A stretch of DNA of 64,000 bases, taken from Candidatus Latescibacterota bacterium (GTDB lineage: Bacteria; Latescibacterota; UBA2968). The notes beneath the pieces are model-generated. The model ran no database searches and was not told where the DNA came from. It worked only from the letters and a program-made list of their open reading frames with translations. Below are positions 1 to 64,000 of this stretch, piece by piece; position 1 is the stretch's first letter; every line of letters begins with the position of its first letter. Both the position numbers and the translations under genes were made by a program. The stretch is taken from NCBI GenBank assembly GCA_965204745.1, contig OZ242010.1, positions 2,144,001 through 2,208,000 of the forward strand, in the 5' to 3' direction.

Positions 1-273
1 GAAGAGGTTGAGGACGCCTTACAAGAATCCGAGGCCGCCCATCGCGCTACTGAGGTTGCCCGCCGGCGTGAAGCCGCGGCCCATCGCGCCACTGAGGTTG
101 CCCGCCGGCGTGAGACCGCGGCCCGACAAGCCGCCGAGGTTGCCCAACAAGCCGCCGAGGTTGCCCAACAAGCCGCCGAGGTTGCTTTGAGGGAGTCGGA
201 AGCTGCCCGACAGCGCGAGGTGGCCGAACTTCAAGCGCAGTTGCGACGGTTGCGCGCCCAGCAAGGGGAATGA
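1..273 (+). CDS. 3' end of a Uma2-family endonuclease paralogue (coiled-coil tail; truncated by window edge)
   Basis: Frame 1 reads EEVEDALQESEAAHRATEVARRRE...LRRLRAQQGE*, nearly identical to the C-terminus of 474..1328 but with extra repeat units. Confidence 0.85.
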   Translation, partial: EEVEDALQESEAAHRATEVARRREAAAHRATEVARRRETAARQAAEVAQQAAEVAQQAAEVALRESEAARQREVAELQAQLRRLRAQQGE

Positions 274-473
274 AACCGCTATCATGGCAAAGGACGGAAA
301 AATGGCCGATCTGACCGATGATACGGACGCTGATAAACCCCCATTTTTTAATCTGATTTGACGGCAATGCGCGCATTGCTTAAGTTTGTCACCGAAGAAT
401 GGATGACCTATCGCCGGTGGCGGTTCGTCCGTTGGTCAACCGCTGCCGCCCCACGCTCACCGGGAGGTTCACG

Positions 474-1328
474 ATGACGACCAAATTGCCGGCGGCGGTT
501 GATCCGTCGGTCGATCCCCTAGTTGAGAACGGCGTTTTTTATCCCGAAACGGACGGTGTACCCTTGCCCGATGGAGAGTTCCAATATCCGCTTTTCCACA
601 CGGTTGTGATGCCGTTGCGACACCATTTCCGCAACCGTCCCCATGCCCGGGTCAATGGCAATACCTTCATCTACTACGAGGAGGGCAATCCCGCTCGGTG
701 GATTTCCCCGGATTGCTATGTGGCGTTCGACGTGGATGTGTCTCTGATCGAATACCATAACACCTATCGGGTTTGGGCGATTGGCAAGCCACCCGATTTT
801 GTGATGGAGATCGGTTCGAAGAGCACGGCGCGGCGAGACATGAGAGAAAAGCGGGCTTTGTACGCCAAATTGGGCGTTGGCGAGTACTGGCGTTACGATG
901 CCACAGACGACAGCGCGTTCTACGGCGAGCCGTTGATCGGCGAACATCTCCTGGATGGGGCGTATGAGCGTCTGCCCTTGAGCCCGATGCCCGATGGGAT
1001 TTGGGGACATAGCCCAACTTTGGGCTTGGATTTGCACTGGGATGCTGGCCGGCTGTGGTTTTACGATTCCGAGACGGGCGAACGCCTGCTCAGTTACGAT
1101 GACCAAGCCGAAGCCCTGGAAGAGGTTGAGGACGCCTTGCAAGAATCCGAGGCCGCCCATCGCGCCACTGAGGTTGCCCGACGGCGTGAAGCCGCCGCCC
1201 GACAAGCCGCCGAGGTTGCCCAACAAGCCGCCGAGGTTGCTTTGAGAGAGTCGGAAGCCGCCCGACAGCGCGAGGTGGCCGAACTTCAAGCGCAGTTGCG
1301 ACGGTTGCGCGCCCAGCAAGGGGAATGA
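474..1328 (+). CDS. Uma2 (DUF820) family PD-(D/E)xK endonuclease-like protein with coiled-coil tail
   Basis: Motifs SPDCYV, PDFVMEIGSKST, EK..LY..LGVGEYW; GGAGG upstream of ATG 474. Confidence 0.85.
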   Translation: MTTKLPAAVDPSVDPLVENGVFYPETDGVPLPDGEFQYPLFHTVVMPLRHHFRNRPHARVNGNTFIYYEEGNPARWISPDCYVAFDVDVSLIEYHNTYRVWAIGKPPDFVMEIGSKSTARRDMREKRALYAKLGVGEYWRYDATDDSAFYGEPLIGEHLLDGAYERLPLSPMPDGIWGHSPTLGLDLHWDAGRLWFYDSETGERLLSYDDQAEALEEVEDALQESEAAHRATEVARRREAAARQAAEVAQQAAEVALRESEAARQREVAELQAQLRRLRAQQGE

Positions 1329-1338
1329 AACCGCTATC

Positions 1339-1695
1339 ATGGCAAAGGACGGAAAAATGGAAAAGCCAGATTTTAGCGAAGACGACCGCATCTTGGCCGA
1401 TCTGACCGATGATACGGACATCGAAGCGTTTGGCAATTTGATGGCGCATGCCCACGATCAAGGGGTCAGCGCAGCGGATTTTGTTCGGGAAGAACCGCGC
1501 CGCACCTCGCGCACGCGCATTCGCAAGTTGTGTTTGCAAAACCGCAAGCGATCCTTTCAGGTGATGCTGCGCTCCGTTCTCAAATCCCTGTGGGATCGCC
1601 CGGCAACCGACGCGACTATCGAATCCCTGTACGGCATCCCACCGCATTTGGACAAACCCCACCGCAATGGGCAACAGCGAAAGGAATCGGGGTGA
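1339..1695 (+). CDS. hypothetical protein
   Basis: 118-aa ORF co-oriented with operon; stop overlaps next start (GTGA). Confidence 0.6.
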   Translation: MAKDGKMEKPDFSEDDRILADLTDDTDIEAFGNLMAHAHDQGVSAADFVREEPRRTSRTRIRKLCLQNRKRSFQVMLRSVLKSLWDRPATDATIESLYGIPPHLDKPHRNGQQRKESG

Positions 1696-1874
1696 ATAAT
1701 CCATTGACCCTTCGGGCGCACATCGCCGAAATCGAAGCCCTGCGAGACGATTTGTTGCCTTCTGCAAAGCGCGGACAGGCCGATGCGCGCGCCCATGTGG
1801 TGGCCCTGCACAAAGCCGCGATGGAAAAGCGCGACCGCCTGCGCGGGCATGTCCCCCGGGTGGTCGGTGAGTAA
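1692..1874 (+). CDS. small hypothetical protein (60 aa)
   Basis: GTG start overlapping previous TGA; ends 13 nt before ruvX. Confidence 0.5.
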   Translation: MNNPLTLRAHIAEIEALRDDLLPSAKRGQADARAHVVALHKAAMEKRDRLRGHVPRVVGE

Positions 1875-1887
1875 CGAGGAGATCGGA

Positions 1888-2298
1888 ATGGCGCGTATTT
1901 TGGGGATCGACTTTGGCAGGCGGCGCGTGGGCCTTGCCATATCCGACGAGTTGCAACTCACCGTGCGGGGGTTGCCCACGATCGACGTCCGCAATTTCGC
2001 TGACAGTATCGCGCAGGTCGCGCAGGTCGCGGCCCGAGAAGAGGCAGAGCAAGTGGTCGTCGGCTTGCCCTTAAACATGGATGGTAGCCGTGGGGAAATG
2101 GCACAACTCGCAGAGCATTTCGCTTCCCAACTCGCAACGCTGTGCGGCCTGCCGGTTTGCATGTGCGACGAACGGCTTTCATCCGCAGGCGCGAAACGCA
2201 CCTTGCGGGCCGTTTCCGCAAAAACGCACAAAGGCGCGGTGGATCGCCTGGCCGCGGTCTTGATTCTCGAAACCCATTTGCAGCGCGAAGGGAGATAG
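1888..2298 (+). CDS. ruvX: YqgF/RuvX family nuclease (pre-16S rRNA processing)
   Basis: RILGIDFGRRRVGLAISD, VVGLPLNMDGS, DERLSS, VDRLAAVLILE; upstream of mltG as usual. Confidence 0.95.
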   Translation: MARILGIDFGRRRVGLAISDELQLTVRGLPTIDVRNFADSIAQVAQVAAREEAEQVVVGLPLNMDGSRGEMAQLAEHFASQLATLCGLPVCMCDERLSSAGAKRTLRAVSAKTHKGAVDRLAAVLILETHLQREGR

Positions 2299-2304
2299 GC
2301 CCTC

Positions 2305-3312
2305 ATGTCAAAATTCATCTTTGTCTTGCTCGTCGTGCCCATCGCGTGCATTCTGGCCGCGGTCGCGGGGGTTGTGATTTTGAACCGGCCCACGGGTGTG
2401 GTTGCCAAAGATATCGAGATTCCACCTGGGGCGAGCGTGGAACAGATCGCCCGACAACTCCACCGGGAACGTCTGATCCGCGACCCGCGCTTGTTGCAAC
2501 TGTTCGCGTATCTCAAGGGCAGCGGCCGCAAATTGATGGCGGGCGTCCATCCCTTTAGCGGTCACATGACGACTTATGGGGTGTTGCTCGAATTGGAGCG
2601 CCCACGCGATGCCGCTGTGTCGGTGACGATTCCCGAGGGCTTGCGAAAGGAAAAGATCGCGGCGATCCTGGCGGACAAATTGGATCTCGACCGACAAAAA
2701 TTGCTCGCCCTGATGAACGATGCCGAATTTTGCAAAACCCTTTTCGTGCCGACCGACGATCTCGAAGGGTACTTGTTTCCGGAAACGTATAAATTTTCAG
2801 TGGTCGCATCCGAACAGCGCGTGCTACGCACCATGGTCGGGCATTTTCACGCGGTTTTTGATGACCGCCTGAAACGCCGCGCTCGGGAACGCGGGATGAG
2901 CATGCACGAGGTGGTCACGCTGGCCTCTATCGTCGAGGGCGAAACCTGCTGGGACAACGAGCGCGATACCATTGCAGCGGTTTATCACAACCGCCTCCAA
3001 AAGGGGATGCGCCTGCAAGCCGACCCCACGGTGCAATACGCGCTTCCCGATGGCCCGCGCCGCTTGTTCTACAAGGATTACGACTACGATTCGCCCTATA
3101 ATACCTATCGCCACGCGGGGTTGCCGCCCGGGCCCATCGGCAGCCCGGGAAAAGCGTCTATCGAAGCCGCGCTCTTTCCCGCCGATGTCGATTATCTCTT
3201 TTTTGTGGCAACCGGCGAGGGCGGGCATGTTTTTACGCGCACCTTTCAAGAACACTCGGCAGCCAAGCAAAAGACCATGCCCGCACGGAAAAATTCCTGG
3301 GGCGAGGAGTGA
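2305..3312 (+). CDS. mltG: endolytic transglycosylase MltG (YceG)
   Basis: N-terminal TM, TIPEG, LEGYLFPETY, LASIVEGE, LQADPTVQY, SPYNTY..GLPPGPI. Confidence 0.95.
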   Translation: MSKFIFVLLVVPIACILAAVAGVVILNRPTGVVAKDIEIPPGASVEQIARQLHRERLIRDPRLLQLFAYLKGSGRKLMAGVHPFSGHMTTYGVLLELERPRDAAVSVTIPEGLRKEKIAAILADKLDLDRQKLLALMNDAEFCKTLFVPTDDLEGYLFPETYKFSVVASEQRVLRTMVGHFHAVFDDRLKRRARERGMSMHEVVTLASIVEGETCWDNERDTIAAVYHNRLQKGMRLQADPTVQYALPDGPRRLFYKDYDYDSPYNTYRHAGLPPGPIGSPGKASIEAALFPADVDYLFFVATGEGGHVFTRTFQEHSAAKQKTMPARKNSWGEE

Positions 3313-3315
3313 ACC

Positions 3316-5478
3316 ATGACGTCCATTTTGCACGGATTAAATGACGCACAGCGCGAAGCAGTACAGGCGGTCGCCGGCCCGGTGCTCGTGCTCGCGGGCG
3401 CGGGGTCGGGCAAAACGCGCGTTTTGACGCGGCGCATCGCCTATTTGCTGGCCGAGTGCAATGTCGATCCGCGCGGCATTTTGGCGATGACCTTTACCAA
3501 TAAGGCCGCCGGCGAAATGCGCGAGCGCGTGGAAGACCTGTTGCAAACCTCGTGCAAGACCATGTGGATCGGCTCGTTCCACAGCTTGTGTGCGCGCCTG
3601 TTGCGGCCACACGCCGAACGGGTGGGGTTGCGATCCAATTTTACGATTTACGATGCGACAGATCAACTCGAGCTCCTCAAGCGGGTCATTGCCGACGAGG
3701 AACTCGCCGAACGAGAATGGCCTGCGCGGCAAATTCGCGCGCGGATCACCCAAGCCAAAAATGCGATGGCGGACGCGGATGTTCTCGCACAGCGCGCGGG
3801 CACGTTTTACGAACAGACGGTCGCACGGATTTTTCGCCATTATCAAGACGCTTTGAGGCAGAACAACGCGGTTGACTTTGACGACTTGTTGATGTTGAGC
3901 GTGGAATTGATCCGCGATCACAAAGACGTGCGCCAAACCTATCAGGCGCGGTTTTCGCACATTCTCATCGACGAGTACCAAGACACCAACCGGCCGCAGT
4001 ACCTCTTTGCGCGCTATTTGGCCGAGGCGCATCAAAATATCTGCGTGGTGGGCGATGACGATCAGAGCATCTATGCGTGGCGCGGCGCGGATATTCGCAA
4101 TATTCTCGATTTTGAAGCCGATTATCCCAACGCGCTCGTCGTGCGGCTCGAACAAAATTACCGTTCCACGCAGGTAATTTTGGACGCGGGCAATGCCGTG
4201 ATTCGCAACAACGCAGGGCGCAAGGGCAAGGAATTGTGGACGGACCGCGCAGGGGGCGAGAAGATCCGGTTGAAGCGCTGTGCGGATGAAACCGAAGAGG
4301 CCCTGTGGATCGCCGGCGTGGCGCGGGATTTTAGACGGGCGCATGCCTATCGCAACATGGCCGTGCTCTACCGCACCAATGCCCAATCTCGCGCTATCGA
4401 AGAGAGCCTGAGGCGTGCGAATATCCCCTATCAAATCGTGGGCGATGTGCGGTTTTACGAGCGCAAAGAGGTCAAGGATGTGCTCGCCTATCTCAAACTG
4501 GTGGTCAATCCGCACGATTCCATCAGCTTTTGGCGCGTGCTCAACACGCCGAAGCGCGGCATCGGCAAGACCTCGGCAGAGCGCCTCGACGATTTTGCCA
4601 TGCGCGAGGGCCTCGCGCCCTACGACGCGCTTGCGCGGTTGGGTGAAGTCAATACGCTTCCCGCGCGCACGGCGCGCACCATGCGCGGTTTTTACGAGTT
4701 GATCGAGGGTTTTCGCCGCGACATGGCGACCCTGCCCGCGGATGAACTCGCGGCAAAACTGGTCGTTGACACCGAGTATTTGCGCGATTTTGAGAAGCTC
4801 GTGCGGGAAGAACGCGAATCCCGCAAGGCGCATGTCGAGGAATTGTTGACGGATATTCAGCTTTTTGTCGAGCAATCTGACGATGTTTCCCTCGAGGCGT
4901 ATTTGCGAAAGGTTTCGCTGGTGACAGACGTGGATCAGTGGGAACAGGCGGTCGACGCCATAACCTTGATGACCCTGCACAGCGCGAAGGGCTTGGAATT
5001 TCCCATCGTGTTTATCGCGGGCCTCGAAGACGGGCTGTTTCCCATTTTGCGCCCGGGCGCAGAAGGGGATTTGGAAGACGCCTTAGAGGAAGAACGCCGG
5101 CTGTTTTACGTGGGCATCACCCGCGCAGAAGAGCGGCTCTTTTTGTCTTATGCGATGCGGCGGCGGCACTACAGCGGCGCGGTGTCGTGTTCGGCGTCTC
5201 GGTTCCTGTCCGAAGTTCCCGAAGACCTGCTCGACGCCGGGTTCAAGATCCGCGAGGATAGTGCCGCGCCGCGCCGAAAATCGCCCCCCCCTCGGCAGCG
5301 ATACCCGGGAGAGTCGTTCGTCATGGATGTCGGCTCTTGGGTCGTACACCCTGCCTGGGGCCGCGGGCAAATTCAAAGCCGCACGGGCTCCGGGCAAAGT
5401 GCCAAACTCAAAGTGAAATTCGCCGATGGAAGCGCCAAAACGCTCATGGTCAAATTTGCCAACCTCCAGCCCGGGTAA
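3316..5478 (+). CDS. pcrA: ATP-dependent DNA helicase PcrA/UvrD
   Basis: AGAGSGKT, DEYQDTN, VGDDDQSIY, LEQNYRS, TLHSAKGLEF, EERRLFYVGITRA, C-terminal Tudor-like VVHPAWGRG. Confidence 0.95.
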   Translation: MTSILHGLNDAQREAVQAVAGPVLVLAGAGSGKTRVLTRRIAYLLAECNVDPRGILAMTFTNKAAGEMRERVEDLLQTSCKTMWIGSFHSLCARLLRPHAERVGLRSNFTIYDATDQLELLKRVIADEELAEREWPARQIRARITQAKNAMADADVLAQRAGTFYEQTVARIFRHYQDALRQNNAVDFDDLLMLSVELIRDHKDVRQTYQARFSHILIDEYQDTNRPQYLFARYLAEAHQNICVVGDDDQSIYAWRGADIRNILDFEADYPNALVVRLEQNYRSTQVILDAGNAVIRNNAGRKGKELWTDRAGGEKIRLKRCADETEEALWIAGVARDFRRAHAYRNMAVLYRTNAQSRAIEESLRRANIPYQIVGDVRFYERKEVKDVLAYLKLVVNPHDSISFWRVLNTPKRGIGKTSAERLDDFAMREGLAPYDALARLGEVNTLPARTARTMRGFYELIEGFRRDMATLPADELAAKLVVDTEYLRDFEKLVREERESRKAHVEELLTDIQLFVEQSDDVSLEAYLRKVSLVTDVDQWEQAVDAITLMTLHSAKGLEFPIVFIAGLEDGLFPILRPGAEGDLEDALEEERRLFYVGITRAEERLFLSYAMRRRHYSGAVSCSASRFLSEVPEDLLDAGFKIREDSAAPRRKSPPPRQRYPGESFVMDVGSWVVHPAWGRGQIQSRTGSGQSAKLKVKFADGSAKTLMVKFANLQPG

Positions 5479-5529
5479 AATCCACGCATACAACTCGTAA
5501 GAAGTGCCCGCGGATCAGAGGGCCAACCG

Positions 5530-7332
5530 ATGAGACTCCTCCACTACCTCGAGATCGAAAACTTCAAGCGTTTCGGCGACAAGCAGCGCATTGAGTTGGA
5601 TCATCCCGCGGTCCTCATCGGTCCGAACAACTGCGGCAAAACCACCGCAATCCAAGCGATCTCGCTCTGGTCGCAGGCGGTCAAAACGTGGTTTGCCAGC
5701 AAGGGCCAGGCCCCTCCCAAACAGCGGACATCCACTTCGCTCAACCGCCTCAACATCGTCTCGGTGCCAGTGGGACGCACCCGCGAATTTTGGCATAATC
5801 TGGCCGTGCGTACCGGCAACCAAAATATCGCGCTGCGGATCACGCTCGGGGTTTTGCACCAGAACAACATCGCGCCGGTCACGATGTGCTTTCGCAACCA
5901 AGGCGACGATTTGGTGTATTGCACACCGGCCCCGGAAACCCTTGCACGGCCCGAAATCATCGCGGCAGCAACGCGATTCAACGTCGAGTTGCTCTATCCC
6001 ATGTCCGGACTCGAAACCGAAGAACCCATCCTGCAACGCGGACGCATTGACGTGCTCATGGGACAGGGACAGACCGCGCAGGTGCTGCGCAACCTGTGTT
6101 TGATGGTCTGGAAGCACGCGCCCGAGGATTGGCAACGGATCACCGAGTTGATAAAACGCCTCTTTGCGGTCCAACTCGGCGCCCCCAAGGAAAACGCACG
6201 CGGCAGCATTGACCTCCACTACCGGCAAGCCGAGGTGCGAGAGCCATTGGACATCGCGCTCGCCGGACGCGGGTTACAGCAAATGTTGCTGATTTTCGCC
6301 TACCTGTATTCGCATCGCGGCAGCGTCCTCCTCATCGACGAGCCTGACGCCCACCTAGAGATCCTGCGGCAACAACAGGTGTATGTGTTGTTGCGCGAAA
6401 TCGCCACGCAAAACGAGTCGCAGGTCGTCATGGTCACTCACTCGGAGGTGATCCTCGAGGAAGCCTTGGAAAGCAATCTCACCCTGTTATTGGAAGGAAA
6501 GGCCGACAACCTCGCCGCAAAAAGATCGGACATTCGCAACGCCCTCAAGTACTATGGGGCCGGCCACTACCTCCGCGCACGGCAACGGGGCTATGTGCTC
6601 TATGTGGAGGGCCGCACCGATCTCGATATCCTGCGCGTGTTGGCAAAACGGCTAGGGCACGCGGTGGAGCGTGCTTGGGACGAGCGGATGAACGCCTTTT
6701 ACGTGCGAGACAACTTCCCAGATGTAAATCTCGACTCGGAACTCGAGCGCGTTGCCGGAGGCTTTGGCACGTCGCCAAAGCAACATTTTTTTGCATTGCG
6801 TGCTATGGTGCCCAAACTCAGCGGACTGGCTATCCTCGACAACGATGGCAGGCAGCGGCATGACTCGACAGACGGCGGCCTCCAGATTTCCTACTGGCGG
6901 CGTTACGAGATCGAAAACTACTTTGTCACGCCCGCGGTCCTAAAAACTTATGCGATCCAGGCTTACCGCGACTTGCCCCTCTTCAACCAGTTCCAGAGCG
7001 AAATTGATGAAGTCCTCGACGGCCTGATTTTGCAGCGCGTCTTCGCCGGACACACCGCGGACTATGCCACCTATCGGGGACTCGCTGCCGACGCGGCCCG
7101 CCTCGTGTGGGAAGCCCGCACCGAGCGGCAAAAGCTCGGCGACTTCGCCGAGGAGTTTTTTCGCCGCCTTGGCCACCGGCTAGGCCACCCGATGTTGCTA
7201 CGCAAATCAGAGTTGCATCGCCTTGTCCATTTTGTCGATCCGCAGGACATACCTGAAGAAGTCACGCAGAAGCTCGACCTGCTCGCGTCCCTCTTCGCCT
7301 CGGTGCAACCGAGTGAGGAAACGCGGGTGTGA
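5530..7332 (+). CDS. OLD-like ABC ATPase fused to TOPRIM-like domain (putative defence nuclease)
   Basis: IENFKRF, Walker A GPNNCGKT, Walker B LLIDEPDAHL, H-loop VTHS, TOPRIM-like YVEGRTD and ILDND, EIENY. Confidence 0.75.
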   Translation: MRLLHYLEIENFKRFGDKQRIELDHPAVLIGPNNCGKTTAIQAISLWSQAVKTWFASKGQAPPKQRTSTSLNRLNIVSVPVGRTREFWHNLAVRTGNQNIALRITLGVLHQNNIAPVTMCFRNQGDDLVYCTPAPETLARPEIIAAATRFNVELLYPMSGLETEEPILQRGRIDVLMGQGQTAQVLRNLCLMVWKHAPEDWQRITELIKRLFAVQLGAPKENARGSIDLHYRQAEVREPLDIALAGRGLQQMLLIFAYLYSHRGSVLLIDEPDAHLEILRQQQVYVLLREIATQNESQVVMVTHSEVILEEALESNLTLLLEGKADNLAAKRSDIRNALKYYGAGHYLRARQRGYVLYVEGRTDLDILRVLAKRLGHAVERAWDERMNAFYVRDNFPDVNLDSELERVAGGFGTSPKQHFFALRAMVPKLSGLAILDNDGRQRHDSTDGGLQISYWRRYEIENYFVTPAVLKTYAIQAYRDLPLFNQFQSEIDEVLDGLILQRVFAGHTADYATYRGLAADAARLVWEARTERQKLGDFAEEFFRRLGHRLGHPMLLRKSELHRLVHFVDPQDIPEEVTQKLDLLASLFASVQPSEETRV

Positions 7333-7413
7333 TTGAATTAACTGATCTTGGGTTTTGATTCGCGGAACGATCAAGAGCCTATCGTGCCGCCCCACAGCTC
7401 GGATAAACCACCA

Positions 7414-8358
7414 ATGGGGATTTCCATAACGATGCCACGCTACCAACTTCGCCTCAGCGGCCCTAAAGAGAACGAGGGCCAGATCAAAGTGTCGGTGCTT
7501 CAGCGCTCTCTAGATGCCCTTGTCAAGACAGCGGAATGCGCCACCCGCCTGCTGGTCACCGGCGAAGGTCGCGGGAGGGGGCCGAAACCCAAGTGGCTAC
7601 GCGCCGTTCTCGACTTCACTATCGCTGGACGAAAACGCGGCGCGACCGTTTTTGAGATCGAGGCACCCCAACTCGGTGAGATAGCCCACGCGCAATTTGC
7701 CCGACAGCATTTCTGGCGTGAACGGTTTACCATGCAAGACACCGCCGTCGATCTCGCCGCGCTGGCGATCCGAGAAGCCCAAGAAGCGACCTCCTCAGGC
7801 GACTGGTTTGACAGTGCTGTTCTTCGTGCGATTCTCCGATTTCGGCCATCTGCTAATATCCGCTATCACCTAATTCCGCGGAAATCAGCGCACGGGCAGT
7901 TCACACTCGACGCTTCAACTTGCGTCCAGATTGCGGAGCGGTTGAAAAGCCTTCCGCCTTCACGGGCATTTATCGTTAGCGGTAGGATCGTAGAGATCGC
8001 ACCTGGAAGCGGTCACTTTCTCCTCAACTTGGGCGATGAAAGGAAAATATTTGGTCGCCTACAATTGGAGAAATTCGGTGTCGACGCGTTGCGGTCATTG
8101 TGGGGCAAGCGTGCAACTGTTCAAGGCATGGTTCACTTCAAGGCCGATAGTCAACCCCGACTCATTGAAGCCCACCGGCTGAGAGCCTATCGAGCCGGAG
8201 ATGCCGTATTTGCAAAATTGCCTTCTGCCGAGATGTCCAAGTCCCGTGGCTTGACACCGCTACGAGAAAAGCGAGCCCGATCTTTTGATCTCCTAAGTTT
8301 ATGCGGCACATGGCCCGGCGACGAACCTGTCGAAGACCTGTTGGCGCAGATGGGTTGA
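7414..8358 (+). CDS. hypothetical protein (start may be 7432)
   Basis: Long ORF following the ATPase; no motif recognised with confidence. Confidence 0.65.
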   Translation: MGISITMPRYQLRLSGPKENEGQIKVSVLQRSLDALVKTAECATRLLVTGEGRGRGPKPKWLRAVLDFTIAGRKRGATVFEIEAPQLGEIAHAQFARQHFWRERFTMQDTAVDLAALAIREAQEATSSGDWFDSAVLRAILRFRPSANIRYHLIPRKSAHGQFTLDASTCVQIAERLKSLPPSRAFIVSGRIVEIAPGSGHFLLNLGDERKIFGRLQLEKFGVDALRSLWGKRATVQGMVHFKADSQPRLIEAHRLRAYRAGDAVFAKLPSAEMSKSRGLTPLREKRARSFDLLSLCGTWPGDEPVEDLLAQMG

Positions 8359-8468
8359 GCCTTATTGACTCCTCTCGGGCTATGTGCCATTTGGCGCGAG
8401 GGCAGATTTTTTGATTGGGTTTTGATTTGCGAAACGATCCACTGACCACTAACCACCGAGCCACCACC

Positions 8469-8756
8469 ATGCCCGTCACAAAAAATGATGTACAAAAAGT
8501 CGCGCAACTCGCGCGGTTGGCGTTTACGCCTGAAGAAGAGGCCCAACTCATCGGCGATTTGAACCGCATGCTCGAATACGTCGCGGCACTCGATCAACTC
8601 GACACGAGCGGAGTCGCGCCAACAGCGCATGTGCTGCCGCTGGAGAATGCGTTTCGGGACGATGTGACGCGCCCCTCGCTGAATCGGGCAGACGCGCTGG
8701 GCAATGCCCCACTTGCTGGGCAGGGCCATTTTCTCGTCCCCAAAGTGATCGAGTGA
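8469..8756 (+). CDS. gatC: Asp/Glu-tRNA amidotransferase subunit C
   Basis: DVQKVAQLARL, LDTSGVAPT, FRDD, ALGNAP, FLVPKVIE. Confidence 0.95.
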   Translation: MPVTKNDVQKVAQLARLAFTPEEEAQLIGDLNRMLEYVAALDQLDTSGVAPTAHVLPLENAFRDDVTRPSLNRADALGNAPLAGQGHFLVPKVIE

Positions 8757-8785
8757 AGAACCCCGCGCTAAAGCATCGGGGCTTC
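8753..8785 (-). mobile_element. IS200/IS605-type right-end hairpin remnant (no tnpA/tnpB)
   Basis: Minus strand GAAGCCCCGATGCTTTAGCGCGGGGTTCTTCAC: subterminal hairpin ending in TCAC. Confidence 0.55.
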
Positions 8786-8892
8786 AACGGCTGTTTAGGT
8801 AATGGGTCGGCGGCGGATGAACTCCCCGCCGATTTTTTGTTAGACCTGCGGGAGCGCGTAGGATTTCGGATGCACCCAAGGACGGCCCTCTT

Positions 8893-9030
8893 CCTTCTCA
8901 CTTCTCGCGTCTCGCCTTTGAACGGCCTATCGCCAGTTGTACCCCTTTTGTGCCTTTTGTGCCTTTTGTGGCTAAACTTCTATCGCCAGTTGTACACCGC
9001 TCGTGGCTAAACTTCCATCTCCCTCCTCGC
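8893..9030 (-). repeat. composite interspersed repeat copy (AAAAGGCAC units + GGTACAACTGGCGATAG module)
   Basis: Reverse complement matches modules at 14313-14560, 21600-21775 and 28000-28165. Confidence 0.8.
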
Positions 9031-9037
9031 CGCCAAC

Positions 9038-9805
9038 TTAAAGCCTGTGCATGTGGAATCCGCCATCGACCGGAATGGCTGCGCCGGTTGTGAAATCGAA
9101 ATATCCAAGGGCGATGGCTGCGACTGCTTTGCCAATGTCTTCGGGTTGTCCCCACCTGCAAATGGGGGTTAGCCCGTCGGCGATCAGGGCGTCGTATTTT
9201 TTTTTGACTGGCCCGGTCATGTCGGTCTGGATAATCCCCGGTTGAATCTCATTGACCGGGATGCCGTGTTCTGCGAGGCGGGTGGCGAACAAGCGCGTCA
9301 TCATGCTCAATCCGGCTTTTGAGACGCAGTATTCCCCGCGCGCTGTGGATGCGGTATAAGCCGAGATGGACGTAATGACGACAATGCGCGGCGTCTGAAT
9401 TTGACCGCGTTTTTTCAGCGCGATCATGTGGTTTGCCGCGTATTGGGTCAAAAAATATGGGCCTTTGAGGTTGGTATCCATCACCTCTTCGTAGCTTTCG
9501 GTCGTGGATTCGAGGATGTCGGCGCGTACCCGCGGGGCAATGCCGGCATTGTTGACGAGCATATCCAAGCGACCAAATCCATCGAGCGTCGCATCCACGA
9601 GGCGTTTGCCGTCTTCGATGCGCGTTATATCGCCCTGACAAATCCGGACGTTTCGCCCGCGTTCCCGAATCCCGGCTGCGGTTTCTTCTGCGGCTGCTCG
9701 GTTGCCCGCGTAGTTGACCAAAATGTCGTAGCCCACATCGGCGAGGCAAAATGCAATGCCCCTGCCAATGCCCCTGCTAGATCCCGTGACGAGTGCTGCT
9801 GGCAT
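9038..9805 (-). CDS. SDR family oxidoreductase (3-ketoacyl-ACP reductase-like)
   Basis: TGSSRGIG, NNAG, YCVSK, VDGG; start MPAALVTG with upstream AGGGAGG. Confidence 0.9.
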   Translation of the reverse strand: MPAALVTGSSRGIGRGIAFCLADVGYDILVNYAGNRAAAEETAAGIRERGRNVRICQGDITRIEDGKRLVDATLDGFGRLDMLVNNAGIAPRVRADILESTTESYEEVMDTNLKGPYFLTQYAANHMIALKKRGQIQTPRIVVITSISAYTASTARGEYCVSKAGLSMMTRLFATRLAEHGIPVNEIQPGIIQTDMTGPVKKKYDALIADGLTPICRWGQPEDIGKAVAAIALGYFDFTTGAAIPVDGGFHMHRL

Positions 9806-9908
9806 GTGCCCTCCCTTTTGCTGTTTGTCCAAAGTCTCTTCTCGTAAAATACCACATTGGGCGACAAGTGCAATGTATCGGCAGGCCCCATCCATGCCGC
9901 CGATTCGG

Positions 9909-9937
9909 TTGACAAATGGGCTTCCCGTGATTATACA
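9909..9937 (+). promoter_or_regulatory. putative sigma70 promoter
   Basis: TTGACA-17 nt-TATACA upstream of the HicB-like gene. Confidence 0.4.
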
Positions 9938-10015
9938 TGGGCGCAGTTGCACTCGGCGTTTTAATAAAGTGCGTTCCGGTAAAATACGTAACATCACTTA
10001 AAGGGGGATTTCGAG

Positions 10016-10396
10016 ATGAAATTTACCGCAGTGTACGGAAAAATCCCCGAAGGATACATCGGATTTGTCGCAGAATTGCCCGGTGCCAATACGCGGGGAA
10101 AAACGCTTGAAGAAGTTAGGGTAAATATCCGAGAGGCCATTGCGACGACGCTTGAGGCCAATCGCCAGATCGCGGCGGAAGCTCTTGAGGACATTCAAGA
10201 TGTGATTTACGAGTCTGTTTTTGTTCAGACAAAACACATTAGTCCGCCTACGCGAAGCGGTCAAATAGCCTCTGAAATCATTGACCAAAATAGCATAAAA
10301 AAAGGATACGCGATTCTCGATGAGATGGTCGGCTTCTGCGAATCGGACCAAACCGATGGCTCTGTCAAGTCGTTGGTTGCCTCGGATTTTGATTGA
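10016..10396 (+). CDS. HicB-family antitoxin-like protein (orphan)
   Basis: GYIGFVAELPGANTRGKTLEEVRVNIREAI is the HicB N-terminal pattern; no hicA adjacent. Confidence 0.75.
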   Translation: MKFTAVYGKIPEGYIGFVAELPGANTRGKTLEEVRVNIREAIATTLEANRQIAAEALEDIQDVIYESVFVQTKHISPPTRSGQIASEIIDQNSIKKGYAILDEMVGFCESDQTDGSVKSLVASDFD

Positions 10397-10409
10397 GAAA
10401 GGAAAACGG

Positions 10410-11153
10410 ATGCCTCGTGGTCGGTGTCATTTTGCGTTGTTGCTCGAATTGCAGGCGCGTCTGGTCCATGAAGTGCCGGAGTTGGGCGCATTAACGGCGC
10501 GCTATTTGCCGGAATTTCTGGCCGGGTCTATGGCGCCAGATGCGATGCGTTCGCTGGGCAATTTGGGCAAGTACGGGTCGCATTTTTACACGGAAGACCG
10601 CCCCGAGACCTGGGGCAAATCCGTGTCCGGCATGTTTGAAGCGCATCCCGAGCTCGCCGATAGCCAAACCTTGTCCGCGCCTGACCGCGTGTTGCTGATG
10701 GGGTATATCTCGCATCTGACCGCGGATGAGGCGTTTCGGGACGAAGTGACCATTCGCGTCCACGGCATTGAAGACTGGCGGCCCATTATTGGCGGATTGT
10801 GGTCTTATGTGGATGAGTTGCCCATCGATCATTCGAACCTCAGCCGTGTGCTGGATCGATTTGCTGGCTGTGGAAACGTGGGCTTTATCGACCGAAAAAC
10901 CACCGGTCGGTTTTTGAGACGCGCCCGCGATTGGGCCAAGAGTGCGGACCCGCTCGTTCACGAGCGGGTCTTTCTCGAGATGACCGGGCAGTCCATGTCC
11001 GATGCGGATGTGAAAAAGCGTCTCGCTGAAAACCGCGCACGGGCAGAGGCGTTTTTCGATGCGCGTGTCAAATCGCGCTTTGTCGCTGAGGCCCTCGCAC
11101 GCGCACACGATGAGATCGAGAAATTTGTCACTCGGGCTTATATAAAAAAATAG
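10410..11153 (+). CDS. zinc-dependent phospholipase C-like protein
   Basis: N-terminal His, FLAGSMAPD, SHF, GYISHLTAD. Confidence 0.6.
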   Translation: MPRGRCHFALLLELQARLVHEVPELGALTARYLPEFLAGSMAPDAMRSLGNLGKYGSHFYTEDRPETWGKSVSGMFEAHPELADSQTLSAPDRVLLMGYISHLTADEAFRDEVTIRVHGIEDWRPIIGGLWSYVDELPIDHSNLSRVLDRFAGCGNVGFIDRKTTGRFLRRARDWAKSADPLVHERVFLEMTGQSMSDADVKKRLAENRARAEAFFDARVKSRFVAEALARAHDEIEKFVTRAYIKK

Positions 11154-11160
11154 CTCATCT

Positions 11161-11186
11161 GACGGGCACGGGGCATCGCCCCTACA
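11161..11186 (-). repeat. GTAG-type REP-like palindrome
   Basis: Minus strand TGTAGGGGCGATGCCCCGTGCCCGTC; related copies near 14425, 21733, 28105, 43667, 43812, 44583, 56672. Confidence 0.65.
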
Positions 11187-11206
11187 CCCATTGCCGACCG
11201 CTGACC

Positions 11207-12319
11207 ATGAAAACGACCCACGAAATACATTATCGAAACGCGAGTAATTTGGGGAACATCCCTTCGGAAAGCGTGGATTTGGTGGTCACGTCGCCGCCGT
11301 ATCCCATGATCGCCATGTGGGATCAGGTGTTTGGTAGCCAAGACGCAACGATCCAAAAGGCATTGCACGCCGGCGATGGCATGCGGGCATATCGGTTGAT
11401 GCACGCGATCCTCGATTCGGTATGGGACGAGGTGTTCAGGGTCTTAAAGCCCGGTCGGTTTGCCTGCATCAATATCGGGGATGCAACGCGGAAACTCGGG
11501 GATGATTTTTGTCTGTATCCCAACCACGCGCGCATTTTGAATGCCCTCTTAGACATTGGATTTTCCGCACTGCCCGATATCCTCTGGCGAAAACAGACCA
11601 ATGCCCCCAATAAATTCATGGGATCGGGGATGCTGCCGGCCGGGGCTTACGTGACGCTGGAACACGAATACCTCCTCATCGTGCGAAAAGGCTCCAAACG
11701 GGAATTTATGACCGAAGCGGAAAAACAGAACCGGCGCGAAAGCGCGTTGTTTTGGGAAGAGAGAAATGTCTGGTATTCGGATATTTGGCTGGATATTCAA
11801 GGCGCCTGCCAGCGGCTTTCCGATGAGGTATCGCGCTTGCGGAGTGCGGCATTTCCATTTGAGTTGGCCTACCGCCTGATCAATATGTACTCGGTGAAAG
11901 GCGATGTGATCCTCGATCCATTTTTGGGCACGGGCACCGCGATAGCGGCTGCGATGGCTTCTGCGCGCAACAGCATCGGCGTTGAAATCGACCGCAGTTT
12001 TCAACACGCGATTCGCCCGCTCGCCCATCGCATTATGGATTTTTCAAATGGTTACTCGCGCGACCGGTTGCATAGACATTTCGCGTTTGTCGAAGATCGG
12101 CTTCAAACGTCAGGGCCATTGAAATACGCGAACGAGCATTACGGCTGTCCGGTTGTGACGCGCCAAGAACAACATATTTTGTTCAATGATTTGGAGGCTG
12201 TTCAAGAAAGGGACGACGGTAGCTTTGAAGTGGCGTATTCAGAAACCCCTCAAGACATGGCGTATTCTGAACCGGAAAACCACAGCACACCGCAACTCAA
12301 TCTGTTAAATGCGCGGTGA
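11207..12319 (+). CDS. type II DNA methyltransferase, beta class, probably N4-cytosine
   Basis: Motif IV VTSPPY precedes motif I ILDPFLGTGT. Confidence 0.9.
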   Translation: MKTTHEIHYRNASNLGNIPSESVDLVVTSPPYPMIAMWDQVFGSQDATIQKALHAGDGMRAYRLMHAILDSVWDEVFRVLKPGRFACINIGDATRKLGDDFCLYPNHARILNALLDIGFSALPDILWRKQTNAPNKFMGSGMLPAGAYVTLEHEYLLIVRKGSKREFMTEAEKQNRRESALFWEERNVWYSDIWLDIQGACQRLSDEVSRLRSAAFPFELAYRLINMYSVKGDVILDPFLGTGTAIAAAMASARNSIGVEIDRSFQHAIRPLAHRIMDFSNGYSRDRLHRHFAFVEDRLQTSGPLKYANEHYGCPVVTRQEQHILFNDLEAVQERDDGSFEVAYSETPQDMAYSEPENHSTPQLNLLNAR

Positions 12320-12347
12320 TTCCCTATTCTGCGAAGGAGGGTTATCT

Positions 12348-12923
12348 ATGCAGATCAAATTGAAAAATGCCGAGATACAAGAATACGTAAGCGCGCCTGT
12401 CCGCGAATTTCCAAAGTACACGACGCAGTTGATGAATCTCGCCAATCAAAATTCCCAGGGCACGCGACCAAAAGTTGTCGGACAACTGACCGATTTGATT
12501 CAAAAATTTCCGGGACAAACTTTCGAAGAATGGGTTGTGTGGTATCGGGAACAATATCCCGATGCGATTGACAACGCGACAGACAAAATCATCTCAATGA
12601 TAGAAAATTTCCATGTGGTCTTTCCCAAAATTGACCGAGATCTGGTTAGGTCATGGGTGGAGGATCTGGTGCTCGTCAAGACTTTTACCGGGCTCAAATT
12701 TCAGGAGGCAATTCTGAGAAAGGTATCCGAACTGAAAGGTTGCGACTACCGCTTGGCAGAACCCTATGAAGAATCCCAAGGCATAGATGGTTTCGTAGGC
12801 GAAGAAGCGTATTCGATCAAGCCCCACACCTATCGCGCCATGCCTAGTTTGGCGGAATCCATTGAGATAAAGATCATTTTTTACGAAAAAAAGAAGGACG
12901 GTGTGATAGTTGAAATACCATAG
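12348..12923 (+). CDS. MjaI-family type II restriction endonuclease
   Basis: FPKYTTQLMNLANQNSQGTRPKVVGQL, KTFTGLKFQEAIL, EESQGIDG, SIKP; AGGAGG RBS; next to MTase. Confidence 0.8.
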   Translation: MQIKLKNAEIQEYVSAPVREFPKYTTQLMNLANQNSQGTRPKVVGQLTDLIQKFPGQTFEEWVVWYREQYPDAIDNATDKIISMIENFHVVFPKIDRDLVRSWVEDLVLVKTFTGLKFQEAILRKVSELKGCDYRLAEPYEESQGIDGFVGEEAYSIKPHTYRAMPSLAESIEIKIIFYEKKKDGVIVEIP

Positions 12924-13023
12924 CTCACGCTTTCGGATCTGCCCCTTGCTTTTAACACACAAGGGCATGTTTTCGCCAGAATGACAGCGGCAGGATACCT
13001 CGCCTTTCCCGTCTCCCCTCTTG

Positions 13024-13121
13024 CCTCTCACTTCTCACTTCTCACCTCTCACTTCTCACCTCTCACTTCTCACCTCTCACTTCTCACCTCTCACTTCTCA
13101 CCTCTCACTTCTCACCTCTTA
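13024..13121. repeat. heptamer tandem repeat (TCTCACY)n
   Basis: About 13 consecutive TCTCACT/TCTCACC units between convergent genes. Confidence 0.95.
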
Positions 13122-14032
13122 CCCCCGGGCCGGGCGGCCGGGCGGGGACTGACACTACCCTTATCCATCTCCTCCCGGTCAATCCACCCCGGCAATTTGA
13201 TCTTTTCGGACATCTGCCACGCGGTCAAATAGAGGGCGATTGTGAAGCGGGCGGCTTCCTTGCCCTGTTCTTCGGCGAAGGCGCGCACCGCGGGTTCGGT
13301 TTTCCAATCCGCGTCTTTGGGCACGAGGTATTGTTCCAGTGCGAGGGCGGTGTCAACCGCTTTGGAACGCGCGTGCATCTGTGCCACAATGCCGGGCATC
13401 AAACTATCCACGGGCGCGGCGGTCAAGCCTTGTGCAAGGGCTTCTGGATCGAGGTCTAAATTTTGGAGCAGGCCGTCGATTTTCTCGTGCATGCGCGTGC
13501 GCGATGGTTCGCCATCCACAACGCGGCCGTTCCAGTGAATCGTCAGGTTGAGGGGTTGGCAAATCTCCTGGGCAAAGTGCGCGACATACCCGGCGTATAG
13601 CAAGCACTTGGTTTGGATAAACACATTCTCCGGCCACTTGCGGTACTCGGCAAATGCCAAGGCGAGTTGCTCGGTGGCTTCTGCGGTTGCGTAGGGCAGG
13701 AGCCCGACCTGCTCGGGCTTTTTGCCCAACTCGGCGCAACGCCTTCCAAACGCGAACCGAGACGCGGGCAAATCCCGTGCGTCAAACAGTTCTAGGTTGA
13801 AATAGTGGCTGGGATGCCCGGCCCGTTCCAAATGCAGGGTGCCGCGATTTTTGGCGATATCGGGATCGACTGCGGCGTGGGCCACTATGCCCGCGCCATC
13901 CCGCAAAAAAGACGGCATCTCGGGCGGCAATGCCCGAAGCGCGGCATGCGTCAAAATGCCATGCCCGCGCGGCCACCAACCCCATGCCGGACTTGCAACG
14001 ACAAACAGCACGAACAACACCAAGTAATGCAT
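13112..14032 (-). CDS. secreted S1/P1 nuclease / phospholipase C-like protein
   Basis: Signal peptide then [26 protein letters not shown]; some metal ligands look substituted. Confidence 0.65.
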
Positions 14033-14312
14033 GATGACCTCCTCGTTCCGTCTAACGCCCGTCCCATTCCTCGCGTTTGACATAGTCGGCAATTTGCAAC
14101 TGCGCGGACAATCGCCACGCGGTCAAGTAAAGCCGTGCCGTGAATCGCGTTGCAGCGCGGGCGCGATCTTCTGCAAATGCGACCACCTCGGCATCTCGTT
14201 CCCAGGTTTCCGCGTCGTATTCGGGATTGCGCCGAGAAAAATAAAAATAGCGGATCGTTTGATCATAACGCCTCCAATCAGTTGGCAGGCCGCCCCGCCA
14301 TTCAACCCCGCA

Positions 14313-14560
14313 AGTGAGACGTGAGAGGCAAGAGGCAAGAGGGGAGATGGTAGTTTAGCCACAAAAGGCACAAAAGGCACAAAAGGGGTACATGGCGACA
14401 GCCAGTTCAAAGGCGAGCCGTGTGTGTAGGGGCGGTGCCCCTGTGCTCGCCCAAAGATACAAGAGGGGAGAGGGGTGGCCTTCTCACGTCTTGCCTCTCC
14501 CTTCTCACCTTTTTACGCGGTGCCCCTGTGCTCGCCCAAAGATAAGAAGCGAGACGCAAA
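14313..14560 (+). repeat. composite interspersed repeat copy
   Basis: Heptamers + TTAGCCAC(AAAAGGCAC)n + GCCAGTTCAAAGGCGAGC + GTAGGGGCGGTGCCCCTGTGCTCGCCC + AAAGATACAAGAGG. Confidence 0.85.
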
Positions 14561-14593
14561 AGGCAAGGGCGGGGTCATACATACATAAAGACA

Positions 14594-14620
14594 GCGGAGA
14601 AACGCATCGGGTTTCTCCGC
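14594..14620 (-). terminator. hairpin downstream of selC
   Basis: GCGGAGAAAC-gcatcgg-GTTTCTCCGC inverted repeat. Confidence 0.6.
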
Positions 14621-14629
14621 TTGTAGAAT

Positions 14630-14727
14630 TGGCGGGAATGTGTGGGAATCGAACCCACCAAGCGTGGGGTTAGCACGCAACAACGGGTTTGAAGCCCGCG
14701 GGGGACACCAGTTCCCCATCCACTCCC
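14630..14727 (-). tRNA. selC: tRNA-Sec (anticodon UCA)
   Basis: GGGAGTGG...GGGCTTCAAACCC, long variable arm, GTGGGTTCGATTCCCAC T-arm, GCCA end; 98 nt, directly downstream of selD. Confidence 0.95.
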
Positions 14728-14739
14728 GCCTTTTTGGGT

Positions 14740-15789
14740 TTAGGCCACGACCTCGATTTCACCGGGATGTTCTGCCACTGCTTCGCCAATATGCTTTGCC
14801 ATCACCCCTTTGGCGATGAGGGCGTTAAGGAACGCATCTGCCACGGCTGGCGCGAATGCGATCAGCAGGCCGCCCGAGGTTTGCGGATCGAAAAACAGTC
14901 GGCGCAACGGCTCATCGACCTCGGCGGCAAAGCGCACGGCTCGGCCGCGTGCGGCCCGGTTGCGGCGTAGCCCGCCGCCTTCGCGGTGCACGGCGATTTT
15001 CACCGCCAAATCAAAGCGCGGCACTTCGGACGCCCGGATGCGAAGGCCGACCGCGCTGGCCCGCGCCATTTCCAAGCCGTGCCCGAGCAAGCCAAATCCG
15101 GTGATGTCCGTGCAGGCGTGCGCGCCATACGCGACCATGGTCTCGGCGGCGACGCGATTCAGTTGCACCATCGCATCGACGGCGATTTGCAAATCCGCTT
15201 CGGAGATTTCGCCATTTTGATAGGCGTCTGACATGAGGCCCGTGCCCAAGGGTTTGGTCAAAATCAGAAGGTCGCCTGCCCGCGCGCCCGCATTGGTCTT
15301 GATCTCGTCTGGATGCGCGATACCTGTGACGGACAATCCGAACTTGGGTTCTACATCTTCCACCGAGTGCCCGCCGACGAGCACGGCGCCGGATTCCGCT
15401 ACTTTTTCCTGCGCGCCGCGCAAAATTTCCGCAATTACCTCGGGTGTGACCGCGTCGCTGGGAAACCCGCAGATATTCAGCGCGGTGACGGGACGTCCGC
15501 CCATCGCGTACACGTCGCTGAGCGAATTGGCCGCGGCGATCTGCCCGTATTGATGGGGATCATCGACAATGGGCGTGAAAAAATCCACTGTTTGAATGAG
15601 TGCCATCTCATCCGAGATCCGAAACACGCCCGCGTCGTCAGCCGTGTTCATCCCCACCATCAAATCGGGATGCGCGACTTGGGGCACGGTTTTCAAAATT
15701 GCGTCCAGCACCGCTGGATCGAGCTTGGACGCTCACCCCCCGCAACTGACCAGTTGCGTCAATTTCTTTGCGCGATTCCGCCATTTCAT
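14740..15789 (-). CDS. selD: selenide,water dikinase SelD, selenocysteine-containing (UGA at codon 19)
   Basis: In-frame extension MKWRNRAKKLTQLVSCGG(U)ASKLDP; DDAGV, TVDFFTP, SDVYAMGG, TDITGFGLLGH, DPQTSGGLL. Confidence 0.95.
15701..15732 (-). promoter_or_regulatory. candidate bacterial SECIS element
   Basis: Immediately 3' of UGA (15733-15735): hairpin TCCAGC-GGT-GCTGGA with G-first apical loop about 20 nt from the UGA. Confidence 0.7.
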
Positions 15790-15802
15790 TTGTCGATAGC
15801 CT

Positions 15803-16762
15803 CTATCCGTAAAGATGTGCCACGTATTCGCCGTAGCCATTGTAGAGTTGGGTGGGGACGCGGTCAGTCGTGCCGATCAGGCGTTCGGTTGCTTGGGACC
15901 AGCGCGGGTGTGGGATGTTGGGGTTGACGTTGGCCCAGAAGTCGTATTCCGCGGGCGCCAGTTTGTTCCAAAACGTGGGGGGTTGCTGTTTGGTGAACGC
16001 GATCTTCACAATGGACTTGATGCTCTTGAACCCGTATTTCCAAGGCGTGACCAAGCGAATGGGCGCGCCGTGTTGTTTGGGCAAGGCGTGACCGTAGATG
16101 CCCGTGGCGAGCAAGGTCAGTTCATTTGTGGCTTCTTCCATCGTCAGCCCCTCGAAATACGGCCACGGGTACCACGACTGCGCTTTGATGCCCGGCGCTT
16201 GTTCTGGGCGGTGGAACGTCACCATCCGCACGTACTTGGCCGCGGAGGTGGGTTGGACGTAGTCGATCAACGCCTTCATGGGAAAGCCGGTCCACGGCAC
16301 GGTCATGGCCCAGGCTTCCACGCACCGGAAGCGGTACACGCGCTCTTCCAACTCAAAGCGTTTGTACAAATCATCGAGATCGTAAGTGCCGGGTTTTTCC
16401 ACAAATCCCGAAATCTCGATCTGCCAGGGATGGACTTCAAATTTGTCCGTCAACTCGTGGACCTTGCCCTTGTTGGTGGTAAATTCGTAAAAATTATTGT
16501 AGCGCGCGGCGACCTTCTCCCGCGTCAATTCCCGCGTCACAGTGTACTTCTCATTGCGCGTTGCCGGATACAAGCCCGGCAACGAGGGGGGCACTTCCAC
16601 CACAAACTCGTCTTCTGCTGCGGCACAGCCGGGGCCGAGAACCGCGCTCGCGCCTGCAACGCCCATCGCCTGCATAAACCGCCGGCGATTCATGTACACC
16701 TGTTCGGCCGTAGCCGCGCTTTCGGGCAGGTGCCAGCCTTTGGGAATGTGGATAAACGCCAT
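15803..16762 (-). CDS. msrP: protein-methionine-sulfoxide reductase catalytic subunit MsrP (YedY)
   Basis: Tat signal NRRRF, YNNFYEF, RFRCVEAW, GAPIRLVTPWKYGFKSIKSI, HPRWSQA. Confidence 0.95.
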   Translation of the reverse strand: MAFIHIPKGWHLPESAATAEQVYMNRRRFMQAMGVAGASAVLGPGCAAAEDEFVVEVPPSLPGLYPATRNEKYTVTRELTREKVAARYNNFYEFTTNKGKVHELTDKFEVHPWQIEISGFVEKPGTYDLDDLYKRFELEERVYRFRCVEAWAMTVPWTGFPMKALIDYVQPTSAAKYVRMVTFHRPEQAPGIKAQSWYPWPYFEGLTMEEATNELTLLATGIYGHALPKQHGAPIRLVTPWKYGFKSIKSIVKIAFTKQQPPTFWNKLAPAEYDFWANVNPNIPHPRWSQATERLIGTTDRVPTQLYNGYGEYVAHLYG

Positions 16763-16783
16763 GTTTGCCTCCGCTGTTTTGGG

Positions 16784-18076
16784 TTACCGCTGATCGATAG
16801 ATACGTAATCGTGCGCATCTTCGCCGGTGTAAATCTGGCGCGGCCGGGCGATTTTTAGGTCGGGATCCCCGAGCATTTCCCTCCACTGCGCCAGCCAGCC
16901 ACACGACCGACCCACGGCGAATAACACGGTCATCATCCGCGTGGGCAAGCCCATGGCCTGATAGATGATCCCAGAATAAAAATCCACATTGGGATACAAG
17001 TTGTGCGACACAAAATAGTCGTTTTCAAGCGCGACCCGCTCCAGTTCGAGCGCGATGTCGATCAGGGGATTTTTGCCCGTGACCTCAAACACATCGTACG
17101 CGACCTGTTTGATGATCTTCGCGCGCGGATCGTAATTGGCGTACACGCGATGTCCAAATCCCTGCAAGCGCAGTTCGCGGTCCGCCACCACGCGGTCGAT
17201 ATAATCCGCCACGTTATCCACCGAGCCGACCTCGTCGAGCATCTTCAGCACGGCCTCATTCGCGCCCCCGTGCGCCGGGCCGTAGAGCGCGGCGGCGGCG
17301 CCGGCCATTGCGGAGTAGGGATCTGCCCCGCCGCTGGCAATGCCGCGCATGGTGCTCGTGGAACAATTTTGCTCGTGATCCGCGTGCAAAATCAGCAACA
17401 CGTCCAACGCGCGCTCGAGAACGGGATCGACCTCGCCGAACAACATCTTCAGAAAGTTGCCGCAAAACCCCAAGTCCGGATCGGGCGGGACATGGGACAG
17501 GCCCGCGCTGCGCCGATGCACGGCCGCGCCCAGACTTGCCACATGGCCGATTAGGCGACAGATATGCCGGTCTTGCGCGTCTTCGGTTGCAAAATCGCGC
17601 ACGTCATCGCAAAACACGGATAGGGACCCCAACGCGCCCACCAGCATGCCCATCGCGTGGCCCCCTACGGGAAATCCTCGGACAAAAGACAGCACATCCT
17701 CTGACACCAGGGTTTGCGAATTGACGCGCTCGGCAAATGCGTTCAACTGATCGCGGGTGGGCAGCGCGCCATAAATCAGCAAATAAGCCACTTCGAGGTA
17801 AGTCGATTGCTCGGCCAGTTGCTCGATGGGATAGCCGCGATAGCGCAAAATCCCCTTTTCCCCGTCGATGTACGTAATCGCGCTTTTGCAAGACGCCGTG
17901 TTGAGATAGGCCGGGTCGTATCCCAAAAGCCCAAAATCCGCGTCCTCGCGTTTGATATTTCGCAAACCCGCTGTCCACACATAAGCGCCGTCTGCGGCAT
18001 ACGTCCCGTAATCGATGGGGAGTTCAAACGGGTTGTCCGTCCGATTATCCGTACCTATAAGCATTTCCTGACGCAT
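16784..18076 (-). CDS. gltA: citrate synthase
   Basis: SAITYIDG..G.LRYRGY, LHADHEQNCST, HGGANE, GFGHRVY, YPNVDFYSG. Confidence 0.95.
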   Translation of the reverse strand: MRQEMLIGTDNRTDNPFELPIDYGTYAADGAYVWTAGLRNIKREDADFGLLGYDPAYLNTASCKSAITYIDGEKGILRYRGYPIEQLAEQSTYLEVAYLLIYGALPTRDQLNAFAERVNSQTLVSEDVLSFVRGFPVGGHAMGMLVGALGSLSVFCDDVRDFATEDAQDRHICRLIGHVASLGAAVHRRSAGLSHVPPDPDLGFCGNFLKMLFGEVDPVLERALDVLLILHADHEQNCSTSTMRGIASGGADPYSAMAGAAAALYGPAHGGANEAVLKMLDEVGSVDNVADYIDRVVADRELRLQGFGHRVYANYDPRAKIIKQVAYDVFEVTGKNPLIDIALELERVALENDYFVSHNLYPNVDFYSGIIYQAMGLPTRMMTVLFAVGRSCGWLAQWREMLGDPDLKIARPRQIYTGEDAHDYVSIDQR

Positions 18077-18100
18077 CAAAAACTCCTTTCAAATCGCGAT

Positions 18101-18727
18101 TTACACCATCACTTGATAGATTGTACACGGGCTGTCACTATCGGGTTGCATCGCATTGACCGCGCTGAAAACCTCTTGCAGTGCGCGATCATAAGTCGCC
18201 TGGCCCGCGCAAAGCGCGAGTGCGCCGCCGGTTCGCAGGCGCGTTTGCAACACGCGCAACATCGACAAACTCGCCACCCGATCTAGCCCGGTGTCGATGT
18301 GCATCGCAATTCCGTGGTAATTGCGCGGCACGGCCCGAACATACCCGCAAAAGTCGCCCAGGACGAGTTCGACCCGCGCATCGTTTAGCAAATCGGCATT
18401 GTTCAAATAGGTGCGGTTCCACGCGACAATGCGCGGTTCGATTTCTATGACGCAAACGGATTGCACGGCGCGGTGTTTGAGCACTTGCCGCAGGGTTCTG
18501 CCAAGGCCAAGCCCGCCGATCAACACGTCTGCATATCGCTGCGTTGCGGGGATGCCACAGAGCGCGAGGTCCGCCAGTGCGATTTCCAAGTTGGATTGGC
18601 TCTGCGCCATCACACACCCATTGATGGAGAGCACATGGTGCGTCTGCGCGCCCACAACAGCCGCTTCGAGCTGAAAATGCCCATTCCGCGTCTGTGCCGA
18701 AGCCAAAATGTGTCGCCCGTTGTCCAT
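18101..18727 (-). CDS. spermidine synthase-like SAM-binding protein
   Basis: VLIGGLGLGRTL, VIEIEP.IVAWN, DARVELVLGD. Confidence 0.7.
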   Translation of the reverse strand: MDNGRHILASAQTRNGHFQLEAAVVGAQTHHVLSINGCVMAQSQSNLEIALADLALCGIPATQRYADVLIGGLGLGRTLRQVLKHRAVQSVCVIEIEPRIVAWNRTYLNNADLLNDARVELVLGDFCGYVRAVPRNYHGIAMHIDTGLDRVASLSMLRVLQTRLRTGGALALCAGQATYDRALQEVFSAVNAMQPDSDSPCTIYQVMV

Positions 18728-18778
18728 CGCACCCTTTTCGCAACATGCCATTTGAACAGGGCTTACAATATAGAAGCG

Positions 18779-18915
18779 TAAGAGGTAAGACGCAAGACGT
18801 AAGAGGGGAGGCGCAAGAGGGGAGACGCAAGAGGTGAGAGGTGAGACGGGAGAGGTGAGACGGGAGAGGTGAGACGGGAGAGGTGAGACGGGAGAGGTGA
18901 GACGGGAGACGCAAG
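18779..18915. repeat. heptamer-based tandem repeat (GAGAGGT GAGACGG)n
   Basis: Five near-perfect 14-mers plus degenerate heptamers; same family as 13024-13121 on the other strand. Confidence 0.95.
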
Positions 18916-18925
18916 AAGGCCATCG

Positions 18926-20143
18926 TCAAGTTGACGAAAGGCGAGCGGGGAAGAAACGCACGGGCGGAGAGGTGGATGAGCGGGGCACGCACTTCGTCTT
19001 ATTTTTTTCTGCAAGTCGCCGCATCGCTGCCGCGTGGCTCATGCCCTCGGCCCGCAGGCGTTTGTACGCGGGTTCGTCCAGGCCTTCGGGATTGAGGAAT
19101 GCGCGGATGTCGTAGCGTCCGGGCACGGTGACGGGCAATTTGCCTTCTTTGATCATCAATCGCAGGGGATAGTCCTTTTCCGCGAGGGGCAGGTGGACGA
19201 CGCGGTGTTGGCGTGCGGATTCAAACAGGGCCATCATAATCTCCACGGTGGCGCGTGCTTTGCGGCCCGAAGCGCGGTGCTCCTCGCCGCCTTCCAACCA
19301 CGCGATCAATTCGCGCACGGACGCGGCATTGGTCTCGCCACCGATAGCGCGATGGGTCTTCGCAATATCCACCTCTTCCCATCCTTTGCTCCGTGCAGTG
19401 AACAGGCGAATCGCGTTCTCGGTGACATCCATCATGCCCTCTGTGCCGCGAATTTGAAAATGCCCCGCGTTTTCCCCTGGTCGATTCAGATCCGCTTGGA
19501 TCAAAGCCTGCGCGCCATTTTCAAATGCGATCAGCCCCATGCACGCATCCTCGATTGGCGTATCGCGCTCAAACCGGTCGGTTTGCCGCTCGACCGCGCC
19601 CATCACCCACTCGGTTTTGGGATCGTCCAACACAAAGCGAATGCCATCGATGGTATGCGTCGCCCAGTTGATCAAGCCCTGCGCGACCTGCCCTTGCACC
19701 ATCACCGCATCGCCGATCACTTTGTCGCGCATCAGCACCCGCGCCCGTTCCCAACCGGGGGTAAAGCGACGCTGGTGGCTGATCACCAATTTCGCGCCGT
19801 TTTGCTCGCACGCCTCCAACATGCGGTCCGCCTCGCCCAAGCCGATGGCCATGGGCTTTTCGCAAATAATGCCCGGCACCCCACCATTTGCCGCGCCTAT
19901 CGTGCAATCGGGATGGAGCAGATGCCACGTACAAACGCTGGCGATATCGAGGTCTTCTCTCGCCACCATTTCGTCCAGCGAGGCGTACGCGTTGGGAATG
20001 CCAAATTCCTCGCAAAATTGCGCCCGCGCCACGGGATGGGGATCGGCGACGGCCACCATTTCCGCATTGGCAACGCGCAAATACCCATCGGCGTGACTGC
20101 GTGCAATTGAACCACATCCGATGATGCCGACTCTGTAAGCCAT
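18926..20143 (-). CDS. Gfo/Idh/MocA family oxidoreductase
   Basis: GIIGCGSIA, CEKPMA, HQRRF, THTID. Confidence 0.9.
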   Translation of the reverse strand: MAYRVGIIGCGSIARSHADGYLRVANAEMVAVADPHPVARAQFCEEFGIPNAYASLDEMVAREDLDIASVCTWHLLHPDCTIGAANGGVPGIICEKPMAIGLGEADRMLEACEQNGAKLVISHQRRFTPGWERARVLMRDKVIGDAVMVQGQVAQGLINWATHTIDGIRFVLDDPKTEWVMGAVERQTDRFERDTPIEDACMGLIAFENGAQALIQADLNRPGENAGHFQIRGTEGMMDVTENAIRLFTARSKGWEEVDIAKTHRAIGGETNAASVRELIAWLEGGEEHRASGRKARATVEIMMALFESARQHRVVHLPLAEKDYPLRLMIKEGKLPVTVPGRYDIRAFLNPEGLDEPAYKRLRAEGMSHAAAMRRLAEKNKTKCVPRSSTSPPVRFFPARLSST

Positions 20144-20323
20144 GGGAATAATCCGGGTTAGGTGACAGCGTAGCTTTCAAAGTTCAGTTTGCCAAGAACG
20201 ATGTACCCAAAAAAATATGTGGTATCACGGCGTCAAACTTTACAGGAGGGATTGCCCAAGCCCAAGTATATTTTTTTCACGGAGTAGCACAGAATGATCT
20301 GACTGCCTTGCGCCCCTCATACC

Positions 20324-21556
20324 CTATTTGCGCGATGGGGAATTGTATTCTGTGGTCGCGCTTTCCTCTATCCGCTCGCCGATCTCGCCGGTGGCTTTGT
20401 CCTTTACGATGCGCTTCAACCGGCCATCTGGCATGCGCTCGGTTTTCAGGGTGACATCTGGCGCGGCTGATTCGGTTGATGCTGTTTCCGATTTCATGGC
20501 TTCGCCGCGCCAGTCCATCTCGATGGTCTCCCACTGCTTTGTTTTTGCCGAGCGATAGCACGCATCGATAATGGCATTGACGACATAGCCATCGTACAGG
20601 GTCTCCATTGGCTCGCAGCCTTCATCCCACGCATCGAACATATCCACAAACATATCCGAGTACCCCAACTCGGCGACCTCGTCGCCCACCGGAAAGAGCC
20701 ATCCGGTATCGCCTTCGGCTTTCTCGGCCACATAGCCGCCTTGTCCCACAGCCGTGAACATGTCAAATCCCGTCCGCAACCAGTGATTGAGCCAAATTGT
20801 GCCCTCTGTTCCGGCCACCTCGTCCCGCAGATCCATCCCACCGCGGAATGCCCATCCCACCTCGAACTGCCCCATCGATCCATTTTCAAACTCGATCAGC
20901 CCAATCCCGTGATCCTCTGCCGCGACTGGATGCACGAGCGTATTCGCCCAGCACATGACCTCGACCGGGCGAACGCCCTTGCCGATGAAATTGCGGATGA
21001 TCTCGATGCAGTGACATCCCATATCCACTATCGCGCCCCCGCCTGCGCGGTTCACATCCCAAAACCAATCGCTGTGCGGCCCCGGATGTGTCTCGCGTGA
21101 CCGCACCCACAATATCCGTCCCAACGCCCCGTTTTTGACGGAATCCAACGCCTTTAGGGTTTTGGGCGGATATACCAAATCCTCCAAATACCCGCCAAAT
21201 ACGCCCGCCTTTTCCACGGCGTCGAGAATCTGCTTGGCCTCGCCAGCCGTGCGCCCCAAGGGCTTGGTACACAACACGGCCTTGCCCGCTTGGGCCGCCA
21301 ACATCGCGGCTTCGACGTGCATATCATTGGGCAACCCGATCATCACGCCATCGGTCTCATCATCTTCAATCGCCGCCTTCAAATCCGTGCTCCACTTCGG
21401 AATGTCCCATTCCCGCGCAAACCCTTGGGCGCGCTCCTGCGTCCGCGAATACACCATCTGCACCCGATCTATGCCCCGATGCCTGTGCAATGTCATGGTG
21501 TAAAACATCCCGATCAGCCCGGTTCCCAACATCGTCAACCGATGCCCTTTTGGCAT
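20324..21556 (-). CDS. Gfo/Idh/MocA family oxidoreductase
   Basis: [24 protein letters not shown]; start MPKGHRL with AGGAG RBS. Confidence 0.9.
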
Positions 21557-21599
21557 TTTGAACTCCTTTTTAAGGTAAGAGGGCAGACGCAAAGAAAGG

Positions 21600-21775
21600 T
21601 AAGAGGTGAGAAGTGAGAGGCGAGATGGGATTTTAGCCACAAAAGGCACGAGCGGGGTACAACTGGCGATAGCCAGTTCAAAGGCACGAGCGGGTACAAC
21701 TGGCGATAGCCAGTTCAAAGGTGAGCGATATGTGTAGGGGCGATGCCCCTGTGCTCGCCCGAAGATACAAGAGGG
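21600..21775 (+). repeat. composite interspersed repeat copy (downstream of sprA)
   Basis: Direct copy of 28000-28145 with the GGTACAACTGGCGATAGCCAGTTCAAAGG module duplicated. Confidence 0.85.
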
Positions 21776-21782
21776 GAGTGGA

Positions 21783-24700
21783 TCACTGAAATCCAATCTC
21801 GCCCCAGAGTCGGAAGTCCCAGGTCACGTTGGTCAGGCCCTCGCGGAGTTGGTCGATGCGCCGTTCATGGCGGAACGTGGTGCCGCCCGTGAAGCGCGAG
21901 CTAAAAGCGTATTGCGTGCCTAGGGTGACGGACCATGACTCGGTGTTCTGGCGGATGATGGGTTCTGGGATCACGTCTGGCGTTGCGCTGCGCGGGATTT
22001 CGGTCTGCGTGTTTATGGTGCGCGAAAAGGAGAGGTTGAGTTCCAAGTTGCTCTGCAATCTGCCCTGAAGCGAGTAGCGCGCGTCCGCTTGCAGGGTGCT
22101 GTTTTTCGTGAGGGTGGTGCTGATGAGGCGGTCCGCGAGTGAGGGCGGGGCAACCGTTTCGTCCGCGATGACATTGCGCTGGTACCGAATGTCATCGGTT
22201 TGGGTTTGGCGACTGCTCAAGGTCGTGTTCACGCCGCCTTTCCAGCGCGCGCTCCATTGAAAGAGCGGGTTGAAGCCGGTTTCTTTGGCGTCGCTGGTGA
22301 TGAACTGCTCGCCGAGGCTCAGCGCGCCATCCCCGCGCCGGATGCGCGATTCTTGGTAGCCAAAATTGGCATTGGAACTGACCCACAACCAGCGGAGGAT
22401 GGGCACGCGCTCGAGGCCGCGCCAACTCATATCGACTTTGGGAAAAATGATTTGATCGTCTTTGCCGAGGGTGCTGCCGCGCTGTTCGTTTTGGGAATAC
22501 GTGGCAGAGGTGTTGAGATTCAGGCCCAAGGGCAGGCGAACCCCGCTAGATGCCTGCGCTTGACTGCGAATGGTTTTCGCATTGACCCGGGTGCCCGCGC
22601 CCGTGGTGACAGAGGGGACATCGATGGTATCTGTAAAGCCGAATTGGTAGGCCAATGACGGGCGGGCCGTAAGCCCAAACAGGTTGTTCGACGTGTTGCG
22701 GGAAATGCTGCTCGTCACGTTTTGAAGCCTCGTGCCGGCTCTGCCGATCCAGCGCAAGATGGAAAACCCGTTGCCGGGTCTGCGCGCCATGCCTTGAAAC
22801 AGGCCGGGCAGGTTGAAGTTGACGCGCGCTTGTGCGGTTTGCGTGCTCGTGGCGGAAAGCCCGCGCCGAATGTTGCCGTGTTGCACGCGCTCCCCGCCGA
22901 GTTCAAAGCGGTCGTTGTAATTGGCCGAGTACGAGGGGTTGATCGAGAGCCAGTTGGAGAGGCGGGGCGTGAACCGGAAATTGATCGTCTGCGTGCGCGA
23001 TGTTTCGCGGCCAAATTGGAGTTGGGTCAGGGCGTAGCCATTGCGTAGATCGCGGTCGATGTTGAGCGAGTAATCCGCGGTGAGGCTGCGAAAGGGCGCG
23101 AATTTGATGGCGTAATTTTCGCTTAAGTTGAAGGTCTCGCGCACCGTGTCGATCACGTTTGACGTATCGTTCGCCACAGCGCGAAACGAGGTTTCATCCG
23201 ACACGCCGCGATTGAAGCGCAGGTTGTAGTTGAGGCTGGTGGGCAAGAAAAAGAACTGCGCTTCTTTGAGGGGTTTGTAAAAGGGAACCCACTTAAAAAT
23301 CGCAATGGATTTGCGCTGGGACCACGCCTGATTGTAGGTCAAGTTGCCGTTGAGGTTCTGGTTCTGGCTTTGCCTGCGCTGCGTGATCGCGCCGGTGGTC
23401 GAGGCGTCTGAACTGTAGTTGAGCGACGTGGAGGCTTTGTCGAACAAGATGCGCGACAGCAAGCTCGGGTCTTCGCGTGCGGGCCGTTTGCGGAGCGAAA
23501 TGGTAAAGCGCGTCTGCGAGCGGATGTCGCTTTCATTGGCCTTTTGTTCTGGGGTGAGCACGATGTCAGAGCCCGGGCGGATGCGCGGGCTGGACGAGAA
23601 CCGGTTGTAGCTGAAGCGCGCCGGGATAGAGGCGTTCCACTCGGCGGGGAGGAATTTGTCGAGGTTGATCTGGCTGTCGAAGTTGAAGCGCGTGGTGGTG
23701 TTGCCCGAGGCATTGCCTTGCAGGTCTTGAAAATCCCCGCTCCTGCGCTCAAGGTTGACCGTCAAATTGCCCAAGTCCGCAAGGGTCATGCGCGTGTCCG
23801 CAAGGGCGGACAAGGCGGACTTTTTGCGGATGTTATCCACGTGCAATTCGTTGAGCCAAATTTCGTTTTTGCCCATCAAGAGGCGGTCGCCCAAGTTGCG
23901 AATGCCCACGGTGAACGCGCTGATCGAGGAGAGTGCGGGATTGCCGCGCACGATGTAGGCGCGCCCGTCGACGTCTAGCTCGATGCGATTGCCCGGTTGG
24001 TCGTAGCGCGCGAGGAACTCGCCCTGACGCAGGGCCACGCGCACGGTATCGGATTCGCGCCCGGCGGTTTGGAGGTCGAGCAGTTGGCCCTTGAGTTGCG
24101 ACATGAGCTCGAGGTCGATCTGCACGGTGTTGATTTCTTCCGCCCACCCGCGATAGATCCGAGAGCGGTATTCGTAGTAGTTGAGGGTGTCGGCACTGAT
24201 GGGCGAGAATTGCATAAAAAATTCAATGGGACTGGGGCCTGCGCTCAGGGTATCCGCAGGGTCGGGGAAATTGGCGTCATAGGTGGGGGAGGAGGGATTG
24301 CCCCCGTGGATGTACAACTTCATCGTGCCGTAATTGGTGTAATTTCCGGCGTTGCCGGGCAAGACGCGGGACGCAGAGATGGCTTCGCCTGGGTGTAGAT
24401 CGACAAATTCGAGGACCATGGAATTTTCCGACAAGCGAATGCCGGTGGTGGGGTCGATTTCGCGCTCGAGGTCCGCAGGGGATTCGTAAAAGGAATTGTC
24501 TGTGCCAATGGTCGAGATCTGAAAATCGCCGGACAACTGGCCGAAGGGCACGGGATTTTCCTGCCATGAACTGCCGGTGGTGGCCATGGTATAAATTTCG
24601 ACGGTGGTGGTGTCGCCGTGTTCGAGCCACAGCCGCGCAAAGCCAATCGCGCTGGTAAAGGTGGTGTCAGGAGTGCCCTCAAACGCGCGGGGCGCGTCTT

Positions 24701-27700
24701 GCCCCTTGAGGGGAATCCGCAACAGGCGCCACGGCGGGTTGGAGATGCCGCGCAATTCCGGAAACAGGTCGGATTCGGTGCCGGGCACGAGCAGGGACGG
24801 GCCGGTAAACGCGCCGGTTTCCGGGGACAGGCCCCGGTCCGTGCTCAAATCTATGCTGTACCGGATAAAACTCTCGCGCTGGTCGAGAAACCCATTGCTG
24901 TTGAGGTCTTCGGTATCCGGGCGCGATTGCCGCTCGGTGCGGTTGTCCTCGGTGCCATTGATGCCGGGGGGATAGCGGATGAAGTGGTCGGTGGTGTTTT
25001 GGTCGATGTCTTGAAAATTGTCGCCCGACGGGTCGTCTGGCACGGTGACGCCTGGGAAGATTTTTTGAAAGACCTCGGCTTCCTCGGCGTCTGTGAGCCC
25101 ATCGAGGCCCGTGTCTTCTTCCTCGACGACGATGTCGTCGCCGGTGGGCAAGCCGCCGATGGGTTTGTCCTCGGTGCGAAAGCCGCGCGGGAACCGGTCG
25201 CGGTCGTCCGGGTCGTTGTGCGTGGGGTGATCCAGGGGCAGGGCGACCCGCTCGGAGATGTCGCCCAAGTCGATGTGCAACAGGCCCTTGTCGCCCCGAA
25301 TCCAGAGCTCGATGAATTTGTCCCGCAACAAGTCGGAGCGGTTGATATAGCGCGTAATGCCGGCCCACGAGCGTTGGGGAATGCCGGATTGGGCGTTGCG
25401 CGTGCGCGTGGGAAATCCATTGCTGCGCGCGGGTTCAAAGCGCAGTTTGAAAATATCCACGATGTCTTGCTCTGCGGTGATGTCGTCTCGGGTGGGCTGG
25501 ATTTGCGAGAGGGAGGCGCGGTCCCTGTCGATGGGGTTGTACCAAGTCAGGCGGCCCTGTGGCAAGGCGAGCGGCAGGGCATTGCGCGTCGGCGTGCTCG
25601 CGCGCGTCCACCCCAGTTTGCCGATGGAGAACCGCTTGCTACTCAAGGAGGCTTCAAAGTCGTCGATGTAAGCGATGTTTTTCGTGTTGGGGTTTGGCAG
25701 GCTTTGCGCGACTTCCATGTCGATGTCGATAGAGGACGGGGTTTGCGTGTTCACCAATGGGATGGAGTTGACCAACGAGGTCAAGAACTGCGGCTGCATG
25801 CGGAACCGCGCATTGGCATCCCACAAGATCGTGCGCGCGGGTTCTTGCCCGACCCGCACGCGGTGATCAGGCGCGCTCTGGTTGCTGTAAAGCACGGTCA
25901 TGCCGATGAGGGAATACTGGTCTTCAAAGGGCCGCTCAAAGCGAAAGCCCACCAGGCTTTTGGATTGCGACAAGCCGCCGAATACGTCTTGGTTTTGGTA
26001 CGAGATGTCGAGATCAGCGGTGGGGTCAGAGGCTTCGTTTTCCGCGTCTCCGATGAATTTCAACCGGCCGAGGGTGTAGTTGATCGTATAGTCTTTGTCG
26101 CGCTCGAGGGTGCGGTTGTTCAGGCGCACGACTTCGCTGTTTTCGATCAGCCCGATGCCCAGGGTAAATTCGGTTGCGCGGCTCGACGAGCGCACGCGGA
26201 TCACGTAGCGCCCGGCTTCGCTGCGGTTGGTGGAATTGGTTTCCGTGTAGATGGCGGGCACGCGCACTTCGAGATCTGGCGCGCCCAAGCCCTCTTCGCC
26301 AAACGGCTCGAGAAAGGGAAAGACGAGATGGCCTCGGGCGAGGAGGAGACCGGGGATTTCATTGCCCGTGCCGATGTCGATTCTCTGATCCGGGGGCGAG
26401 GATTCGGAAGCTCCATTGGCGTGTCGGTCGAGGCCGAAAATTTGCAGGTACGGATTGCCCTCTTGGTTGTCCTGCGGATTCTCGCCGGCCACGATGCGGA
26501 CGATGCCCACGTTCAAGCCGATGGGGTCGATGTTGCGCCCGCCGAGATAATAGACATTGCGCCATGAGAGATTCCACGTCGGATCCGAGGGGCGTTGTTG
26601 CCGGGCTTTGATGAGCTTGAGGCGGATTTTTTTGTCCGGATTGCCCGGCTCTGGAATGAATTGGATGTCGCCAACAATCGCGCCGGCCGCGGTTTGATAC
26701 GCGACTGCGAGGGTGTATCCCTCCGAGACCCGGCCGCGTTCATGGATGAGATAGCCTTCGGGCAGGACCGTAAATTCAGACGGGGCGAGTTCGTGAAACG
26801 TGCCTTCTTCCACGCCCTTGTCAAAGCGGCGCGACCCGGCTTCGTCGGGCGATCCATTGTTCCAAGACACGTAAGCCACGCCGGGAATGGCCGAGTCTTC
26901 GAGGTCGTTTTGCGCGTTAAAATCATTGAGGAACACGCGCACGCTTTGCACGTTGACGCGGGCATTTGGCGCGGGCAGGATGCCGATGCGGAAGTTTTCC
27001 CGGTAAATTTCGTCCAAAAAAAAGTACGTGTTTTGAAGATACTGGTGATCGGGGATTTCCTGAGCCGATTCCTCGGTCTGACCCGTAAAGGTTTTGCGGT
27101 CGGACGAGGCTTTGTCTTGCGACGTGACGAGCGTAAAATTGACCGCGCCGACCCTGCCGCGCGTTTTGATGCCAAACAGGCCGCCCCTGTTGCCGCCGCT
27201 AAAGCCGATTAAGCGCGTGCCGGGCAAGGAGAGCGACGTGCTACCGGCTTCGATAGATTCGATGATGCCGTCTTCGTCGCCTTTGTATTGCAGGCGCAGA
27301 CCATCGGTCAAGTTAAAGTCCTGCGCGCTGTTTTGTTCGAGAGAAACCGTGATGCGGTCGCCGATAGTGCCTTCGACCGTGAGGTGGGCGTCTTGTTCAA
27401 AATTGATGGTGGGAAAGCGCGAGGTGTGCGCGGTGACAGCTTGCGCTTCGCCCAAGGTGTACTGCGAGACGCCCGACAATTCGATGCGGCGGCGGCCCCG
27501 AATGATGAGATTGGTTTCCCCCTCGCCGGTGATCGCACTCAGGCGTTTGGGCACGCGAAACGGGATTTTGACGTCGATCAAGCCCTCGCCCTCGTCGTCG
27601 CTCGTCACCTTGCTGCCCAAGCGTTCTCGGGCGAGGCGATGGGCGTCATTGTGGAATTTGTAGCGCGCAAATTCGCCCAAGCCGATGATGACGGGCATGC

Positions 27701-27986
27701 CATAAGGCGCGCCGCCCAAGTCGCGGAAGACCATCAGGCGGAACGGGGCTTCTGGTTCCAACAGTTGCACGGTGGGCTTGGTATAGGCGCGTCTGCGGGG
27801 AAAATACGGCGCGGCTTGCGGATCGTCGCGCAAAAACACCTCGAGGGTTGACGCGCCGAGTTGCGGACGCAGGCCCGGCGTCGCAAACGCCACGCACGGA
27901 TAGAGCAACGCGAGACAGAACAAAACGCCGACCACTGAGAGGTGAGAGGTGAGACGCGAGAGGTGAGAGGCGGATGAACAAAGCAT
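21783..27986 (-). CDS. sprA: SprA/Sov-like large outer-membrane protein (type IX secretion translocon homologue); start uncertain
   Basis: ~2070 aa; [71 protein letters not shown]; beta-barrel-like C-terminus ending in aromatic residue. Confidence 0.8.
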
Positions 27987-27999
27987 GATAGCACGAGCC

Positions 28000-28160
28000 A
28001 GAGGTGAGAGGTGAGATGGGATTTTAGCCACAAAAGGCACAAAAGGCACAAAAGGCACGAGCGGGGTACAATTGGCGACAGCCAGTTCAAAGGCGAGCGA
28101 TATGTGTAGGGGATGCCCCCGTGCTCGCCCAAAGATACAAGAGGTAAGAAGTGAGACGCG
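28000..28160 (+). repeat. composite interspersed repeat copy (upstream of sprA)
   Basis: Same modules as 21600-21775. Confidence 0.85.
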
Positions 28161-28685
28161 AGAGGTGAGAAGTGAATGAACAACGCAACATGATAGCACG
28201 AGCCACATGAAAGAGCAAGGGAAAATCCGCCAAAAACAGCGAAAGCCAAACGACGCAAGGCGCGTCTTTTTTTTGAAAAATAAAATCGTATATTTGGATG
28301 GACGAATGGGCGAATTGACGAACCCCGACCACCGAGTGAAAGGCGAGACGCGAGAGGACTACCCCGCTGTCCAACCCCCCGCGCACGTCGGCGATTCGGC
28401 TATTCGTCGCTTCCTTGAACTTCTCTCTTTTTTAAAGGTTCCGCATGCGCTTGCGTCGGTACGTGTTGAGCGAATTGGCGATGCCATTCGGCCGCGCAAT
28501 GGCCTGGAACGATGTGCTACCTCCGGCTTGGGGCGCGTGGGCCGCAAACGCGATTTTCAGCGCGACTGGCCTTGCTCTGTTGCTGACGACGCGAAAATGA
28601 AAAAGCCCCATCGGAAATCGCTTGCGCGACTCGGATGGGGCGTTGGTTTGATGCGTCAAAACGAAGTGCAACCGCGCTTATCCTT
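28161..28685 (+). pseudogene. duplicated, internally deleted copy of the lptFG locus (upstream region + lptF 5' end fused to lptG 3' end)
   Basis: 28161-28488 matches 34793-35098; 28488-28685 matches 37260-37457. Confidence 0.9.
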
Positions 28686-28714
28686 TGCTGACGGAGTTCG
28701 CCGTTCCGTCTGTT

Positions 28715-30445
28715 CTACGCCACCTCGACGACTTCCTCGCCCAGCATATCCACGAGTTTCACCGCCACTTTCGCGTCGGCGCGGGGCAATGTTAGCGCGT
28801 ACTCGCCTTTGATGAGATCGGTCTTCTTTTTTGGAATATCGCTTTCCGCGATGTCGAAATACCTGCCATTGTAATCCGTATCGATGAGCACGCAGTCGAT
28901 CTGCACTCGAAAGTCGTCGATCTGTTCGTTAAAAATCGTCCTGTCGATTTCCATTCTCGCGAGGATAGAGGGGCTGATGTAGTCGATAATTTTGACCGTC
29001 GCCTTTTTGCCTGTTATGGCGATTTGCACATCCGCCTCTGCGGGCTGATTGGTGATCACGCCATCCCGCTGGATGTCGCAGACGGCGATTTTATTGATCG
29101 GGCTTTTCTCTTGGGCGAGTTCGGCGATGATGCCCATTTCAGAGCCGTTGCAAAAAACGGCGATATCCCGGGTTTCATCTGGGCGATTGTGGGCAATTTC
29201 GTCCTTGATGATCTGAATATCCAGCCGGTTCAAGGGCCTGTGCAGGTCGATGATTTTCGCCAATTTGCCGCCGACTATGCCGTCGAAAAACAGATCGCCG
29301 TTGTCCTTTTGGATGCCGTACTTGGAGATGATAATTTTCTCGAGTCCGTTCTGCGCGACAAAGTCGTAGTTGTTCACCCGATAGTGAATGAAGCCGCGGC
29401 CGTTCTCTATCAAGTCGCCGTTCTTCTCGTCGATGACGCCTTGTAACCGCTTGATCGTGGTTTGAATCGCCCCCTTGTTCAGGTCCGCCACAATCCAGCG
29501 GCGGCCCAATTTTTCGGCCACTGCGGCGGTGGTACCGCTGCCGCAAAAGCAATCGAGGACGATAGAGCCTTTGTCGCTCGACGCTTTGATGACGCGCTCC
29601 AACAGGGCTTCGGGTTTTTGCGTGGGAAAGTCGAGAAGTTCGGCACGCCACGCAGATACATTTGACATATCAATCCACCATGATTCTGGAACTTTGCCTT
29701 CCTCGTGTCTGGCGAGTTGGGAGCTTTTATCATATTCCGCATCCCCAATTGTTCGTACCTCTGTAAAATCCGCCTTGTACGGTATGCGTATGTCATCGGG
29801 ATTAAAAATAGCCCTGTCGTTATTCTTTTTATATCGCAGAATATTGTCGTGTTTTTTGGGAAAATTTTGGGGCGACGGCCCAGGAAACGTATAACACCAA
29901 ATAATCTCGTTGCCGAAATTTTCCGCTCCAAATACCTCGTCCAGCAAAAAGCGCAAGTGATGGCTTTTGTGCCAGTCGCAGTGCAGGTAAATACTCCCTT
30001 GTTCGCTCAACAATTCCCGCATTAAAATCAGCCGCTCGTACATAAACTGCAAATAATTGTCATTCGCCCAAATATCCTCGTACTGCGTCTGTTCGACGGC
30101 CGTATGTCCATCGCCTTTGAGCATTTTGGATTGCCCGCGCAACCTGACTTTGCGGACGTAATCCGCGGCGGAATCAAACGGCGGGTCGATATAAATGAGA
30201 TCGACCTTGCCCCTGAACCCAGCGATCAAAAGGGAAGACAGAATTTCCTTGTTATCGCCGTGAAAAAGCAAATTGTGCCCGCTTTCCACAAACGCATCGT
30301 AGGACGGCTCGGCGGGCGGATTTTCAACGCCCAAGGTCTCGCACAACTGCGCCGGGAAATGCTGTACTGTATCCAGCGGCTTCTTGCCGACCCAGTGGAG
30401 CATTGGGCGGCCTTTGACCGGGGTGATTTTGAGGGATCGGTTCAT
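28715..30445 (-). CDS. type III-like restriction-modification methyltransferase (Mod, N6-adenine)
   Basis: [49 protein letters not shown]. Confidence 0.9.
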
Positions 30446-30452
30446 TTGATTT

Positions 30453-30917
30453 TCACCTACAAATGGCAAAAAAGATGATGAGCGCGAGATAAAGAAGGGC
30501 AAAGATAATGGGAAGAAAGGTCTCGACAACCGTGAGTTTCCAGTAGCGTCTTGTCTTCGGTCTTTCTTTTTCTTCCATTCCCAACAACTCCCATTCCCGC
30601 TTAAAAAAGGGATAGGCGAGTTTTTCTTCCAACTCATGAAGAGCGGCAAACTTTCCCGAATTGAGTTGGCGATAGGATCGGATAATGATATACCATGCTG
30701 CGGAAAGAAAAATCCCAAAAATACTAACGGCGGTCAAAATTGCACCGACAGGCATGGTCTCGGTGCCGTATCTAAGAAATGCAACGAGAAAAATTAAAGT
30801 GCCCGTCAGCAGACTTACGAAAAGCCGATTTGCTCCCTCGCGCCTCTGACTCACCCTATCCGCGAGTTCGGCATGGAGTTTATAGATTTCCAAAAGTTCC
30901 TGTCTATTCTCGTCCAT
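30453..30917 (-). CDS. 154-aa membrane protein, 3 predicted TM helices (candidate pore effector)
   Basis: [42 protein letters not shown], three hydrophobic segments; start overlaps the TIR stop (TAATG). Confidence 0.8.
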
Positions 30918-31333
30918 TAGGTCAACCCCCTTATCGCCGAGACAATGCTTTCGGTGTTCCAACCAACAATGCGGTCGGCATTGTTTTTTACGATTTGAGA
31001 TGTCTTCCTACTTCCCCATGGCTCTATGGCTATGATTGGTTTTGCAACCCCAAACCCTTCTCTCGCTATTTCTATTTCTTTCTTAATCCACTTACTGTAG
31101 GTTGCATAAACCCCTGCCAAGATGAGTACCACACCACAAGGTTGCATTTTCCGACGAATAGCCTCATATAGTTGTCTATCAGTCCCTACTGCATGAATCG
31201 GGTCGTCTTTAGGCACCGAATAGTCTTTGAAAAAAAAATATGGTCTTGCTTCTAACAAATCTATTAGATTTTCATAACTGTCCGAATATGCCCAAGAATG
31301 ACTGATAAATAGATTGCGGATTCTCATTCTCAT
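30917..31333 (-). CDS. TIR-domain protein, ThsB/MTH538 (DUF1863) type, copy 1
   Basis: LFISHSW, DYSVPKDDP, WIKKEIEIA (catalytic Glu position), KPIIAIEPWG, VGWNTESIVSAI. Confidence 0.88.
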   Translation of the reverse strand: MRMRIRNLFISHSWAYSDSYENLIDLLEARPYFFFKDYSVPKDDPIHAVGTDRQLYEAIRRKMQPCGVVLILAGVYATYSKWIKKEIEIAREGFGVAKPIIAIEPWGSRKTSQIVKNNADRIVGWNTESIVSAIRGLT

Positions 31334-31421
31334 ATTTCCCTCCTCACTGTGGGTTTATCCAACTCAGCAATTGGCTCAATTTCCGCCTCATATAACGTAT
31401 TCACACCCGAAAGTCAACAAC

Positions 31422-31658
31422 TTATCCAAGCTGTGATTGGCTCGATTTCCGCCGCCATTCCAGCGATGTTTTTTCAAGTTCGAGTGCCGTATATTTATCG
31501 CCGTATTCCCTGAGTGACCCGGCCCAATTCTGCCGCAATGTAGGAGTGGCTTTAGGCCCCCGTTCTTCTGCGAGCAACTCGACCAATTCCAGTACCTCGC
31601 ACTGCTTGTCCGCGGGCAGTTTATGCAATTTTTTGACGATAATTTCTTCAACGGTCAT
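31422..31658 (-). CDS. DUF2281-like antitoxin (orphan)
   Basis: KLPADKQCEVLELVELL...LRQNWAGSL pattern; C-terminus runs into a repeat. Confidence 0.65.
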   Translation of the reverse strand: MTVEEIIVKKLHKLPADKQCEVLELVELLAEERGPKATPTLRQNWAGSLREYGDKYTALELEKTSLEWRRKSSQSQLG

Positions 31659-31715
31659 GTCTTACCTCGCATTTAGAATCCCGAGTTGCCGCCCTCGCGT
31701 GACTTACCTCGTCCG

Positions 31716-32120
31716 CTACGCCAACTCCCTTATCGCCGAGACAATGCTTTCGGTGTTCCACTTAACGACTTGGTCGGCATTATCCCGCACCGCCGGAGAA
31801 ATTTCATTTGTCCATGGCCGGATGGCGAGAATAGGTTTTGGTTTTGAAAAGCCACTTTTGGCAATTTTGATTTCCTTGTCTATCCACTTGCTGTATTCGG
31901 CGTACACACCCGCCAAAACGATGACGATACCGCACGGTTGCATTTGATTGTGAATCGCTCTGGACAATTCTTTATCGCTACTGCTATGCACGGGGTCATT
32001 TTTTGGGATAGAGTAGTTGTGATAATGAAAATTTTTGGCTTGCTCCAACAGATTGACCAAGTTGTTATATTGGTCAGCGTGTGTCCAAGAGTGGCTGATG
32101 AACAAATGATAGGGTTTCAT
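31716..32120 (-). CDS. TIR-domain protein, ThsB/MTH538 (DUF1863) type, copy 2
   Basis: LFISHSW, NYSIPKNDP, WIDKEIKIA, KPILAIRPW, VKWNTESIVSAI. Confidence 0.88.
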   Translation of the reverse strand: MKPYHLFISHSWTHADQYNNLVNLLEQAKNFHYHNYSIPKNDPVHSSSDKELSRAIHNQMQPCGIVIVLAGVYAEYSKWIDKEIKIAKSGFSKPKPILAIRPWTNEISPAVRDNADQVVKWNTESIVSAIRELA

Positions 32121-32130
32121 ATTTCCCTCC

Positions 32131-34716
32131 TCACTGTGGGTTTATCCAAGCCGTGATTGGCTCGATTTCCGCCGCGCTTATCGCAGCCGTTGAAGCATAG
32201 ACGACGTGGTATCGAAACTTATCGGGTTGCATCTTTTGCAACCGCTCAACTGCCTTTTGTTTTGCCGCCACTGTCTTGTCGCCGCGCTCGTGCTCGGCTT
32301 TGACCTCGACGATGTAAAACTCGCCCGTCTTCTTCACGATCACAAAGTCGGGAAAGTAACGGTGGTACCGCTCGTCCTCGCCCAGGTACTCAAAGTAAAA
32401 ATCGGTCTTCTTGGGATCGGTCAGGCCGCCCGTGAACAGGAACGCTTTCACATCGTCGGGATCCGTATTGAGCACGGATAAAATTTGCCGAAAGAAAGCG
32501 CGTTCCGGCTCGCTGTCAAAATTGTACGGCGTGTAGTGAAAGCTCAAATCGCGCCCGTCTGCATACTCCTCGCGGTCAGCAGACAGACCCCCGGCCTGTA
32601 TTCGGTCATACGTCTGCTTGAGCAAGCGCAAACGATGGACAAAAACGCCGTTTTCGTCCCGTTCAAAAACATCCTTTCCCGCCTCGTCCCGAACCCGAAT
32701 CAGCGCCAGTGCCTCCGTGACCTGTTCTTCAACGGTCTCGTAATTCGCCTGTTGATCTTCGACCTGCTGAAACAGGCCGTACAAGTGGCTATTCGGCATT
32801 TCGCCCCGTGGATACAAGTCGTTGAGCCGCTTCAAAATCGGCATCATTAACAGGTGGTAGCGCGAGGCGATTTTGTACGCGGCGGCGTGGCAATCTGTCG
32901 TTTCCGCTGCGGCTGGCAGTTCCTCAGTTTTGCCAGTGGGCATCAGCACTTCCCGCGGCCCGCTGAAATCCGGGGTTAGAATGCTGTGCAAAATTCCGGG
33001 GGCTTTTTGCGGTCTCGGCTTATCCAACGCGATCTCGTCGCGCGGTGCTTCGGCGCGGATGGCGCGCTTGACCGTTCGGGTAATCTCCAATGTCGGCAGT
33101 TCTGGTTTGACGATCCGCAGTGTCACGGTCTCTTTGTCACTCGTTCCCGCGCTGAGCAGGTCGAGGTCCGTGCGGAAGTTGTCTTTCAGTTCCTTATCCA
33201 AAATCATCGCATTGCCGTAATCGAGAAAAATTTTTGCCGGATGCCGGTTGCCCGGCACCTGCCGCAAACACCGAGTCGCCGCTTGCAGGACGTAATTGTT
33301 GCTCCTCGTCTGTTCTTTGATGAGCGCGCAGGCAAACAGGCTCGGGCAGTTCCAGCCTTCCACGCCCTTGCCGATCAGCAAAATGACCCGCTTTTGGGTG
33401 GTGGGATTGTTGAGCCGCTTGAACTCGTCGAGCTCGGATGCTTTTGATCGTTGCGTATTGACCAAGATCTGAGAGACGCTTTCGCCAACGCTCGTCATGG
33501 CCTGCTCGATCAAGTGCCGGGATTGGTCCAAGTGCTCCTGCGTCTTGAAGTAAAACGCGATTTTTGCCTTTGATCCGTCCGGCAACGCCACAGGGCCGTA
33601 GTTGCTGAAAAACTCATGGATGATGTCCTTGAAAACATCCCCATCCGACTGCCCTTGGAGGTCGTATTGGTGGATCCCGTTTTGGAGGTCTTTTAGGATA
33701 TTGTCCTGAATGCCATCGCCAAGCCCATACCAAACGAGGACTTCTTTCAGGTGTTGTTTTTTGTAATACGGCGTCCCGGTCGTGTTGATCACCGCGACGA
33801 TAGGGGTTTTCTCGTGGATGTAATTAATCGTCTCGCGCACCCGCTTCAGTTTGTCAAACGTGTTGCCATACGTGTGATGCGCTTCGTCTGAAAAGATGCC
33901 GAGGTTGGGCAAGCTGGCGATTTTTTGCAGCCTGAGATTGGCTTGCAACGCCCTTTCCCGAAACGCGAGGGCTTTCTGATTGCTCCGCCTTCTCGCCCGC
34001 AGACTGATTTTTTCCGTGTTGGTAACGATCAAGTTGTAACTGCTGCCCGTTTGAGCCTGTATGTCCTTTTCTCTGCCCGGGTATTCGATCTTCAAATTGG
34101 CGAGAAAATCGCGGTTGAGGTCGGGCGGCAAAACTTTCTGGTATGGCATACCACCGAGTTCGCGCAGGCTTTCGATAATCGTGGTGCCGGGCGCGAAGAC
34201 CAGGGCGTTTTTCATAAAATTGCCGTCGGGATAACGCAGGGACATCGCAAACTCGGTAGCGACAATCGCGCCGATCAACACGGTCTTGCCGGCCCCCATC
34301 GCCAGCGCGAGGATATAACTCGGATAGTCCAAAATCGCCGCTTCGTGCAACGCCTGAATTTTGAGGCTTTTGACCCAGTCCGAATCGCTTTTGACCTCCT
34401 CGAGCACGCCCTCTATTGTCGCCCACTCCAAAGCGTCTTTTGAGATCGGAATGCCGAGCGCGTCGAAAAGCGTTTTTTTGTCCGCGTAGTAATGCTTGTA
34501 CAGATCGATGACGTGGGGCGTTTGCAGTTTGAGGCGCACATACCAATACACCTCGAGCGCGAGGAATTGAGGCTCGCGCAAAAACTCGAGGGCTGGGCTA
34601 TCCGCCGCCATCTGATAGGCGAGGATTTCGCCGATGAGCGGATGCTCGCGACAAGCATATCCACCCTCGCGCCATTCGAGAGCGGATCGTTTTAGGTCTT
34701 CGTAAAGGATCGGCAT
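32131..34716 (-). CDS. type III-like restriction subunit (Res): SF2 helicase + PD-(D/E)xK nuclease
   Basis: LAMGAGKT, FSDEAHH, EGWNCP, QAATRCLR, YFPDFVI...IVEVKA. Confidence 0.88.
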   Translation of the reverse strand: MPILYEDLKRSALEWREGGYACREHPLIGEILAYQMAADSPALEFLREPQFLALEVYWYVRLKLQTPHVIDLYKHYYADKKTLFDALGIPISKDALEWATIEGVLEEVKSDSDWVKSLKIQALHEAAILDYPSYILALAMGAGKTVLIGAIVATEFAMSLRYPDGNFMKNALVFAPGTTIIESLRELGGMPYQKVLPPDLNRDFLANLKIEYPGREKDIQAQTGSSYNLIVTNTEKISLRARRRSNQKALAFRERALQANLRLQKIASLPNLGIFSDEAHHTYGNTFDKLKRVRETINYIHEKTPIVAVINTTGTPYYKKQHLKEVLVWYGLGDGIQDNILKDLQNGIHQYDLQGQSDGDVFKDIIHEFFSNYGPVALPDGSKAKIAFYFKTQEHLDQSRHLIEQAMTSVGESVSQILVNTQRSKASELDEFKRLNNPTTQKRVILLIGKGVEGWNCPSLFACALIKEQTRSNNYVLQAATRCLRQVPGNRHPAKIFLDYGNAMILDKELKDNFRTDLDLLSAGTSDKETVTLRIVKPELPTLEITRTVKRAIRAEAPRDEIALDKPRPQKAPGILHSILTPDFSGPREVLMPTGKTEELPAAAETTDCHAAAYKIASRYHLLMMPILKRLNDLYPRGEMPNSHLYGLFQQVEDQQANYETVEEQVTEALALIRVRDEAGKDVFERDENGVFVHRLRLLKQTYDRIQAGGLSADREEYADGRDLSFHYTPYNFDSEPERAFFRQILSVLNTDPDDVKAFLFTGGLTDPKKTDFYFEYLGEDERYHRYFPDFVIVKKTGEFYIVEVKAEHERGDKTVAAKQKAVERLQKMQPDKFRYHVVYASTAAISAAEIEPITAWINPQ

Positions 34717-35054
34717 CGATCTGACTCCAAGTCCTTAGAGGCTATCTTAAAATTATCGGGACCTACTCCCCTGGGGCCCCTTCCTCACAGGAAGAGGTGA
34801 GAAGTGAATGAACAACGCAACATGATAGCACGAGCCACATGAAAGAGCAAGGGAAAATCCGCCAAAACCGCGAAAGCCAAACGACGCAAGGCGCGTCTTT
34901 TTTTTTGACAATAAAATCGTATATTTGACGAATGGGCGAATTGACGAACCCCGACCACCGAGTGAAAGGCGAGACGCGAGAGGACTGCCCCGCTGTCCAA
35001 CCCCCCGCGCACTTCGTCGCTTCCTTGAACTTCTCTCTTTTTTAAAGGTTCCGC

Positions 35055-36308
35055 ATGCACTTGCGTCGGTACGTGTTGAGCGAATTGGCGATGCCATTTT
35101 TGCTCGGGTTTTCCGCGATCATTTTTTTGCTGATCATCGATCTCGTTCTGCAAATGCTCGACCGCATTTTGGGCAAGGGCGTGCCCGTGCGCGTGGTCGC
35201 AGAGTTGTTTTTTTTGAATACCGCGTGGATGATCGCCCTCGCCGTGCCCATGGCGGTTTTGGTGAGCGCGTTGTTGGGATTTGGCCGCTTGAGTGCGTCG
35301 GGCGAGATCGCGGGCATGCGCGCCTTGGGCATCGGGGTTCACCAAGTCGTCGCGCCCGTGCTACTCGTCGCCGCGTTGATGGGGGTTGGACTGGTGATTT
35401 TTAATGACCGCGTGTTGCCCGAATTTAATCACCGTGCACGCGCGTTGATGATGGATATTCACCGCAAACGCCCGGCCATCGCGCTGGTGGATAAGGCCGG
35501 CGTGGTGATAGGCGATTTTGAGGATTACCGAATTTTGTTCGACCGCGCCCGGGGCGATGTGCTCTACGACGTGCTGGTGTACAGCTTTGCCCGAGAGGGG
35601 TTCCCCGAGACTGCGGTTGCGGATTCGGGCATGGTCGCGTTTGACGACGCGCGAGACGAGGCCCTGCTCTATTTGTTCGATGGGGAGATGCACCGCATCG
35701 ACCCGGACGATCCCGGGGTGTACGCACTGACGACCTTTGCCAAGGCGCGTTTGCGATTGGGAGAGGCGGGGAACCAGTTGTCGCGGTCTTCGTCCGCGTA
35801 TCGCAATGACCGGGAAATGGATATCGCCACGATGCGGAGGCAAATTGCGGAGTACGAGCGCGAAATCGCCCAAGCACGGGCCGAGGCCGCCGCGTTGATG
35901 GATGCGGTTGCGCGGGAAGTGTTCCTCGATTCCACGGCTTCGATGCAGGCGTTGCAGGGCCGCGTCGCAGCGGATCTGCGGATTGCGCGCCACAAGCAAC
36001 GGGCCGCGGACCGGCTGCGCGTGGAGGTCCACAAGAAGTTTTCGATTCCCGCGGCGTGTGTGGCTTTTGTGTTGGTGGGCGCGCCTATCGGCGTGTGGGC
36101 ACGCAGCAGTAGCGCGGCAATAGGCGCGGGGATCAGCGTGGGGTTTTTCTTGGCGTGGTGGATTTTTCTCATCGCCGGGGAAAAATTGGCGGACCGCGGC
36201 GTGCTCATGCCCTGGTTGGCGATGTGGATGCCCAATGTGCTGACGCTGATCGTCGGCGCGGTTTTGTCCGCGCGGATCATCGGCGAGTGGGGCAAAAAAA
36301 GGAGATAG
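35055..36308 (+). CDS. lptF: LPS export ABC permease LptF
   Basis: LRRYVLSEL, AVPMAVL, GRLSASGEIAGMRALG, EVHKKFSIP, AMWMPN. Confidence 0.88.
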   Translation: MHLRRYVLSELAMPFLLGFSAIIFLLIIDLVLQMLDRILGKGVPVRVVAELFFLNTAWMIALAVPMAVLVSALLGFGRLSASGEIAGMRALGIGVHQVVAPVLLVAALMGVGLVIFNDRVLPEFNHRARALMMDIHRKRPAIALVDKAGVVIGDFEDYRILFDRARGDVLYDVLVYSFAREGFPETAVADSGMVAFDDARDEALLYLFDGEMHRIDPDDPGVYALTTFAKARLRLGEAGNQLSRSSSAYRNDREMDIATMRRQIAEYEREIAQARAEAAALMDAVAREVFLDSTASMQALQGRVAADLRIARHKQRAADRLRVEVHKKFSIPAACVAFVLVGAPIGVWARSSSAAIGAGISVGFFLAWWIFLIAGEKLADRGVLMPWLAMWMPNVLTLIVGAVLSARIIGEWGKKRR

Positions 36309-36310
36309 GC

Positions 36311-37372
36311 GTGCGGATGATGAGTCGCTATGTGGTCGTGCAATTCGCCGTGCCCTTTGGGATCAGCGTGCTGGCCTTTGCCGTCGTTTTCGTGGTGATC
36401 GATTTGGTGGATCGGCTCAGCGCGTTTTTGGACCGCGCCGTGGGCATCGGCGCGATAGTCTCGTACTATCTCTGCTATTTGCCCCATATCATCGTTTTGG
36501 TGATGCCCATGGCGGTCTTGCTCGCCGGGCTGTTTTGCATGGGCGGGTTGATCCAGCGCGGGGAATTGCTGGCGATGAAAGCGGCCGGCATCAGCCTGTA
36601 TCAGGTGGTGATCCCGCTGCAAGTGCTGGCGCTGGGGATCGGCGTTTTGGCCGCTGTGATGACCGATCAGGTGTTGCCGCGGGCGAACCGGGCGCGGGCG
36701 AAGATCGAGCAACCGCGCCGATCAGGCTTCGCCCCGATTCGCGTGCAAATCGCGCTACGCGATACGGCCGGGCGCGTGTTTTCAATGGGGGAATACGACG
36801 CCATAGCCATGCGAGGCAAACGGGTCGTGCTCGACAGGTACGAAGGCGGGATGCTCAAAGAGCGCGTGCGCGCCGAGGATGCGATTTGGGCGGCTACGGA
36901 ATGGCATTTTATGGACGGGGACAGGCGCGTGTTTGGCGAGCGGGAATCGTATCGCGCGTTTCGGTTGTGGATACCGAGAGAGGTGACGCTGACGCCCGAG
37001 GATTTTGCGCGCGATGTGGTGCCCGAGGATCAGATGACGTATCGGGAACTGACCGAGTTTATCCGCCGCAAGACGCGCAATGGCAGCCAAGCCCTGCGAG
37101 AGTCGGTGGCGCGCCACATGCGCTTGGCTTTTCCATTCGCCAATTTTGTCATCGGCTTGTTCGGCCTGCCGATGGCGTCTCGCATGCGCCGCACGGGCCG
37201 CCCCATTCAAATTGGCATGTGCTTGCTGATCTGCTTTGCGTTTTACGGGTGCATTCAACTCGGCCGCGCAATGGCCTGGAACGATGTGCTACCTCCGGCT
37301 TGGGGCGCGTGGGCCGCAAACGCGATTTTCAGCGCGACTGGCCTTGCCCTGCTGCTGACGACGCGAAAATGA
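36311..37372 (+). CDS. lptG: LPS export ABC permease LptG
   Basis: SRYVV, GELLAMKAAGISL, RLAFPFAN, GAWAAN; follows lptF. Confidence 0.88.
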   Translation: MRMMSRYVVVQFAVPFGISVLAFAVVFVVIDLVDRLSAFLDRAVGIGAIVSYYLCYLPHIIVLVMPMAVLLAGLFCMGGLIQRGELLAMKAAGISLYQVVIPLQVLALGIGVLAAVMTDQVLPRANRARAKIEQPRRSGFAPIRVQIALRDTAGRVFSMGEYDAIAMRGKRVVLDRYEGGMLKERVRAEDAIWAATEWHFMDGDRRVFGERESYRAFRLWIPREVTLTPEDFARDVVPEDQMTYRELTEFIRRKTRNGSQALRESVARHMRLAFPFANFVIGLFGLPMASRMRRTGRPIQIGMCLLICFAFYGCIQLGRAMAWNDVLPPAWGAWAANAIFSATGLALLLTTRK

Positions 37373-37559
37373 AAAAGCCCCATCGGAAATCGCTTGCGCG
37401 ACTCGGATGGGGCGTTGGTTTGATGCGTCAAAACGAAGTGCAACCGCGCTTATCCTTGGTGGTTAGGGCGCGGAGGGAAAATCACTTGACAAGGCGAGAG
37501 GGAGTGCGGATTATTTATTTTCTTCCGCAAGTCGTTCAAACGATCTCAGGAGGTTCCCC

Positions 37560-38483
37560 ATGGCAGAATACGATACAATTTCCAAACAGTTGATTCGCAT
37601 CTACCCGCAAGACCTCGTCCGCTTGGCACTCGGACGCGAGGATGTCGAAATTGAAGAAGTTCTCGACACCGAACTCCCGAGGATTGAAACGCGCATGGTC
37701 GATAGCGTGATTCGCGTGCGGATCGATGGCGAGGAAGCCTTGGTACACATCGAATTTCAAACCACCGACAGCGCGAATATGGCTCTTCGCATGGCGATCT
37801 ATATCCTCCGCCTCATCGAACGCTATGACCTGCCGGTCTATGCCTTTGTCATCTACCTGCGTCCCAATGCCGGGCGCCGCGATGAAGGATACTACATTCA
37901 AGAACTTCCCGGCCATCGCGTCTTTGTAGAATACGAGGTGCTTCGATTGACCGAGATAGACGGGCAAGGTATCCTCGAGGGTGGTCATCCGGGCTTGCTT
38001 CCTTTCGCGCCGTTGATGAAGCATCCTGTGGGGATGGGTTCCGAGGACTGGTTGCGCGAGTGTGTTCGCAGGAGCGATTCGGTTTCGTTGGATCAATCAG
38101 AAAAGGCTAATTATTTGAATAGCTTGGCGGTCTTGAGTGGGTTGGCTTATGATCTGCCCACTATCACGCGGATTCTTTCACAGGAGGGTTTTATGGACGC
38201 GATTATGCGTGACTCATCGTTTGCCCAGTACCTCAAGGAACAAGGCATTGAGCAGGGCATTGAGCAGGGCATTGAGCAGGGCATTGAGCAGGGCATTGAG
38301 CAGGGCATTCGAGAGAGCATCCGAGAAGCGTTGGAGATTCGCTTTGATGCGGATGTGGCCGGCCAGTTCGCTGATCGCATTGCGGCCATCGACGATTTGC
38401 AACGGCTCAAGCGGTTGCTTCGCTCGGCGATGCAAGTGGATGATCTGGAGGCCTTTCAGCGCGTGTTGGATGCGGAAGCCTGA
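37560..38483 (+). CDS. Rpn/YhgA-like recombination-promoting nuclease (PD-(D/E)xK)
   Basis: YDTISK, RMVDSV, VHIEFQT, MALRMAIY, (EQGI)6 C-terminal repeats. Confidence 0.85.
   Translation: MAEYDTISKQLIRIYPQDLVRLALGREDVEIEEVLDTELPRIETRMVDSVIRVRIDGEEALVHIEFQTTDSANMALRMAIYILRLIERYDLPVYAFVIYLRPNAGRRDEGYYIQELPGHRVFVEYEVLRLTEIDGQGILEGGHPGLLPFAPLMKHPVGMGSEDWLRECVRRSDSVSLDQSEKANYLNSLAVLSGLAYDLPTITRILSQEGFMDAIMRDSSFAQYLKEQGIEQGIEQGIEQGIEQGIEQGIRESIREALEIRFDADVAGQFADRIAAIDDLQRLKRLLRSAMQVDDLEAFQRVLDAEA
38193..38483 (+). CDS. candidate intragenic small protein (RpnS-like antitoxin)
   Basis: In-frame ATG preceded by AGGAGG at 38182-38187. Confidence 0.6.
   Translation: MDAIMRDSSFAQYLKEQGIEQGIEQGIEQGIEQGIEQGIRESIREALEIRFDADVAGQFADRIAAIDDLQRLKRLLRSAMQVDDLEAFQRVLDAEA
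38238..38309 (+). repeat. 12-bp tandem repeat x6 (GAGCAGGGCATT)
   Basis: Encodes EQGI x6. Confidence 0.95.
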
Positions 38484-38666
38484 CGCGCATCCCCAACCGG
38501 TAGGGGCTGATACCAAATTGAATTGCCGTTGGCCTCATGCGATGCGATATGCGGACATATCACACGAGTTGGGATTGATGGAAGGCTGGATACGAATGAC
38601 CGAAAATCAAATTCACTATAAAAAGGCCGATGTGTTTCGCATCGGTCTTTTGTCATGCGGGTGAGA

Positions 38667-40022
38667 TTACGCGGGTTGCATTTGCAATAAACCTCGGGCG
38701 CGGGGCAAAGGTGGGGCGGGGGCGTAATCCGTCAACTCGCCGATGACCATGCCATCTTCGATTCGCTGCAAGCGCGTATCTACGATCTGTTCACACGCGG
38801 CACTGGGGCCGGGCGCGAGCACGCGGATGTAATTGTCGGTCAGCCCTTGCAAGCACTGCCCGTTGCGGCGGTTTTCAAACAGCACGGGCAAGGTCTGTCC
38901 GAGAAACCGCGCTTGGAATGCCGCCACCTTTTGGCGTCCCAATTCGCGGAGGATCGCGCCGCGTTGCTTCTTCACCTGCGGGTCAACTTGGTTTGCCATG
39001 CGCGCTGCGGGCGTCTTGCCACGCGGGGAATAGGGAAAAACGTGCAAATACGTCAGGGGATGATCGGCGATCAAATCGCGCGTATTTTGAAACGCCGCGT
39101 CCGACTCCCCGGGAAAGCCCACCATCACGTCGCCGCCAATGCCCACGCCGGGCACGCGCTTTGCCACCTTCTCTAGCAGCGCGATGTATTGCGCCCGCGT
39201 GTAGGGGCGGCGCATCGCCTTGAGGATGCCATTGTCCCCGCTTTGCAAGGGGATGTGCAAATGCCGGCAAAACTTTTGGCTCTCCGCAAAAAAATCGATC
39301 ATCTCATCCGTGATGTACGTGGCTTCGATAGAACTGACGCGAAACCGGTCCAACCCATCGATCTGCTCCACAGCTTTTAGCACTTGCAACAACTCGCACC
39401 CTGCCAAATCCGCGCCGTAATCCCCGATATGCACCCCGGTCAGCACCACCTCGCGGTACCCCGCATCCACCAGCTTCTTCACCTGCGACACCGCGCTTTG
39501 CAATGTGCGGCTGCGACTGCGCCCACGCGCAAACGGAATAATGCAGAACGAGCAAAACTCGTTGCACCCCTCCTGAATTTTGACAAAGGCCCGCGCCCGC
39601 CCGCCAAAATTGTAAATATCCATATCTTGGAAATCAGCCGTGCGACTGCGCGTGACAAAGGTTCGGCCCAACGAACAGGTGTCGTTGATCAAATCCAAAA
39701 GCTGCACGCGCTCCGCAGTGCCGACCACCAAATCGACTTCCGGCATTTGGGACAGGGCATCCGGATCGGTTTGGGCATAGCACCCCACGGCCACGACCGT
39801 GCCCTCGGGCGAAATCCGATGCGCCCTTCGCAATGCCTTGCGCGACTGCGCGTCCCCCTGCCCGGTCACGGTACACGTATTGACCACCGTGACATCGGCT
39901 CGGTCGCCAAAGCTCACCTCGCGGTATCCCCGCGCTGCAAATTGCTCGGCATACCACTGCGTGTCGTACGCATTGAGCTTGCATCCGAGCGTGTAAAACG
40001 CCACTGTCTTTTGATCGCGCAT
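38667..40022 (-). CDS. mtaB: tRNA t6A37 methylthiotransferase MtaB
   Basis: TLGCKLN, NTCTVT, GCYAQ, radical-SAM CNEFCSFC, HIPLQSG, HVFPYS.R..T, GLTDNY. Confidence 0.92.
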   Translation of the reverse strand: MRDQKTVAFYTLGCKLNAYDTQWYAEQFAARGYREVSFGDRADVTVVNTCTVTGQGDAQSRKALRRAHRISPEGTVVAVGCYAQTDPDALSQMPEVDLVVGTAERVQLLDLINDTCSLGRTFVTRSRTADFQDMDIYNFGGRARAFVKIQEGCNEFCSFCIIPFARGRSRSRTLQSAVSQVKKLVDAGYREVVLTGVHIGDYGADLAGCELLQVLKAVEQIDGLDRFRVSSIEATYITDEMIDFFAESQKFCRHLHIPLQSGDNGILKAMRRPYTRAQYIALLEKVAKRVPGVGIGGDVMVGFPGESDAAFQNTRDLIADHPLTYLHVFPYSPRGKTPAARMANQVDPQVKKQRGAILRELGRQKVAAFQARFLGQTLPVLFENRRNGQCLQGLTDNYIRVLAPGPSAACEQIVDTRLQRIEDGMVIGELTDYAPAPPLPRARGLLQMQPA

Positions 40023-40217
40023 AACCATTTACCCTTGAAACAGCAAAGCGTTGAGACGAATGCCCCAACGCTTTGATCTCTAACCCCTAACCAGATGTGA
40101 TTCCCCCTTGGATCTTTGGACGAGCACGGGGGCATCGCCCAAAAAGGTGAGAGGTGAGAGGCAAGACGGGAGAAGGCCACCTCTCTCCCCTCTTCCTGTC
40201 AGAAAGGTAGGTAGGTA

Positions 40218-42122
40218 TCAATCACCTGTTTCTTCCTTTGCTTCTTTCTCATCTTCCCCCTCTGTTTCCGCTTCCCCTGTCGCTTCGCTCTCCGCTTTTG
40301 CTTCCGCTTCCCCTTTCACTTCAGCTTCAGCCTCTGCCTCGCTTTTTGCTTCCGCTTCCGCTTCCGCTTCGCGCTCTGCCTCGCCTTTTGCTTCGCGCTC
40401 TGCCTCCTCCTCTGTCTCGGCCTCTGCGGGTCGGCGGAGGGGGTGGGCTTCGAGGAACGCGGCGACTTCATCTGGTTCGGCATCGCGCAACCGCTCTTTC
40501 ACGCTCAGCACGATCTTCTTTTGATCTTCGTCGAACTCCATGACCTTCAGCGGCAGTTCGTCGCCTTCTGCGAAGGACTCGCCCGGGCGTTTCAGATCGT
40601 CAATGCCCAGTTGGGATGAGGGCACGAATCCCTCGACTTGGCCTTCGAGATCGACCAGCACCCCGCGGTCGAGCATGTGCGAGATGCGGCCGCTCACCGC
40701 ATTGCCCACCGCATAGGTCACGGCCAGCGCGGCCCAGGGATTTTCAATCGTCTGCTTGTGCCCCAACGAGATGCGCCTGCGCTCCTTGTCGATATTGATC
40801 ACGATAACATCCAATTCCTGGCCTTTTCTCACCACATCGCTCGGATGCCGAATGCGCTTCGTCCACGACAGATCGGAAATATGCACCAGCCCGTCGATCC
40901 CATCTTCAATTTCGACAAACGCGCCAAACGTAGTCAAATTCCGCACCACGCCGCGAATCGGCGTGCCGGCCGGGTACTTGATATCCAGGGACTCCCAAGG
41001 ATCCGGTTGCACCTGCTTGAGACCCAGGGAAATTTTCTGGCCTTCCTCGTCCACGCGCAAGACCATCACCTCGACCTCATCGCTGATAGACACCAACTTG
41101 GAGGGATGGCGGATGTGTTGCGTCCACGACATTTCAGAAATGTGAACCAGCCCCTCGACGCCCTGTTCCAACTCGACAAACGCGCCGTAATCCGTGATGC
41201 TGACCACCTTGCCCAGCACCTTGTCATCCACTTTATACCGCTCGGACACGCCTTTCCACGGATGGTCTTGCAACTGCTTCAGGCCCAGGGAAATGCGCTC
41301 GCGCTCCGCGTCGAAATTGAGCACCTGCACCTCGATCTCTTGCCCAATGGACAACTCTTCAGAGGGATGACCGACCCGGCCCCAGGCGATATCCGTGATG
41401 TGCAACAAGCCGTCCAAGCCGCCCAAGTCGATAAACGCGCCAAAGTCCGTGATGTTTTTGACCGTGCCCGAGCGGATTTGCCCCACCTCCAGCGTGGCGA
41501 GAATCTGCTTACGCAAGCGCGCGCGTTCCTCTTCGAGCACCACGCGCCGGGAAATGACGATGTTGCGCCGATTCTTGTTCAGCTTGATGATGCGGAACGG
41601 GAACACCTCGCCGATAAAGCGATCAAAGTTTTTGACCTGCTTGATGTCGATTTGCGAGCCGGGCAAAAACGCCTCCACCCCGAACAGATCGACCACGATG
41701 CCGCCCTTGATTCGGCGCATCAACCGGCCTTCGACCATCTGCTCGGTATCGTACGCGTCTCGAATGCGATCCCACACCCGCATAAAATCGGCTTTGGTCT
41801 TGGACAGCACCACTTGGCCTTCTTGATCCTCGATGCTCTCCAAAAAGACCTCGACCTCATCGCCCTCTTCAATCGCGGGGGGCTCTCCAAACTCGGAGAG
41901 GGAAATCACGCCTTCGGACTTGAACCCGATATCGACCAACACCGCATTGTCGCGGATGGACAACACCTTGCCAATCACAATTTCGCCCTGCTCAATGGCC
42001 TCAAACGTGTCTTCGTAGAGATCCATCATTTCATCGTGTTCCGCATCGCTGTATTCGCGTTCATCGCGTTCATCCAGCGCGGCGAGAGCTTCTTTGGGCG
42101 TGGGGAGGGTATTGACTGCCAT
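40218..42122 (-). CDS. rpsA: 30S ribosomal protein S1 with acidic repetitive tail
   Basis: Six S1 domains (DIGFKSEG, AFLPGSQID, DGLLHITD, EGLVHISE, DGLVHISD); Glu/Ala-rich C-terminus. Confidence 0.97.
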   Translation of the reverse strand: MAVNTLPTPKEALAALDERDEREYSDAEHDEMMDLYEDTFEAIEQGEIVIGKVLSIRDNAVLVDIGFKSEGVISLSEFGEPPAIEEGDEVEVFLESIEDQEGQVVLSKTKADFMRVWDRIRDAYDTEQMVEGRLMRRIKGGIVVDLFGVEAFLPGSQIDIKQVKNFDRFIGEVFPFRIIKLNKNRRNIVISRRVVLEEERARLRKQILATLEVGQIRSGTVKNITDFGAFIDLGGLDGLLHITDIAWGRVGHPSEELSIGQEIEVQVLNFDAERERISLGLKQLQDHPWKGVSERYKVDDKVLGKVVSITDYGAFVELEQGVEGLVHISEMSWTQHIRHPSKLVSISDEVEVMVLRVDEEGQKISLGLKQVQPDPWESLDIKYPAGTPIRGVVRNLTTFGAFVEIEDGIDGLVHISDLSWTKRIRHPSDVVRKGQELDVIVINIDKERRRISLGHKQTIENPWAALAVTYAVGNAVSGRISHMLDRGVLVDLEGQVEGFVPSSQLGIDDLKRPGESFAEGDELPLKVMEFDEDQKKIVLSVKERLRDAEPDEVAAFLEAHPLRRPAEAETEEEAEREAKGEAEREAEAEAEAKSEAEAEAEVKGEAEAKAESEATGEAETEGEDEKEAKEETGD

Positions 42123-42180
42123 TGTATTTCCTTTCGTGCGCCAAAACGCACACCTGCAAAAAGAACGGCGAACAACGCCG

Positions 42181-42849
42181 TCAAACCGTGCCGACACCGC
42201 TTGGTGATCCACTGCGAGAAGCGGGTGCGACCGTGCCGGCTTTCCGCCGCATCCGCTCGAGAACGACGAGGTGACGCATCACCTCACAACTGATAAACTG
42301 GTACGCGTCGCGCCGCCTGTCCGGCAACTGCTCGGCGGGAAATCGAATGGGCTTGCCAAACCGCACTTGCAGCCGATCCATGCCGAGCATCGTCTTCCAG
42401 ATATTCACTGTGCCGGAAATGTACACGGGTATGACAGGGGCCTGTGTGCGATACACCAGCAGGCCGACCCCGGCCTTGGGGCGCAAGAACCCGGGGCCTT
42501 TGTTGCGCGTGCCTTCGGGAAAGATGAGCACCGGATTGCCACTTTGCAAAATTTTCGTCCAAGCCAACAATGCACTGCGGTCACTCCGCCGCCGATCAAC
42601 GGGCATCGCATGTAGCTTGCGAATCAACTTTCCCAACGCCGGAATCGCAAAGAGTTCGGCCTTGGCAAGATACCAAAGTTCGCGCCCTGTGGCAACCCCA
42701 ATCATGACGGGATCGACCAAAGAGCGATGATTGGCCGCCAAAATCACCGCGCCAGATCGGGGAATATGACGCCCCCCCTCAACGCGCAATCGAAACGCAC
42801 ACGCGACCAAAACGTACGCCAGCCACCAGCAATACCGATAAAATGTCAT
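42181..42849 (-). CDS. plsC: 1-acyl-sn-glycerol-3-phosphate acyltransferase
   Basis: NHRSLVD, IFPEGTR; ATGA overlap with cmk. Confidence 0.9.
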   Translation of the reverse strand: MTFYRYCWWLAYVLVACAFRLRVEGGRHIPRSGAVILAANHRSLVDPVMIGVATGRELWYLAKAELFAIPALGKLIRKLHAMPVDRRRSDRSALLAWTKILQSGNPVLIFPEGTRNKGPGFLRPKAGVGLLVYRTQAPVIPVYISGTVNIWKTMLGMDRLQVRFGKPIRFPAEQLPDRRRDAYQFISCEVMRHLVVLERMRRKAGTVAPASRSGSPSGVGTV

Positions 42850-43529
42850 TCGCTTTGTCCCCGAGCGAGTGCCACAATCCGATTGACTTGTTCTTTGACC
42901 GACAGCCCCGTGGTGTCGATATGCACCGCATCGGGCGCGGGCCACGCGCTGCGTTGCAACTGGGTTTGCTCGTCTCGAGCATCGCGTGCGCGAATATCGG
43001 CCAGCAGCGATTCAAAATCAGCGGACTCGCCCGCACGTTCCAAGTCCCTGAGCCGGCGGCGTGCGCGTTCCGCAGGATCGGCAATCAGAAAAATTTTCAA
43101 TTCTGCATCAGGAAAAATCGCCGTGCCCGTATCCCTGCCCTCCAAAACGATGCCCCCGTCTTTGCCCATGTCCTGCTGTCGCGCAACGAGCACCTCGCGC
43201 ACCCCCGGATGGACGGCCACGCGAGACGCGGCCCGCGAAACTTCGGACGTGCGAATGGCCCTGGAAACATCTTCGCCATCGAGCAGGGTTTGCCCCTGCC
43301 CATCCCGCGTTTCAAACGCAATATCGAGCGCCCGGCCCAATGCGGCGACCCCCTCCGCGTCATCGAGATCGACCCCGCGCCGCAATGCCGCCAACCCCAC
43401 CGCGCGATACATGGTGCCAGTGTCCAAATACACATAACCCATTTTACGCGCCACGCGCCGCGCCGTCGTGCTCTTGCCAGATCCGGCCGGCCCATCTATC
43501 GCAATGACAATGCCATTTTTGCGTTTCAT
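42846..43529 (-). CDS. cmk: cytidylate kinase
   Basis: IAIDGPAGSGKST, LDTGTMYRA, EGRDTGT. Confidence 0.97.
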   Translation of the reverse strand: MKRKNGIVIAIDGPAGSGKSTTARRVARKMGYVYLDTGTMYRAVGLAALRRGVDLDDAEGVAALGRALDIAFETRDGQGQTLLDGEDVSRAIRTSEVSRAASRVAVHPGVREVLVARQQDMGKDGGIVLEGRDTGTAIFPDAELKIFLIADPAERARRRLRDLERAGESADFESLLADIRARDARDEQTQLQRSAWPAPDAVHIDTTGLSVKEQVNRIVALARGQSE

Positions 43530-43840
43530 CTGTAGATGCCTTTTTCATCTTCGGTCAGGTGAGAGGTGAGAGGCAAGACGGAAGACGGGAGATATAAGAG
43601 GGGAGAGGGTTTGTCAGTTCCAATTCATCCTCAAGTCGTCAGTTGTCAGCCGCCTCCCCCCATCACCCGTAGGGACAGGCCCCGTGCCTGGCGTCATTCA
43701 GCGATCAGCCTGGCGTCATTCTGACGAAATTATACCCCTGTATATTTTAGGCAAAATCCAGTGACTTTTGTCTTTCTCTCCTTTGCCTCTTGTATCTTTG
43801 GGCGAGCCGTGTGTAGGGGCAGCACCCCTACGTTTCTATC

Positions 43841-43910
43841 CTCGCCTCTTGCCTCTCACCTCTTGCCTCTCACCTCTTACCTCTTGCCTCTTACCTCTTA
43901 CCTCTCCCCG
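43841..43910. repeat. heptamer tandem repeat (TCTYRCC)n
   Basis: TCTTGCC/TCTCACC/TCTTACC units; overlaps the HNH stop codon. Confidence 0.9.
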
Positions 43911-44415
43911 CTTGCCGCCTATGCTCTACCCGTCCAAACAACGGCAGATCTGCCCGTCCCGCGCTTTCTATCTTCTGGTGACACGACGGGCACAAGCTAA
44001 TCAAATTGCTCAGTTGATTGGCCTCTTGTGGCGAATCGAACAGCCGATACGGAACTTTGTGATGCACGTCCATCTGCCGCCCGAGTGCGTCTTCTGTTAT
44101 CCCGCACGCCACGCAACAAAACCCATCGCGTTCCCGCGCCAAGCCCGCCTGCGTCTTCCAATTTCCCCCGCGGTATTCGGGGCGACCTTCGAGCACGAGT
44201 TCAAACGCCTCATCGGCCTCCCAGTCGGCTCTGCACGTATTGTTGCAAAACTGCGCGTGCATACCCCGCTCAACGTACCAGCGCGGTTGGGCAAATCGCT
44301 TGCCACACTGCACGCACCGCACCGCGACCTGATCCTCGCGCCGAACTTGCCGCTCCTCATCGAACGCCAAGCGCATCTGCGGCGACGCGATTGCCGAATG
44401 CTTTCCGTCTGCCAT
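43891..44415 (-). CDS. HNH endonuclease with N-terminal zinc ribbon
   Basis: CVQCGK..FCNNTC; RERDGFCCVACG, DVHHKVP, NLISLCPSCH. Confidence 0.85.
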   Translation of the reverse strand: MADGKHSAIASPQMRLAFDEERQVRREDQVAVRCVQCGKRFAQPRWYVERGMHAQFCNNTCRADWEADEAFELVLEGRPEYRGGNWKTQAGLARERDGFCCVACGITEDALGRQMDVHHKVPYRLFDSPQEANQLSNLISLCPSCHQKIESAGRADLPLFGRVEHRRQAGRGKR

Positions 44416-44875
44416 TGCTAACTCCATTGGTCAAATGAACGGGCTTAGAATATCGGCACGATTGCGAGAAATTGCAAGCGCACATTTTTGCGTTATGAGT
44501 AGGGTAGTGGTCATACCAAAGTAGTAATACGAATTGATTTGATATCGATCTATATGGACGCCTCAGTAGTCACTGCTTCGGACAGGCACGGGGGCTATCC
44601 CTACGACTGATGGGGCGAGGTGGACTGACAACTGACAATGCGAATTGAGAGTAGAAAGCGAGTAAGAAGCAAGCCGCAACCCATCATCCAAAGACATGAA
44701 CGGGGTTCTGTTGACATTTTGTGTTAGAGCGATGAGCGTGGCCGCAAAACAGAGAAAGCCTCGATCCTCGCCGCGCCACCGCGCCACCCGTGCGTCCCCG
44801 TCCCCACCCCACCCGTGTCTGAATCGCGGATTAAACGGATTACGCGGATTGCGCGGATTACCCCACACCGCCCTA

Positions 44876-45114
44876 CCGCCATAGCCCTATCCCCCCGGCC
44901 CCCGTTATTCGCTTCGCTCATTGTAGGCTACGCCTGTGCCTACGCGGAAAGGGGGAGCGCATGGCTTTCTTGAAGGTTTGTATCCCTGGCTGTTTTGATG
45001 GCTTTGCGCGAATAGATCACGCTATGAACCCCAAAAAACCTCTACGCCATTCCCCTCGCAAAACCGCTCACAGTTCCCCCTTCCTCGCAGGAAGGGGGTT
45101 AGGGGGTAGGTCCC
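44876..45114 (+). repeat. long repeat, inverted partner at 53464-53819
   Basis: Reverse complement aligns along its length; contains CCCCCTTCC..GGAAGGGGG palindromes. Confidence 0.88.
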
Positions 45115-45199
45115 CCTCGCACACCCTCTCGCCATTCCCCCCTTCCTCGCAGGAAGGGGGCCAGGGGGTAGGTCCCAATTCCCATCGTCATTTTACCAC

Positions 45200-45228
45200 T
45201 TGACAAACAACAGCGTAATTTTTAATTT
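45200..45228 (+). promoter_or_regulatory. putative sigma70 promoter of the large secreted protein
   Basis: TTGACA-17 nt-TAATTT. Confidence 0.5.
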
Positions 45229-45461
45229 TTTACCCATTCGCTATTTCGATTTTGAGCGCGGAGGAAAAGCCGCGCCCGGTCTGTGCGACAGCTTTTGCAA
45301 AGGAGGCTCCAGATGATCACCGCCATTTTCAGCCGCTGTTTGAACCTCATTTGGTGCTATGTTCCCACCGTGAAAAGTGGCGTTCATATCGCCCATTCTC
45401 GTCTTGATGTGTGGTTCTATTTCATTGCAAAACAATCTGTTAGGATGATCAGTACAGTGTA

Positions 45462-45485
45462 CCCCCCCCCCCCCCCCCCCCCCCC
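45462..45485 (+). repeat. poly-C tract (24 C)
   Basis: Direct count; 19 nt upstream of ATG 45505. Confidence 0.9.
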
Positions 45486-45504
45486 TCTCGGAGAGGGGGA
45501 CAAA

Positions 45505-48500
45505 ATGACGCCCCGCTACGCTCGCTTGTTGGCCCTGGTCGCGCTGGGCATGCTGGTGGCATCAGGGCCGGCTTTTGCCCAAACCGACTACGACTCGGAC
45601 AACGACGGCTACATTGATGTAGCCAACCTCGCACAGCTCAACGCCATTCGCTGGGATCTCAATGGCGATGGTGTTGTGTCGAGCACCGACTCTACAAACT
45701 ACTTCACCGCCTTCAGTAACCCCGCCTCGGGCATGGGGTGTCCGTCCTCCGGCTGTAATGGCTACGAACTGCTCAACAACTTGGACTTTGACGAGAACAA
45801 CGACAACTCAATCACCTCAGCAGACGCCACCTATTGGAACAACGGTGCCGGATGGCTACCCATAGGTGGTACCTACACGGGCAATTTCAAGGGCAACGGC
45901 TACACCATCGACAACCTGTTCATCAACCGTGGCTCCGCCAGCGCTATCGGACTGTTCTATCAATTTGGATCCAGCTCCCGCGTCGAAACCCTCGGCATCA
46001 TCAACGCCAATGTTACGTTAAAGAAATATGGCGGTATTCTGGTATACCAAAATTCCGGCACAATCGTCGCCTGCTACACCACCGGCACAGTGACGGGGGA
46101 AGAAAAAATTTCTGGATTAGTCGGCTGGGCTGGCACAGGAAGTATCTCAACTAGCTACTCCCATGCATCCGTTACAACCTCCACCAACGATAGCGATGTC
46201 GGCGGTTTGGTAGGCGAGATATGGGGCAATGCCATTATAAGAAATTCGTACTTCGCAGGTACCATCAACGGCACCAATTCCGCCGGCGGATTAGTCGGGG
46301 ACGAAGACGGAGGTAGCGCGTACGACAGCTACTGGGACTCCTCAAAAGCTTCAGGGACGATCCAACTGGGTAGCGGTCAGTCCACTACCACTCTCCAAGG
46401 TACCACCGGCTATACTGGCATCTACGCCAACTGGAACCTGGACTTGGATGGCAATACCAACACCGGCGATAGCCAAGGCAGAGACGATCCGTGGAACTTC
46501 GGCACCAGTAGCCAGTACCCGGTACTGAAGTACGTCGGTCCTTCCGCGGTAGTGATTGACCACGATGGCGATAACGATGGCCTGATTGACATCAAGACTT
46601 TGGCGCAACTCAACGCCATTCGCCACGACCTCAACGGCAATGGCGACGCTACCCACGCCGATTATGCCGCCGCCTTTCCCGGCCGAGTCACCACCAGTAG
46701 CGGCCGGATGGGTTGCCCGTCCGGGACCTGCACTGGCTACGAACTGCTCAACAACTTGGACTTTGACGAGAACAACGACGGCGCGATCACCCAAGCAGAC
46801 ACCACCTACTGGAATAGCGGTGCCGGCTGGGACCCTCTGGGGACTTACACCGGCACGTTCAAGGGCAACAACAAGACCATCTCCCACCTGTTCATCAACC
46901 GGGGGTCTCGGCATAATACAGGATTGTTCCAGGCGGTTGATGGCGATGTTTCGGGGTTGGGGTTGTTGAATGTGGATGTGACCGGCCGTGACCGCGTGGG
47001 TGGTCTGGCCGGTAATCAAGGTGGTGGGGGCACCATCTCGTCGTGTTATGTGACGGGTCGCGTTTCGGGGTCGAAGTGGGGTGTGGGTGGTTTGGTTGGT
47101 CGGTCTTTTCGCACTTCGGGCACCAACCGCATTGTGAGCAGCTATGCGAGAGTCTCTGTGCGCGTTCCTGCGTCTGTGACGAGTGGCGGGATGGCCGGCG
47201 GTTTGGTGGGTTGGCTGACCGATCAGACCGAGGTGGTGGCGTCTTACGCGATGGGCTCTGTGTTCGTGGGACACAGTAGCGGGGTGGGCGGTGGGTTGGT
47301 GGGTCAAATCGCGAGCGGCGGTGGCGTGACCGCGAGCTACTCGATAGGGCGGGTCACGGGTGCCGGCACGAAAGGCGGTTTGGTGGGTAGCATATCTGGC
47401 ACAGTGACCGATAGCTACTGGGACACGCAAGAAAGCGGCATTGCCGACGATGGCGATACTGTTGCGCCGGAGGGCAAGCTGATCTCCGACTTACAATCGG
47501 TCACGTCTGCGAGCGGCATCTATGCCAACTGGGACGATCTGACCATAGATGCTTCGGGGGCCAACGATGATGATCCCTGGACCTTTGGCACGACAAAGCA
47601 GTATCCGGTCTTGACGTTTGCCGACATGGACACCACGGTGCAATTCGCTATCCAACCTGTGCATTATGACACGGATAGCGACGGCCTCCTCGAGGTCTCG
47701 ACCTTGGCCCAACTGCATGCCATGCGCTGGGATCTCAATGGCGATGGGGTCGTCGCCGATAGTGATGCCATGACCTACAACGCCGCCTTTCCCAACGGGA
47801 ACTTGTCACGGAGCAAGGGGTGTCCTTCCACAGGTTGCATCGGCTACGAACTGCTCGCCAACCTGGACTTTGACACCTCCGGCGACGGAGAGATCACCTC
47901 AGCAGACGCCACCTACTGGAATGGCGGCGCCGGCTGGGCACCCATCGGCAGTAGCAACACCTCCCCATACACCGCCACGTTTGAGGGCAACGGCAAGACG
48001 ATCTCCCACCTGTACATCAACCGCTACGTCAACTTTTCGGGATTTTTCGCAAGCACGGATACCACTACCCACATTCGCTCTTTGGGGTTGGTCAACGCGG
48101 TGATCAATACGGGTCAGGGCACGGTGGGCGCGCTGGTGGGTCTGAACAAGGGTCGGATCGCGGCGAGTTACGTCACGGGGTCGGTCACGGCGAGCACCAA
48201 TGTCGGCGGGTTGGCGGGCGCCACTCAGAGGGGGTCGTACATCGTGGCGAGTTACGCCACGGCGTCTGTGGTGTGCAATCAGTCGGGGCCGTGGTCCACT
48301 GGCGGCGGGTTGGTAGGTGCCAATGGTCCGGGTGCGACGATCGCGTCGAGCTACTCAACAGGCTCAGTGACGGGGGCCTGCCTGCACAAGCATGGGCTGG
48401 CGGAAAACTCAGGTACAGTGACCGATAGCTACTGGGACACGCAAACAAGCGACATTGCCGATGATAGCGATACTGTTGCGCCGGAGGGCAAGTTGACCTC

Positions 48501-51500
48501 CGACTTACAATCGGTCACGTCTGCGAGCGGCATCTATGCCAACTGGGACGATCTGACCATAGATGCTTCGGGGGCCAACGATGATGATCCCTGGACCTTT
48601 GGCACGACGAATCAGTATCCGGCCTTGAAGTTTGCCGGCCTGGACACCACGGCGCAGTTCGCTACCCAACCCGTGCATTACGACACGGATAGCGATGGCC
48701 TCCTCGAGGTCTCGACCTTGGCCCAACTGCATGCCATGCGCTGGGATCTCAATGGCGATGGGGTCGTAGCCGATAGTGATGCCATGACCTACAACGCCGC
48801 CTTTCCCAACGGGAACTTGTCAGCGAGCAAGGGTTGCCCTTCCACAGGTTGCATCGGCTACGAACTGCTCAACAACTTGGACTTTGACGAGAACAACGAC
48901 GGCGCGATCACCCAAGCAGACGCCACCTACTGGAATAGCGGCGCCGGCTGGGACCCTGTGGGGCCTTACGGCGGCACATTCAAAGGCAACAACAAGACGA
49001 TCTCCCACCTGTTCATCAACCGGGGGTCTCGGCATAATACAGGATTGTTCCATGCGGTTGATGGCGATGTTTCGGGATTGGGGTTGTTGAATGTGAATGT
49101 GACCGGTGCTGACCGCGTGGGTGGTCTGGCCGGTAATCAAGGTGGTGGGGGCACCATCTCGTCGTGTTATGTGACGGGTCGCGTTTCGGGGTCGCGGTGG
49201 GGTGTGGGTGGTTTGGTTGGTCGGTCTTATCGCACTTCGGGCAGCAACCGCATTGTGAGCAGCTACGCGCTCGTCTCTGTGCGGGTTCCTGCACATGTGA
49301 CGAGTGACGGGCTGGCTGGCGGTTTGGTGGGTTGGCTGACCGATCAGACCGAGGTGGTGGCGTCTTACGCGCTGGGCTCTGTGTTCGCGGGACACAGCAG
49401 CGCGGTGGGCGGCGGGTTGGTGGGTCAAATCGCGAGCAACGCTGACGTGACAGCTAGCTACGCGATAGGACGGGTCACGGGTGCAGGCACGAAAGGCGGG
49501 TTGGTGGGCAGTTCGGCTGGTACAGTGACCGATAGCCACTGGGACACCTCCACCAGCGGGCAGACCACCAGTGCCGGCGGTAGCGGCGTTGTTGGCAAGA
49601 CGACTAGCGATCTCCTAAGCCCTACTACCTACGGTGCCACCGCCAACGACACCTACTACAACTGGAACGCCAACCTCGACGGACAACCCGGCAACGATGA
49701 TCCGTGGACCTTTGGCGCGATGGATCAGTATCCGGCCTTGAAGTATGCCGGCATGGACACCACCGCGCAATTTCAGCTTCAACCCGCGAGAGTGACGTTG
49801 ACCCTGATGCCCTCGTCGATCTCGGAAAGCGGCGGGATGGGCACTGTGACCGCGACGCTGGCACACCCGTTGAGCGCGGCAACGACGATCACGGTGCGCC
49901 CTGTGGCGGGTGCTTACACGGTGGGGTCGGATACGACGATCACCATCGCGGCCGGGAGCACTGCGAACGCGACGGATACGGTGGTCATCACAGCGGTGAA
50001 CAACACCCAAGACGAGCCTAATCGCGATGTGACCGTGTCCGTTGTGGCGGGCAACGCCCAAGGCGCGGGCAGTGTAACTGGTGCGACTTTGACGCTGGAG
50101 GACGACGACCCTGCACCGACAGCGACGTTGGCGGCGTCACCGGCGTCGATTTCGGAGAACGGCGCGGTTTCGACGATCACGGCGTCGCTATCGCGTCCAT
50201 CGAGCGCGGCGACGACGATCACGGTGCGCCCGGTGGCGGGTGCTTACACGGTGGGGGCGGATACGACGATCACCATCGCGGCCGGGGACACGATTAACGC
50301 GTCGGACACGGTGGTCATCACAGCGGTGAACAATACCCAAGACGCGCCTAATCGCGACGTGACCGTGCTAGGTGTGATGAGCAACACCCAAGGCGCGGGC
50401 AGTGTGACCGGTGCGGCTTTGACGCTGACGGACGACGACGTTGCGCCGGACGTGACGATGGTTTTGTCGCCTGCGTCGATTTCAGAGGACGGCGCGATTT
50501 CGACGGTGACCGCGACCCTGTCTCACACGTCGAGCGCGGCGACGACGATCACGGTTTCAGCGTCGGCTGTGTCGCCTGCGGTTCCGGGCGACTACATGCT
50601 GAGTACGCCGGCCACGCTGACCGTCGCGGCGGGCGCAACGACGAGCACGGGCACCGTGACGATCACGACGGTGGACAACAGCATATCTTCGGGGAACAAG
50701 ACGGTGACCGTGTCGAGCACGGTGGGCAACAGCATAGGCACGGGATCGGTCACTGATGCGACGCTGACGATTATCGATGACGAAGTGGCGCAGGTGACAT
50801 TGGTTTTGACTCCGGCGTCAATTACGGAGAATGCCCAGATTTCCACGATCACGGCGACGCTAGATCGCGTTGCAACCGTGGCGACGACGGTCACGGTTTC
50901 AGCGACCCCGGTGGCCCCTGCGGTTGCGGGCGATTTTACGCTATCGACCGCGACCACGCTGACCTTCGCGGCGAATGTGACGACGAGCACAGGCGCCGTG
51001 ACGATCACCTCGGTGAACGACACGACCGATGCGCCGGACAAGCGCGTGACCGTGTCTGCAACGGTGGCAGGTGGCAATGGGGCGTCGCTATCGTCTGCCG
51101 TGACCCTGACGATCACCGACGATGAGGCCGCGCCGGATGTGGCACTGACGCTGTCGCCCGCGTCGATTGCAGAGACCGGCGGTGTTTCGACGATCACGGC
51201 GACGCTGTCGCATCGGTCGAGCGCGGCGACGACGATCACAGTGCGCCCGGTGGCGGGTGCCTACACGGTGGGGATGGATTCGACGATCACCATCGCGGCT
51301 GGGAGCACGGCGAACGCGACGGACACAGTAGAGATCACGGCCGTGGACAACGCGACCGATGCGCCGAACAATTCCTTGACCGTGTCTGTTGCGGTGAGCA
51401 ATGACCAAGGCGCAGGCAACGTGACCGGCACGGCTTTGACGATCACAGACGATGACGCCGCGCCGGACGTGACACTAATGCTGTCGCCCGCGTCCATCTC

Positions 51501-53211
51501 GGAGGATGGCGGCGTGAGCACGGTGACGGCGACGCTGACACACCCATCGAGTGAGGCGACGACGATCACGGTGCGCCCGGTGGCGAATGCCTACACGGTG
51601 GGTTCGGATTCGACGATTACCATCGCGGCTGGGAGCACGGCGAACGCGACGGACACGGTGGCACTCACCGCCGTGGACAACGACATAGACGCATCAGACA
51701 ACGCGGTGATGGTGCAGACCGCCGCTGTGGAGAACGACCACGGCGCGGGCAACGTGCAGGCTACGTCGCTGACGATCACCGATGACGACGAGGCGGCGAT
51801 TGAGGTGTCGGCGATGACCACGACGACGGTCAGGCTCCACACGACAGAGTCGGGCAGGGCCGAGACCTTCACGGTCACGCTCGCCTCCGAGCCGACGGGG
51901 AACGTGGCCCTCTCGGTGGTCAGTTCAGACACGACGGAAGGCACTGTATCGCCCTCGGTGCTGACCTTCTCATCGACAACATGGAGCACGGCGCAAACCG
52001 TGACCGTGACCGGGCAGGACGATACTCCCGCCGCCGTCGATGGCAACCAGAACTATACGGTCACCCTTTCGGTGAACCAGACGGATACGCAGGACACCAA
52101 CTACGACGCGCTCACCGCGATCATCGTGTACATGGTCAACCGCGATAACGATTTCGGCTTGGACATAAGCGCGGTGACCGGGCAGGCCACAGAGGCCGGT
52201 GCCTCGGCGACCTTCACGGTGGCCCTGCTGACGCAACCCTCGGCGGCGGTAACGATTTCGGTGACGAGCCAAGACCCGAGCGAAGGGCGGGTTGAGCCTG
52301 CGATGCTGACCTTCGCGCCGACGAGCTATAACACGGCACAAACCGTGACCGTGACCGGGCAGGACGACATCATCGACGACGGGAACGTCACCTGGACGGT
52401 GCGACTCGCCCTATCAAGCGGCGATGCCAACTACAACACCCTTTCGGACGAGGATGTTCCGGTGACGACGACCGACGATGAAGATGCGCCGACCGTGACG
52501 TTGGTGCTCACACCCTCGTCCATCTCGGAAAACGGCGAGGTTTCCACGGTGAGCGCGACCCTATCGCATCCATCGAGCGGGATCACGACGATCACGGTCT
52601 CTGCTACGCCTGTGTCCCCTGCGACTGCGAGCGACTTCACGCTATCGAGTGCAGACACGCTGATCATCGCGGCGACGACCACAACGAGCACGGGCACCGT
52701 GACGATCACCGCAGAGGACAACAACGACCAGGCAGACGAGAAGATGGTCAGGGTGTCTGCAACCGCAAACAACGCCCAAGGCATCACCGATCCTTCGCCC
52801 GTGACCCTGACCCTGACCGATGACGAAACACCGAGTGCCAACTTGGATGTGGATGGCGATGGCCGGGTGAGATTGTTCTCGGATATAATCCTGGTCATTC
52901 GATACGTCCTCTTCTTCCGGGAAGAGGCCCTCCTCAGAGGGAACGTCATCGAGCCAACTGCCACGCGCACGACCGCTCAAGAAATTGAACCCTACCTCGA
53001 CACGTTGGTCAATCAGAACATTCTCGATGTGGATGGCGATGGCGATGTGAGGCTGTTCTCGGATATAATCCTGATCATTCGATATGTCCTCTTCTTCCGG
53101 AACGAGGCCCTCGTCAGAGGGAACGTCATCGAGCCAACTGCCACGCGCACGACCTCTCAAGCCATTGAACCCTACATCCGAAGCCTCTATCCCGCCTCCC
53201 ACTTCCAATGA
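45505..53211 (+). CDS. large secreted repeat protein: 4 GLUG-like modules, multiple Thr-rich Ig/Calx-beta-like domains, dockerin-like C-terminal duplication
   Basis: Signal peptide MTPRYARLLALVALGMLVASGPAFA; 4x DxDGLxxVxxLAQLxAxRxDLNG..C...C.GYEL; GGLVG repeats; LTITDDD repeats; 2x LDVDGDG.VRLFSDIIL.IRY. Confidence 0.85.
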   Translation: MTPRYARLLALVALGMLVASGPAFAQTDYDSDNDGYIDVANLAQLNAIRWDLNGDGVVSSTDSTNYFTAFSNPASGMGCPSSGCNGYELLNNLDFDENNDNSITSADATYWNNGAGWLPIGGTYTGNFKGNGYTIDNLFINRGSASAIGLFYQFGSSSRVETLGIINANVTLKKYGGILVYQNSGTIVACYTTGTVTGEEKISGLVGWAGTGSISTSYSHASVTTSTNDSDVGGLVGEIWGNAIIRNSYFAGTINGTNSAGGLVGDEDGGSAYDSYWDSSKASGTIQLGSGQSTTTLQGTTGYTGIYANWNLDLDGNTNTGDSQGRDDPWNFGTSSQYPVLKYVGPSAVVIDHDGDNDGLIDIKTLAQLNAIRHDLNGNGDATHADYAAAFPGRVTTSSGRMGCPSGTCTGYELLNNLDFDENNDGAITQADTTYWNSGAGWDPLGTYTGTFKGNNKTISHLFINRGSRHNTGLFQAVDGDVSGLGLLNVDVTGRDRVGGLAGNQGGGGTISSCYVTGRVSGSKWGVGGLVGRSFRTSGTNRIVSSYARVSVRVPASVTSGGMAGGLVGWLTDQTEVVASYAMGSVFVGHSSGVGGGLVGQIASGGGVTASYSIGRVTGAGTKGGLVGSISGTVTDSYWDTQESGIADDGDTVAPEGKLISDLQSVTSASGIYANWDDLTIDASGANDDDPWTFGTTKQYPVLTFADMDTTVQFAIQPVHYDTDSDGLLEVSTLAQLHAMRWDLNGDGVVADSDAMTYNAAFPNGNLSRSKGCPSTGCIGYELLANLDFDTSGDGEITSADATYWNGGAGWAPIGSSNTSPYTATFEGNGKTISHLYINRYVNFSGFFASTDTTTHIRSLGLVNAVINTGQGTVGALVGLNKGRIAASYVTGSVTASTNVGGLAGATQRGSYIVASYATASVVCNQSGPWSTGGGLVGANGPGATIASSYSTGSVTGACLHKHGLAENSGTVTDSYWDTQTSDIADDSDTVAPEGKLTSDLQSVTSASGIYANWDDLTIDASGANDDDPWTFGTTNQYPALKFAGLDTTAQFATQPVHYDTDSDGLLEVSTLAQLHAMRWDLNGDGVVADSDAMTYNAAFPNGNLSASKGCPSTGCIGYELLNNLDFDENNDGAITQADATYWNSGAGWDPVGPYGGTFKGNNKTISHLFINRGSRHNTGLFHAVDGDVSGLGLLNVNVTGADRVGGLAGNQGGGGTISSCYVTGRVSGSRWGVGGLVGRSYRTSGSNRIVSSYALVSVRVPAHVTSDGLAGGLVGWLTDQTEVVASYALGSVFAGHSSAVGGGLVGQIASNADVTASYAIGRVTGAGTKGGLVGSSAGTVTDSHWDTSTSGQTTSAGGSGVVGKTTSDLLSPTTYGATANDTYYNWNANLDGQPGNDDPWTFGAMDQYPALKYAGMDTTAQFQLQPARVTLTLMPSSISESGGMGTVTATLAHPLSAATTITVRPVAGAYTVGSDTTITIAAGSTANATDTVVITAVNNTQDEPNRDVTVSVVAGNAQGAGSVTGATLTLEDDDPAPTATLAASPASISENGAVSTITASLSRPSSAATTITVRPVAGAYTVGADTTITIAAGDTINASDTVVITAVNNTQDAPNRDVTVLGVMSNTQGAGSVTGAALTLTDDDVAPDVTMVLSPASISEDGAISTVTATLSHTSSAATTITVSASAVSPAVPGDYMLSTPATLTVAAGATTSTGTVTITTVDNSISSGNKTVTVSSTVGNSIGTGSVTDATLTIIDDEVAQVTLVLTPASITENAQISTITATLDRVATVATTVTVSATPVAPAVAGDFTLSTATTLTFAANVTTSTGAVTITSVNDTTDAPDKRVTVSATVAGGNGASLSSAVTLTITDDEAAPDVALTLSPASIAETGGVSTITATLSHRSSAATTITVRPVAGAYTVGMDSTITIAAGSTANATDTVEITAVDNATDAPNNSLTVSVAVSNDQGAGNVTGTALTITDDDAAPDVTLMLSPASISEDGGVSTVTATLTHPSSEATTITVRPVANAYTVGSDSTITIAAGSTANATDTVALTAVDNDIDASDNAVMVQTAAVENDHGAGNVQATSLTITDDDEAAIEVSAMTTTTVRLHTTESGRAETFTVTLASEPTGNVALSVVSSDTTEGTVSPSVLTFSSTTWSTAQTVTVTGQDDTPAAVDGNQNYTVTLSVNQTDTQDTNYDALTAIIVYMVNRDNDFGLDISAVTGQATEAGASATFTVALLTQPSAAVTISVTSQDPSEGRVEPAMLTFAPTSYNTAQTVTVTGQDDIIDDGNVTWTVRLALSSGDANYNTLSDEDVPVTTTDDEDAPTVTLVLTPSSISENGEVSTVSATLSHPSSGITTITVSATPVSPATASDFTLSSADTLIIAATTTTSTGTVTITAEDNNDQADEKMVRVSATANNAQGITDPSPVTLTLTDDETPSANLDVDGDGRVRLFSDIILVIRYVLFFREEALLRGNVIEPTATRTTAQEIEPYLDTLVNQNILDVDGDGDVRLFSDIILIIRYVLFFRNEALVRGNVIEPTATRTTSQAIEPYIRSLYPASHFQ

Positions 53212-53402
53212 AAGCCTATTCCTTGACCGCCACAGATGGCAATGGCGATGGCAATGTGAATTTCGCCGACTTCTTGACCTTTGCGGATAAGTTTGGATCG
53301 CGGCTCGGACAGGAGCGATATGACCCCCGGTGCGATCTCAATGGCGAGATTGGATTCTCCGATTTCCTCATCTTCGCCGATAGCTTTGGCTCGACAGGCT
53401 GA
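53208..53402 (+). CDS. small EF-hand/dockerin-like protein or detached C-terminal domain
   Basis: DGNGDGNVNFADFLTFADKFG...DLNGEIGFSDFLIFADSFG; ATGA overlap. Confidence 0.6.
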   Translation: MKAYSLTATDGNGDGNVNFADFLTFADKFGSRLGQERYDPRCDLNGEIGFSDFLIFADSFGSTG

Positions 53403-53425
53403 ACGACGAAAGATGGAAAAAAACA

Positions 53426-53463
53426 AAAGCCCGGGTTCACTGTGAACCCGGGCTTTACTTTTT
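53426..53463 (+). terminator. rho-independent terminator
   Basis: AAAGCCCGGGTTCA-ctg-TGAACCCGGGCTTT followed by T-rich run. Confidence 0.85.
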
Positions 53464-53819
53464 GGGACCTACCCCCCTAACCCCCCTTCCTGCGAGGAAG
53501 GGGGGAACGGTGAGCGGTTTTGCGAGGGGAATGGCGATAGGTTTTTTGGGGTTCATTGATCCATTCGCTCAAAGCCATCAAAACAGGCCTGGATGCAAAC
53601 CTTTCAGAAAGCCATGCGCTCCCCCTTTCCTTGTAGGAAAGGGGGCCGGGGGGATAGGTCGCATTTTCATGGCATGATCCATTCGCGCAAAGCCATCAAA
53701 ACAGCCAGGGATACAAACCTTCAAAAAGCCATGTGCTCCCCCTTTCCTTGTAGGCACAGGCGTAGCCTACAATGAGCGAAGCGAATAACGGGGGCCGGGG
53801 GGATAGGTCTCTATGGCGG
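53464..53819 (-). repeat. long repeat, inverted partner of 44876-45114, with internal duplication
   Basis: Sequence alignment by eye. Confidence 0.88.
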
Positions 53820-53909
53820 GGGATGCGAAGGACACAGCGGAGTGGGAACGATGAAGCGGTGGTAGGGTGGTGGGTGGCTCTCACCTCTTGTATGTTGTCA
53901 GAAAGGGTT

Positions 53910-54115
53910 AATTTAGGTGTTGCGCCCTCGCATCGAGACACGCCATCTTGATGCCCTGCTCGGGGAAGGCCGGCGCCTCTTGAAGGCTATGACCTTGTAA
54001 GTAAGATAGGCCCCCCGACCGCCGAGTTGATACCGAAGAGTATCTAAGTCCATTGAGGCTGCATATACAAGACCGGTAGACTGGGCAAACAGTCGGGACG
54101 CGAACCCGAGCGCAC
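53910..54115 (+). ncRNA. IS110 bridge RNA (ends approximate)
   Basis: Two internal loops whose guides match the target flanks (53974-53981, 53999-54006) and the element ends (54037-54045, 54065-54072). Confidence 0.85.
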
Positions 54116-54154
54116 ACCAGACCCCTTCCCCACCCCTCATCACAGGAGGCCCCG

Positions 54155-55162
54155 ATGTCGAACACTCAACCCGCTTTTGCCGGCATTGATGTCAGTGCCC
54201 ACACGTTGTCCGTTGCCCTGTCCAGACCCGGACAAGGGGTCATGCAAGCCACCTTTGACAACGCGCCTCGGGCGCACAAGCACCTGTTGAAGTGGCTCAC
54301 CAAGGGCGGGCGCATGGTCTCGGTCTGTCTCGAAGCGACCGGGCGTTATAGCTTGGGGGTGGCCTTGGCCTTGCATCAGCATCGCTGCACGCAGGTCATG
54401 GTCGTCAATCCCAAAGCGATGAGCAAGTACGCTCAAGCCTGCATGCAACGGGCAAAGACAGATGCGAAGGATGCGTTGTTGATCCTCGATGATGCCGAGC
54501 GCATGCCCTTTGTGCCTTGGCAAGTGCCGAGCGAGCACGTCCTGCAACTGCAAACGCTGACCAGACGCATTGACCAACTCAAACAGGAGGTCAGCCGCGA
54601 ACAGAACCGGCACCACGCGCAGGACTACCCCGTCAAGCGTGCCCGCCTCATCACACGCGATATTCAGGTGAATATTCGACACCTCAAACGCCGCATTGCC
54701 TACTTGGAAGACCAAGCCCTCAAACTCGTTTTGCAGGACGAGACCCAAAAGCGTGCCTACCAGCACCTCTGCTCGGTGCCCGGTATCGCCCAAACGAGTG
54801 CCTTGCGGCTCTTGGCCGAGCTGGCCTCCTTGCCAGACGGGATGGAACCGCCCCAATGGGTCGCTCATGCAGGCCTGGATCCCAAACCCAAACAATCCGG
54901 GATGGCCAACCCGGAAAGACGCATCTCGAAAACCGGAAATAAATATCTCCGCCATGCCCTCTACATGCCTGCTTGGGTGGCCTGCAGGCACGAAGTCCAT
55001 GTCAAAGCCTTTTATGACAAACTCATCGCCAGGGGCAAGAAACCTTTGCAGGCTATCGTTGCGGTGATGCGAAAGTTGCTCCATTCGATCTGGGGCATGT
55101 TGCGGCATGACCAAGATTTTGAGGGCGAGAAATTCTATCGAATCACCCCGAAAACCCCTTGA
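54155..55162 (+). CDS. IS110 family recombinase/transposase
   Basis: DEDD motif GIDVS, LEATG, KTDAKDA; SVPGIA, AGLDP...QSG, ISKTGN..LR..LY. Confidence 0.95.
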   Translation: MSNTQPAFAGIDVSAHTLSVALSRPGQGVMQATFDNAPRAHKHLLKWLTKGGRMVSVCLEATGRYSLGVALALHQHRCTQVMVVNPKAMSKYAQACMQRAKTDAKDALLILDDAERMPFVPWQVPSEHVLQLQTLTRRIDQLKQEVSREQNRHHAQDYPVKRARLITRDIQVNIRHLKRRIAYLEDQALKLVLQDETQKRAYQHLCSVPGIAQTSALRLLAELASLPDGMEPPQWVAHAGLDPKPKQSGMANPERRISKTGNKYLRHALYMPAWVACRHEVHVKAFYDKLIARGKKPLQAIVAVMRKLLHSIWGMLRHDQDFEGEKFYRITPKTP

Positions 55163-55438
55163 CCTTTTAAGAGAGTATCTTACTTCTTGCCTCTTACTCG
55201 GGGATAGGGCTTGCGGTGGGGCGGTGATGGGATGGGCACGCATGGGCGGCAGGGCATGCGAAGGACATAGCGGTGGGGAACGATGAAGCGGTGGTGGGGA
55301 TGCGGGGTAATCCGCGTAATCCCCTAATCCGTTTAATCCGCGATTCTCCGCCTTTGACCTTGACACGCAACATAGCGATTCCGATATTGGACGCAACAGA
55401 GGTTTGTCGAACAATTTACAACGCACTTGGAGCGCGCT

Positions 55439-56605
55439 ATGGCTGAACGAAAGAAGATCGCGGCGATTGTGACTTCGTATTTTCCCCGGTCGCATGCGGA
55501 TGTGATTGTGACGAAGTTTTTGAAGGGGTTCCCCACGGATGACGGGTTGTTGTTGCCGGAGGTGGATGTCGCGTCGATGTATTTGGATCAAGTGCATTTT
55601 AGAGACGATATCGGGTGCGCGATAGCAGAGGAGTTTGGAGTGCCGATGTATGGAAGTATTACGCGAGCTCTGACGTTGGGAGGAAGCGAGTTGGCGGTGG
55701 ATGGCGTGTTGCTGATCGGCGAACACGGGGATTATGCGTGGAATGAAAAAGAACAACACATGTATCCGCGCAAGTATTTTTTTGAGCAAATCTGCGGGGT
55801 GTTTGCCTCGTCCGGGCGGGCGGTGCCGGTGTTTAATGACAAGCATCTCTCGTACAACTGGCAAGACGCCAAGTGGATGTACGACCGCGCGTGCGAACTC
55901 GAGGTGCCGTTTATGGCCGGGTCGTCCGTGCCGCTGGCATGGCGCAAGCCGTGGATCGACTATGCGTTGGATGCGGAGATCGAAAAGGCGATGTCCGTGG
56001 CGTATAGCGGGCTGGATTCCTACGGGTTTCACGCATTGGAGCTCTTACAGTGTATGGTGGAGCGGCGCGCTGGCGGCGAGACCGGGATTGTGGCTGTGAG
56101 GTGTTTGGAGGGCGACGATGTTTGGGCGTCCGATGCGTGGGATCGCGATCTCTACGCGGCGGCGGTGGCACCCATCGAGGCGAAAGAAGAGGGCGATGTG
56201 CGCGACCACTGCGAAAATCCAGCGCTCTTTTTGTTGGAATATGCGGATGGATTGCAGGCGGCGACGTTGATGTTGAATGGGTACACAAAAGGGTGGGGCT
56301 TCGCAGCGCGGCGAAACGGACAGGTGGAGGGCATGCGCGTTTTGTTGCCGGATAGCCCGCATCCGCATTTCAGTTATTTGAGTTTGAATGTCCAGCAGAT
56401 GTTTTTGACGGGCGAGCCGCAGTACCCGGTCGAGCGCACGCTGTTGGTGTCTGGCGCGCTGGAGGCGTTGTTGGATTCGCGGTATCAAGGGCACGAGCGC
56501 GTCAAGACGCCGCATTTGCAGGTGGCCTATCAATCGTATCGAAAGATGCCGATTCGCCCGGTGAATCCGCATCCGATGGGCGCGAGTTTGGCGCCGTTTG
56601 AATGA
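55439..56605 (+). CDS. conserved hypothetical protein, oxidoreductase-like
   Basis: Long ORF with host-like codon style; VDGVLLIGEHGDY, VFNDKHLS, YGFHALE. Confidence 0.7.
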   Translation: MAERKKIAAIVTSYFPRSHADVIVTKFLKGFPTDDGLLLPEVDVASMYLDQVHFRDDIGCAIAEEFGVPMYGSITRALTLGGSELAVDGVLLIGEHGDYAWNEKEQHMYPRKYFFEQICGVFASSGRAVPVFNDKHLSYNWQDAKWMYDRACELEVPFMAGSSVPLAWRKPWIDYALDAEIEKAMSVAYSGLDSYGFHALELLQCMVERRAGGETGIVAVRCLEGDDVWASDAWDRDLYAAAVAPIEAKEEGDVRDHCENPALFLLEYADGLQAATLMLNGYTKGWGFAARRNGQVEGMRVLLPDSPHPHFSYLSLNVQQMFLTGEPQYPVERTLLVSGALEALLDSRYQGHERVKTPHLQVAYQSYRKMPIRPVNPHPMGASLAPFE

Positions 56606-56713
56606 TTGCCACGAGAAGCGCGCCCTGTGCTGATTCTACACAGAGGTCACAAACGAGCGCAAAGTGCGTCAGTAAGGGGCGGTGCCCGTGCCCGCCCGAA
56701 GCTACGAGAGGTG

Positions 56714-57061
56714 ATGGTGCTCAAGTGCGTTGAAAATCCCGAGCGCGAGCGGGGGTATGCGATTGAATTTGAGACCGCGGAATTTACGGCTCTGTACGCG
56801 GTGACAGAACAGCCGATTTTTGCGACGGTCTCGATTTCTTATGTGCCTCGAGAATTGTGCGTGGAACAGATGTCGCTCAAGGCGTATTTGGGCTCGTTTC
56901 GCAATGAGAAGGTGTTTTGCGAGGGCGCGATCAATCGGATCGCTGACGATTTTATCCGGGCCTGCGATCCGTTGACGGTAAACGTGACAGGTGATTTTAC
57001 CGTGCGCGGGGGCATAGAGACGCGCATCGCCGTGACATGCGAACGCGAGGATGGGGCATGA
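56714..57061 (+). CDS. QueF-like T-fold protein lacking catalytic Cys/Asp
   Basis: EFTALYAVTEQPIFAT aligns with EFTSLCPKTGQPDFAT; EQMSLKAYLGSFRN; RGGI. Confidence 0.75.
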   Translation: MVLKCVENPERERGYAIEFETAEFTALYAVTEQPIFATVSISYVPRELCVEQMSLKAYLGSFRNEKVFCEGAINRIADDFIRACDPLTVNVTGDFTVRGGIETRIAVTCEREDGA

Positions 57062-57441
57062 GTTCGGTGGATCTCTTAGAGGCATTCGACAATCCCAATC
57101 CGGAACGGCAGTACGAGATCGAATTTACGTTTGCCGAGTTCACGTCGCTGTGTCCCAAAACCGGGCAACCGGATTTTGCGACGATTGTGATTCGGTACGT
57201 GCCCGGCCCGCGATGCGTGGAATTGCGCTCGCTGAAGCACTACTTTTGGTCCTTTCGCAATCGGGGCATTTACATGGAGCCTGTAACCAACGAGATTTTG
57301 AACGATCTGGTGGCGCTGTGCGACCCTGTGGAAATGCAGGTGAGTAGCCGATTCAATATCCGAGGCGGCATCGATCACGAGATTGTGACGCATTACAAGC
57401 GGGAAGCGGATGCACCTGCGAAAGAGGAGAAATCACCCTGA
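57058..57441 (+). CDS. queF: preQ0 nitrile reductase QueF (unimodular)
   Basis: EFTSLCPKTGQPDFA, VELRSLKHY..SFRN, RGGI; ATGA overlap with paralogue. Confidence 0.9.
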   Translation: MSSVDLLEAFDNPNPERQYEIEFTFAEFTSLCPKTGQPDFATIVIRYVPGPRCVELRSLKHYFWSFRNRGIYMEPVTNEILNDLVALCDPVEMQVSSRFNIRGGIDHEIVTHYKREADAPAKEEKSP

Positions 57442-57599
57442 ACAACGCGGCGTTTGAGAAATCAGCGTAAGCCCAAGACACCTCAAAAACCGCCCTTGCC
57501 CAAATGACGCGATTTGTGTACCTTTTTCATGAACGCGAAAACAACCGCTGGCTTTTGGGCTGAATTTTACCACGACCACAACACAGAAGGAGAAGATCG

Positions 57600-58262
57600 A
57601 TGCAACAGACAAAGCCGCAGCAGGAAGACTTGTTGGTTTGGTTTCTCAAGGTGTGGGATCAGATTGAGGACAATTACATTCCGATCCTCATAGGAGTGGG
57701 CATCGCGCTGATCGCCGCGCTGATTTTCGTCTTTTTTCATCAAGAGCACACGCAACGCGCTCGGGATGCGCGTGAAGCCTTGGGATCCGTTTATATCGCG
57801 CTTTCCCAAGGCCGCACAGCAGACGCCATCGCCACATCGCACGACGTGATGGCGACTTATGCAGGCGAAGCCGCCGCTGCCGAGGCATTGATGACCTTGG
57901 CCAATTTGCATTTTGAAGAGGGCGACATCGCAGAAGCGCGCACGCTCTTTCAAAAATATTTGGATGAGAACTCGTCAGCAGGGCCACTGGGATATGGTGC
58001 CTGGTCGGGGTTGGCTTCATGTCTCGAAACCGAGGGCAAATTTGCCGAAGCGGGGCAACGATTCGCGGCTTTTGCCGACGCCCAACCCAACTCGCCCTAC
58101 GCGGCCATCGCGCTGAAAGAAGCGGGCAGATGTTACGAACTCGCGCAACAACCCGCGCAAGCCCGCGACGCGTATCAAAAGATCACCGCAGAATACAGCG
58201 CGTCCTCCGTCGCCCGATTCGCACGCGGGCAGTTGAATATGATGGGGATTGAGGCCGAGTGA
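57600..58262 (+). CDS. membrane-anchored TPR protein (YfgM-like)
   Basis: Single N-terminal TM followed by Ala-rich TPR-like helices. Confidence 0.75.
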   Translation: MQQTKPQQEDLLVWFLKVWDQIEDNYIPILIGVGIALIAALIFVFFHQEHTQRARDAREALGSVYIALSQGRTADAIATSHDVMATYAGEAAAAEALMTLANLHFEEGDIAEARTLFQKYLDENSSAGPLGYGAWSGLASCLETEGKFAEAGQRFAAFADAQPNSPYAAIALKEAGRCYELAQQPAQARDAYQKITAEYSASSVARFARGQLNMMGIEAE

Positions 58263-58405
58263 AAAGCAACCACGGGCATGCCCCTGCGTGGTGTAAGCCG
58301 GGATGAACGCGAATGAACAACGCGGTTGGGGTTTCAAACCCGTGTCAATCGCGTCAAATTGACTTGGGCACCTCAAAAACACCAGATCGCCAGACGGAGA
58401 AAGTA

Positions 58406-58666
58406 ATGTCGCATTTTCAATATTTTCCCGAAACCGATACCCTCTCTATCGACCTATCCGACAAGCCTGCAATGGGTGGGGCTATAAATGCAGGTGCAGA
58501 TGGCGAGGACGAGGATATTTTGTTTTCTATCGACAACAAGGGGCGGATCACAAATATCACTATCGAAAGGGCCAGCGTCCGCACAGATCTGTCCCGCATC
58601 GCCTTGGATGAGCATCACATCGTTGTCGGACGCGGGTGCCCGACAACGCAACGTCAATCTGCTTAA
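58406..58666 (+). CDS. DUF2283-like small protein
   Basis: YFPETDTLSIDL...ID..GRITNITIERAS. Confidence 0.65.
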   Translation: MSHFQYFPETDTLSIDLSDKPAMGGAINAGADGEDEDILFSIDNKGRITNITIERASVRTDLSRIALDEHHIVVGRGCPTTQRQSA

Positions 58667-58839
58667 TTTTGGAGATCTTGTGCCCAGAGAACCGGAAGCG
58701 GCAGGACGGTGATGGGCTGGGCACGCACGGGTGGTTGAGTGGAGCGGCTGGGCCGTTACTTTATCCTTGTTTTGAAATGGATTTGGGATTTTCATGGAGC
58801 AATGTAGGTGCATCGCGCAAGTAGGCAAAGGAGGATGGT

Positions 58840-60585
58840 ATGGATCAGCAGATGATGACGAATGAGGAGAATTACGCCTTTGATTTGACGGGCTATTTGC
58901 ACGTGCCGGGGGTGTTGACCCGGCCCGAAGTGGCGCGGTTGAACGAGGCGATAGATCGGATGGGGGCGCTCGAGGGGATGTTGGGATGGGAAGGCGATTT
59001 GCGCGAGCCGTTCCGCGACGTGTTGGTTCATCCCCAACTGGTGTGGTATTTGGATCAAATCGTGGGGCCTGGGTTTCGCCTGGACCGCGAACCCACAATC
59101 CTGTGCGACGAGACGTGCGATACGTCTGCGCCGCTGATGGGCGGCAATGAGCCGAGAGACCCGGCACTGGCGTATTACCACCAAAATGGGCGCCGATTTT
59201 GCGAGGGCGTGCGCGTGATTTGGGCGTTGTCAGACGTGAAGGCAGGCGATAGCGGGTTTGTGATGCTGCCGTGTACGCACAAGGCGAATGTGGAGACGCC
59301 AGCGGATGTTTTGACCGGTGTGGATGATGCGGACCATCTCTTTCAGCCCGAGTTGAAAGCGGGCGATTTGCTGATCGTGGGCCTGACGGTCGTGCAAGGG
59401 ATGCGCGCCTGGCAAGGCGAGGGGCCGCAGCGGTTGTTGTCCTACGAGTACGTGGGGCGCGGGGTGATGCGTTCCGCCGGGCCTAGCGACGCATCGAAAA
59501 CAATGCCCGTGCCCGACTGGATGGCGGAGATGCAACCCGAACAGCGCGCCTCCCTGTATCGCCCCGGGTATGGGGATACGACGCCGCCACCGACGTTGAA
59601 GACGGATGGCGAGACCGTGACATTGGACGCATCCCGCGAACTTTTTCATCCGTCCATTTTGACGAAAAATCCCGATTCGGGCATCGACGAGAAGGAATTT
59701 TACTTTTGGGATTTGAACGGGTATCTCGTATTGCGCGGGGTGATGGACGACGCGTGGCTGGCCGAGGCCAATGCGACTATCGACAAATTCGAAGATCAGA
59801 TCGTCGTCGGCGAAGAACTCGCCCGCGGGTCAAAAGCCCTCGCGGGCACGGGCAGGCCCTTGTTGAACGGGCTGATTCAGTTGCCCAAGCCCTATTGCGA
59901 TCCATTTCGGCGCATGCTCGCGCATCCGGGCGTTGAACACCGGCTCAACTGGATGGGTGGCAGTGGCGGGCGCACGGGCGGTGGCACGGCATTTTGCGCG
60001 GTGAAGGGCACGTCCGGCCATTCCCTGCACGATTCCAACGAGCCGCTCAATCCCACGCGGGGGTACGTGTATCACAATGGGCGCAGCTATTGCGAAGCCA
60101 TCACCGTGACCTGGCAGTTGCGCGACGTCGCGGAAGCAGATGGCGGGTTTGCGTGCGTGCCGGGATCACACAAGGCGTATTACCCTCTGCCCCCGGGCGT
60201 GCGCTCGTATGATGACCACATGGGCTTGGTCAAACACGTGGCGATGAAAGCGGGCGACGTGCTCTTTTTCATGGATGGCGGCACGACACACGGCACCTTG
60301 GCGTGGAAGAGCGAGATTTCGAGGCGGGGGATTTTGCACAAATACTCCTCGCGGAATTTCAATCGCAGCGGCGGGGAATTGACCCATCCAGAGAACCGCT
60401 GGGGCGATCTGGTGGCGGGCATGACAGACGCACAACTGGCCGTGATGCGCGGCCCTGACCGCGATGTTTTCGACAAGAACGTGCCGCGCCTGACCGTTGC
60501 CAACGGCGTTGTGGGGGTGTCTTACGAGCGAGGCAGTGCGTTGTACAGCAAGGACGCGCCACAAGGGCCGGTGGCAAAACGATAA
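58840..60585 (+). CDS. tandem phytanoyl-CoA dioxygenase (PhyH)-like protein
   Basis: Two repeats: FDLTGYL / WDLNGYL, GF..LP.THKA / GFAC.PGSHKA, KAGD. Confidence 0.85.
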   Translation: MDQQMMTNEENYAFDLTGYLHVPGVLTRPEVARLNEAIDRMGALEGMLGWEGDLREPFRDVLVHPQLVWYLDQIVGPGFRLDREPTILCDETCDTSAPLMGGNEPRDPALAYYHQNGRRFCEGVRVIWALSDVKAGDSGFVMLPCTHKANVETPADVLTGVDDADHLFQPELKAGDLLIVGLTVVQGMRAWQGEGPQRLLSYEYVGRGVMRSAGPSDASKTMPVPDWMAEMQPEQRASLYRPGYGDTTPPPTLKTDGETVTLDASRELFHPSILTKNPDSGIDEKEFYFWDLNGYLVLRGVMDDAWLAEANATIDKFEDQIVVGEELARGSKALAGTGRPLLNGLIQLPKPYCDPFRRMLAHPGVEHRLNWMGGSGGRTGGGTAFCAVKGTSGHSLHDSNEPLNPTRGYVYHNGRSYCEAITVTWQLRDVAEADGGFACVPGSHKAYYPLPPGVRSYDDHMGLVKHVAMKAGDVLFFMDGGTTHGTLAWKSEISRRGILHKYSSRNFNRSGGELTHPENRWGDLVAGMTDAQLAVMRGPDRDVFDKNVPRLTVANGVVGVSYERGSALYSKDAPQGPVAKR

Positions 60586-60593
60586 AAGTCAAC

Positions 60594-60622
60594 TTGACAG
60601 ATCTCGACATGCGGTCTATTTT
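60594..60622 (+). promoter_or_regulatory. putative sigma70 promoter
   Basis: TTGACA-17 nt-TATTTT. Confidence 0.5.
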
Positions 60623-60686
60623 TGGCTTCGCCCGCCCTGCCGTGGCGCAGGTGGGCTGGTACTGACGACTGAATGAGGAGAACGCA

Positions 60687-61664
60687 ATGGGCATTAACGT
60701 GGGTTTTGTGGGCGCAGGCGGACGTGCGCGGTCACACATGCGCGTGCTGTCGCGCCTTGAAGATGTCGATATCGTCGCGCTTTGCGATGTCAAAGAAGAC
60801 GCGGCACAAAGCGCGGCTTCTGAATTTGGCGGCGCGGTCTATACCGATTACCGCGAGATGTTGGACAAAGAAGATTTGACGGCGATGTACGTGGTGGTGC
60901 CGACGTTTGCACACTACGACGCGGAGATTTTGGCCGCGCAACAGGGCGTCCACATGTTGTTGGAAAAACCCGTGGTGCCGACGATGGAAAAGGGCTTGGA
61001 AATTTTGGAAGCCGTGCAAACCTCGGGCGTGTTGACGTCTGTGGGCTATCAACAGCGATACACCGGCGGCGCGAAGCAGGGGCGCGAATTTTTGCGGGAT
61101 AAGGATGTGGCCATGGCGACGGCCTATCGCTGGGGCGGTTTGCCGGGCACGCCTTGGTGGCGCGTGATGGCGCAATCGGGCGGGCAAATTGTGGAGCAGA
61201 CCACGCACCAAGTCGATTTGTTGCGCTATCTCGTGGGCGAGGTGGCAGAAGTGCATGCGTATTATGCCACGCGCGCCTTGAACGATGTCGAAAATTTGGA
61301 TATTCCCGATGTGTACGCGCTGTCCTTGCAATTTGAAAATGGCGCGGTGGGCACGCTGAGTTCCACTTGCGTGCTCCGCAACGGCGGTGGCTCAAATGGG
61401 ATCGACGTGATGATGCGCGATATGCGCGCGACGGTTGGCGCGAATGGCGTGACGGTATTTCCAAGCGGCGCCGCTGAAGTGGGCGAGATGCCCGAATCCG
61501 AGGATATCGACGAGGTGTTTATGGACGCGATTCGCTCGGGCGATAGATCGGGGATTTTATCCGATTTTGAAGACGGGTTACGCAGCCTCGATATTTCCCT
61601 CGCGGCGAACAAATCCGCCGAGACAGGACAACCCGAGCGAACTTATTTTTCGCAGAATCGTTAA
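60687..61664 (+). CDS. Gfo/Idh/MocA family oxidoreductase
   Basis: GFVGAGG, LEKP, SGGQIVEQTTHQVD. Confidence 0.9.
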   Translation: MGINVGFVGAGGRARSHMRVLSRLEDVDIVALCDVKEDAAQSAASEFGGAVYTDYREMLDKEDLTAMYVVVPTFAHYDAEILAAQQGVHMLLEKPVVPTMEKGLEILEAVQTSGVLTSVGYQQRYTGGAKQGREFLRDKDVAMATAYRWGGLPGTPWWRVMAQSGGQIVEQTTHQVDLLRYLVGEVAEVHAYYATRALNDVENLDIPDVYALSLQFENGAVGTLSSTCVLRNGGGSNGIDVMMRDMRATVGANGVTVFPSGAAEVGEMPESEDIDEVFMDAIRSGDRSGILSDFEDGLRSLDISLAANKSAETGQPERTYFSQNR

Positions 61665-61758
61665 AGAGGAGCAACGACCACTATCTGGTCGAACTCGCCT
61701 CCGTAACGGTGCTTCGCGCAATCGGCGCAAAGTTCCCCTATATCGAGGTTTGTAACTC

Positions 61759-63132
61759 ATGATCAGACAGATAAAAATAAAAAATTTGGGGCCAATCACG
61801 CGGGGATCCTTTGAGGTTAAACCGATCACGCTTTTTTGCGGCCCCAATAATAGCGGTAAGACCTGGGCGATGTATTCGCTGTACTACTATTTGAATTTGC
61901 AACATGAGCCGTCGCCATCACTCGGTTCCCTTACTGTTTTTAGAGATATGTACGCTTCTCTCTTTGAGAACAGCAGTGATTACACTTTCTCCGTAAAGGA
62001 GTGGGTATCAAAAAATGGGAAAACATTTATTGAGCAGGTCAATCGAATCATTCACGCCAATCTGCCCAATTTGTTTAATACTCCGTCAGAATTATTCGAG
62101 TCCTCTTATTTTTTTCTTCAGCCCGATTTGGAGAGTCTTGTTGCTGAATTGATCGAAAAAGAGGTCAATGCCTCGGTTTCTTTAGGACGAAAAAAAATTA
62201 TGCGTCTCACCAAAAAAGCGGGGCATGATTGTATTCGGCTAATCGCAGAATCAGATCGACCTCCTTACGAGATATTTGCAGACAGGATTGGTTGTCTTTT
62301 GTTGGGACTCGGTGAAGGCCGAGATGCTTTTCTGATGCCGGCAGAACGCAATGGACTGCATTTATTTTTTCGGGAATTGAGTAGTAAAAGGACCGCCCTA
62401 TTGCATCATGCTTCTCGGGAAAATATCGATATCCTGGAACTTTTGCGCGATGTCATGCGATCCCGCTATGCCATGCCTATCGCCCATTACATCGACTGGC
62501 TCAATGATATGCAAAGCATCCAAAAACGCGGAACGGGCGATTTCCACCCGTATGCGAAAAAAATAAAAAAATTGGTGTCGGGTAGCTACACTGTGGATGC
62601 GCGTACTGGCGAGATTACCTTTAAGCCCTATCAAAAAAAACGCGATGGCAAGTCAACTCAGCGGATGGGATTGCATTCGACTTCATCTGCGGTAAAGAGT
62701 TTGTTCGGTCTTTGGTTTTATTTGGAAAACCAAGCAAAAAAAGGCGATGTGCTGATGATCGATGAGCCGGAATTGAACATACACCCCGAGAACCAACGCA
62801 AGATAGCGCGAGTTTTGGCTATGTTGGTGAACGCTGGGCTAAATGTCGTGGTGAGTACACACAGCGACTATATCGTGCGAGAACTCAATTCTCTGATCAT
62901 GTTGTCTGGCGACAAGGGCAAAAAACTCCGAGAAAAATATGGCTATCAAAAGGACGAGGTTTTGTCTCACAAAAAAATTGGTGCTTATTTGTTTGACGAG
63001 CAAAAAATCACGCCGTTTGAAATTACACCTGAAGATGGCGTCTATGCCACGACTTTTGACGAGGTGATTAGGGAACTCAATACCGTAAACGACGACATTT
63101 ATTATAGCTTACAGGAAAGCAACAATGGGTAA
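61759..63132 (+). CDS. ABC-type ATPase (AAA_15/AAA_21-like), putative defence component
   Basis: IKNLGPI, GPNNSGKT, PAERNG, SSAVKSL, IDEPELNIHP.NQ, STHSDY. Confidence 0.85.
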   Translation: MIRQIKIKNLGPITRGSFEVKPITLFCGPNNSGKTWAMYSLYYYLNLQHEPSPSLGSLTVFRDMYASLFENSSDYTFSVKEWVSKNGKTFIEQVNRIIHANLPNLFNTPSELFESSYFFLQPDLESLVAELIEKEVNASVSLGRKKIMRLTKKAGHDCIRLIAESDRPPYEIFADRIGCLLLGLGEGRDAFLMPAERNGLHLFFRELSSKRTALLHHASRENIDILELLRDVMRSRYAMPIAHYIDWLNDMQSIQKRGTGDFHPYAKKIKKLVSGSYTVDARTGEITFKPYQKKRDGKSTQRMGLHSTSSAVKSLFGLWFYLENQAKKGDVLMIDEPELNIHPENQRKIARVLAMLVNAGLNVVVSTHSDYIVRELNSLIMLSGDKGKKLREKYGYQKDEVLSHKKIGAYLFDEQKITPFEITPEDGVYATTFDEVIRELNTVNDDIYYSLQESNNG

Positions 63133-63712
63133 TGGAAAAACATTGTTTGATCTGTTTGATAGCACAATTGAGAAAACATTTCATCTCAAAAGAAATGGAC
63201 GGCAGTGGATTTTGACCGAAAGGGCAAAAAAAGGTACTCAACTGTCGATTATTGCTCCAAACAGATATTCGCTGGGATTCACGCTGGACGAGGCAAACTC
63301 GCCATCGGCCCAAAATCCTATGTCTTTTATCTCGGGCAATCCCCCTGAACATATAAAAAAAATGTGCGATGCTATCGTGGCCTTGACATATAGAGGTATG
63401 GGTTATCTGTTTTGCATAGAACAAAAGAGTGGGAATAAGGGAGATTACAAAAAACAACTGATGAACGGCGCGATTTTTTGTAACTGGCTTATGGCTTTAT
63501 TCAAAGCGCACAATCACTTTAACCAAAAGCCAATTTATATTGGCCTCCTCGTCTTCACGCCTAGGGCAAAGGCAACGAGAAAAGGTTTGACCTCACACAG
63601 AGAGGATGAACCTGAAGCATGTGGCCCCATCAAACCTTTTGACAAGTGTTACAGAATAGTCAATCAAAATGAAATTCGGTTGGGAGAAGTGTGTAAATTG
63701 CATCGAGAGTAA
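63125..63712 (+). CDS. hypothetical protein with possible PD-(D/E)xK motif
   Basis: CDAIV...IEQKS...KKQL; 8-nt overlap with the ATPase; AT-rich. Confidence 0.65.
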   Translation: MGNGKTLFDLFDSTIEKTFHLKRNGRQWILTERAKKGTQLSIIAPNRYSLGFTLDEANSPSAQNPMSFISGNPPEHIKKMCDAIVALTYRGMGYLFCIEQKSGNKGDYKKQLMNGAIFCNWLMALFKAHNHFNQKPIYIGLLVFTPRAKATRKGLTSHREDEPEACGPIKPFDKCYRIVNQNEIRLGEVCKLHRE

Positions 63713-63883
63713 CGGGGGTTTCGCGCTTCGCGCAATCGGTGCAGAGTTCCCCGACTTCATCGCCTGACCGAGGTCGGGATGCCCGCAACGTACCGATCAC
63801 ACAGTATTTTTTCGCAAGGCCCGAACCCGAGTTGGCGTTTGGGGCCCTGACAACTGTATCACCTTTATTCACCACGGTAGGCT

Positions 63884-64000
63884 ATGAGAAAGAGAATTCG
63901 AGAAGTTGGAATCGCCATTTTTTTGGCTATTTTGATTCGAGGCACGCTGGTGCAAGCGTATCACATCCCGTCTGGATCGATGGAAAATACGCTGTTGGAA
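63884..64000 (+). CDS. lepB: signal peptidase I, 5' part (truncated by window edge)
   Basis: MRKRIREVGIAIFLAILIRGTLVQAYHIPSGSMENTLLE contains the catalytic Ser box IPSGSM..TL. Confidence 0.88.
   Translation, partial: MRKRIREVGIAIFLAILIRGTLVQAYHIPSGSMENTLLE

Follow-up and report, generated by a model that had tools for sequence, protein, structure and literature searches.

Gene content and organisation of the locus

The 64,000-nucleotide stretch of the Candidatus Latescibacterota contig OZ242010.1 analysed here (the window) encodes a run of six genes on its minus strand, in the order res, TIR2, DUF2281, TIR1, a gene for a 154-amino-acid protein with three transmembrane (TM) segments, and mod (Table 1). 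All six open reading frames in the ORF list of the window occupy the positions and follow the order of the original prediction, with two TIR proteins, recognised by their ThsB_TIR matches, and a coupled protein with three hydrophobic segments nested between res and mod. Direct reading of the sequence confirmed both of the junctions that had been described: the stop codon of TIR1 (TAA, 30919-30917) and the start codon of the membrane protein gene (ATG, 30917-30915) share one base in the motif TAATG, and the stop codon of the latter (TGA, 30455-30453) is separated by the 7-nt spacer AAATCAA from the start codon of mod (ATG, 30445). The TIR and membrane protein genes are presumably co-transcribed with res and mod.

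Table 1. Features of the locus (positions within the window)
Feature	Position	Strand	Description
left island border	28161..28685		chimera joining a duplicate of the lptF upstream/5' region to a duplicate of the lptG 3' end
mod	28715..30445	-	576 aa; N6-adenine DNA methyltransferase of the type III Mod kind; Pfam N6_N4_Mtase E 6.8e-49
8xMP membrane protein	30453..30917	-	154 aa + stop; three TM; Pfam PF24838 E 1.4e-36; presumed effector
TIR1	30917..31333	-	138 aa; W82/E86; Pfam ThsB_TIR E 3.3e-15; PADLOC ThsB E 1.3e-13
DUF2281 gene	31422..31658	-	78 aa; Pfam PF10047 E 4.3e-8
TIR2	31716..32120	-	134 aa; W79/E83; Pfam ThsB_TIR E 8.3e-20; PADLOC ThsB E 1.3e-9
res	32131..34716	-	861 aa; SF2 helicase-type restriction subunit; Pfam ResIII E 2e-7
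right border repeat	34793..35098		first codons of lptF with the region upstream, original copy; repeat search

The earlier description of the enclosing genes as a type III restriction-modification (R-M) system stands for mod, which also matches PADLOC MTase_III (E 5.6e-67) and the EcoP15I Mod chain 4zcf_A (E 7.7e-21), but not for res, which has neither a PADLOC match nor a PDB sequence match; the type III assignment is thus secure for mod only. A match of res to the NCBIfam BPTD_3080 restriction endonuclease (E 4.5e-12) falls far below the cut-off, and residues 780-834 give a weak TnsA-like PD-(D/E)xK match (18.4 bits against a Pfam cut-off of 26.5), such that the C-terminus could possibly represent a PD-(D/E)xK nuclease. 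The DUF2281 gene lies only 88 nt from TIR1, and a repeat search showed its final 34 nt to match the res 3' end at 97% identity. Its product shows a weak match to a NCBIfam VapB antitoxin (E 0.0022, far below the cut-off), and homologues occur in loci L004, L006 and L146. It appears to be a VapB-like orphan with no adjacent toxin gene, and a stray gene in the module.

TIR proteins

The two TIR proteins share 56% identity, and both retain the W...E pair that had been noted, at the positions derived from their translations (Table 1). Among 56 TIRs of related loci, the residues equivalent to W82 and E86 of TIR1 are each kept in 54, and neither varies in an alignment of 27 TIRs picked by hand from the 56; this conservation argues that catalysis matters, beyond scaffolding alone. 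The AF2 model of TIR1 (pLDDT 86), which has MTH538 (E 4e-5) and EcThsB (8wcf, TMq 0.65) among its top Foldseek matches, predicts a TIR/NDT-like fold. In the TIR tree, TIR2 falls within a clade of six TIRs (support 100/99), all of which adjoin res.

Membrane protein

The membrane protein is a full-length member of Pfam PF24838 (125.7 bits; cut-off 30), the 'Octameric membrane protein family (8xMP)'. The RipA-type resemblance originally suggested for it found no support, the Pfam match being to 8xMP (E 1.4e-36). Hydropathy places the hydrophobic segments at residues 32-50, 60-78 and 134-152, with a charge bias of 18 Lys/Arg on the predicted cytoplasmic side versus none in the short outer loop. 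The protein is most strongly conserved across its approximately 80 predicted cytoplasmic residues (1-31 and 80-127), which are Arg/Lys-rich, and the conserved residues Y12, R25, R26, W75, K89, E97 and E108 lie mostly on this side. Domain searches bear out the earlier statement that no ligand-binding domain is recognisable, but this conserved region qualifies it. None of the six proteins matches SIR2/SLOG, Macro or caspase effectors in the Pfam, PADLOC and NCBIfam models, as had been claimed; no other known Thoeris effector domain was matched in the locus proteins, and 8xMP matched none of the SLATT, DUF2270, Macro and SIR2 models.

The homologues of 8xMP number 1507, and the clusters at 50% identity 2720; a literature search retrieved no publication on PF24838. 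The family is heterogeneous: one Bacteroidota-type subfamily, whose members are 200-280 aa long (L082, L084, L087, L094-L096, L104), shows no TIR within 1.5 kb.

Conserved linkage of TIR and 8xMP genes

Linkage was assessed in 80 loci from metagenome-assembled genomes (MAGs) of many phyla, which encode 8xMP relatives of 54-86% identity. In line with the pairing originally proposed, 60 of these 80 close relatives in other genomes have a same-strand ThsB-type TIR directly upstream, a linkage far beyond chance. Three further loci (L063, L065, L066) retain a C-terminal TIR remnant, and a DDE transposase separates the two genes in L006. Linkage to a TIR also extends to more distant 8xMP subfamilies, in 6 of 25 loci of one phylum sample and 7 of 18 of the window's own phylum. 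Translational coupling is conserved: of 48 measurable loci, 36 have a TIR stop codon that overlaps the 8xMP start, and the gap is at most 15 nt in eight more.

The most likely interpretation of these sequences is that TIR-8xMP forms a Thoeris-like suicide defence against phages with an uncharacterised effector family. Specifically, it would be a Thoeris-class module whose oligomeric membrane effector is set off by TIR chemistry, here within a type III-like R-M operon (probability roughly 0.5). The core would comprise two genes, the first for a minimal TIR enzyme of ThsB type and the second for 8xMP, to which the window adds a paralogous TIR and the DUF2281 gene. This interpretation draws on the ThsB_TIR and PADLOC ThsB membership, the predicted TIR1 fold, the linkage and coupling, the conserved W/E, the conserved cytoplasmic residues of 8xMP, and the output-like position of 8xMP, defensive context, patchy distribution, low GC content, insertion and several TIRs per effector detailed below. 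Several observations count against it. In 8xMP a ligand-binding domain is not recognisable, nor is a relation to the named Thoeris membrane effectors detectable. The TIRs are minimal, with no extra sensor domain, and the conservation of both TIR and 8xMP (mean column identity 68% and 63%, respectively) is unusually high for a sensor and effector directed against phages. In the wider family, most sampled loci have no TIR within 1.5 kb, namely 19 of the 25 in the one phylum sample and 11 of the 18 in the window's own phylum. Intact 8xMP genes with no adjacent TIR also occur in the same kinds of operon, following brxC in L018, between a nucleotidyltransferase gene and an HmaB-like methylase in L030, and between res and mod in L121 and L150.

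Fusion proteins and the roles of the two partners

In 15 longer proteins, 8xMP is always C-terminal, preceded by TIR in four, RyR in one and dCache_3/HAMP in one; in L088 it is preceded by DUF7701. In this, 8xMP behaves like an output module. Natural fusions with TIR N-terminal to 8xMP are present in at least four lineages, with 24-63% identity to the window protein, and likewise in L103 and L091. The fusions of TIR, HAMP or RyR onto 8xMP fit contact coupling no less well than they fit a diffusible signal. The TIR might bind the 8xMP ring from its cytoplasmic side and gate it, or be gated by it, through direct contact, with no diffusible second messenger and with any NAD+ cleavage being local or secondary. 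The frequent stop/start overlap, which suggests fixed stoichiometry, the similarly high conservation of both partners, and the HAMP, RyR and DUF7701 fusions, which show that a cytoplasmic domain covalently joined to 8xMP can drive it, are consistent with this arrangement. Pure scaffolding would, however, not require the near-invariant catalytic-position Glu, some operons encode two or three different TIRs per 8xMP, and enzyme-effector fusions also occur in signalling systems such as Pycsar. Contact coupling is thus considered rather unlikely, although plausible.

The output-like position of 8xMP, C-terminal to RyR and to sensor/transducer domains (dCache_3/HAMP), disfavours reversed roles, whereby the TIR would kill through NAD+ depletion and 8xMP would serve as a membrane sensor or anchor that releases or assembles the TIR upon envelope perturbation. 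The conserved Glu and the lack of a sensor domain in the TIRs would suit such an arrangement, and TIR domains act as NAD+-depleting effectors in other bacterial systems, with CBASS, Pycsar, pAgo and Avs contexts listed in a recent preprint (bioRxiv 10.64898/2025.12.03.692087). The TIRs nevertheless match the ThsB family rather than effector-type TIR architectures, and multiple TIR paralogues alongside one 8xMP would suit a constant effector served by variable sensors, rendering the reversal improbable.

Nesting within methylation systems

Type III-like R-M, BREX, Hma-like or type IIG genes flank 30 of the 80 loci. The type III-like R-M arrangement is found in ten loci in addition to the window, while ten are associated with BREX, where the module lies between brxC and pglX in nine, seven with Hma-like systems and three with type IIG/DrmMI-like systems, where it directly follows the methylase. 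This nesting in R-M, BREX and Hma-like systems lends only circumstantial support to the suggestion that the module may act as a backup against anti-restriction proteins. The word 'TIR' is absent from the main text of a comparative study of BREX (PMC12839542).

A tighter relationship could be envisaged, in which the module monitors Res/Mod (or BREX, or Hma) and is set off once an anti-restriction factor of a phage has disabled that system. In favour of this, it occurs inside operons of three methylation systems that are unrelated to one another and, in a fourth, immediately follows the methylase. A methyltransferase gene of the system starts within 1.5 kb downstream of 8xMP in 20 of the 80 loci, a placement estimated to arise by chance in about 1-2% of cases even in the methylase-rich genome of the window (43 + 21 matches in 5.48 Mb). 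The nested states require at least one (R-M), two (BREX) and two (Hma) changes on the TIR tree, indicating repeated recruitment, and intact TIR-less 8xMP copies are present in R-M, BREX and Hma systems alike. Against such guarding, 50 of the 80 loci have no such neighbour under the queries used, the sampled genomes are R-M rich, defence genes cluster in any case, and operon junctions may merely tolerate inserts. Furthermore, in L149 res is followed by mod 120 nt on, with neither TIR nor 8xMP, indicating that the R-M system does not need the module and that the latter is an insert. A guarding role is considered improbable.

Island borders and distribution

The GC content inside the island ranges from 0.44 to 0.53, compared to 0.58-0.62 in its flanks. 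The repeat search matched positions 28161-28488 of the left border to 34793-35098 at 87-100% and positions 28481-28685 to 37253-37457 at 98%, and the genes at 35055-36308 and 36155-37372 were confirmed as LptF/LptG. The module is patchily distributed: within the genus, three of 19 other genomes carry it, and within the phylum 18 of 151. Relatives of 8xMP were absent from 2.9 million viral contigs, and it is thus not a phage cargo gene.

A function unrelated to phages, as an addiction or toxin-antitoxin-like cassette stabilising the island, as a passenger in decay or as a factor in symbiosis, might be read from the VapB-like DUF2281 orphan, the degraded copies L081 and L148, in which res, TIR, 8xMP and mod are all broken, and the many holders that are symbiont-type MAGs. 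The intact TIR and 8xMP genes, strongly conserved across phyla, the ThsB type of the TIRs, the defence gene neighbours, and the lack of relatives in the viral contigs make this highly improbable.

Proposed mechanism and comparison with known systems

Under the Thoeris-class interpretation, infection would activate one of the TIRs, which would cleave NAD+ by means of its conserved Glu (E86 in TIR1, E83 in TIR2). The ADP-ribose-derived product would act on the conserved Arg/Lys-rich cytoplasmic face of the 8xMP oligomer (N-terminal helix 1-31, loop 80-127), and the oligomer would breach the inner membrane and abort the infection. Having two TIRs would probably broaden the set of triggers to which one effector responds. 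Several TIRs per single 8xMP are encoded in the window, L003 and L103, and multiple TIRs per effector are stated to be the usual Thoeris pattern for multi-ThsB islands in the preprint by Yirmiya et al. (bioRxiv 10.64898/2025.12.03.692087), on which the following comparisons with Thoeris types are based.

TIR systems with membrane effectors are represented by types II, V and VII. Type V (ThsB and ThsF, DUF2270/PF10028) likewise pairs a TIR with a small membrane protein in two genes, and ThsF, like 8xMP, has three TM helices and lacks a classical ligand-binding domain. ThsF is modelled as a ring-shaped homo-oligomer with positively charged pockets, and type V works by abortive infection, features that TIR-8xMP would share. 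It differs in that 8xMP has no PF10028 match and an hhalign probability of 0.14% against one DUF2270 protein, the 8xMP-linked TIRs are shorter (134-138 aa), and the ThsF signal, 3'cADPR, was measured, while TIR-8xMP is known from sequence. In type VII (ThsB and ThsH, SLATT; canonical cADPR), the TIR also accompanies a small membrane-spanning effector, which is thought to oligomerise upon signal binding. None of 26 8xMP members matches Pfam SLATT or DUF2270, and the sole PADLOC RTasSLATT match (E 0.0057) is at chance level, although 8xMP may be remotely homologous to SLATT. Positively charged inter-protomer pockets have been proposed as signal sites in both the 3-TM ThsF and the SLATT ThsH. Type II (ThsB and a Macro-TM effector; His-ADPR) similarly has a TIR signalling to a membrane-disrupting effector, as proposed here, but its effector carries a Macro-domain receptor that 8xMP lacks. 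The newness of TIR-8xMP is uncertain, since the preprint counts 29 putative Thoeris effector types and 8xMP is set apart only from the named types II, V and VII.

The nesting of a suicide module among the subunit genes of a methylation system also has parallels. The EcoprrI type Ic R-M operon contains PrrC, which is held by EcoprrI, and PARIS occurs inside BREX loci; these comprise an anticodon nuclease and an ATPase/Toprim pair, respectively, as opposed to the TIR and membrane protein found here.

Gene content of the island

Six consecutive genes on the minus strand, with the junctions claimed for them in the original prediction, were borne out by the open reading frames and by direct reading of the sequence (Table). 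The stop codon of TIR1 and the start codon of the gene for the membrane protein, 8xMP, have one base in common, while seven bases separate the stop codon of the latter from the start codon of mod. The GC content is 0.44-0.53 within the run versus 0.58-0.62 outside it. Promoter-like and terminator-like motifs are not enriched within the run over shuffled sequences, which says nothing for or against a single operon, and no RNA runs containing the locus are listed. The DNA runs containing the stretch include three labelled sponge metagenome (X2-X4), with word shares of 0.73-0.90.

Table. Features of the island and its surroundings (positions in the window)
Feature	Position	Strand	Length	Assignment or remark
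Six-gene run	34716-28715	minus
res		minus	861 aa	Pfam ResIII, E 2e-7
TIR2		minus	134 aa	Pfam ThsB_TIR, E 8.3e-20; PADLOC ThsB
DUF2281 protein		minus	78 aa	DUF2281 domain (Pfam)
TIR1	stop TAA 30919-30917	minus	138 aa	Pfam ThsB_TIR, E 3.3e-15; PADLOC ThsB
8xMP membrane protein	start ATG 30917-30915; stop TGA 30455-30453	minus	154 aa	Pfam PF24838
mod	start ATG 30445	minus	576 aa	Mod-type N6-adenine methyltransferase
Identical TIR starts	31330-31362 and 32117-32149		33 nt	TIR1 and TIR2, up to and including the start codons
DUF2281 gene end and res 3' end	31422-31455 and 32142-32175		34 nt	97% identical
Partial tandem copy	31356-31389		66 nt
Left border of island	28161-28685			Chimera of lptF and lptG copies
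Counterpart of lptF part	34793-35098			87-100% identical
Counterpart of lptG part	37253-37457			98% identical
ORF with SprA_N domain	21783-28208	minus	2141 aa	SprA_N (motility/secretion)
ORF with tandem repeat	37560-38483		307 aa	No Pfam match
Tandem copies	38226-38321		six copies of 12 nt	Encode (GIEQ)n

The type III restriction-modification (R-M) operon of the original prediction stands on the side of mod, which encodes a beta-class methyltransferase matching the PADLOC MTase_III model (E 5.6e-67) and, in the PDB, both EcoP15I Mod (4zcf_A, E 7.7e-21) and the Mod chain 6k0w_B. The other half fared less well: the ResIII match of res exceeds the Pfam cut-off and a C-terminal TnsA-like nuclease match falls under it. 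As res matches no PADLOC REase model and has no sequence relative in the PDB, EcoP15I Res included, type III-like is the safe label. Assignment of the DUF2281 protein as a VapB/DUF2281 antitoxin of a type II toxin-antitoxin pair was rejected; although the domain is present, the gene that follows at a distance of 88 nt is TIR1 rather than a toxin gene, and no toxin gene adjoins it in the window. At L006, a related locus in another genome, the DUF2281 homologue is followed by an 82-aa ORF which is PIN-like by eye and has no Pfam match.

The TIR proteins

TIR1 and TIR2 share 56% identity. Of 56 TIRs, 54 retain W82 and 54 retain E86 (TIR1 numbering), and the conserved E86 is presumably the catalytic glutamate of the W..E motif of TIR NADases. 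Among 27 hand-selected TIRs, the N-terminal SHSW motif, Y76, Y79, W82 and E86 are invariant. The predicted structure of TIR1 (pLDDT 86) matches the folds of MTH538, EcThsB and nucleoside deoxyribosyltransferase-type proteins. In a tree built from the 43 of 56 sequences of 125-165 aa (13 were dropped), TIR2 falls in a clade of six TIRs with 100/99 support, all of which adjoin res, while TIR1 clusters with TIRs from other contexts. The 33 nt up to and including the start codons are identical between the two TIR genes, the DUF2281 gene ends in 34 nt that nearly match the 3' end of res, and a partial tandem copy lies close by. The identities at the TIR starts and between the DUF2281 and res 3' ends suggest that the two-TIR arrangement arose recently by duplication or gene conversion.

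The genome of the window encodes a second TIR system (L113, G000:C1:2693207-2696512), whose genes overlap on one strand and code for a TIR_2 protein (215 aa), a SLOG cluster2 protein (292 aa, E 2.4e-69) and a ThsB_TIR protein (162 aa). A tandem TIR gene pair is also found (L116, G000:C1:~229.6-230.6 kb). Just one 8xMP gene is present in this genome.

The 8xMP membrane protein family

The membrane protein, for which a resemblance to RipA had been suggested, is a full-length member of the Pfam family PF24838, 'Octameric membrane protein family (8xMP)' (E 1.4e-36; 125.7 bits against a gathering cut-off of 30; model positions 1-134 of 136), and no tool result pointed to RipA. It contains three hydrophobic segments (residues 32-50, 60-78 and 134-152), with 18 Lys/Arg in residues 1-31 and the 80-127 loop together and none in the 51-58 loop. 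On the basis of this bias, the first two of these soluble parts, where conservation across the family is highest, are predicted to lie in the cytoplasm. Y12 and W75 do not vary among members as distant as 33% identity, in which R25, R26, K89, E97 and E108 reach at least 90% conservation. Homologues number 1507 in a 90%-clustered collection, while clustering at 50% identity gives 2720 clusters with E <= 0.001, 1550 of them with E <= 1e-10. With few exceptions, members stand alone and are about 150 aa long.

The AF2 monomer of 8xMP consists of four long helices (pLDDT 72) and has no Foldseek match in the PDB at E <= 0.001; wide VIA-align searches with the model returned generic helical-hairpin matches only, the best of which (Z 9.2) scores too low to be meaningful for helical bundles. 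No sequence relative of 8xMP was found in the PDB. In the protein atlas the nearest clusters are nameless and the best named one, PycTM (0.75), is at chance level, as is a match of the PADLOC RTasSLATT model to residues 26-80 (E 0.0057). Neither PADLOC-DB 2.0 nor NCBIfam has a model for 8xMP, viral contigs yielded no 8xMP relative, and literature searches under the names 8xMP, octameric membrane protein and PF24838 gave no relevant paper.

Coupling of TIR and 8xMP genes in other genomes

One genome per species was scanned and the best 80 of 150 loci with 8xMP relatives were kept. At these loci the relatives share 54-86% identity with the window protein, and the titles of the source MAGs name Latescibacterota, Acidobacteriota, Poribacteria, Alpha- and Gammaproteobacteria, Chloroflexota, Cyanobacteria, Spirochaetia, Nitrospirales, Rhodothermales and others. 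At 60 of these best 80 loci, the gene immediately upstream of 8xMP on the same strand encodes a TIR; the pairing noticed in the window thus recurs elsewhere. The TIR stop codon overlaps the 8xMP start at 36 of 48 measurable loci (by 4 nt in 22, 1 nt in 13 and 8 nt in one), and a further eight of the 48 have a gap of at most 15 nt. L006, one of the 20 loci without a directly upstream TIR gene, has a DDE transposase between the two, while a remnant of the TIR C-terminus persists at L063, L065 and L066. Beyond the TIR, no gene is common to more than a minority of the 80 loci.

More distant 8xMP subfamilies are also linked to TIR genes, less frequently. In the phylum of the L005 locus, 25 of 401 sampled genomes have an 8xMP match over the cut-off, with a ThsB_TIR neighbour or fusion at six of the 25 loci examined; the corresponding figures for the window's phylum are 18 of 151 genomes and TIRs at seven of 18 loci, two of them weakly. 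A subfamily of longer 8xMP proteins (L082, L084, L087, L094-L096 and L104) has no TIR within the 1.5-kb flanks.

Fifteen longer proteins containing 8xMP were found, including four N-terminal TIR fusions, one with RyR and one with dCache_3/HAMP, and the 8xMP part is C-terminal in all six, which suggests that it is a general membrane output module serving several sensor kinds. Combinations of 8xMP with domains other than TIR are seen in P0276, P0277, L088:1471-2283 and P0122: 8xMP stands behind RyR, behind dCache_3/HAMP and, in L088, behind DUF7701, and in one 859-aa protein it is followed by an AAA_21 ATPase.

The ThsB-type TIRs with a constrained glutamate, their coupled membrane partner and the defensive context, the role of 8xMP as the output domain in fusions, the presence of several TIRs per effector in some operons, and a patchy distribution with signs of horizontal transfer favour reading TIR-8xMP as a Thoeris-class module, in which a TIR-derived signal would open a membrane effector. 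We assign this reading a probability of about 0.5. Infection would activate the TIR, which would convert NAD+ to an ADPR-derived product; an 8xMP oligomer would recognise this product through its Arg/Lys-rich cytoplasmic face and would in turn permeabilise the membrane. The TIR-8xMP fusions and the stop/start overlaps are likewise consistent with gating of 8xMP through direct contact with the TIR, which is possible, at clearly lower odds; a complex prediction with two 8xMP chains and TIR1, each with its own alignment, scored 0.00 and carries no weight either way. The conserved glutamate would also suit a TIR that is itself the effector and depletes NAD+, with 8xMP as its sensor or anchor, although the output position of 8xMP in the fusions makes this improbable. 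Given the defensive context, it is very improbable that TIR-8xMP is a cassette of non-antiviral function. If the Thoeris-class reading is right, 8xMP represents a large effector family for TIR immune signalling, with 2720 clusters at 50% identity, whose receptor would comprise some 80 conserved cytoplasmic residues without a known fold, and which would provide a compact model for the reading of NAD-derived signals by membrane effectors.

Nesting in methylation-based systems

The TIR-8xMP module is an insert in an R-M operon. The C-terminal part of this res family is found in six of 151 genomes of the window's phylum, and these loci differ in what lies between res and mod. At L149, mod follows res after 120 nt with nothing between, L150/L121 have the order res, 8xMP and mod, and L146 (like L004) has res, a TIR2-type TIR, DUF2281, 8xMP and mod, an arrangement which is IS-interrupted in L147/L123 (like L006). 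At L148 (like L081), in G018, a genome of the window's genus, the entire island is present in degraded form: res is split in two, the TIR gene is cut short, 8xMP carries a frameshift and mod survives in fragments. The window differs from this series by its extra TIR1. The natural series of res-mod, res-8xMP-mod, res-TIR-8xMP-mod and, in the window, res-TIR-DUF2281-TIR-8xMP-mod forms a set for dissection of the system.

Homologues of res and/or mod (69-87% and 64-81% identical to the window proteins, respectively) flank the module at 10 of the best 80 of 150 loci. BREX genes flank ten further loci of the 80, in the order brxB, brxC, sometimes HEC-01A, TIR, 8xMP and pglX, with the module between brxC and pglX in nine of the ten. 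A SNF2 helicase and an HmaB-like methylase flank seven of the 80, and a type IIG or DrmMI-like enzyme is encoded directly upstream in three, giving R-M, BREX, Hma-like or type IIG neighbours at 30 of these best 80 loci. In 20 of the 30, the methyltransferase gene of the system starts less than 1.5 kb downstream of 8xMP. These neighbour counts are based on phmmer; a Pfam tally of the first downstream ORFs undercounts them because of spurious high-GC ORFs. The window's genome is extremely rich in methyltransferases, with 43 N6_N4_Mtase and 21 N6_Mtase matches in 5.48 Mb. By our own arithmetic on these figures, the chance of a random gene occupying such a methylase-adjoining position is approximately 1-2%, a base rate that is raised by the clustering of defence genes. 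On the TIR tree the BREX and Hma-like states each change at least twice, and recruitment into such operons has therefore been repeated.

Intact 8xMP genes without an adjoining TIR occur in all three system types, namely directly after brxC (L018:5998-6450), downstream of a minimal nucleotidyltransferase gene and upstream of that for an HmaB-like methylase (L030:5995-6447), and between res and mod (L121:1423-1932 and L150:2228-2737). Such copies reflect either a partner other than a neighbouring TIR or recent loss of the TIR.

The position beside methyltransferase genes bears on two further explanations. A module that guards the methylation system in which it resides would account for it, yet seems improbable to us. 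Likewise improbable is a portable guard repeatedly recruited to helicase/nuclease-methyltransferase junctions (R-M, BREX and Hma-like), which would sense the state of these complexes or their inhibitors and, once a phage has disarmed the first line of defence, kill via a new, putatively octameric membrane effector, with the TIR product read by a pocket built only from the short cytoplasmic helices of 8xMP. If true, 8xMP would be a new kind of receptor for NAD-derived signals. The recurrent nesting opens to direct test a long-standing question, namely whether the abortive modules found within restriction systems act independently, synergistically or as guards.

Comparison with described Thoeris systems

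As in Thoeris, ThsB-type TIRs retaining the glutamate are encoded in one presumed operon with a conserved gene for a putative effector. The operon logic is thus alike, whereas the effector family is unlike any of those compared: the six window proteins and 26 8xMP members have no Pfam match to the named Thoeris effector families (SIR2-SLOG, Macro-TM, caspase-like, DUF2270, DUF6650, SLATT and CMP hydrolase). The earlier statement that no SIR2/SLOG, Macro or caspase effector is present accordingly holds for the six window proteins in Pfam searches. Macro is without a match in the window membrane protein and 26 diverse 8xMP members, and none of the 26 matches SLATT, the family of ThsH that also occurs in CBASS, at E values up to 10; a SLATT_1 search of the window's genome gave no match but is uninformative, as the control was likewise silent. 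DUF2270/ThsF (PF10028) was rejected as the identity of 8xMP, with no Pfam match and an hhalign probability of 0.14% in a profile comparison that rests on one sequence (L112:1435-2127), since DUF2270 matched so few genomes (none of 151 in the window's phylum and one of 251 in that of L005).

As far as the accessible part of the preprint by Yirmiya et al. (10.64898/2025.12.03.692087) extends, the mode proposed for 8xMP mirrors that suggested there for ThsF, a 3-TM protein (type V, 3'cADPR), and the SLATT protein ThsH (type VII, cADPR), and 8xMP may be among the effectors of its types III and IX-XI or of its 18 untested putative types. This preprint was the sole match in literature searches for ThsF, ThsH, ThsJ, ThsK, ThsL and type IX Thoeris. 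A further paper (PMC13069673), in the part available, covers Pycsar and type IV Thoeris, and the term 'TIR' is absent from the main text of a comparative study of BREX (PMC12839542). The logic of a TIR coupled to a membrane effector is already established; the new elements are the 8xMP effector family and its repeated nesting in R-M, BREX and Hma-like operons.

Borders of the island

The left border of the island, the R-M/TIR insert region, is a chimera of a copy of the upstream region and first codons of lptF and a copy of the 3' end of lptG, so that direct repeats of approximately 330 nt bracket the island. The lptF and lptG genes beside the island are themselves intact. The bracketing repeats may be the footprint of integration, or of recombination able to excise the island. 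A large ORF with a SprA_N domain abuts the left border, while an ORF located beyond the run in the window contains six tandem copies of a 12-nt unit.

Follow-up and report, generated by a model that had tools for sequence, protein, structure and literature searches.

An IS110-family insertion sequence of a Latescibacterota genome is split into guide variants that match the heptamer variants at their insertion sites

The stretch of DNA analysed here (64,000 nucleotides of contig OZ242010.1 from a Candidatus Latescibacterota bacterium, referred to as the window) carries an IS110-family insertion sequence at 53889-55180 (+), 1292 bp in length and with CT at both junctions. It is very probably a genuine, recently active IS110-type mobile element of the bridge-RNA (IS621) type. 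The family to which it belongs has diverged into guide variants with a common donor code, and each variant sits at the heptamer variant spelled by its own guides, and the match between guides and flanks exceeds chance. The element is thus a natural example of a known mechanism, and the mechanism itself is not new. An earlier note on this DNA had proposed an IS621-type architecture, and this proposal is supported by the protein domains, by the relatedness to the IS621 and ISCro4 recombinases, by a covarying two-loop fold and by the co-variation of guides and targets both within and between genomes. The features on which the analysis is based are the following:

53815-53886 (+), left part of a dispersed repeat, which holds the target site; parts of it are repeated at 55248-55306 and in roughly two dozen further locations of the genome
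53880-53888 (+), left target half, 7 nt (CTCACCT) followed by the CT core at 53887-53888; the core is matched
53891-53896 (+), -10-like TATGTT, which would be usable solely once the right end joins the left end
53930-53954 (+), predicted 5' hairpin of the RNA, found in the single-sequence fold alone
53963-54015 (+), target-binding loop module, in which 53963-53971 pairs with 54009-54015 (outer stem) and 53983-53986 with 53993-53996 (inner hairpin)
53974-53981 (+), left target guide CGCCTCTT, composed of 5 left-target nt, the CT core and one more nt
53999-54005 (+), right target guide AAGTA plus the core-binding AG, complement of CT-TACTT
54006-54007 (+), target-loop handshake-guide position AU, complementary to donor positions 6-7 (AT)
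54021-54086 (+), donor-binding loop module, in which 54021-54035 pairs with 54074-54086 (outer stem) and 54047-54050 with 54057-54060 (inner hairpin)
54037-54045 (+), left donor guide AGAGTATCT, the same sequence as the right end (55172-55180)
54065-54073 (+), right donor guide ATACA followed by the core-binding AG and, as handshake position, AC, of which the A forms a pair with the T at target position 7
54155-55162 (+), recombinase gene, 335 aa, with catalytic residues aligned to those of IS621
55159-55164 (+), -35-like TTGACC, in the right end and overlapping the stop codon
55172-55180 (+), right end, comprising the left donor half AGAGTAT and the CT core
55181-55185 (+), right target half TACTT, 5/5 positions of which pair with the right target guide
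55181-55231 (+), right part of the dispersed repeat, a right flank common to all 5 copies of the window subfamily

The boundaries of the element were derived from the comparison of the 52 full-length copies found in the genome and from empty paralogous sites. CT is present at 53887-53888 and at 55179-55180, and only once in the empty site; as the letters common to both junctions are TCTT, the assignment of CT as the exact crossover dinucleotide is drawn from relatives. The empty site reconstructed in the earlier note proved to be real. Indeed, when the two 40-nt flanks were joined and compared with this genome by BLAST, 62 matches were obtained, and the 36 that cross the joint (24 of them 46-80 nt long) are all paralogues without the element. 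Contigs of two sequencing runs also join 53885 to 55178, skipping 1292 nt, with a shorter side of 28-43 nt located in the repeat, so these element-less joints may correspond to paralogues rather than to the same locus. The sequence upstream of the 392-aa neighbour gene is not conserved in the genomes G028, G007 and G018, and no orthologous empty site could be identified.

The element has multiplied recently. Thirty copies show no difference anywhere in the element and another 8 are identical among themselves, the recombinase ORF is intact in 51 of the 52, and the 57 PF01548 matches in the genome all come from this one family. Four target-guide sets occur among the full copies, and a fifth is borne by a transposase-less mini-element of 190 bp derived from the same family. 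The window copy belongs to a subfamily of 5 copies sharing 95-100% identity, or 6 according to the target guides if one counts G000:602782, a hybrid whose left end is like one subfamily in one part and like another in its remaining part. This small subfamily has filled few of the sites available to it (2/27 perfect and 1/13 wobble sites), as might be anticipated if the window copy were a dead relic that resembles an active element. Such an interpretation is very unlikely, given that the copy keeps an intact ORF and its catalytic residues, that another copy is 99.84% identical to it over 1292 bp, and that its RNA modules are complete and do not differ from those of two other copies.

The encoded protein contains the N-terminal DEDD RuvC-like domain PF01548 (residues 9-155, E 1.4e-24, 87.1 bits for a cut-off of 29) and the C-terminal Tnp domain PF02371 (residues 203-287, E 3.1e-19, 69.6 bits for a cut-off of 21.3). 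Taking the catalytic residues listed for IS621 by Hiraizumi 2024 as a reference, D12, E60, D103 and D106 align with D11, E60, D102 and D105, and S248-G249 (catalytic serine plus glycine) aligns with S241-G242. Among the sequences of solved structures, full-length matches were obtained with the ISCro4 (E 2e-35) and IS621 (E 3e-32) recombinases.

The non-coding left end comprises 266 nt upstream of the gene, and it folds into two modules, each made of a stem, an internal loop and a hairpin. The stems described in the earlier note, GGG/GGCC (53963-53971 with 54009-54015) and TACCG with CGGTA (54031-54035 with 54074-54078), are predicted by both the single-sequence fold and the consensus fold. In the latter, built from 15 left ends of 11 genomes, compensatory changes affect 13 of 28 pairs, and 93.3% of the alignment cells are paired, compared with 85.2% in shuffles and 31-57% in slid controls; neither the observed pairing nor the covariation score was reached by any of 500 shuffles. 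By module, 95% and 100% of the cells are paired in helices 1 and 2 (target), whereas for the donor module, compensatory changes are found in 9 of the 13 pairs of helix 3 and 100% of the cells are paired in helix 4. One left end cut by a contig end (L056) was kept in this alignment and left out of the guide-flank test described below. A search of 53600-55500 against Rfam 15 gave no RNA match with E up to 1 within the element, so that membership of the RNA is based on the alignment made in this analysis. The only row returned was a chance-level snoRNA outside the element, and no bridge-RNA model was among the results; this absence is no evidence against the fold.

According to the strand rule for bridge RNAs given in Durrant 2024, the left guide corresponds to the top strand and the right guide to its complement, with the core taking part in all four pairings. 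The donor loop follows this arrangement closely. Both donor motifs of the earlier note lie exactly where it had placed them, AGAGTATCT at 54037-54045 and, at 54065-54072, ATACAAGA, which is the reverse complement of the core plus the start of the left end. The left donor guide matches the ends of the element at 9/9 positions in 51 of the 52 copies, the right donor guide does so at 8/8 positions, also in 51 of 52, and in the homologue G085 donor and donor guide co-vary. With the handshake-guide positions defined as for IS621 in Hiraizumi 2024, pairing between the target-loop handshake and positions 6-7 of the donor is seen in 13 of 14 homologues, in one of them by co-variation, and the donor-loop handshake forms a pair with target position 7 in 10, a wobble in 3 and no pair in 1. 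The donor-loop handshake A of the window copy is also able to pair with the donor's own position 7, and the same self-pairing arrangement, created in IS621 by the G166A change, strongly lowered recombination (Hiraizumi 2024). One detail of the earlier note has to be corrected, namely that the final A of AAGTAAGA (53999-54006) had been counted as target guide; in the IS621 model it occupies the handshake-guide position instead.

Joining of the right end to the left end would assemble a promoter, and the spacing of 18 nt from TTGACC to TATGTT across this joint, as previously noted, is correct by counting. In 14 of 14 homologues, the right end carries TTGA at a constant distance from its terminus and the left end carries TA[T/C][C/G]TT at the corresponding place, with a spacer of 17 nt (18 nt here), while the bases between the hexamers vary. 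No sigma-70-like site was found inside the integrated element, and no right-end-to-left-end joint was detected in the Logan contigs of runs X1, X5, X6 and X8. The 14 representatives used for the guide, promoter and handshake comparisons were hand-picked from the analysed loci, one or two per genome, and the ends of the relatives were located by boundary motifs. L032 and L035 were dropped (right end GTTTCT, boundary missed by the pattern), as were L038, L051 and L054 from the counts, the pattern having taken an upstream TGTATC stub for the left end. L055 is not among the representatives, L065, L076 and L077 were read by eye alone, and L067 (truncated match), L068, L078 and the 30-34% identical L069-L072, L079 and L080 were left out.

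The motifs CGCCTCTT and AAGTAAGA and the hexamer TTGACC are found at precisely the positions reported earlier, and in the window copy 5 of the 7 nucleotides of the left target half pair with the left guide, one as a G-T wobble. The left guide differs by subfamily (CCCC.., TGCC.., TCCC..) and changes along with the flanks, and the right guide varies with the right flank across 13 guide sets; the guide pairs CGCC/TACTT, CCCC/TACCT and TCCC/CACCT are each found at matching sites. When every copy was compared with its own 12-nt site, 23 of the 52 were perfect, 19 had one wobble and 10 had 1-3 mismatches, that is, 42 sites show zero mismatches with their own guide and 45 with the best of five sets. 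The wobble proposed in the earlier note agrees with the natural sites, because the CGCC guide is found three times at CGCC and once, in the window copy, at CACC; the TGCC variant sits at TACC. For the commonest guide, occupancy was 20/25 for perfect sites, 16/81 for sites with one wobble and 4/87 for sites with two mismatches. The insertion of other copies at sites unrelated to their guides, a possibility raised in the earlier note against its own reading, was examined, and the guides were seen to track the flanks in the 52 copies.

The same relationship holds between genomes. Among 13 distinct guide sets from 10 genomes, the mean pairing with the own site was 10.0/12, versus 5.45/12 for cross pairings, and the observed match was reached by none of 100,000 permutations, for the whole site as well as for the left or the right half alone. 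Here, just 5/7 positions of the left target pair, and the position of the guide with respect to the stem differs by one base from that in the relatives in G007 and G028. As the sites are of low complexity, a CT-rich 8-mer recurs often in the arrays and only 5 + 2 left-half positions pair in this genome, it could be argued that the resemblance of guides to flanks stems from CT-rich sequence, or from host heptamers captured in the left end, and that the protein alone picks the site. This is extremely improbable: guides and flanks change together at discriminating positions within the genome, homologues at non-heptamer sites (right halves AACGT, CACGC and TTTCT) bear correspondingly different guides, and the donor loop corresponds to the terminal sequences of the element itself, the co-varying G085 included.

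Guide sets located elsewhere in the genome, one of them that of the 190-bp derivative, match three of the misfit sites with no mismatch. For these three insertions the guides of another variant provide the best explanation, suggesting that target loops are used in trans in nature. It is possible, even if on balance doubtful, that the copies now at odds with their own guides fitted their sites when they inserted and that gene conversion from the abundant subfamily subsequently replaced their left ends, with no steering in trans; the many near-identical copies would offer ample template, and G000:602782 is visibly a hybrid. Against this, in IS621 the complex takes its two loops from different RNAs, and loops supplied separately are functional in vitro (Hiraizumi 2024). 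We infer for this element the expression of the RNA, the formation of the circle, catalysis and the use of guides in trans. Since all subfamilies share one donor code, the guide variants may constitute a shared pool, in which target loops, even that of the 190-bp derivative, would direct circles belonging to other subfamilies, a notion likelier than the action of the recombinase on arrays considered below.

The earlier note had described the insertion site as a heptamer array. Heptamer-like units are indeed present, but there are only about four of them, inside a longer dispersed repeat of ~80 bp with many empty paralogues, and it is the other subfamily that sits in the long arrays. TRF makes no call on this four-unit stretch, and a weak hairpin (53869-53885) lies directly 5' of the insertion site. 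The suggestion that an abundant intergenic repeat acts as a safe harbour fits the data, in that 44 of the 52 copies touch an array of at least 3 units. Of the 738 arrays in the genome, 402 are wholly outside ORFs of at least 200 aa, which cover 85% of the genome. Consequently, with CCTCTYR repeats that are abundant and mostly outside such ORFs, insertion would seldom hit a gene.

It was also proposed that the element may recombine or spread these arrays, and this hedged part of the earlier note is not supported. A recombinase that creates, lengthens or shuffles arrays is conceivable, for instance by out-of-register exchange guided by the target loop, as each unit has a CT core 7 nt from the next, which would permit exchange within or between arrays. 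If true, it would help to explain an excess of about 60-fold or more: the four-unit CCTCTYR-type pattern has 1295 matches here and 1312 in G007, the only two genomes with heptamer-directed guides among those searched, and 0-22 in the other 18 genus genomes listed (6 in G028, whose element is aimed elsewhere). Left-end stubs (TGTATCT...) adjoin arrays, as might also be expected from such an activity. Nevertheless, this explanation is unlikely. Of 19 further genomes from the genus, 16 contain arrays, as do all 15 genomes from a neighbouring genus, whereas the element was found in 2/19 and 0/15, respectively. A second heptamer family, CTGACNA, is equally expanded (922 matches here, 0 in G007 and 0-45 elsewhere), although it lacks the CT-core context and is matched by none of the extracted guide sets, and all PF01548 matches in the genome come from the one element family. 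In addition, a full copy lies within 50 bp of just 71 of the 738 arrays. Finally, this genome (G000), G007 and G028 are apparent close kin as judged by one protein, so the coincidence of arrays and guides may reflect a single historical event.

These observations can be integrated in a model in which, by analogy with IS621, the element would leave its site as a circle. The joined ends would set the -35 TTGACC 18 nt from the -10-like TATGTT and turn on transcription, yielding a bridge RNA of ~190 nt (about 53900-54090) and the 335-aa DEDD/serine recombinase. The donor loop would then pair with both strands of the joined ends, AGAGTAT-CT-TGTAT, and the target loop with both strands of the chromosomal site, C(G/A)CCT-CT-TACTT. 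Dimers of the recombinase on the two loops would synapse and exchange strands at the CT core, an exchange that would leave the element inserted with CT at both junctions. With four to five target-guide sets, one donor code and 52 insertions, the genome represents a natural experiment on bridge-RNA programming, in which occupancies of 80% (perfect), 20% (one G-U wobble) and ~5% (two mismatches) provide a natural estimate of guide tolerance. It also extends the known IS110 targets from REP-type units to tandem heptamer repeats, and the recombinases, which are compact (335 aa) and have divergent natural guides, form a family that can be compared with IS621 at the bench.

In the literature searched, no link between IS110 elements or bridge RNAs and heptamer or simple-sequence repeats was found, and the supplementary target lists of Durrant 2024 may hold cases. 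Close relatives, found in the Latescibacterota genomes G007 (OZ251458) and G028 (OY282377), share with the present element its ends, its RNA architecture and 73-81% of their amino acids. The G007 copies also lie in heptamer arrays, with different guides that fit their own sites (left CTCGCCT-CT, right CCC...), and the G028 element, located outside heptamer arrays, likewise has guides of its own that fit its sites (left CC(T/C)CC with a U-G wobble at the core, right TTTCT). Among solved structures, the best match is the ISCro4 transposase (PDB 9t56; E 2.2e-35 over residues 7-326), a comparison of the proteins alone. In the case of ISPpu9 and ISPpu10, IS110 elements of Pseudomonas putida, all copies are reported to lie in one conserved intergenic repeat (10.64898/2026.03.19.712850; PMC12288879), and the window copy is likewise found in a dispersed repeat of ~80 bp with a weak hairpin 5' of the site; however, the targets of these elements are of the REP type, while most copies here are in plain tandem arrays with no palindromic unit. 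The recombinases of this element and of IS621 of Escherichia coli are ~32% identical over ~319 aligned residues (identical letters counted in the alignment) and share the two domains and the same aligned catalytic residues, and both elements have a left-end RNA upstream of the gene, with two internal-loop modules, the same strand logic and a CT core in all four pairings. Both also have handshake positions, the promoter-like hexamers of the present element would, as in IS621, form a promoter split across the joined ends, and both targets lie within a dispersed intergenic repeat, a REP element for IS621 and the junction of heptamer-repeat units in the present case. Unlike in IS621, just 5/7 left-target positions pair here, donor and target share a T at position 7, so that the handshake bases can pair with both DNAs, and several guide variants coexist in one genome.

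The element and its coding content were delimited in the window as follows:

53889–55180, + strand: element of 1292 bp, preceded directly by CT (53887–53888) and ending in CT (55179–55180)
54155–55162, + strand: sole long ORF of the element, 335 aa, by ORF reading

A domain search of the 335-aa product found PF01548 (residues 9–155, E 1.4e-24) and PF02371 (residues 203–287, E 3.1e-19), both domains of IS110-family transposases, while its only two matches among solved structures were the bridge recombinases ISCro4 (9t56, E 2.2e-35) and IS621 (8wt6, E 3e-32), each spanning nearly the whole length. Identity to IS621, counted as identical letters in the alignment, was about 32%. When the catalytic residues were placed using this alignment and the residue list in the available part of Hiraizumi 2024 (the PDB chain index of IS621 being the native numbering + 2), the DEDD residues (D12, E60, D103 and D106) and the serine-glycine of the Tnp loop (S248-G249) proved to be kept. 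All of the motifs listed in an earlier note, which had described an element with a bridge RNA aimed at heptamer repeats, were located where it had placed them, and the two RNA modules that it proposed appeared in the single-sequence fold, together with a 5' hairpin. The fold energy of the left end (266 nt) was only modestly better than that of shuffles (z = -1.68) and therefore comparative support was needed. In an alignment of 15 left ends, the consensus fold comprised four helices, two per module, with 28 pairs, 13 of them showing compensatory changes, and 93.3% of cells paired versus 85.2% in shuffles. None of 500 shuffles reached the observed pairing, number of doubly changed pairs or covariation score, and a shift of the partners by one, two or three columns lowered the pairing to 31–57%. 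Since the sequences are kin to one another and were chosen by the analyst, these figures support rather than prove the predicted two-module structure.

The genome of the window (G000) carries many copies of the element. The copy search listed at least 41 matches, and BLAST on the genome yielded 75 segments, of which 52 were full-length copies and the remainder fragments. The 335-aa frame is kept in 51 of the 52 (the other is shortened to 262 aa), 30 copies are identical throughout the element and a further 8 are identical among themselves; therefore, the family has multiplied very recently. The copies present 10 left-end variants with four target-guide sets: the major set CCCCTCTT + AGGTAAGA (45 copies), that of the window copy, CGCCTCTT + AAGTAAGA (4 copies), a variant with TGCCTCTT (2 copies) and TCCCTCTC + AGGTGAGA (a single copy). 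A scan of the whole genome found 56 target loops with 7 guide sets. One of these lies outside the window on a transposase-less derivative of 190 bp (G000:C1:2972661-2972850), in which left-end bases 1–184 are fused to the six terminal bases of the right end. The target loop of this derivative is intact, its donor loop lacks the 3' stem strand, and its right target guide (the complement of CT-CCCGT) is unlike that of every full copy. At G000:C1:1121591-1124180, two full copies lie head to tail, with 7 nt between right and left ends, equal to one heptamer unit including the core. Short left-end stubs were also observed at G000:C1:950646-950704, 2089406-2089466 and 4730102-4730166, and at three loci (L038, L051 and L054) of G007, a related Latescibacterota assembly (OZ251458). 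Several stubs end at an internal CT (after ...CCATCT), followed by heptamer-like sequence or another left-end start; in L038, an isolated TGTATCT precedes about eight CGCCTCT units and then a true left end.

According to the available text of Durrant 2024, the left guides of IS621 pair with the bottom strand (and thus read like the top one), the right guides with the top strand, and all four pairings take in the core, a strand rule with which the guide assignment of the earlier note agrees. The final nine bases of the element recur as the left donor guide in 51 of the 52 copies, and the right donor guide complements the core plus the first five bases, likewise in 51. The target guides were scored for each copy against its own 12-nt site (5 + CT + 5): 23 matched perfectly, 19 had one G-T or U-G wobble and 10 had one to three mismatches. 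Discriminating guide and flank positions vary together among copies. Thus, CCCC guides lie at CCCC, a TGCC guide at TACC, and the sole TCCC/CACCT guide at exactly TCCC/CACCT; CGCC guides are found three times at CGCC and once, in the window copy, at CACC, which fits the proposal that a wobble would accept both units. For three of the ten misfits, a different guide set of the same genome fits with no mismatch: the TCCC/CACCT set for c602782, and that of the 190-bp derivative for c1927368 and c5150716. When the best of five guide sets is allowed, 45 of the 52 sites show no mismatch. It is plausible that these copies were steered in trans by the target loop of another variant, because the two loops of one IS621 complex belong to different RNA molecules and also function in vitro as separate loops (Hiraizumi 2024, available part); an equally open alternative is that their left ends were altered by later gene conversion.

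The correspondence between guides and sites extends to relatives. Homologues were found at 73–81% amino-acid identity in the two Latescibacterota assemblies G007 and G028 (OY282377), at 52–61% in another eight genomes of that phylum and at 48% on a Gemmatimonadota contig. The G007 copies likewise occupy heptamer arrays and have their own guides, and those of G028 lie at CC(T/C)CC-CT-TTTCT, with agreeing guides whose CCTCC and CCCCC variants each occur at the matching site. Distant relatives have sites of unrelated sequence (right halves AACGT, CACTT, CACGC, CAYRC and others) and right guides that change with them. In the left target guide of the G000 elements, the bases that bind the core are one base nearer the 5' stem than their counterparts in G007, in G028 and in distant relatives (alignment A1, columns 85–95). 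Across 13 distinct guide sets, own pairing averaged 10.0 of 12 positions versus 5.45 over all cross pairings, and random reassignment reached the observed total in 0 of 100,000 trials, as was also the case for left halves and right halves alone.

The genome holds 738 CT-rich heptamer arrays of at least three units (such as CCTCTTG, CCTCTCA, CCTCTCC and CCTCTTA), about 29.9 kb in all, versus 4 in a shuffled genome; among periods 4 to 12, exact period-7 arrays number 371 versus 91 for the next commonest. ORFs of at least 200 aa cover 85% of the genome, and 402 of the 738 arrays lie entirely outside them. An array is touched by 44 of the 52 copies. The window copy stands apart, with about four heptamer-like units within a dispersed repeat of about 80 bp; its right flank is common to all five copies of its subfamily, and its joined flanks match 36 element-free places across the junction, 24 of them 46–80 nt long. 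In contigs from two public runs, 53885 is likewise joined to 55178, with 1292 nt left out and four letters (TCTT) ambiguous; these contigs may represent paralogues rather than the window locus, since the shorter side measures only 28–43 nt of repeat sequence. Both junctions carry TCTT, so several crossover placements fit and the exact crossover dinucleotide in G000 is not fixed by sequence. Within the dispersed repeat, a weak, G-T-containing predicted hairpin (GGTGGG...CTCACC, 53869–53885) lies directly 5' of the insertion point; for ISPpu10, a target-side stem-loop is reported as a second specificity determinant in the available part of 10.64898/2026.03.19.712850. The long intergenic region that contains the element also includes two direct repeats about 117 nt apart (53557–53754; blocks of 47 and 40 nt, 89–90% identical) and a 9-nt tandem repeat, GTAATCCGC, in about four copies (55307–55342), and some 680 nt upstream of the element is the end of a 2642-aa ORF with many internal repeats (45283–53211, +).

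Site occupancy was counted for two guides. For the major guide, the perfect site CCCCTCTTACCT is filled 20 times and free 5 times, the one-wobble site with TGCCT is filled 16 times and free 65 times, and the two-mismatch site TACCTCTTACCT is filled 4 times and free 83 times. For the guide of the window copy, the perfect site is filled twice and free 25 times, and the wobble site, the kind that this copy occupies, is filled once and free 12 times.

The earlier note had also suggested, guardedly, that the element recombines or spreads the arrays. That the element makes them seems very improbable, even though a four-unit pattern occurs 1295 times in G000 and 1312 times in G007 versus 0–22 times in the other 18 genus genomes listed (G028 giving 6 matches). 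Arrays are present in relatives where no element was found: they occur in 16 of 19 other genus genomes and 15 of 15 of a neighbouring genus, while the element (E up to 1e-20) was detected in only 2 of the 19 and 0 of the 15. Moreover, a second heptamer family, CTGACNA, gives 922 four-unit matches in G000, 0 in G007 and 0–45 in other genus genomes, and all 57 PF01548 hits in the genome belong to the same element, leaving no further IS110-family gene. Judged by one neighbouring protein, the genomes closest to G000 are G007 and G028 (91% identity versus 83–87%), so the coincidence of arrays and guides in G000 and G007 may be one historical event. From the presence of arrays without the element, the CTGACNA family and the single IS110 family, the arrays are therefore read as belonging to the host, the guides having adapted to them. 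None of the guide sets extracted from the genome-wide scan of target loops matches CTGACNA. A conserved linker of about 22 nt comes after a CTGACNA array at 11 places, and at 7 of them CT-rich heptamers come next. In a further genome (G018), locus L090, read in reverse, has a long unbroken (CTGACCA)n array at about 1100–1370; downstream of it lies a gene orthologous to the 392-aa one found after the element in the window.

The comparison with IS621 can be carried further. The two bases after each core-binding AG pair as the IS621 handshake guides do: 13 of 14 representatives have a target-loop pair that matches donor positions 6–7, one of them (G085, another genome) through co-variation, and at target position 7 the donor-loop base matches in 10 of 14, wobbles in three and does not pair in one. 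In G000, position 7 is T in the donor and in the target, which allows each handshake base to pair with its cognate DNA as well. The element really differs here from IS621, in which a comparable change, G166A, strongly lowered recombination (Hiraizumi 2024, available part). TTGA at the right end and TA[T/C][C/G]TT at left-end bases 3–8 are kept in 14 of 14 representatives, with a 17-nt spacer (18 nt in G000) of varying bases, and no sigma-70-like site was found within the integrated element. These conserved hexamers fit the promoter split over the joined ends that the available text of Durrant 2024 describes for IS621, and would presumably act as one. On the evidence of its sequence, and as the earlier note had held, the window element is a very well-documented further member of the IS621-type bridge-RNA elements, with guides fitting its sites, distinguished by its tandem heptamer targets, the coexistence of several guide sets on one donor code, a perfect site near saturation and possible guidance in trans.
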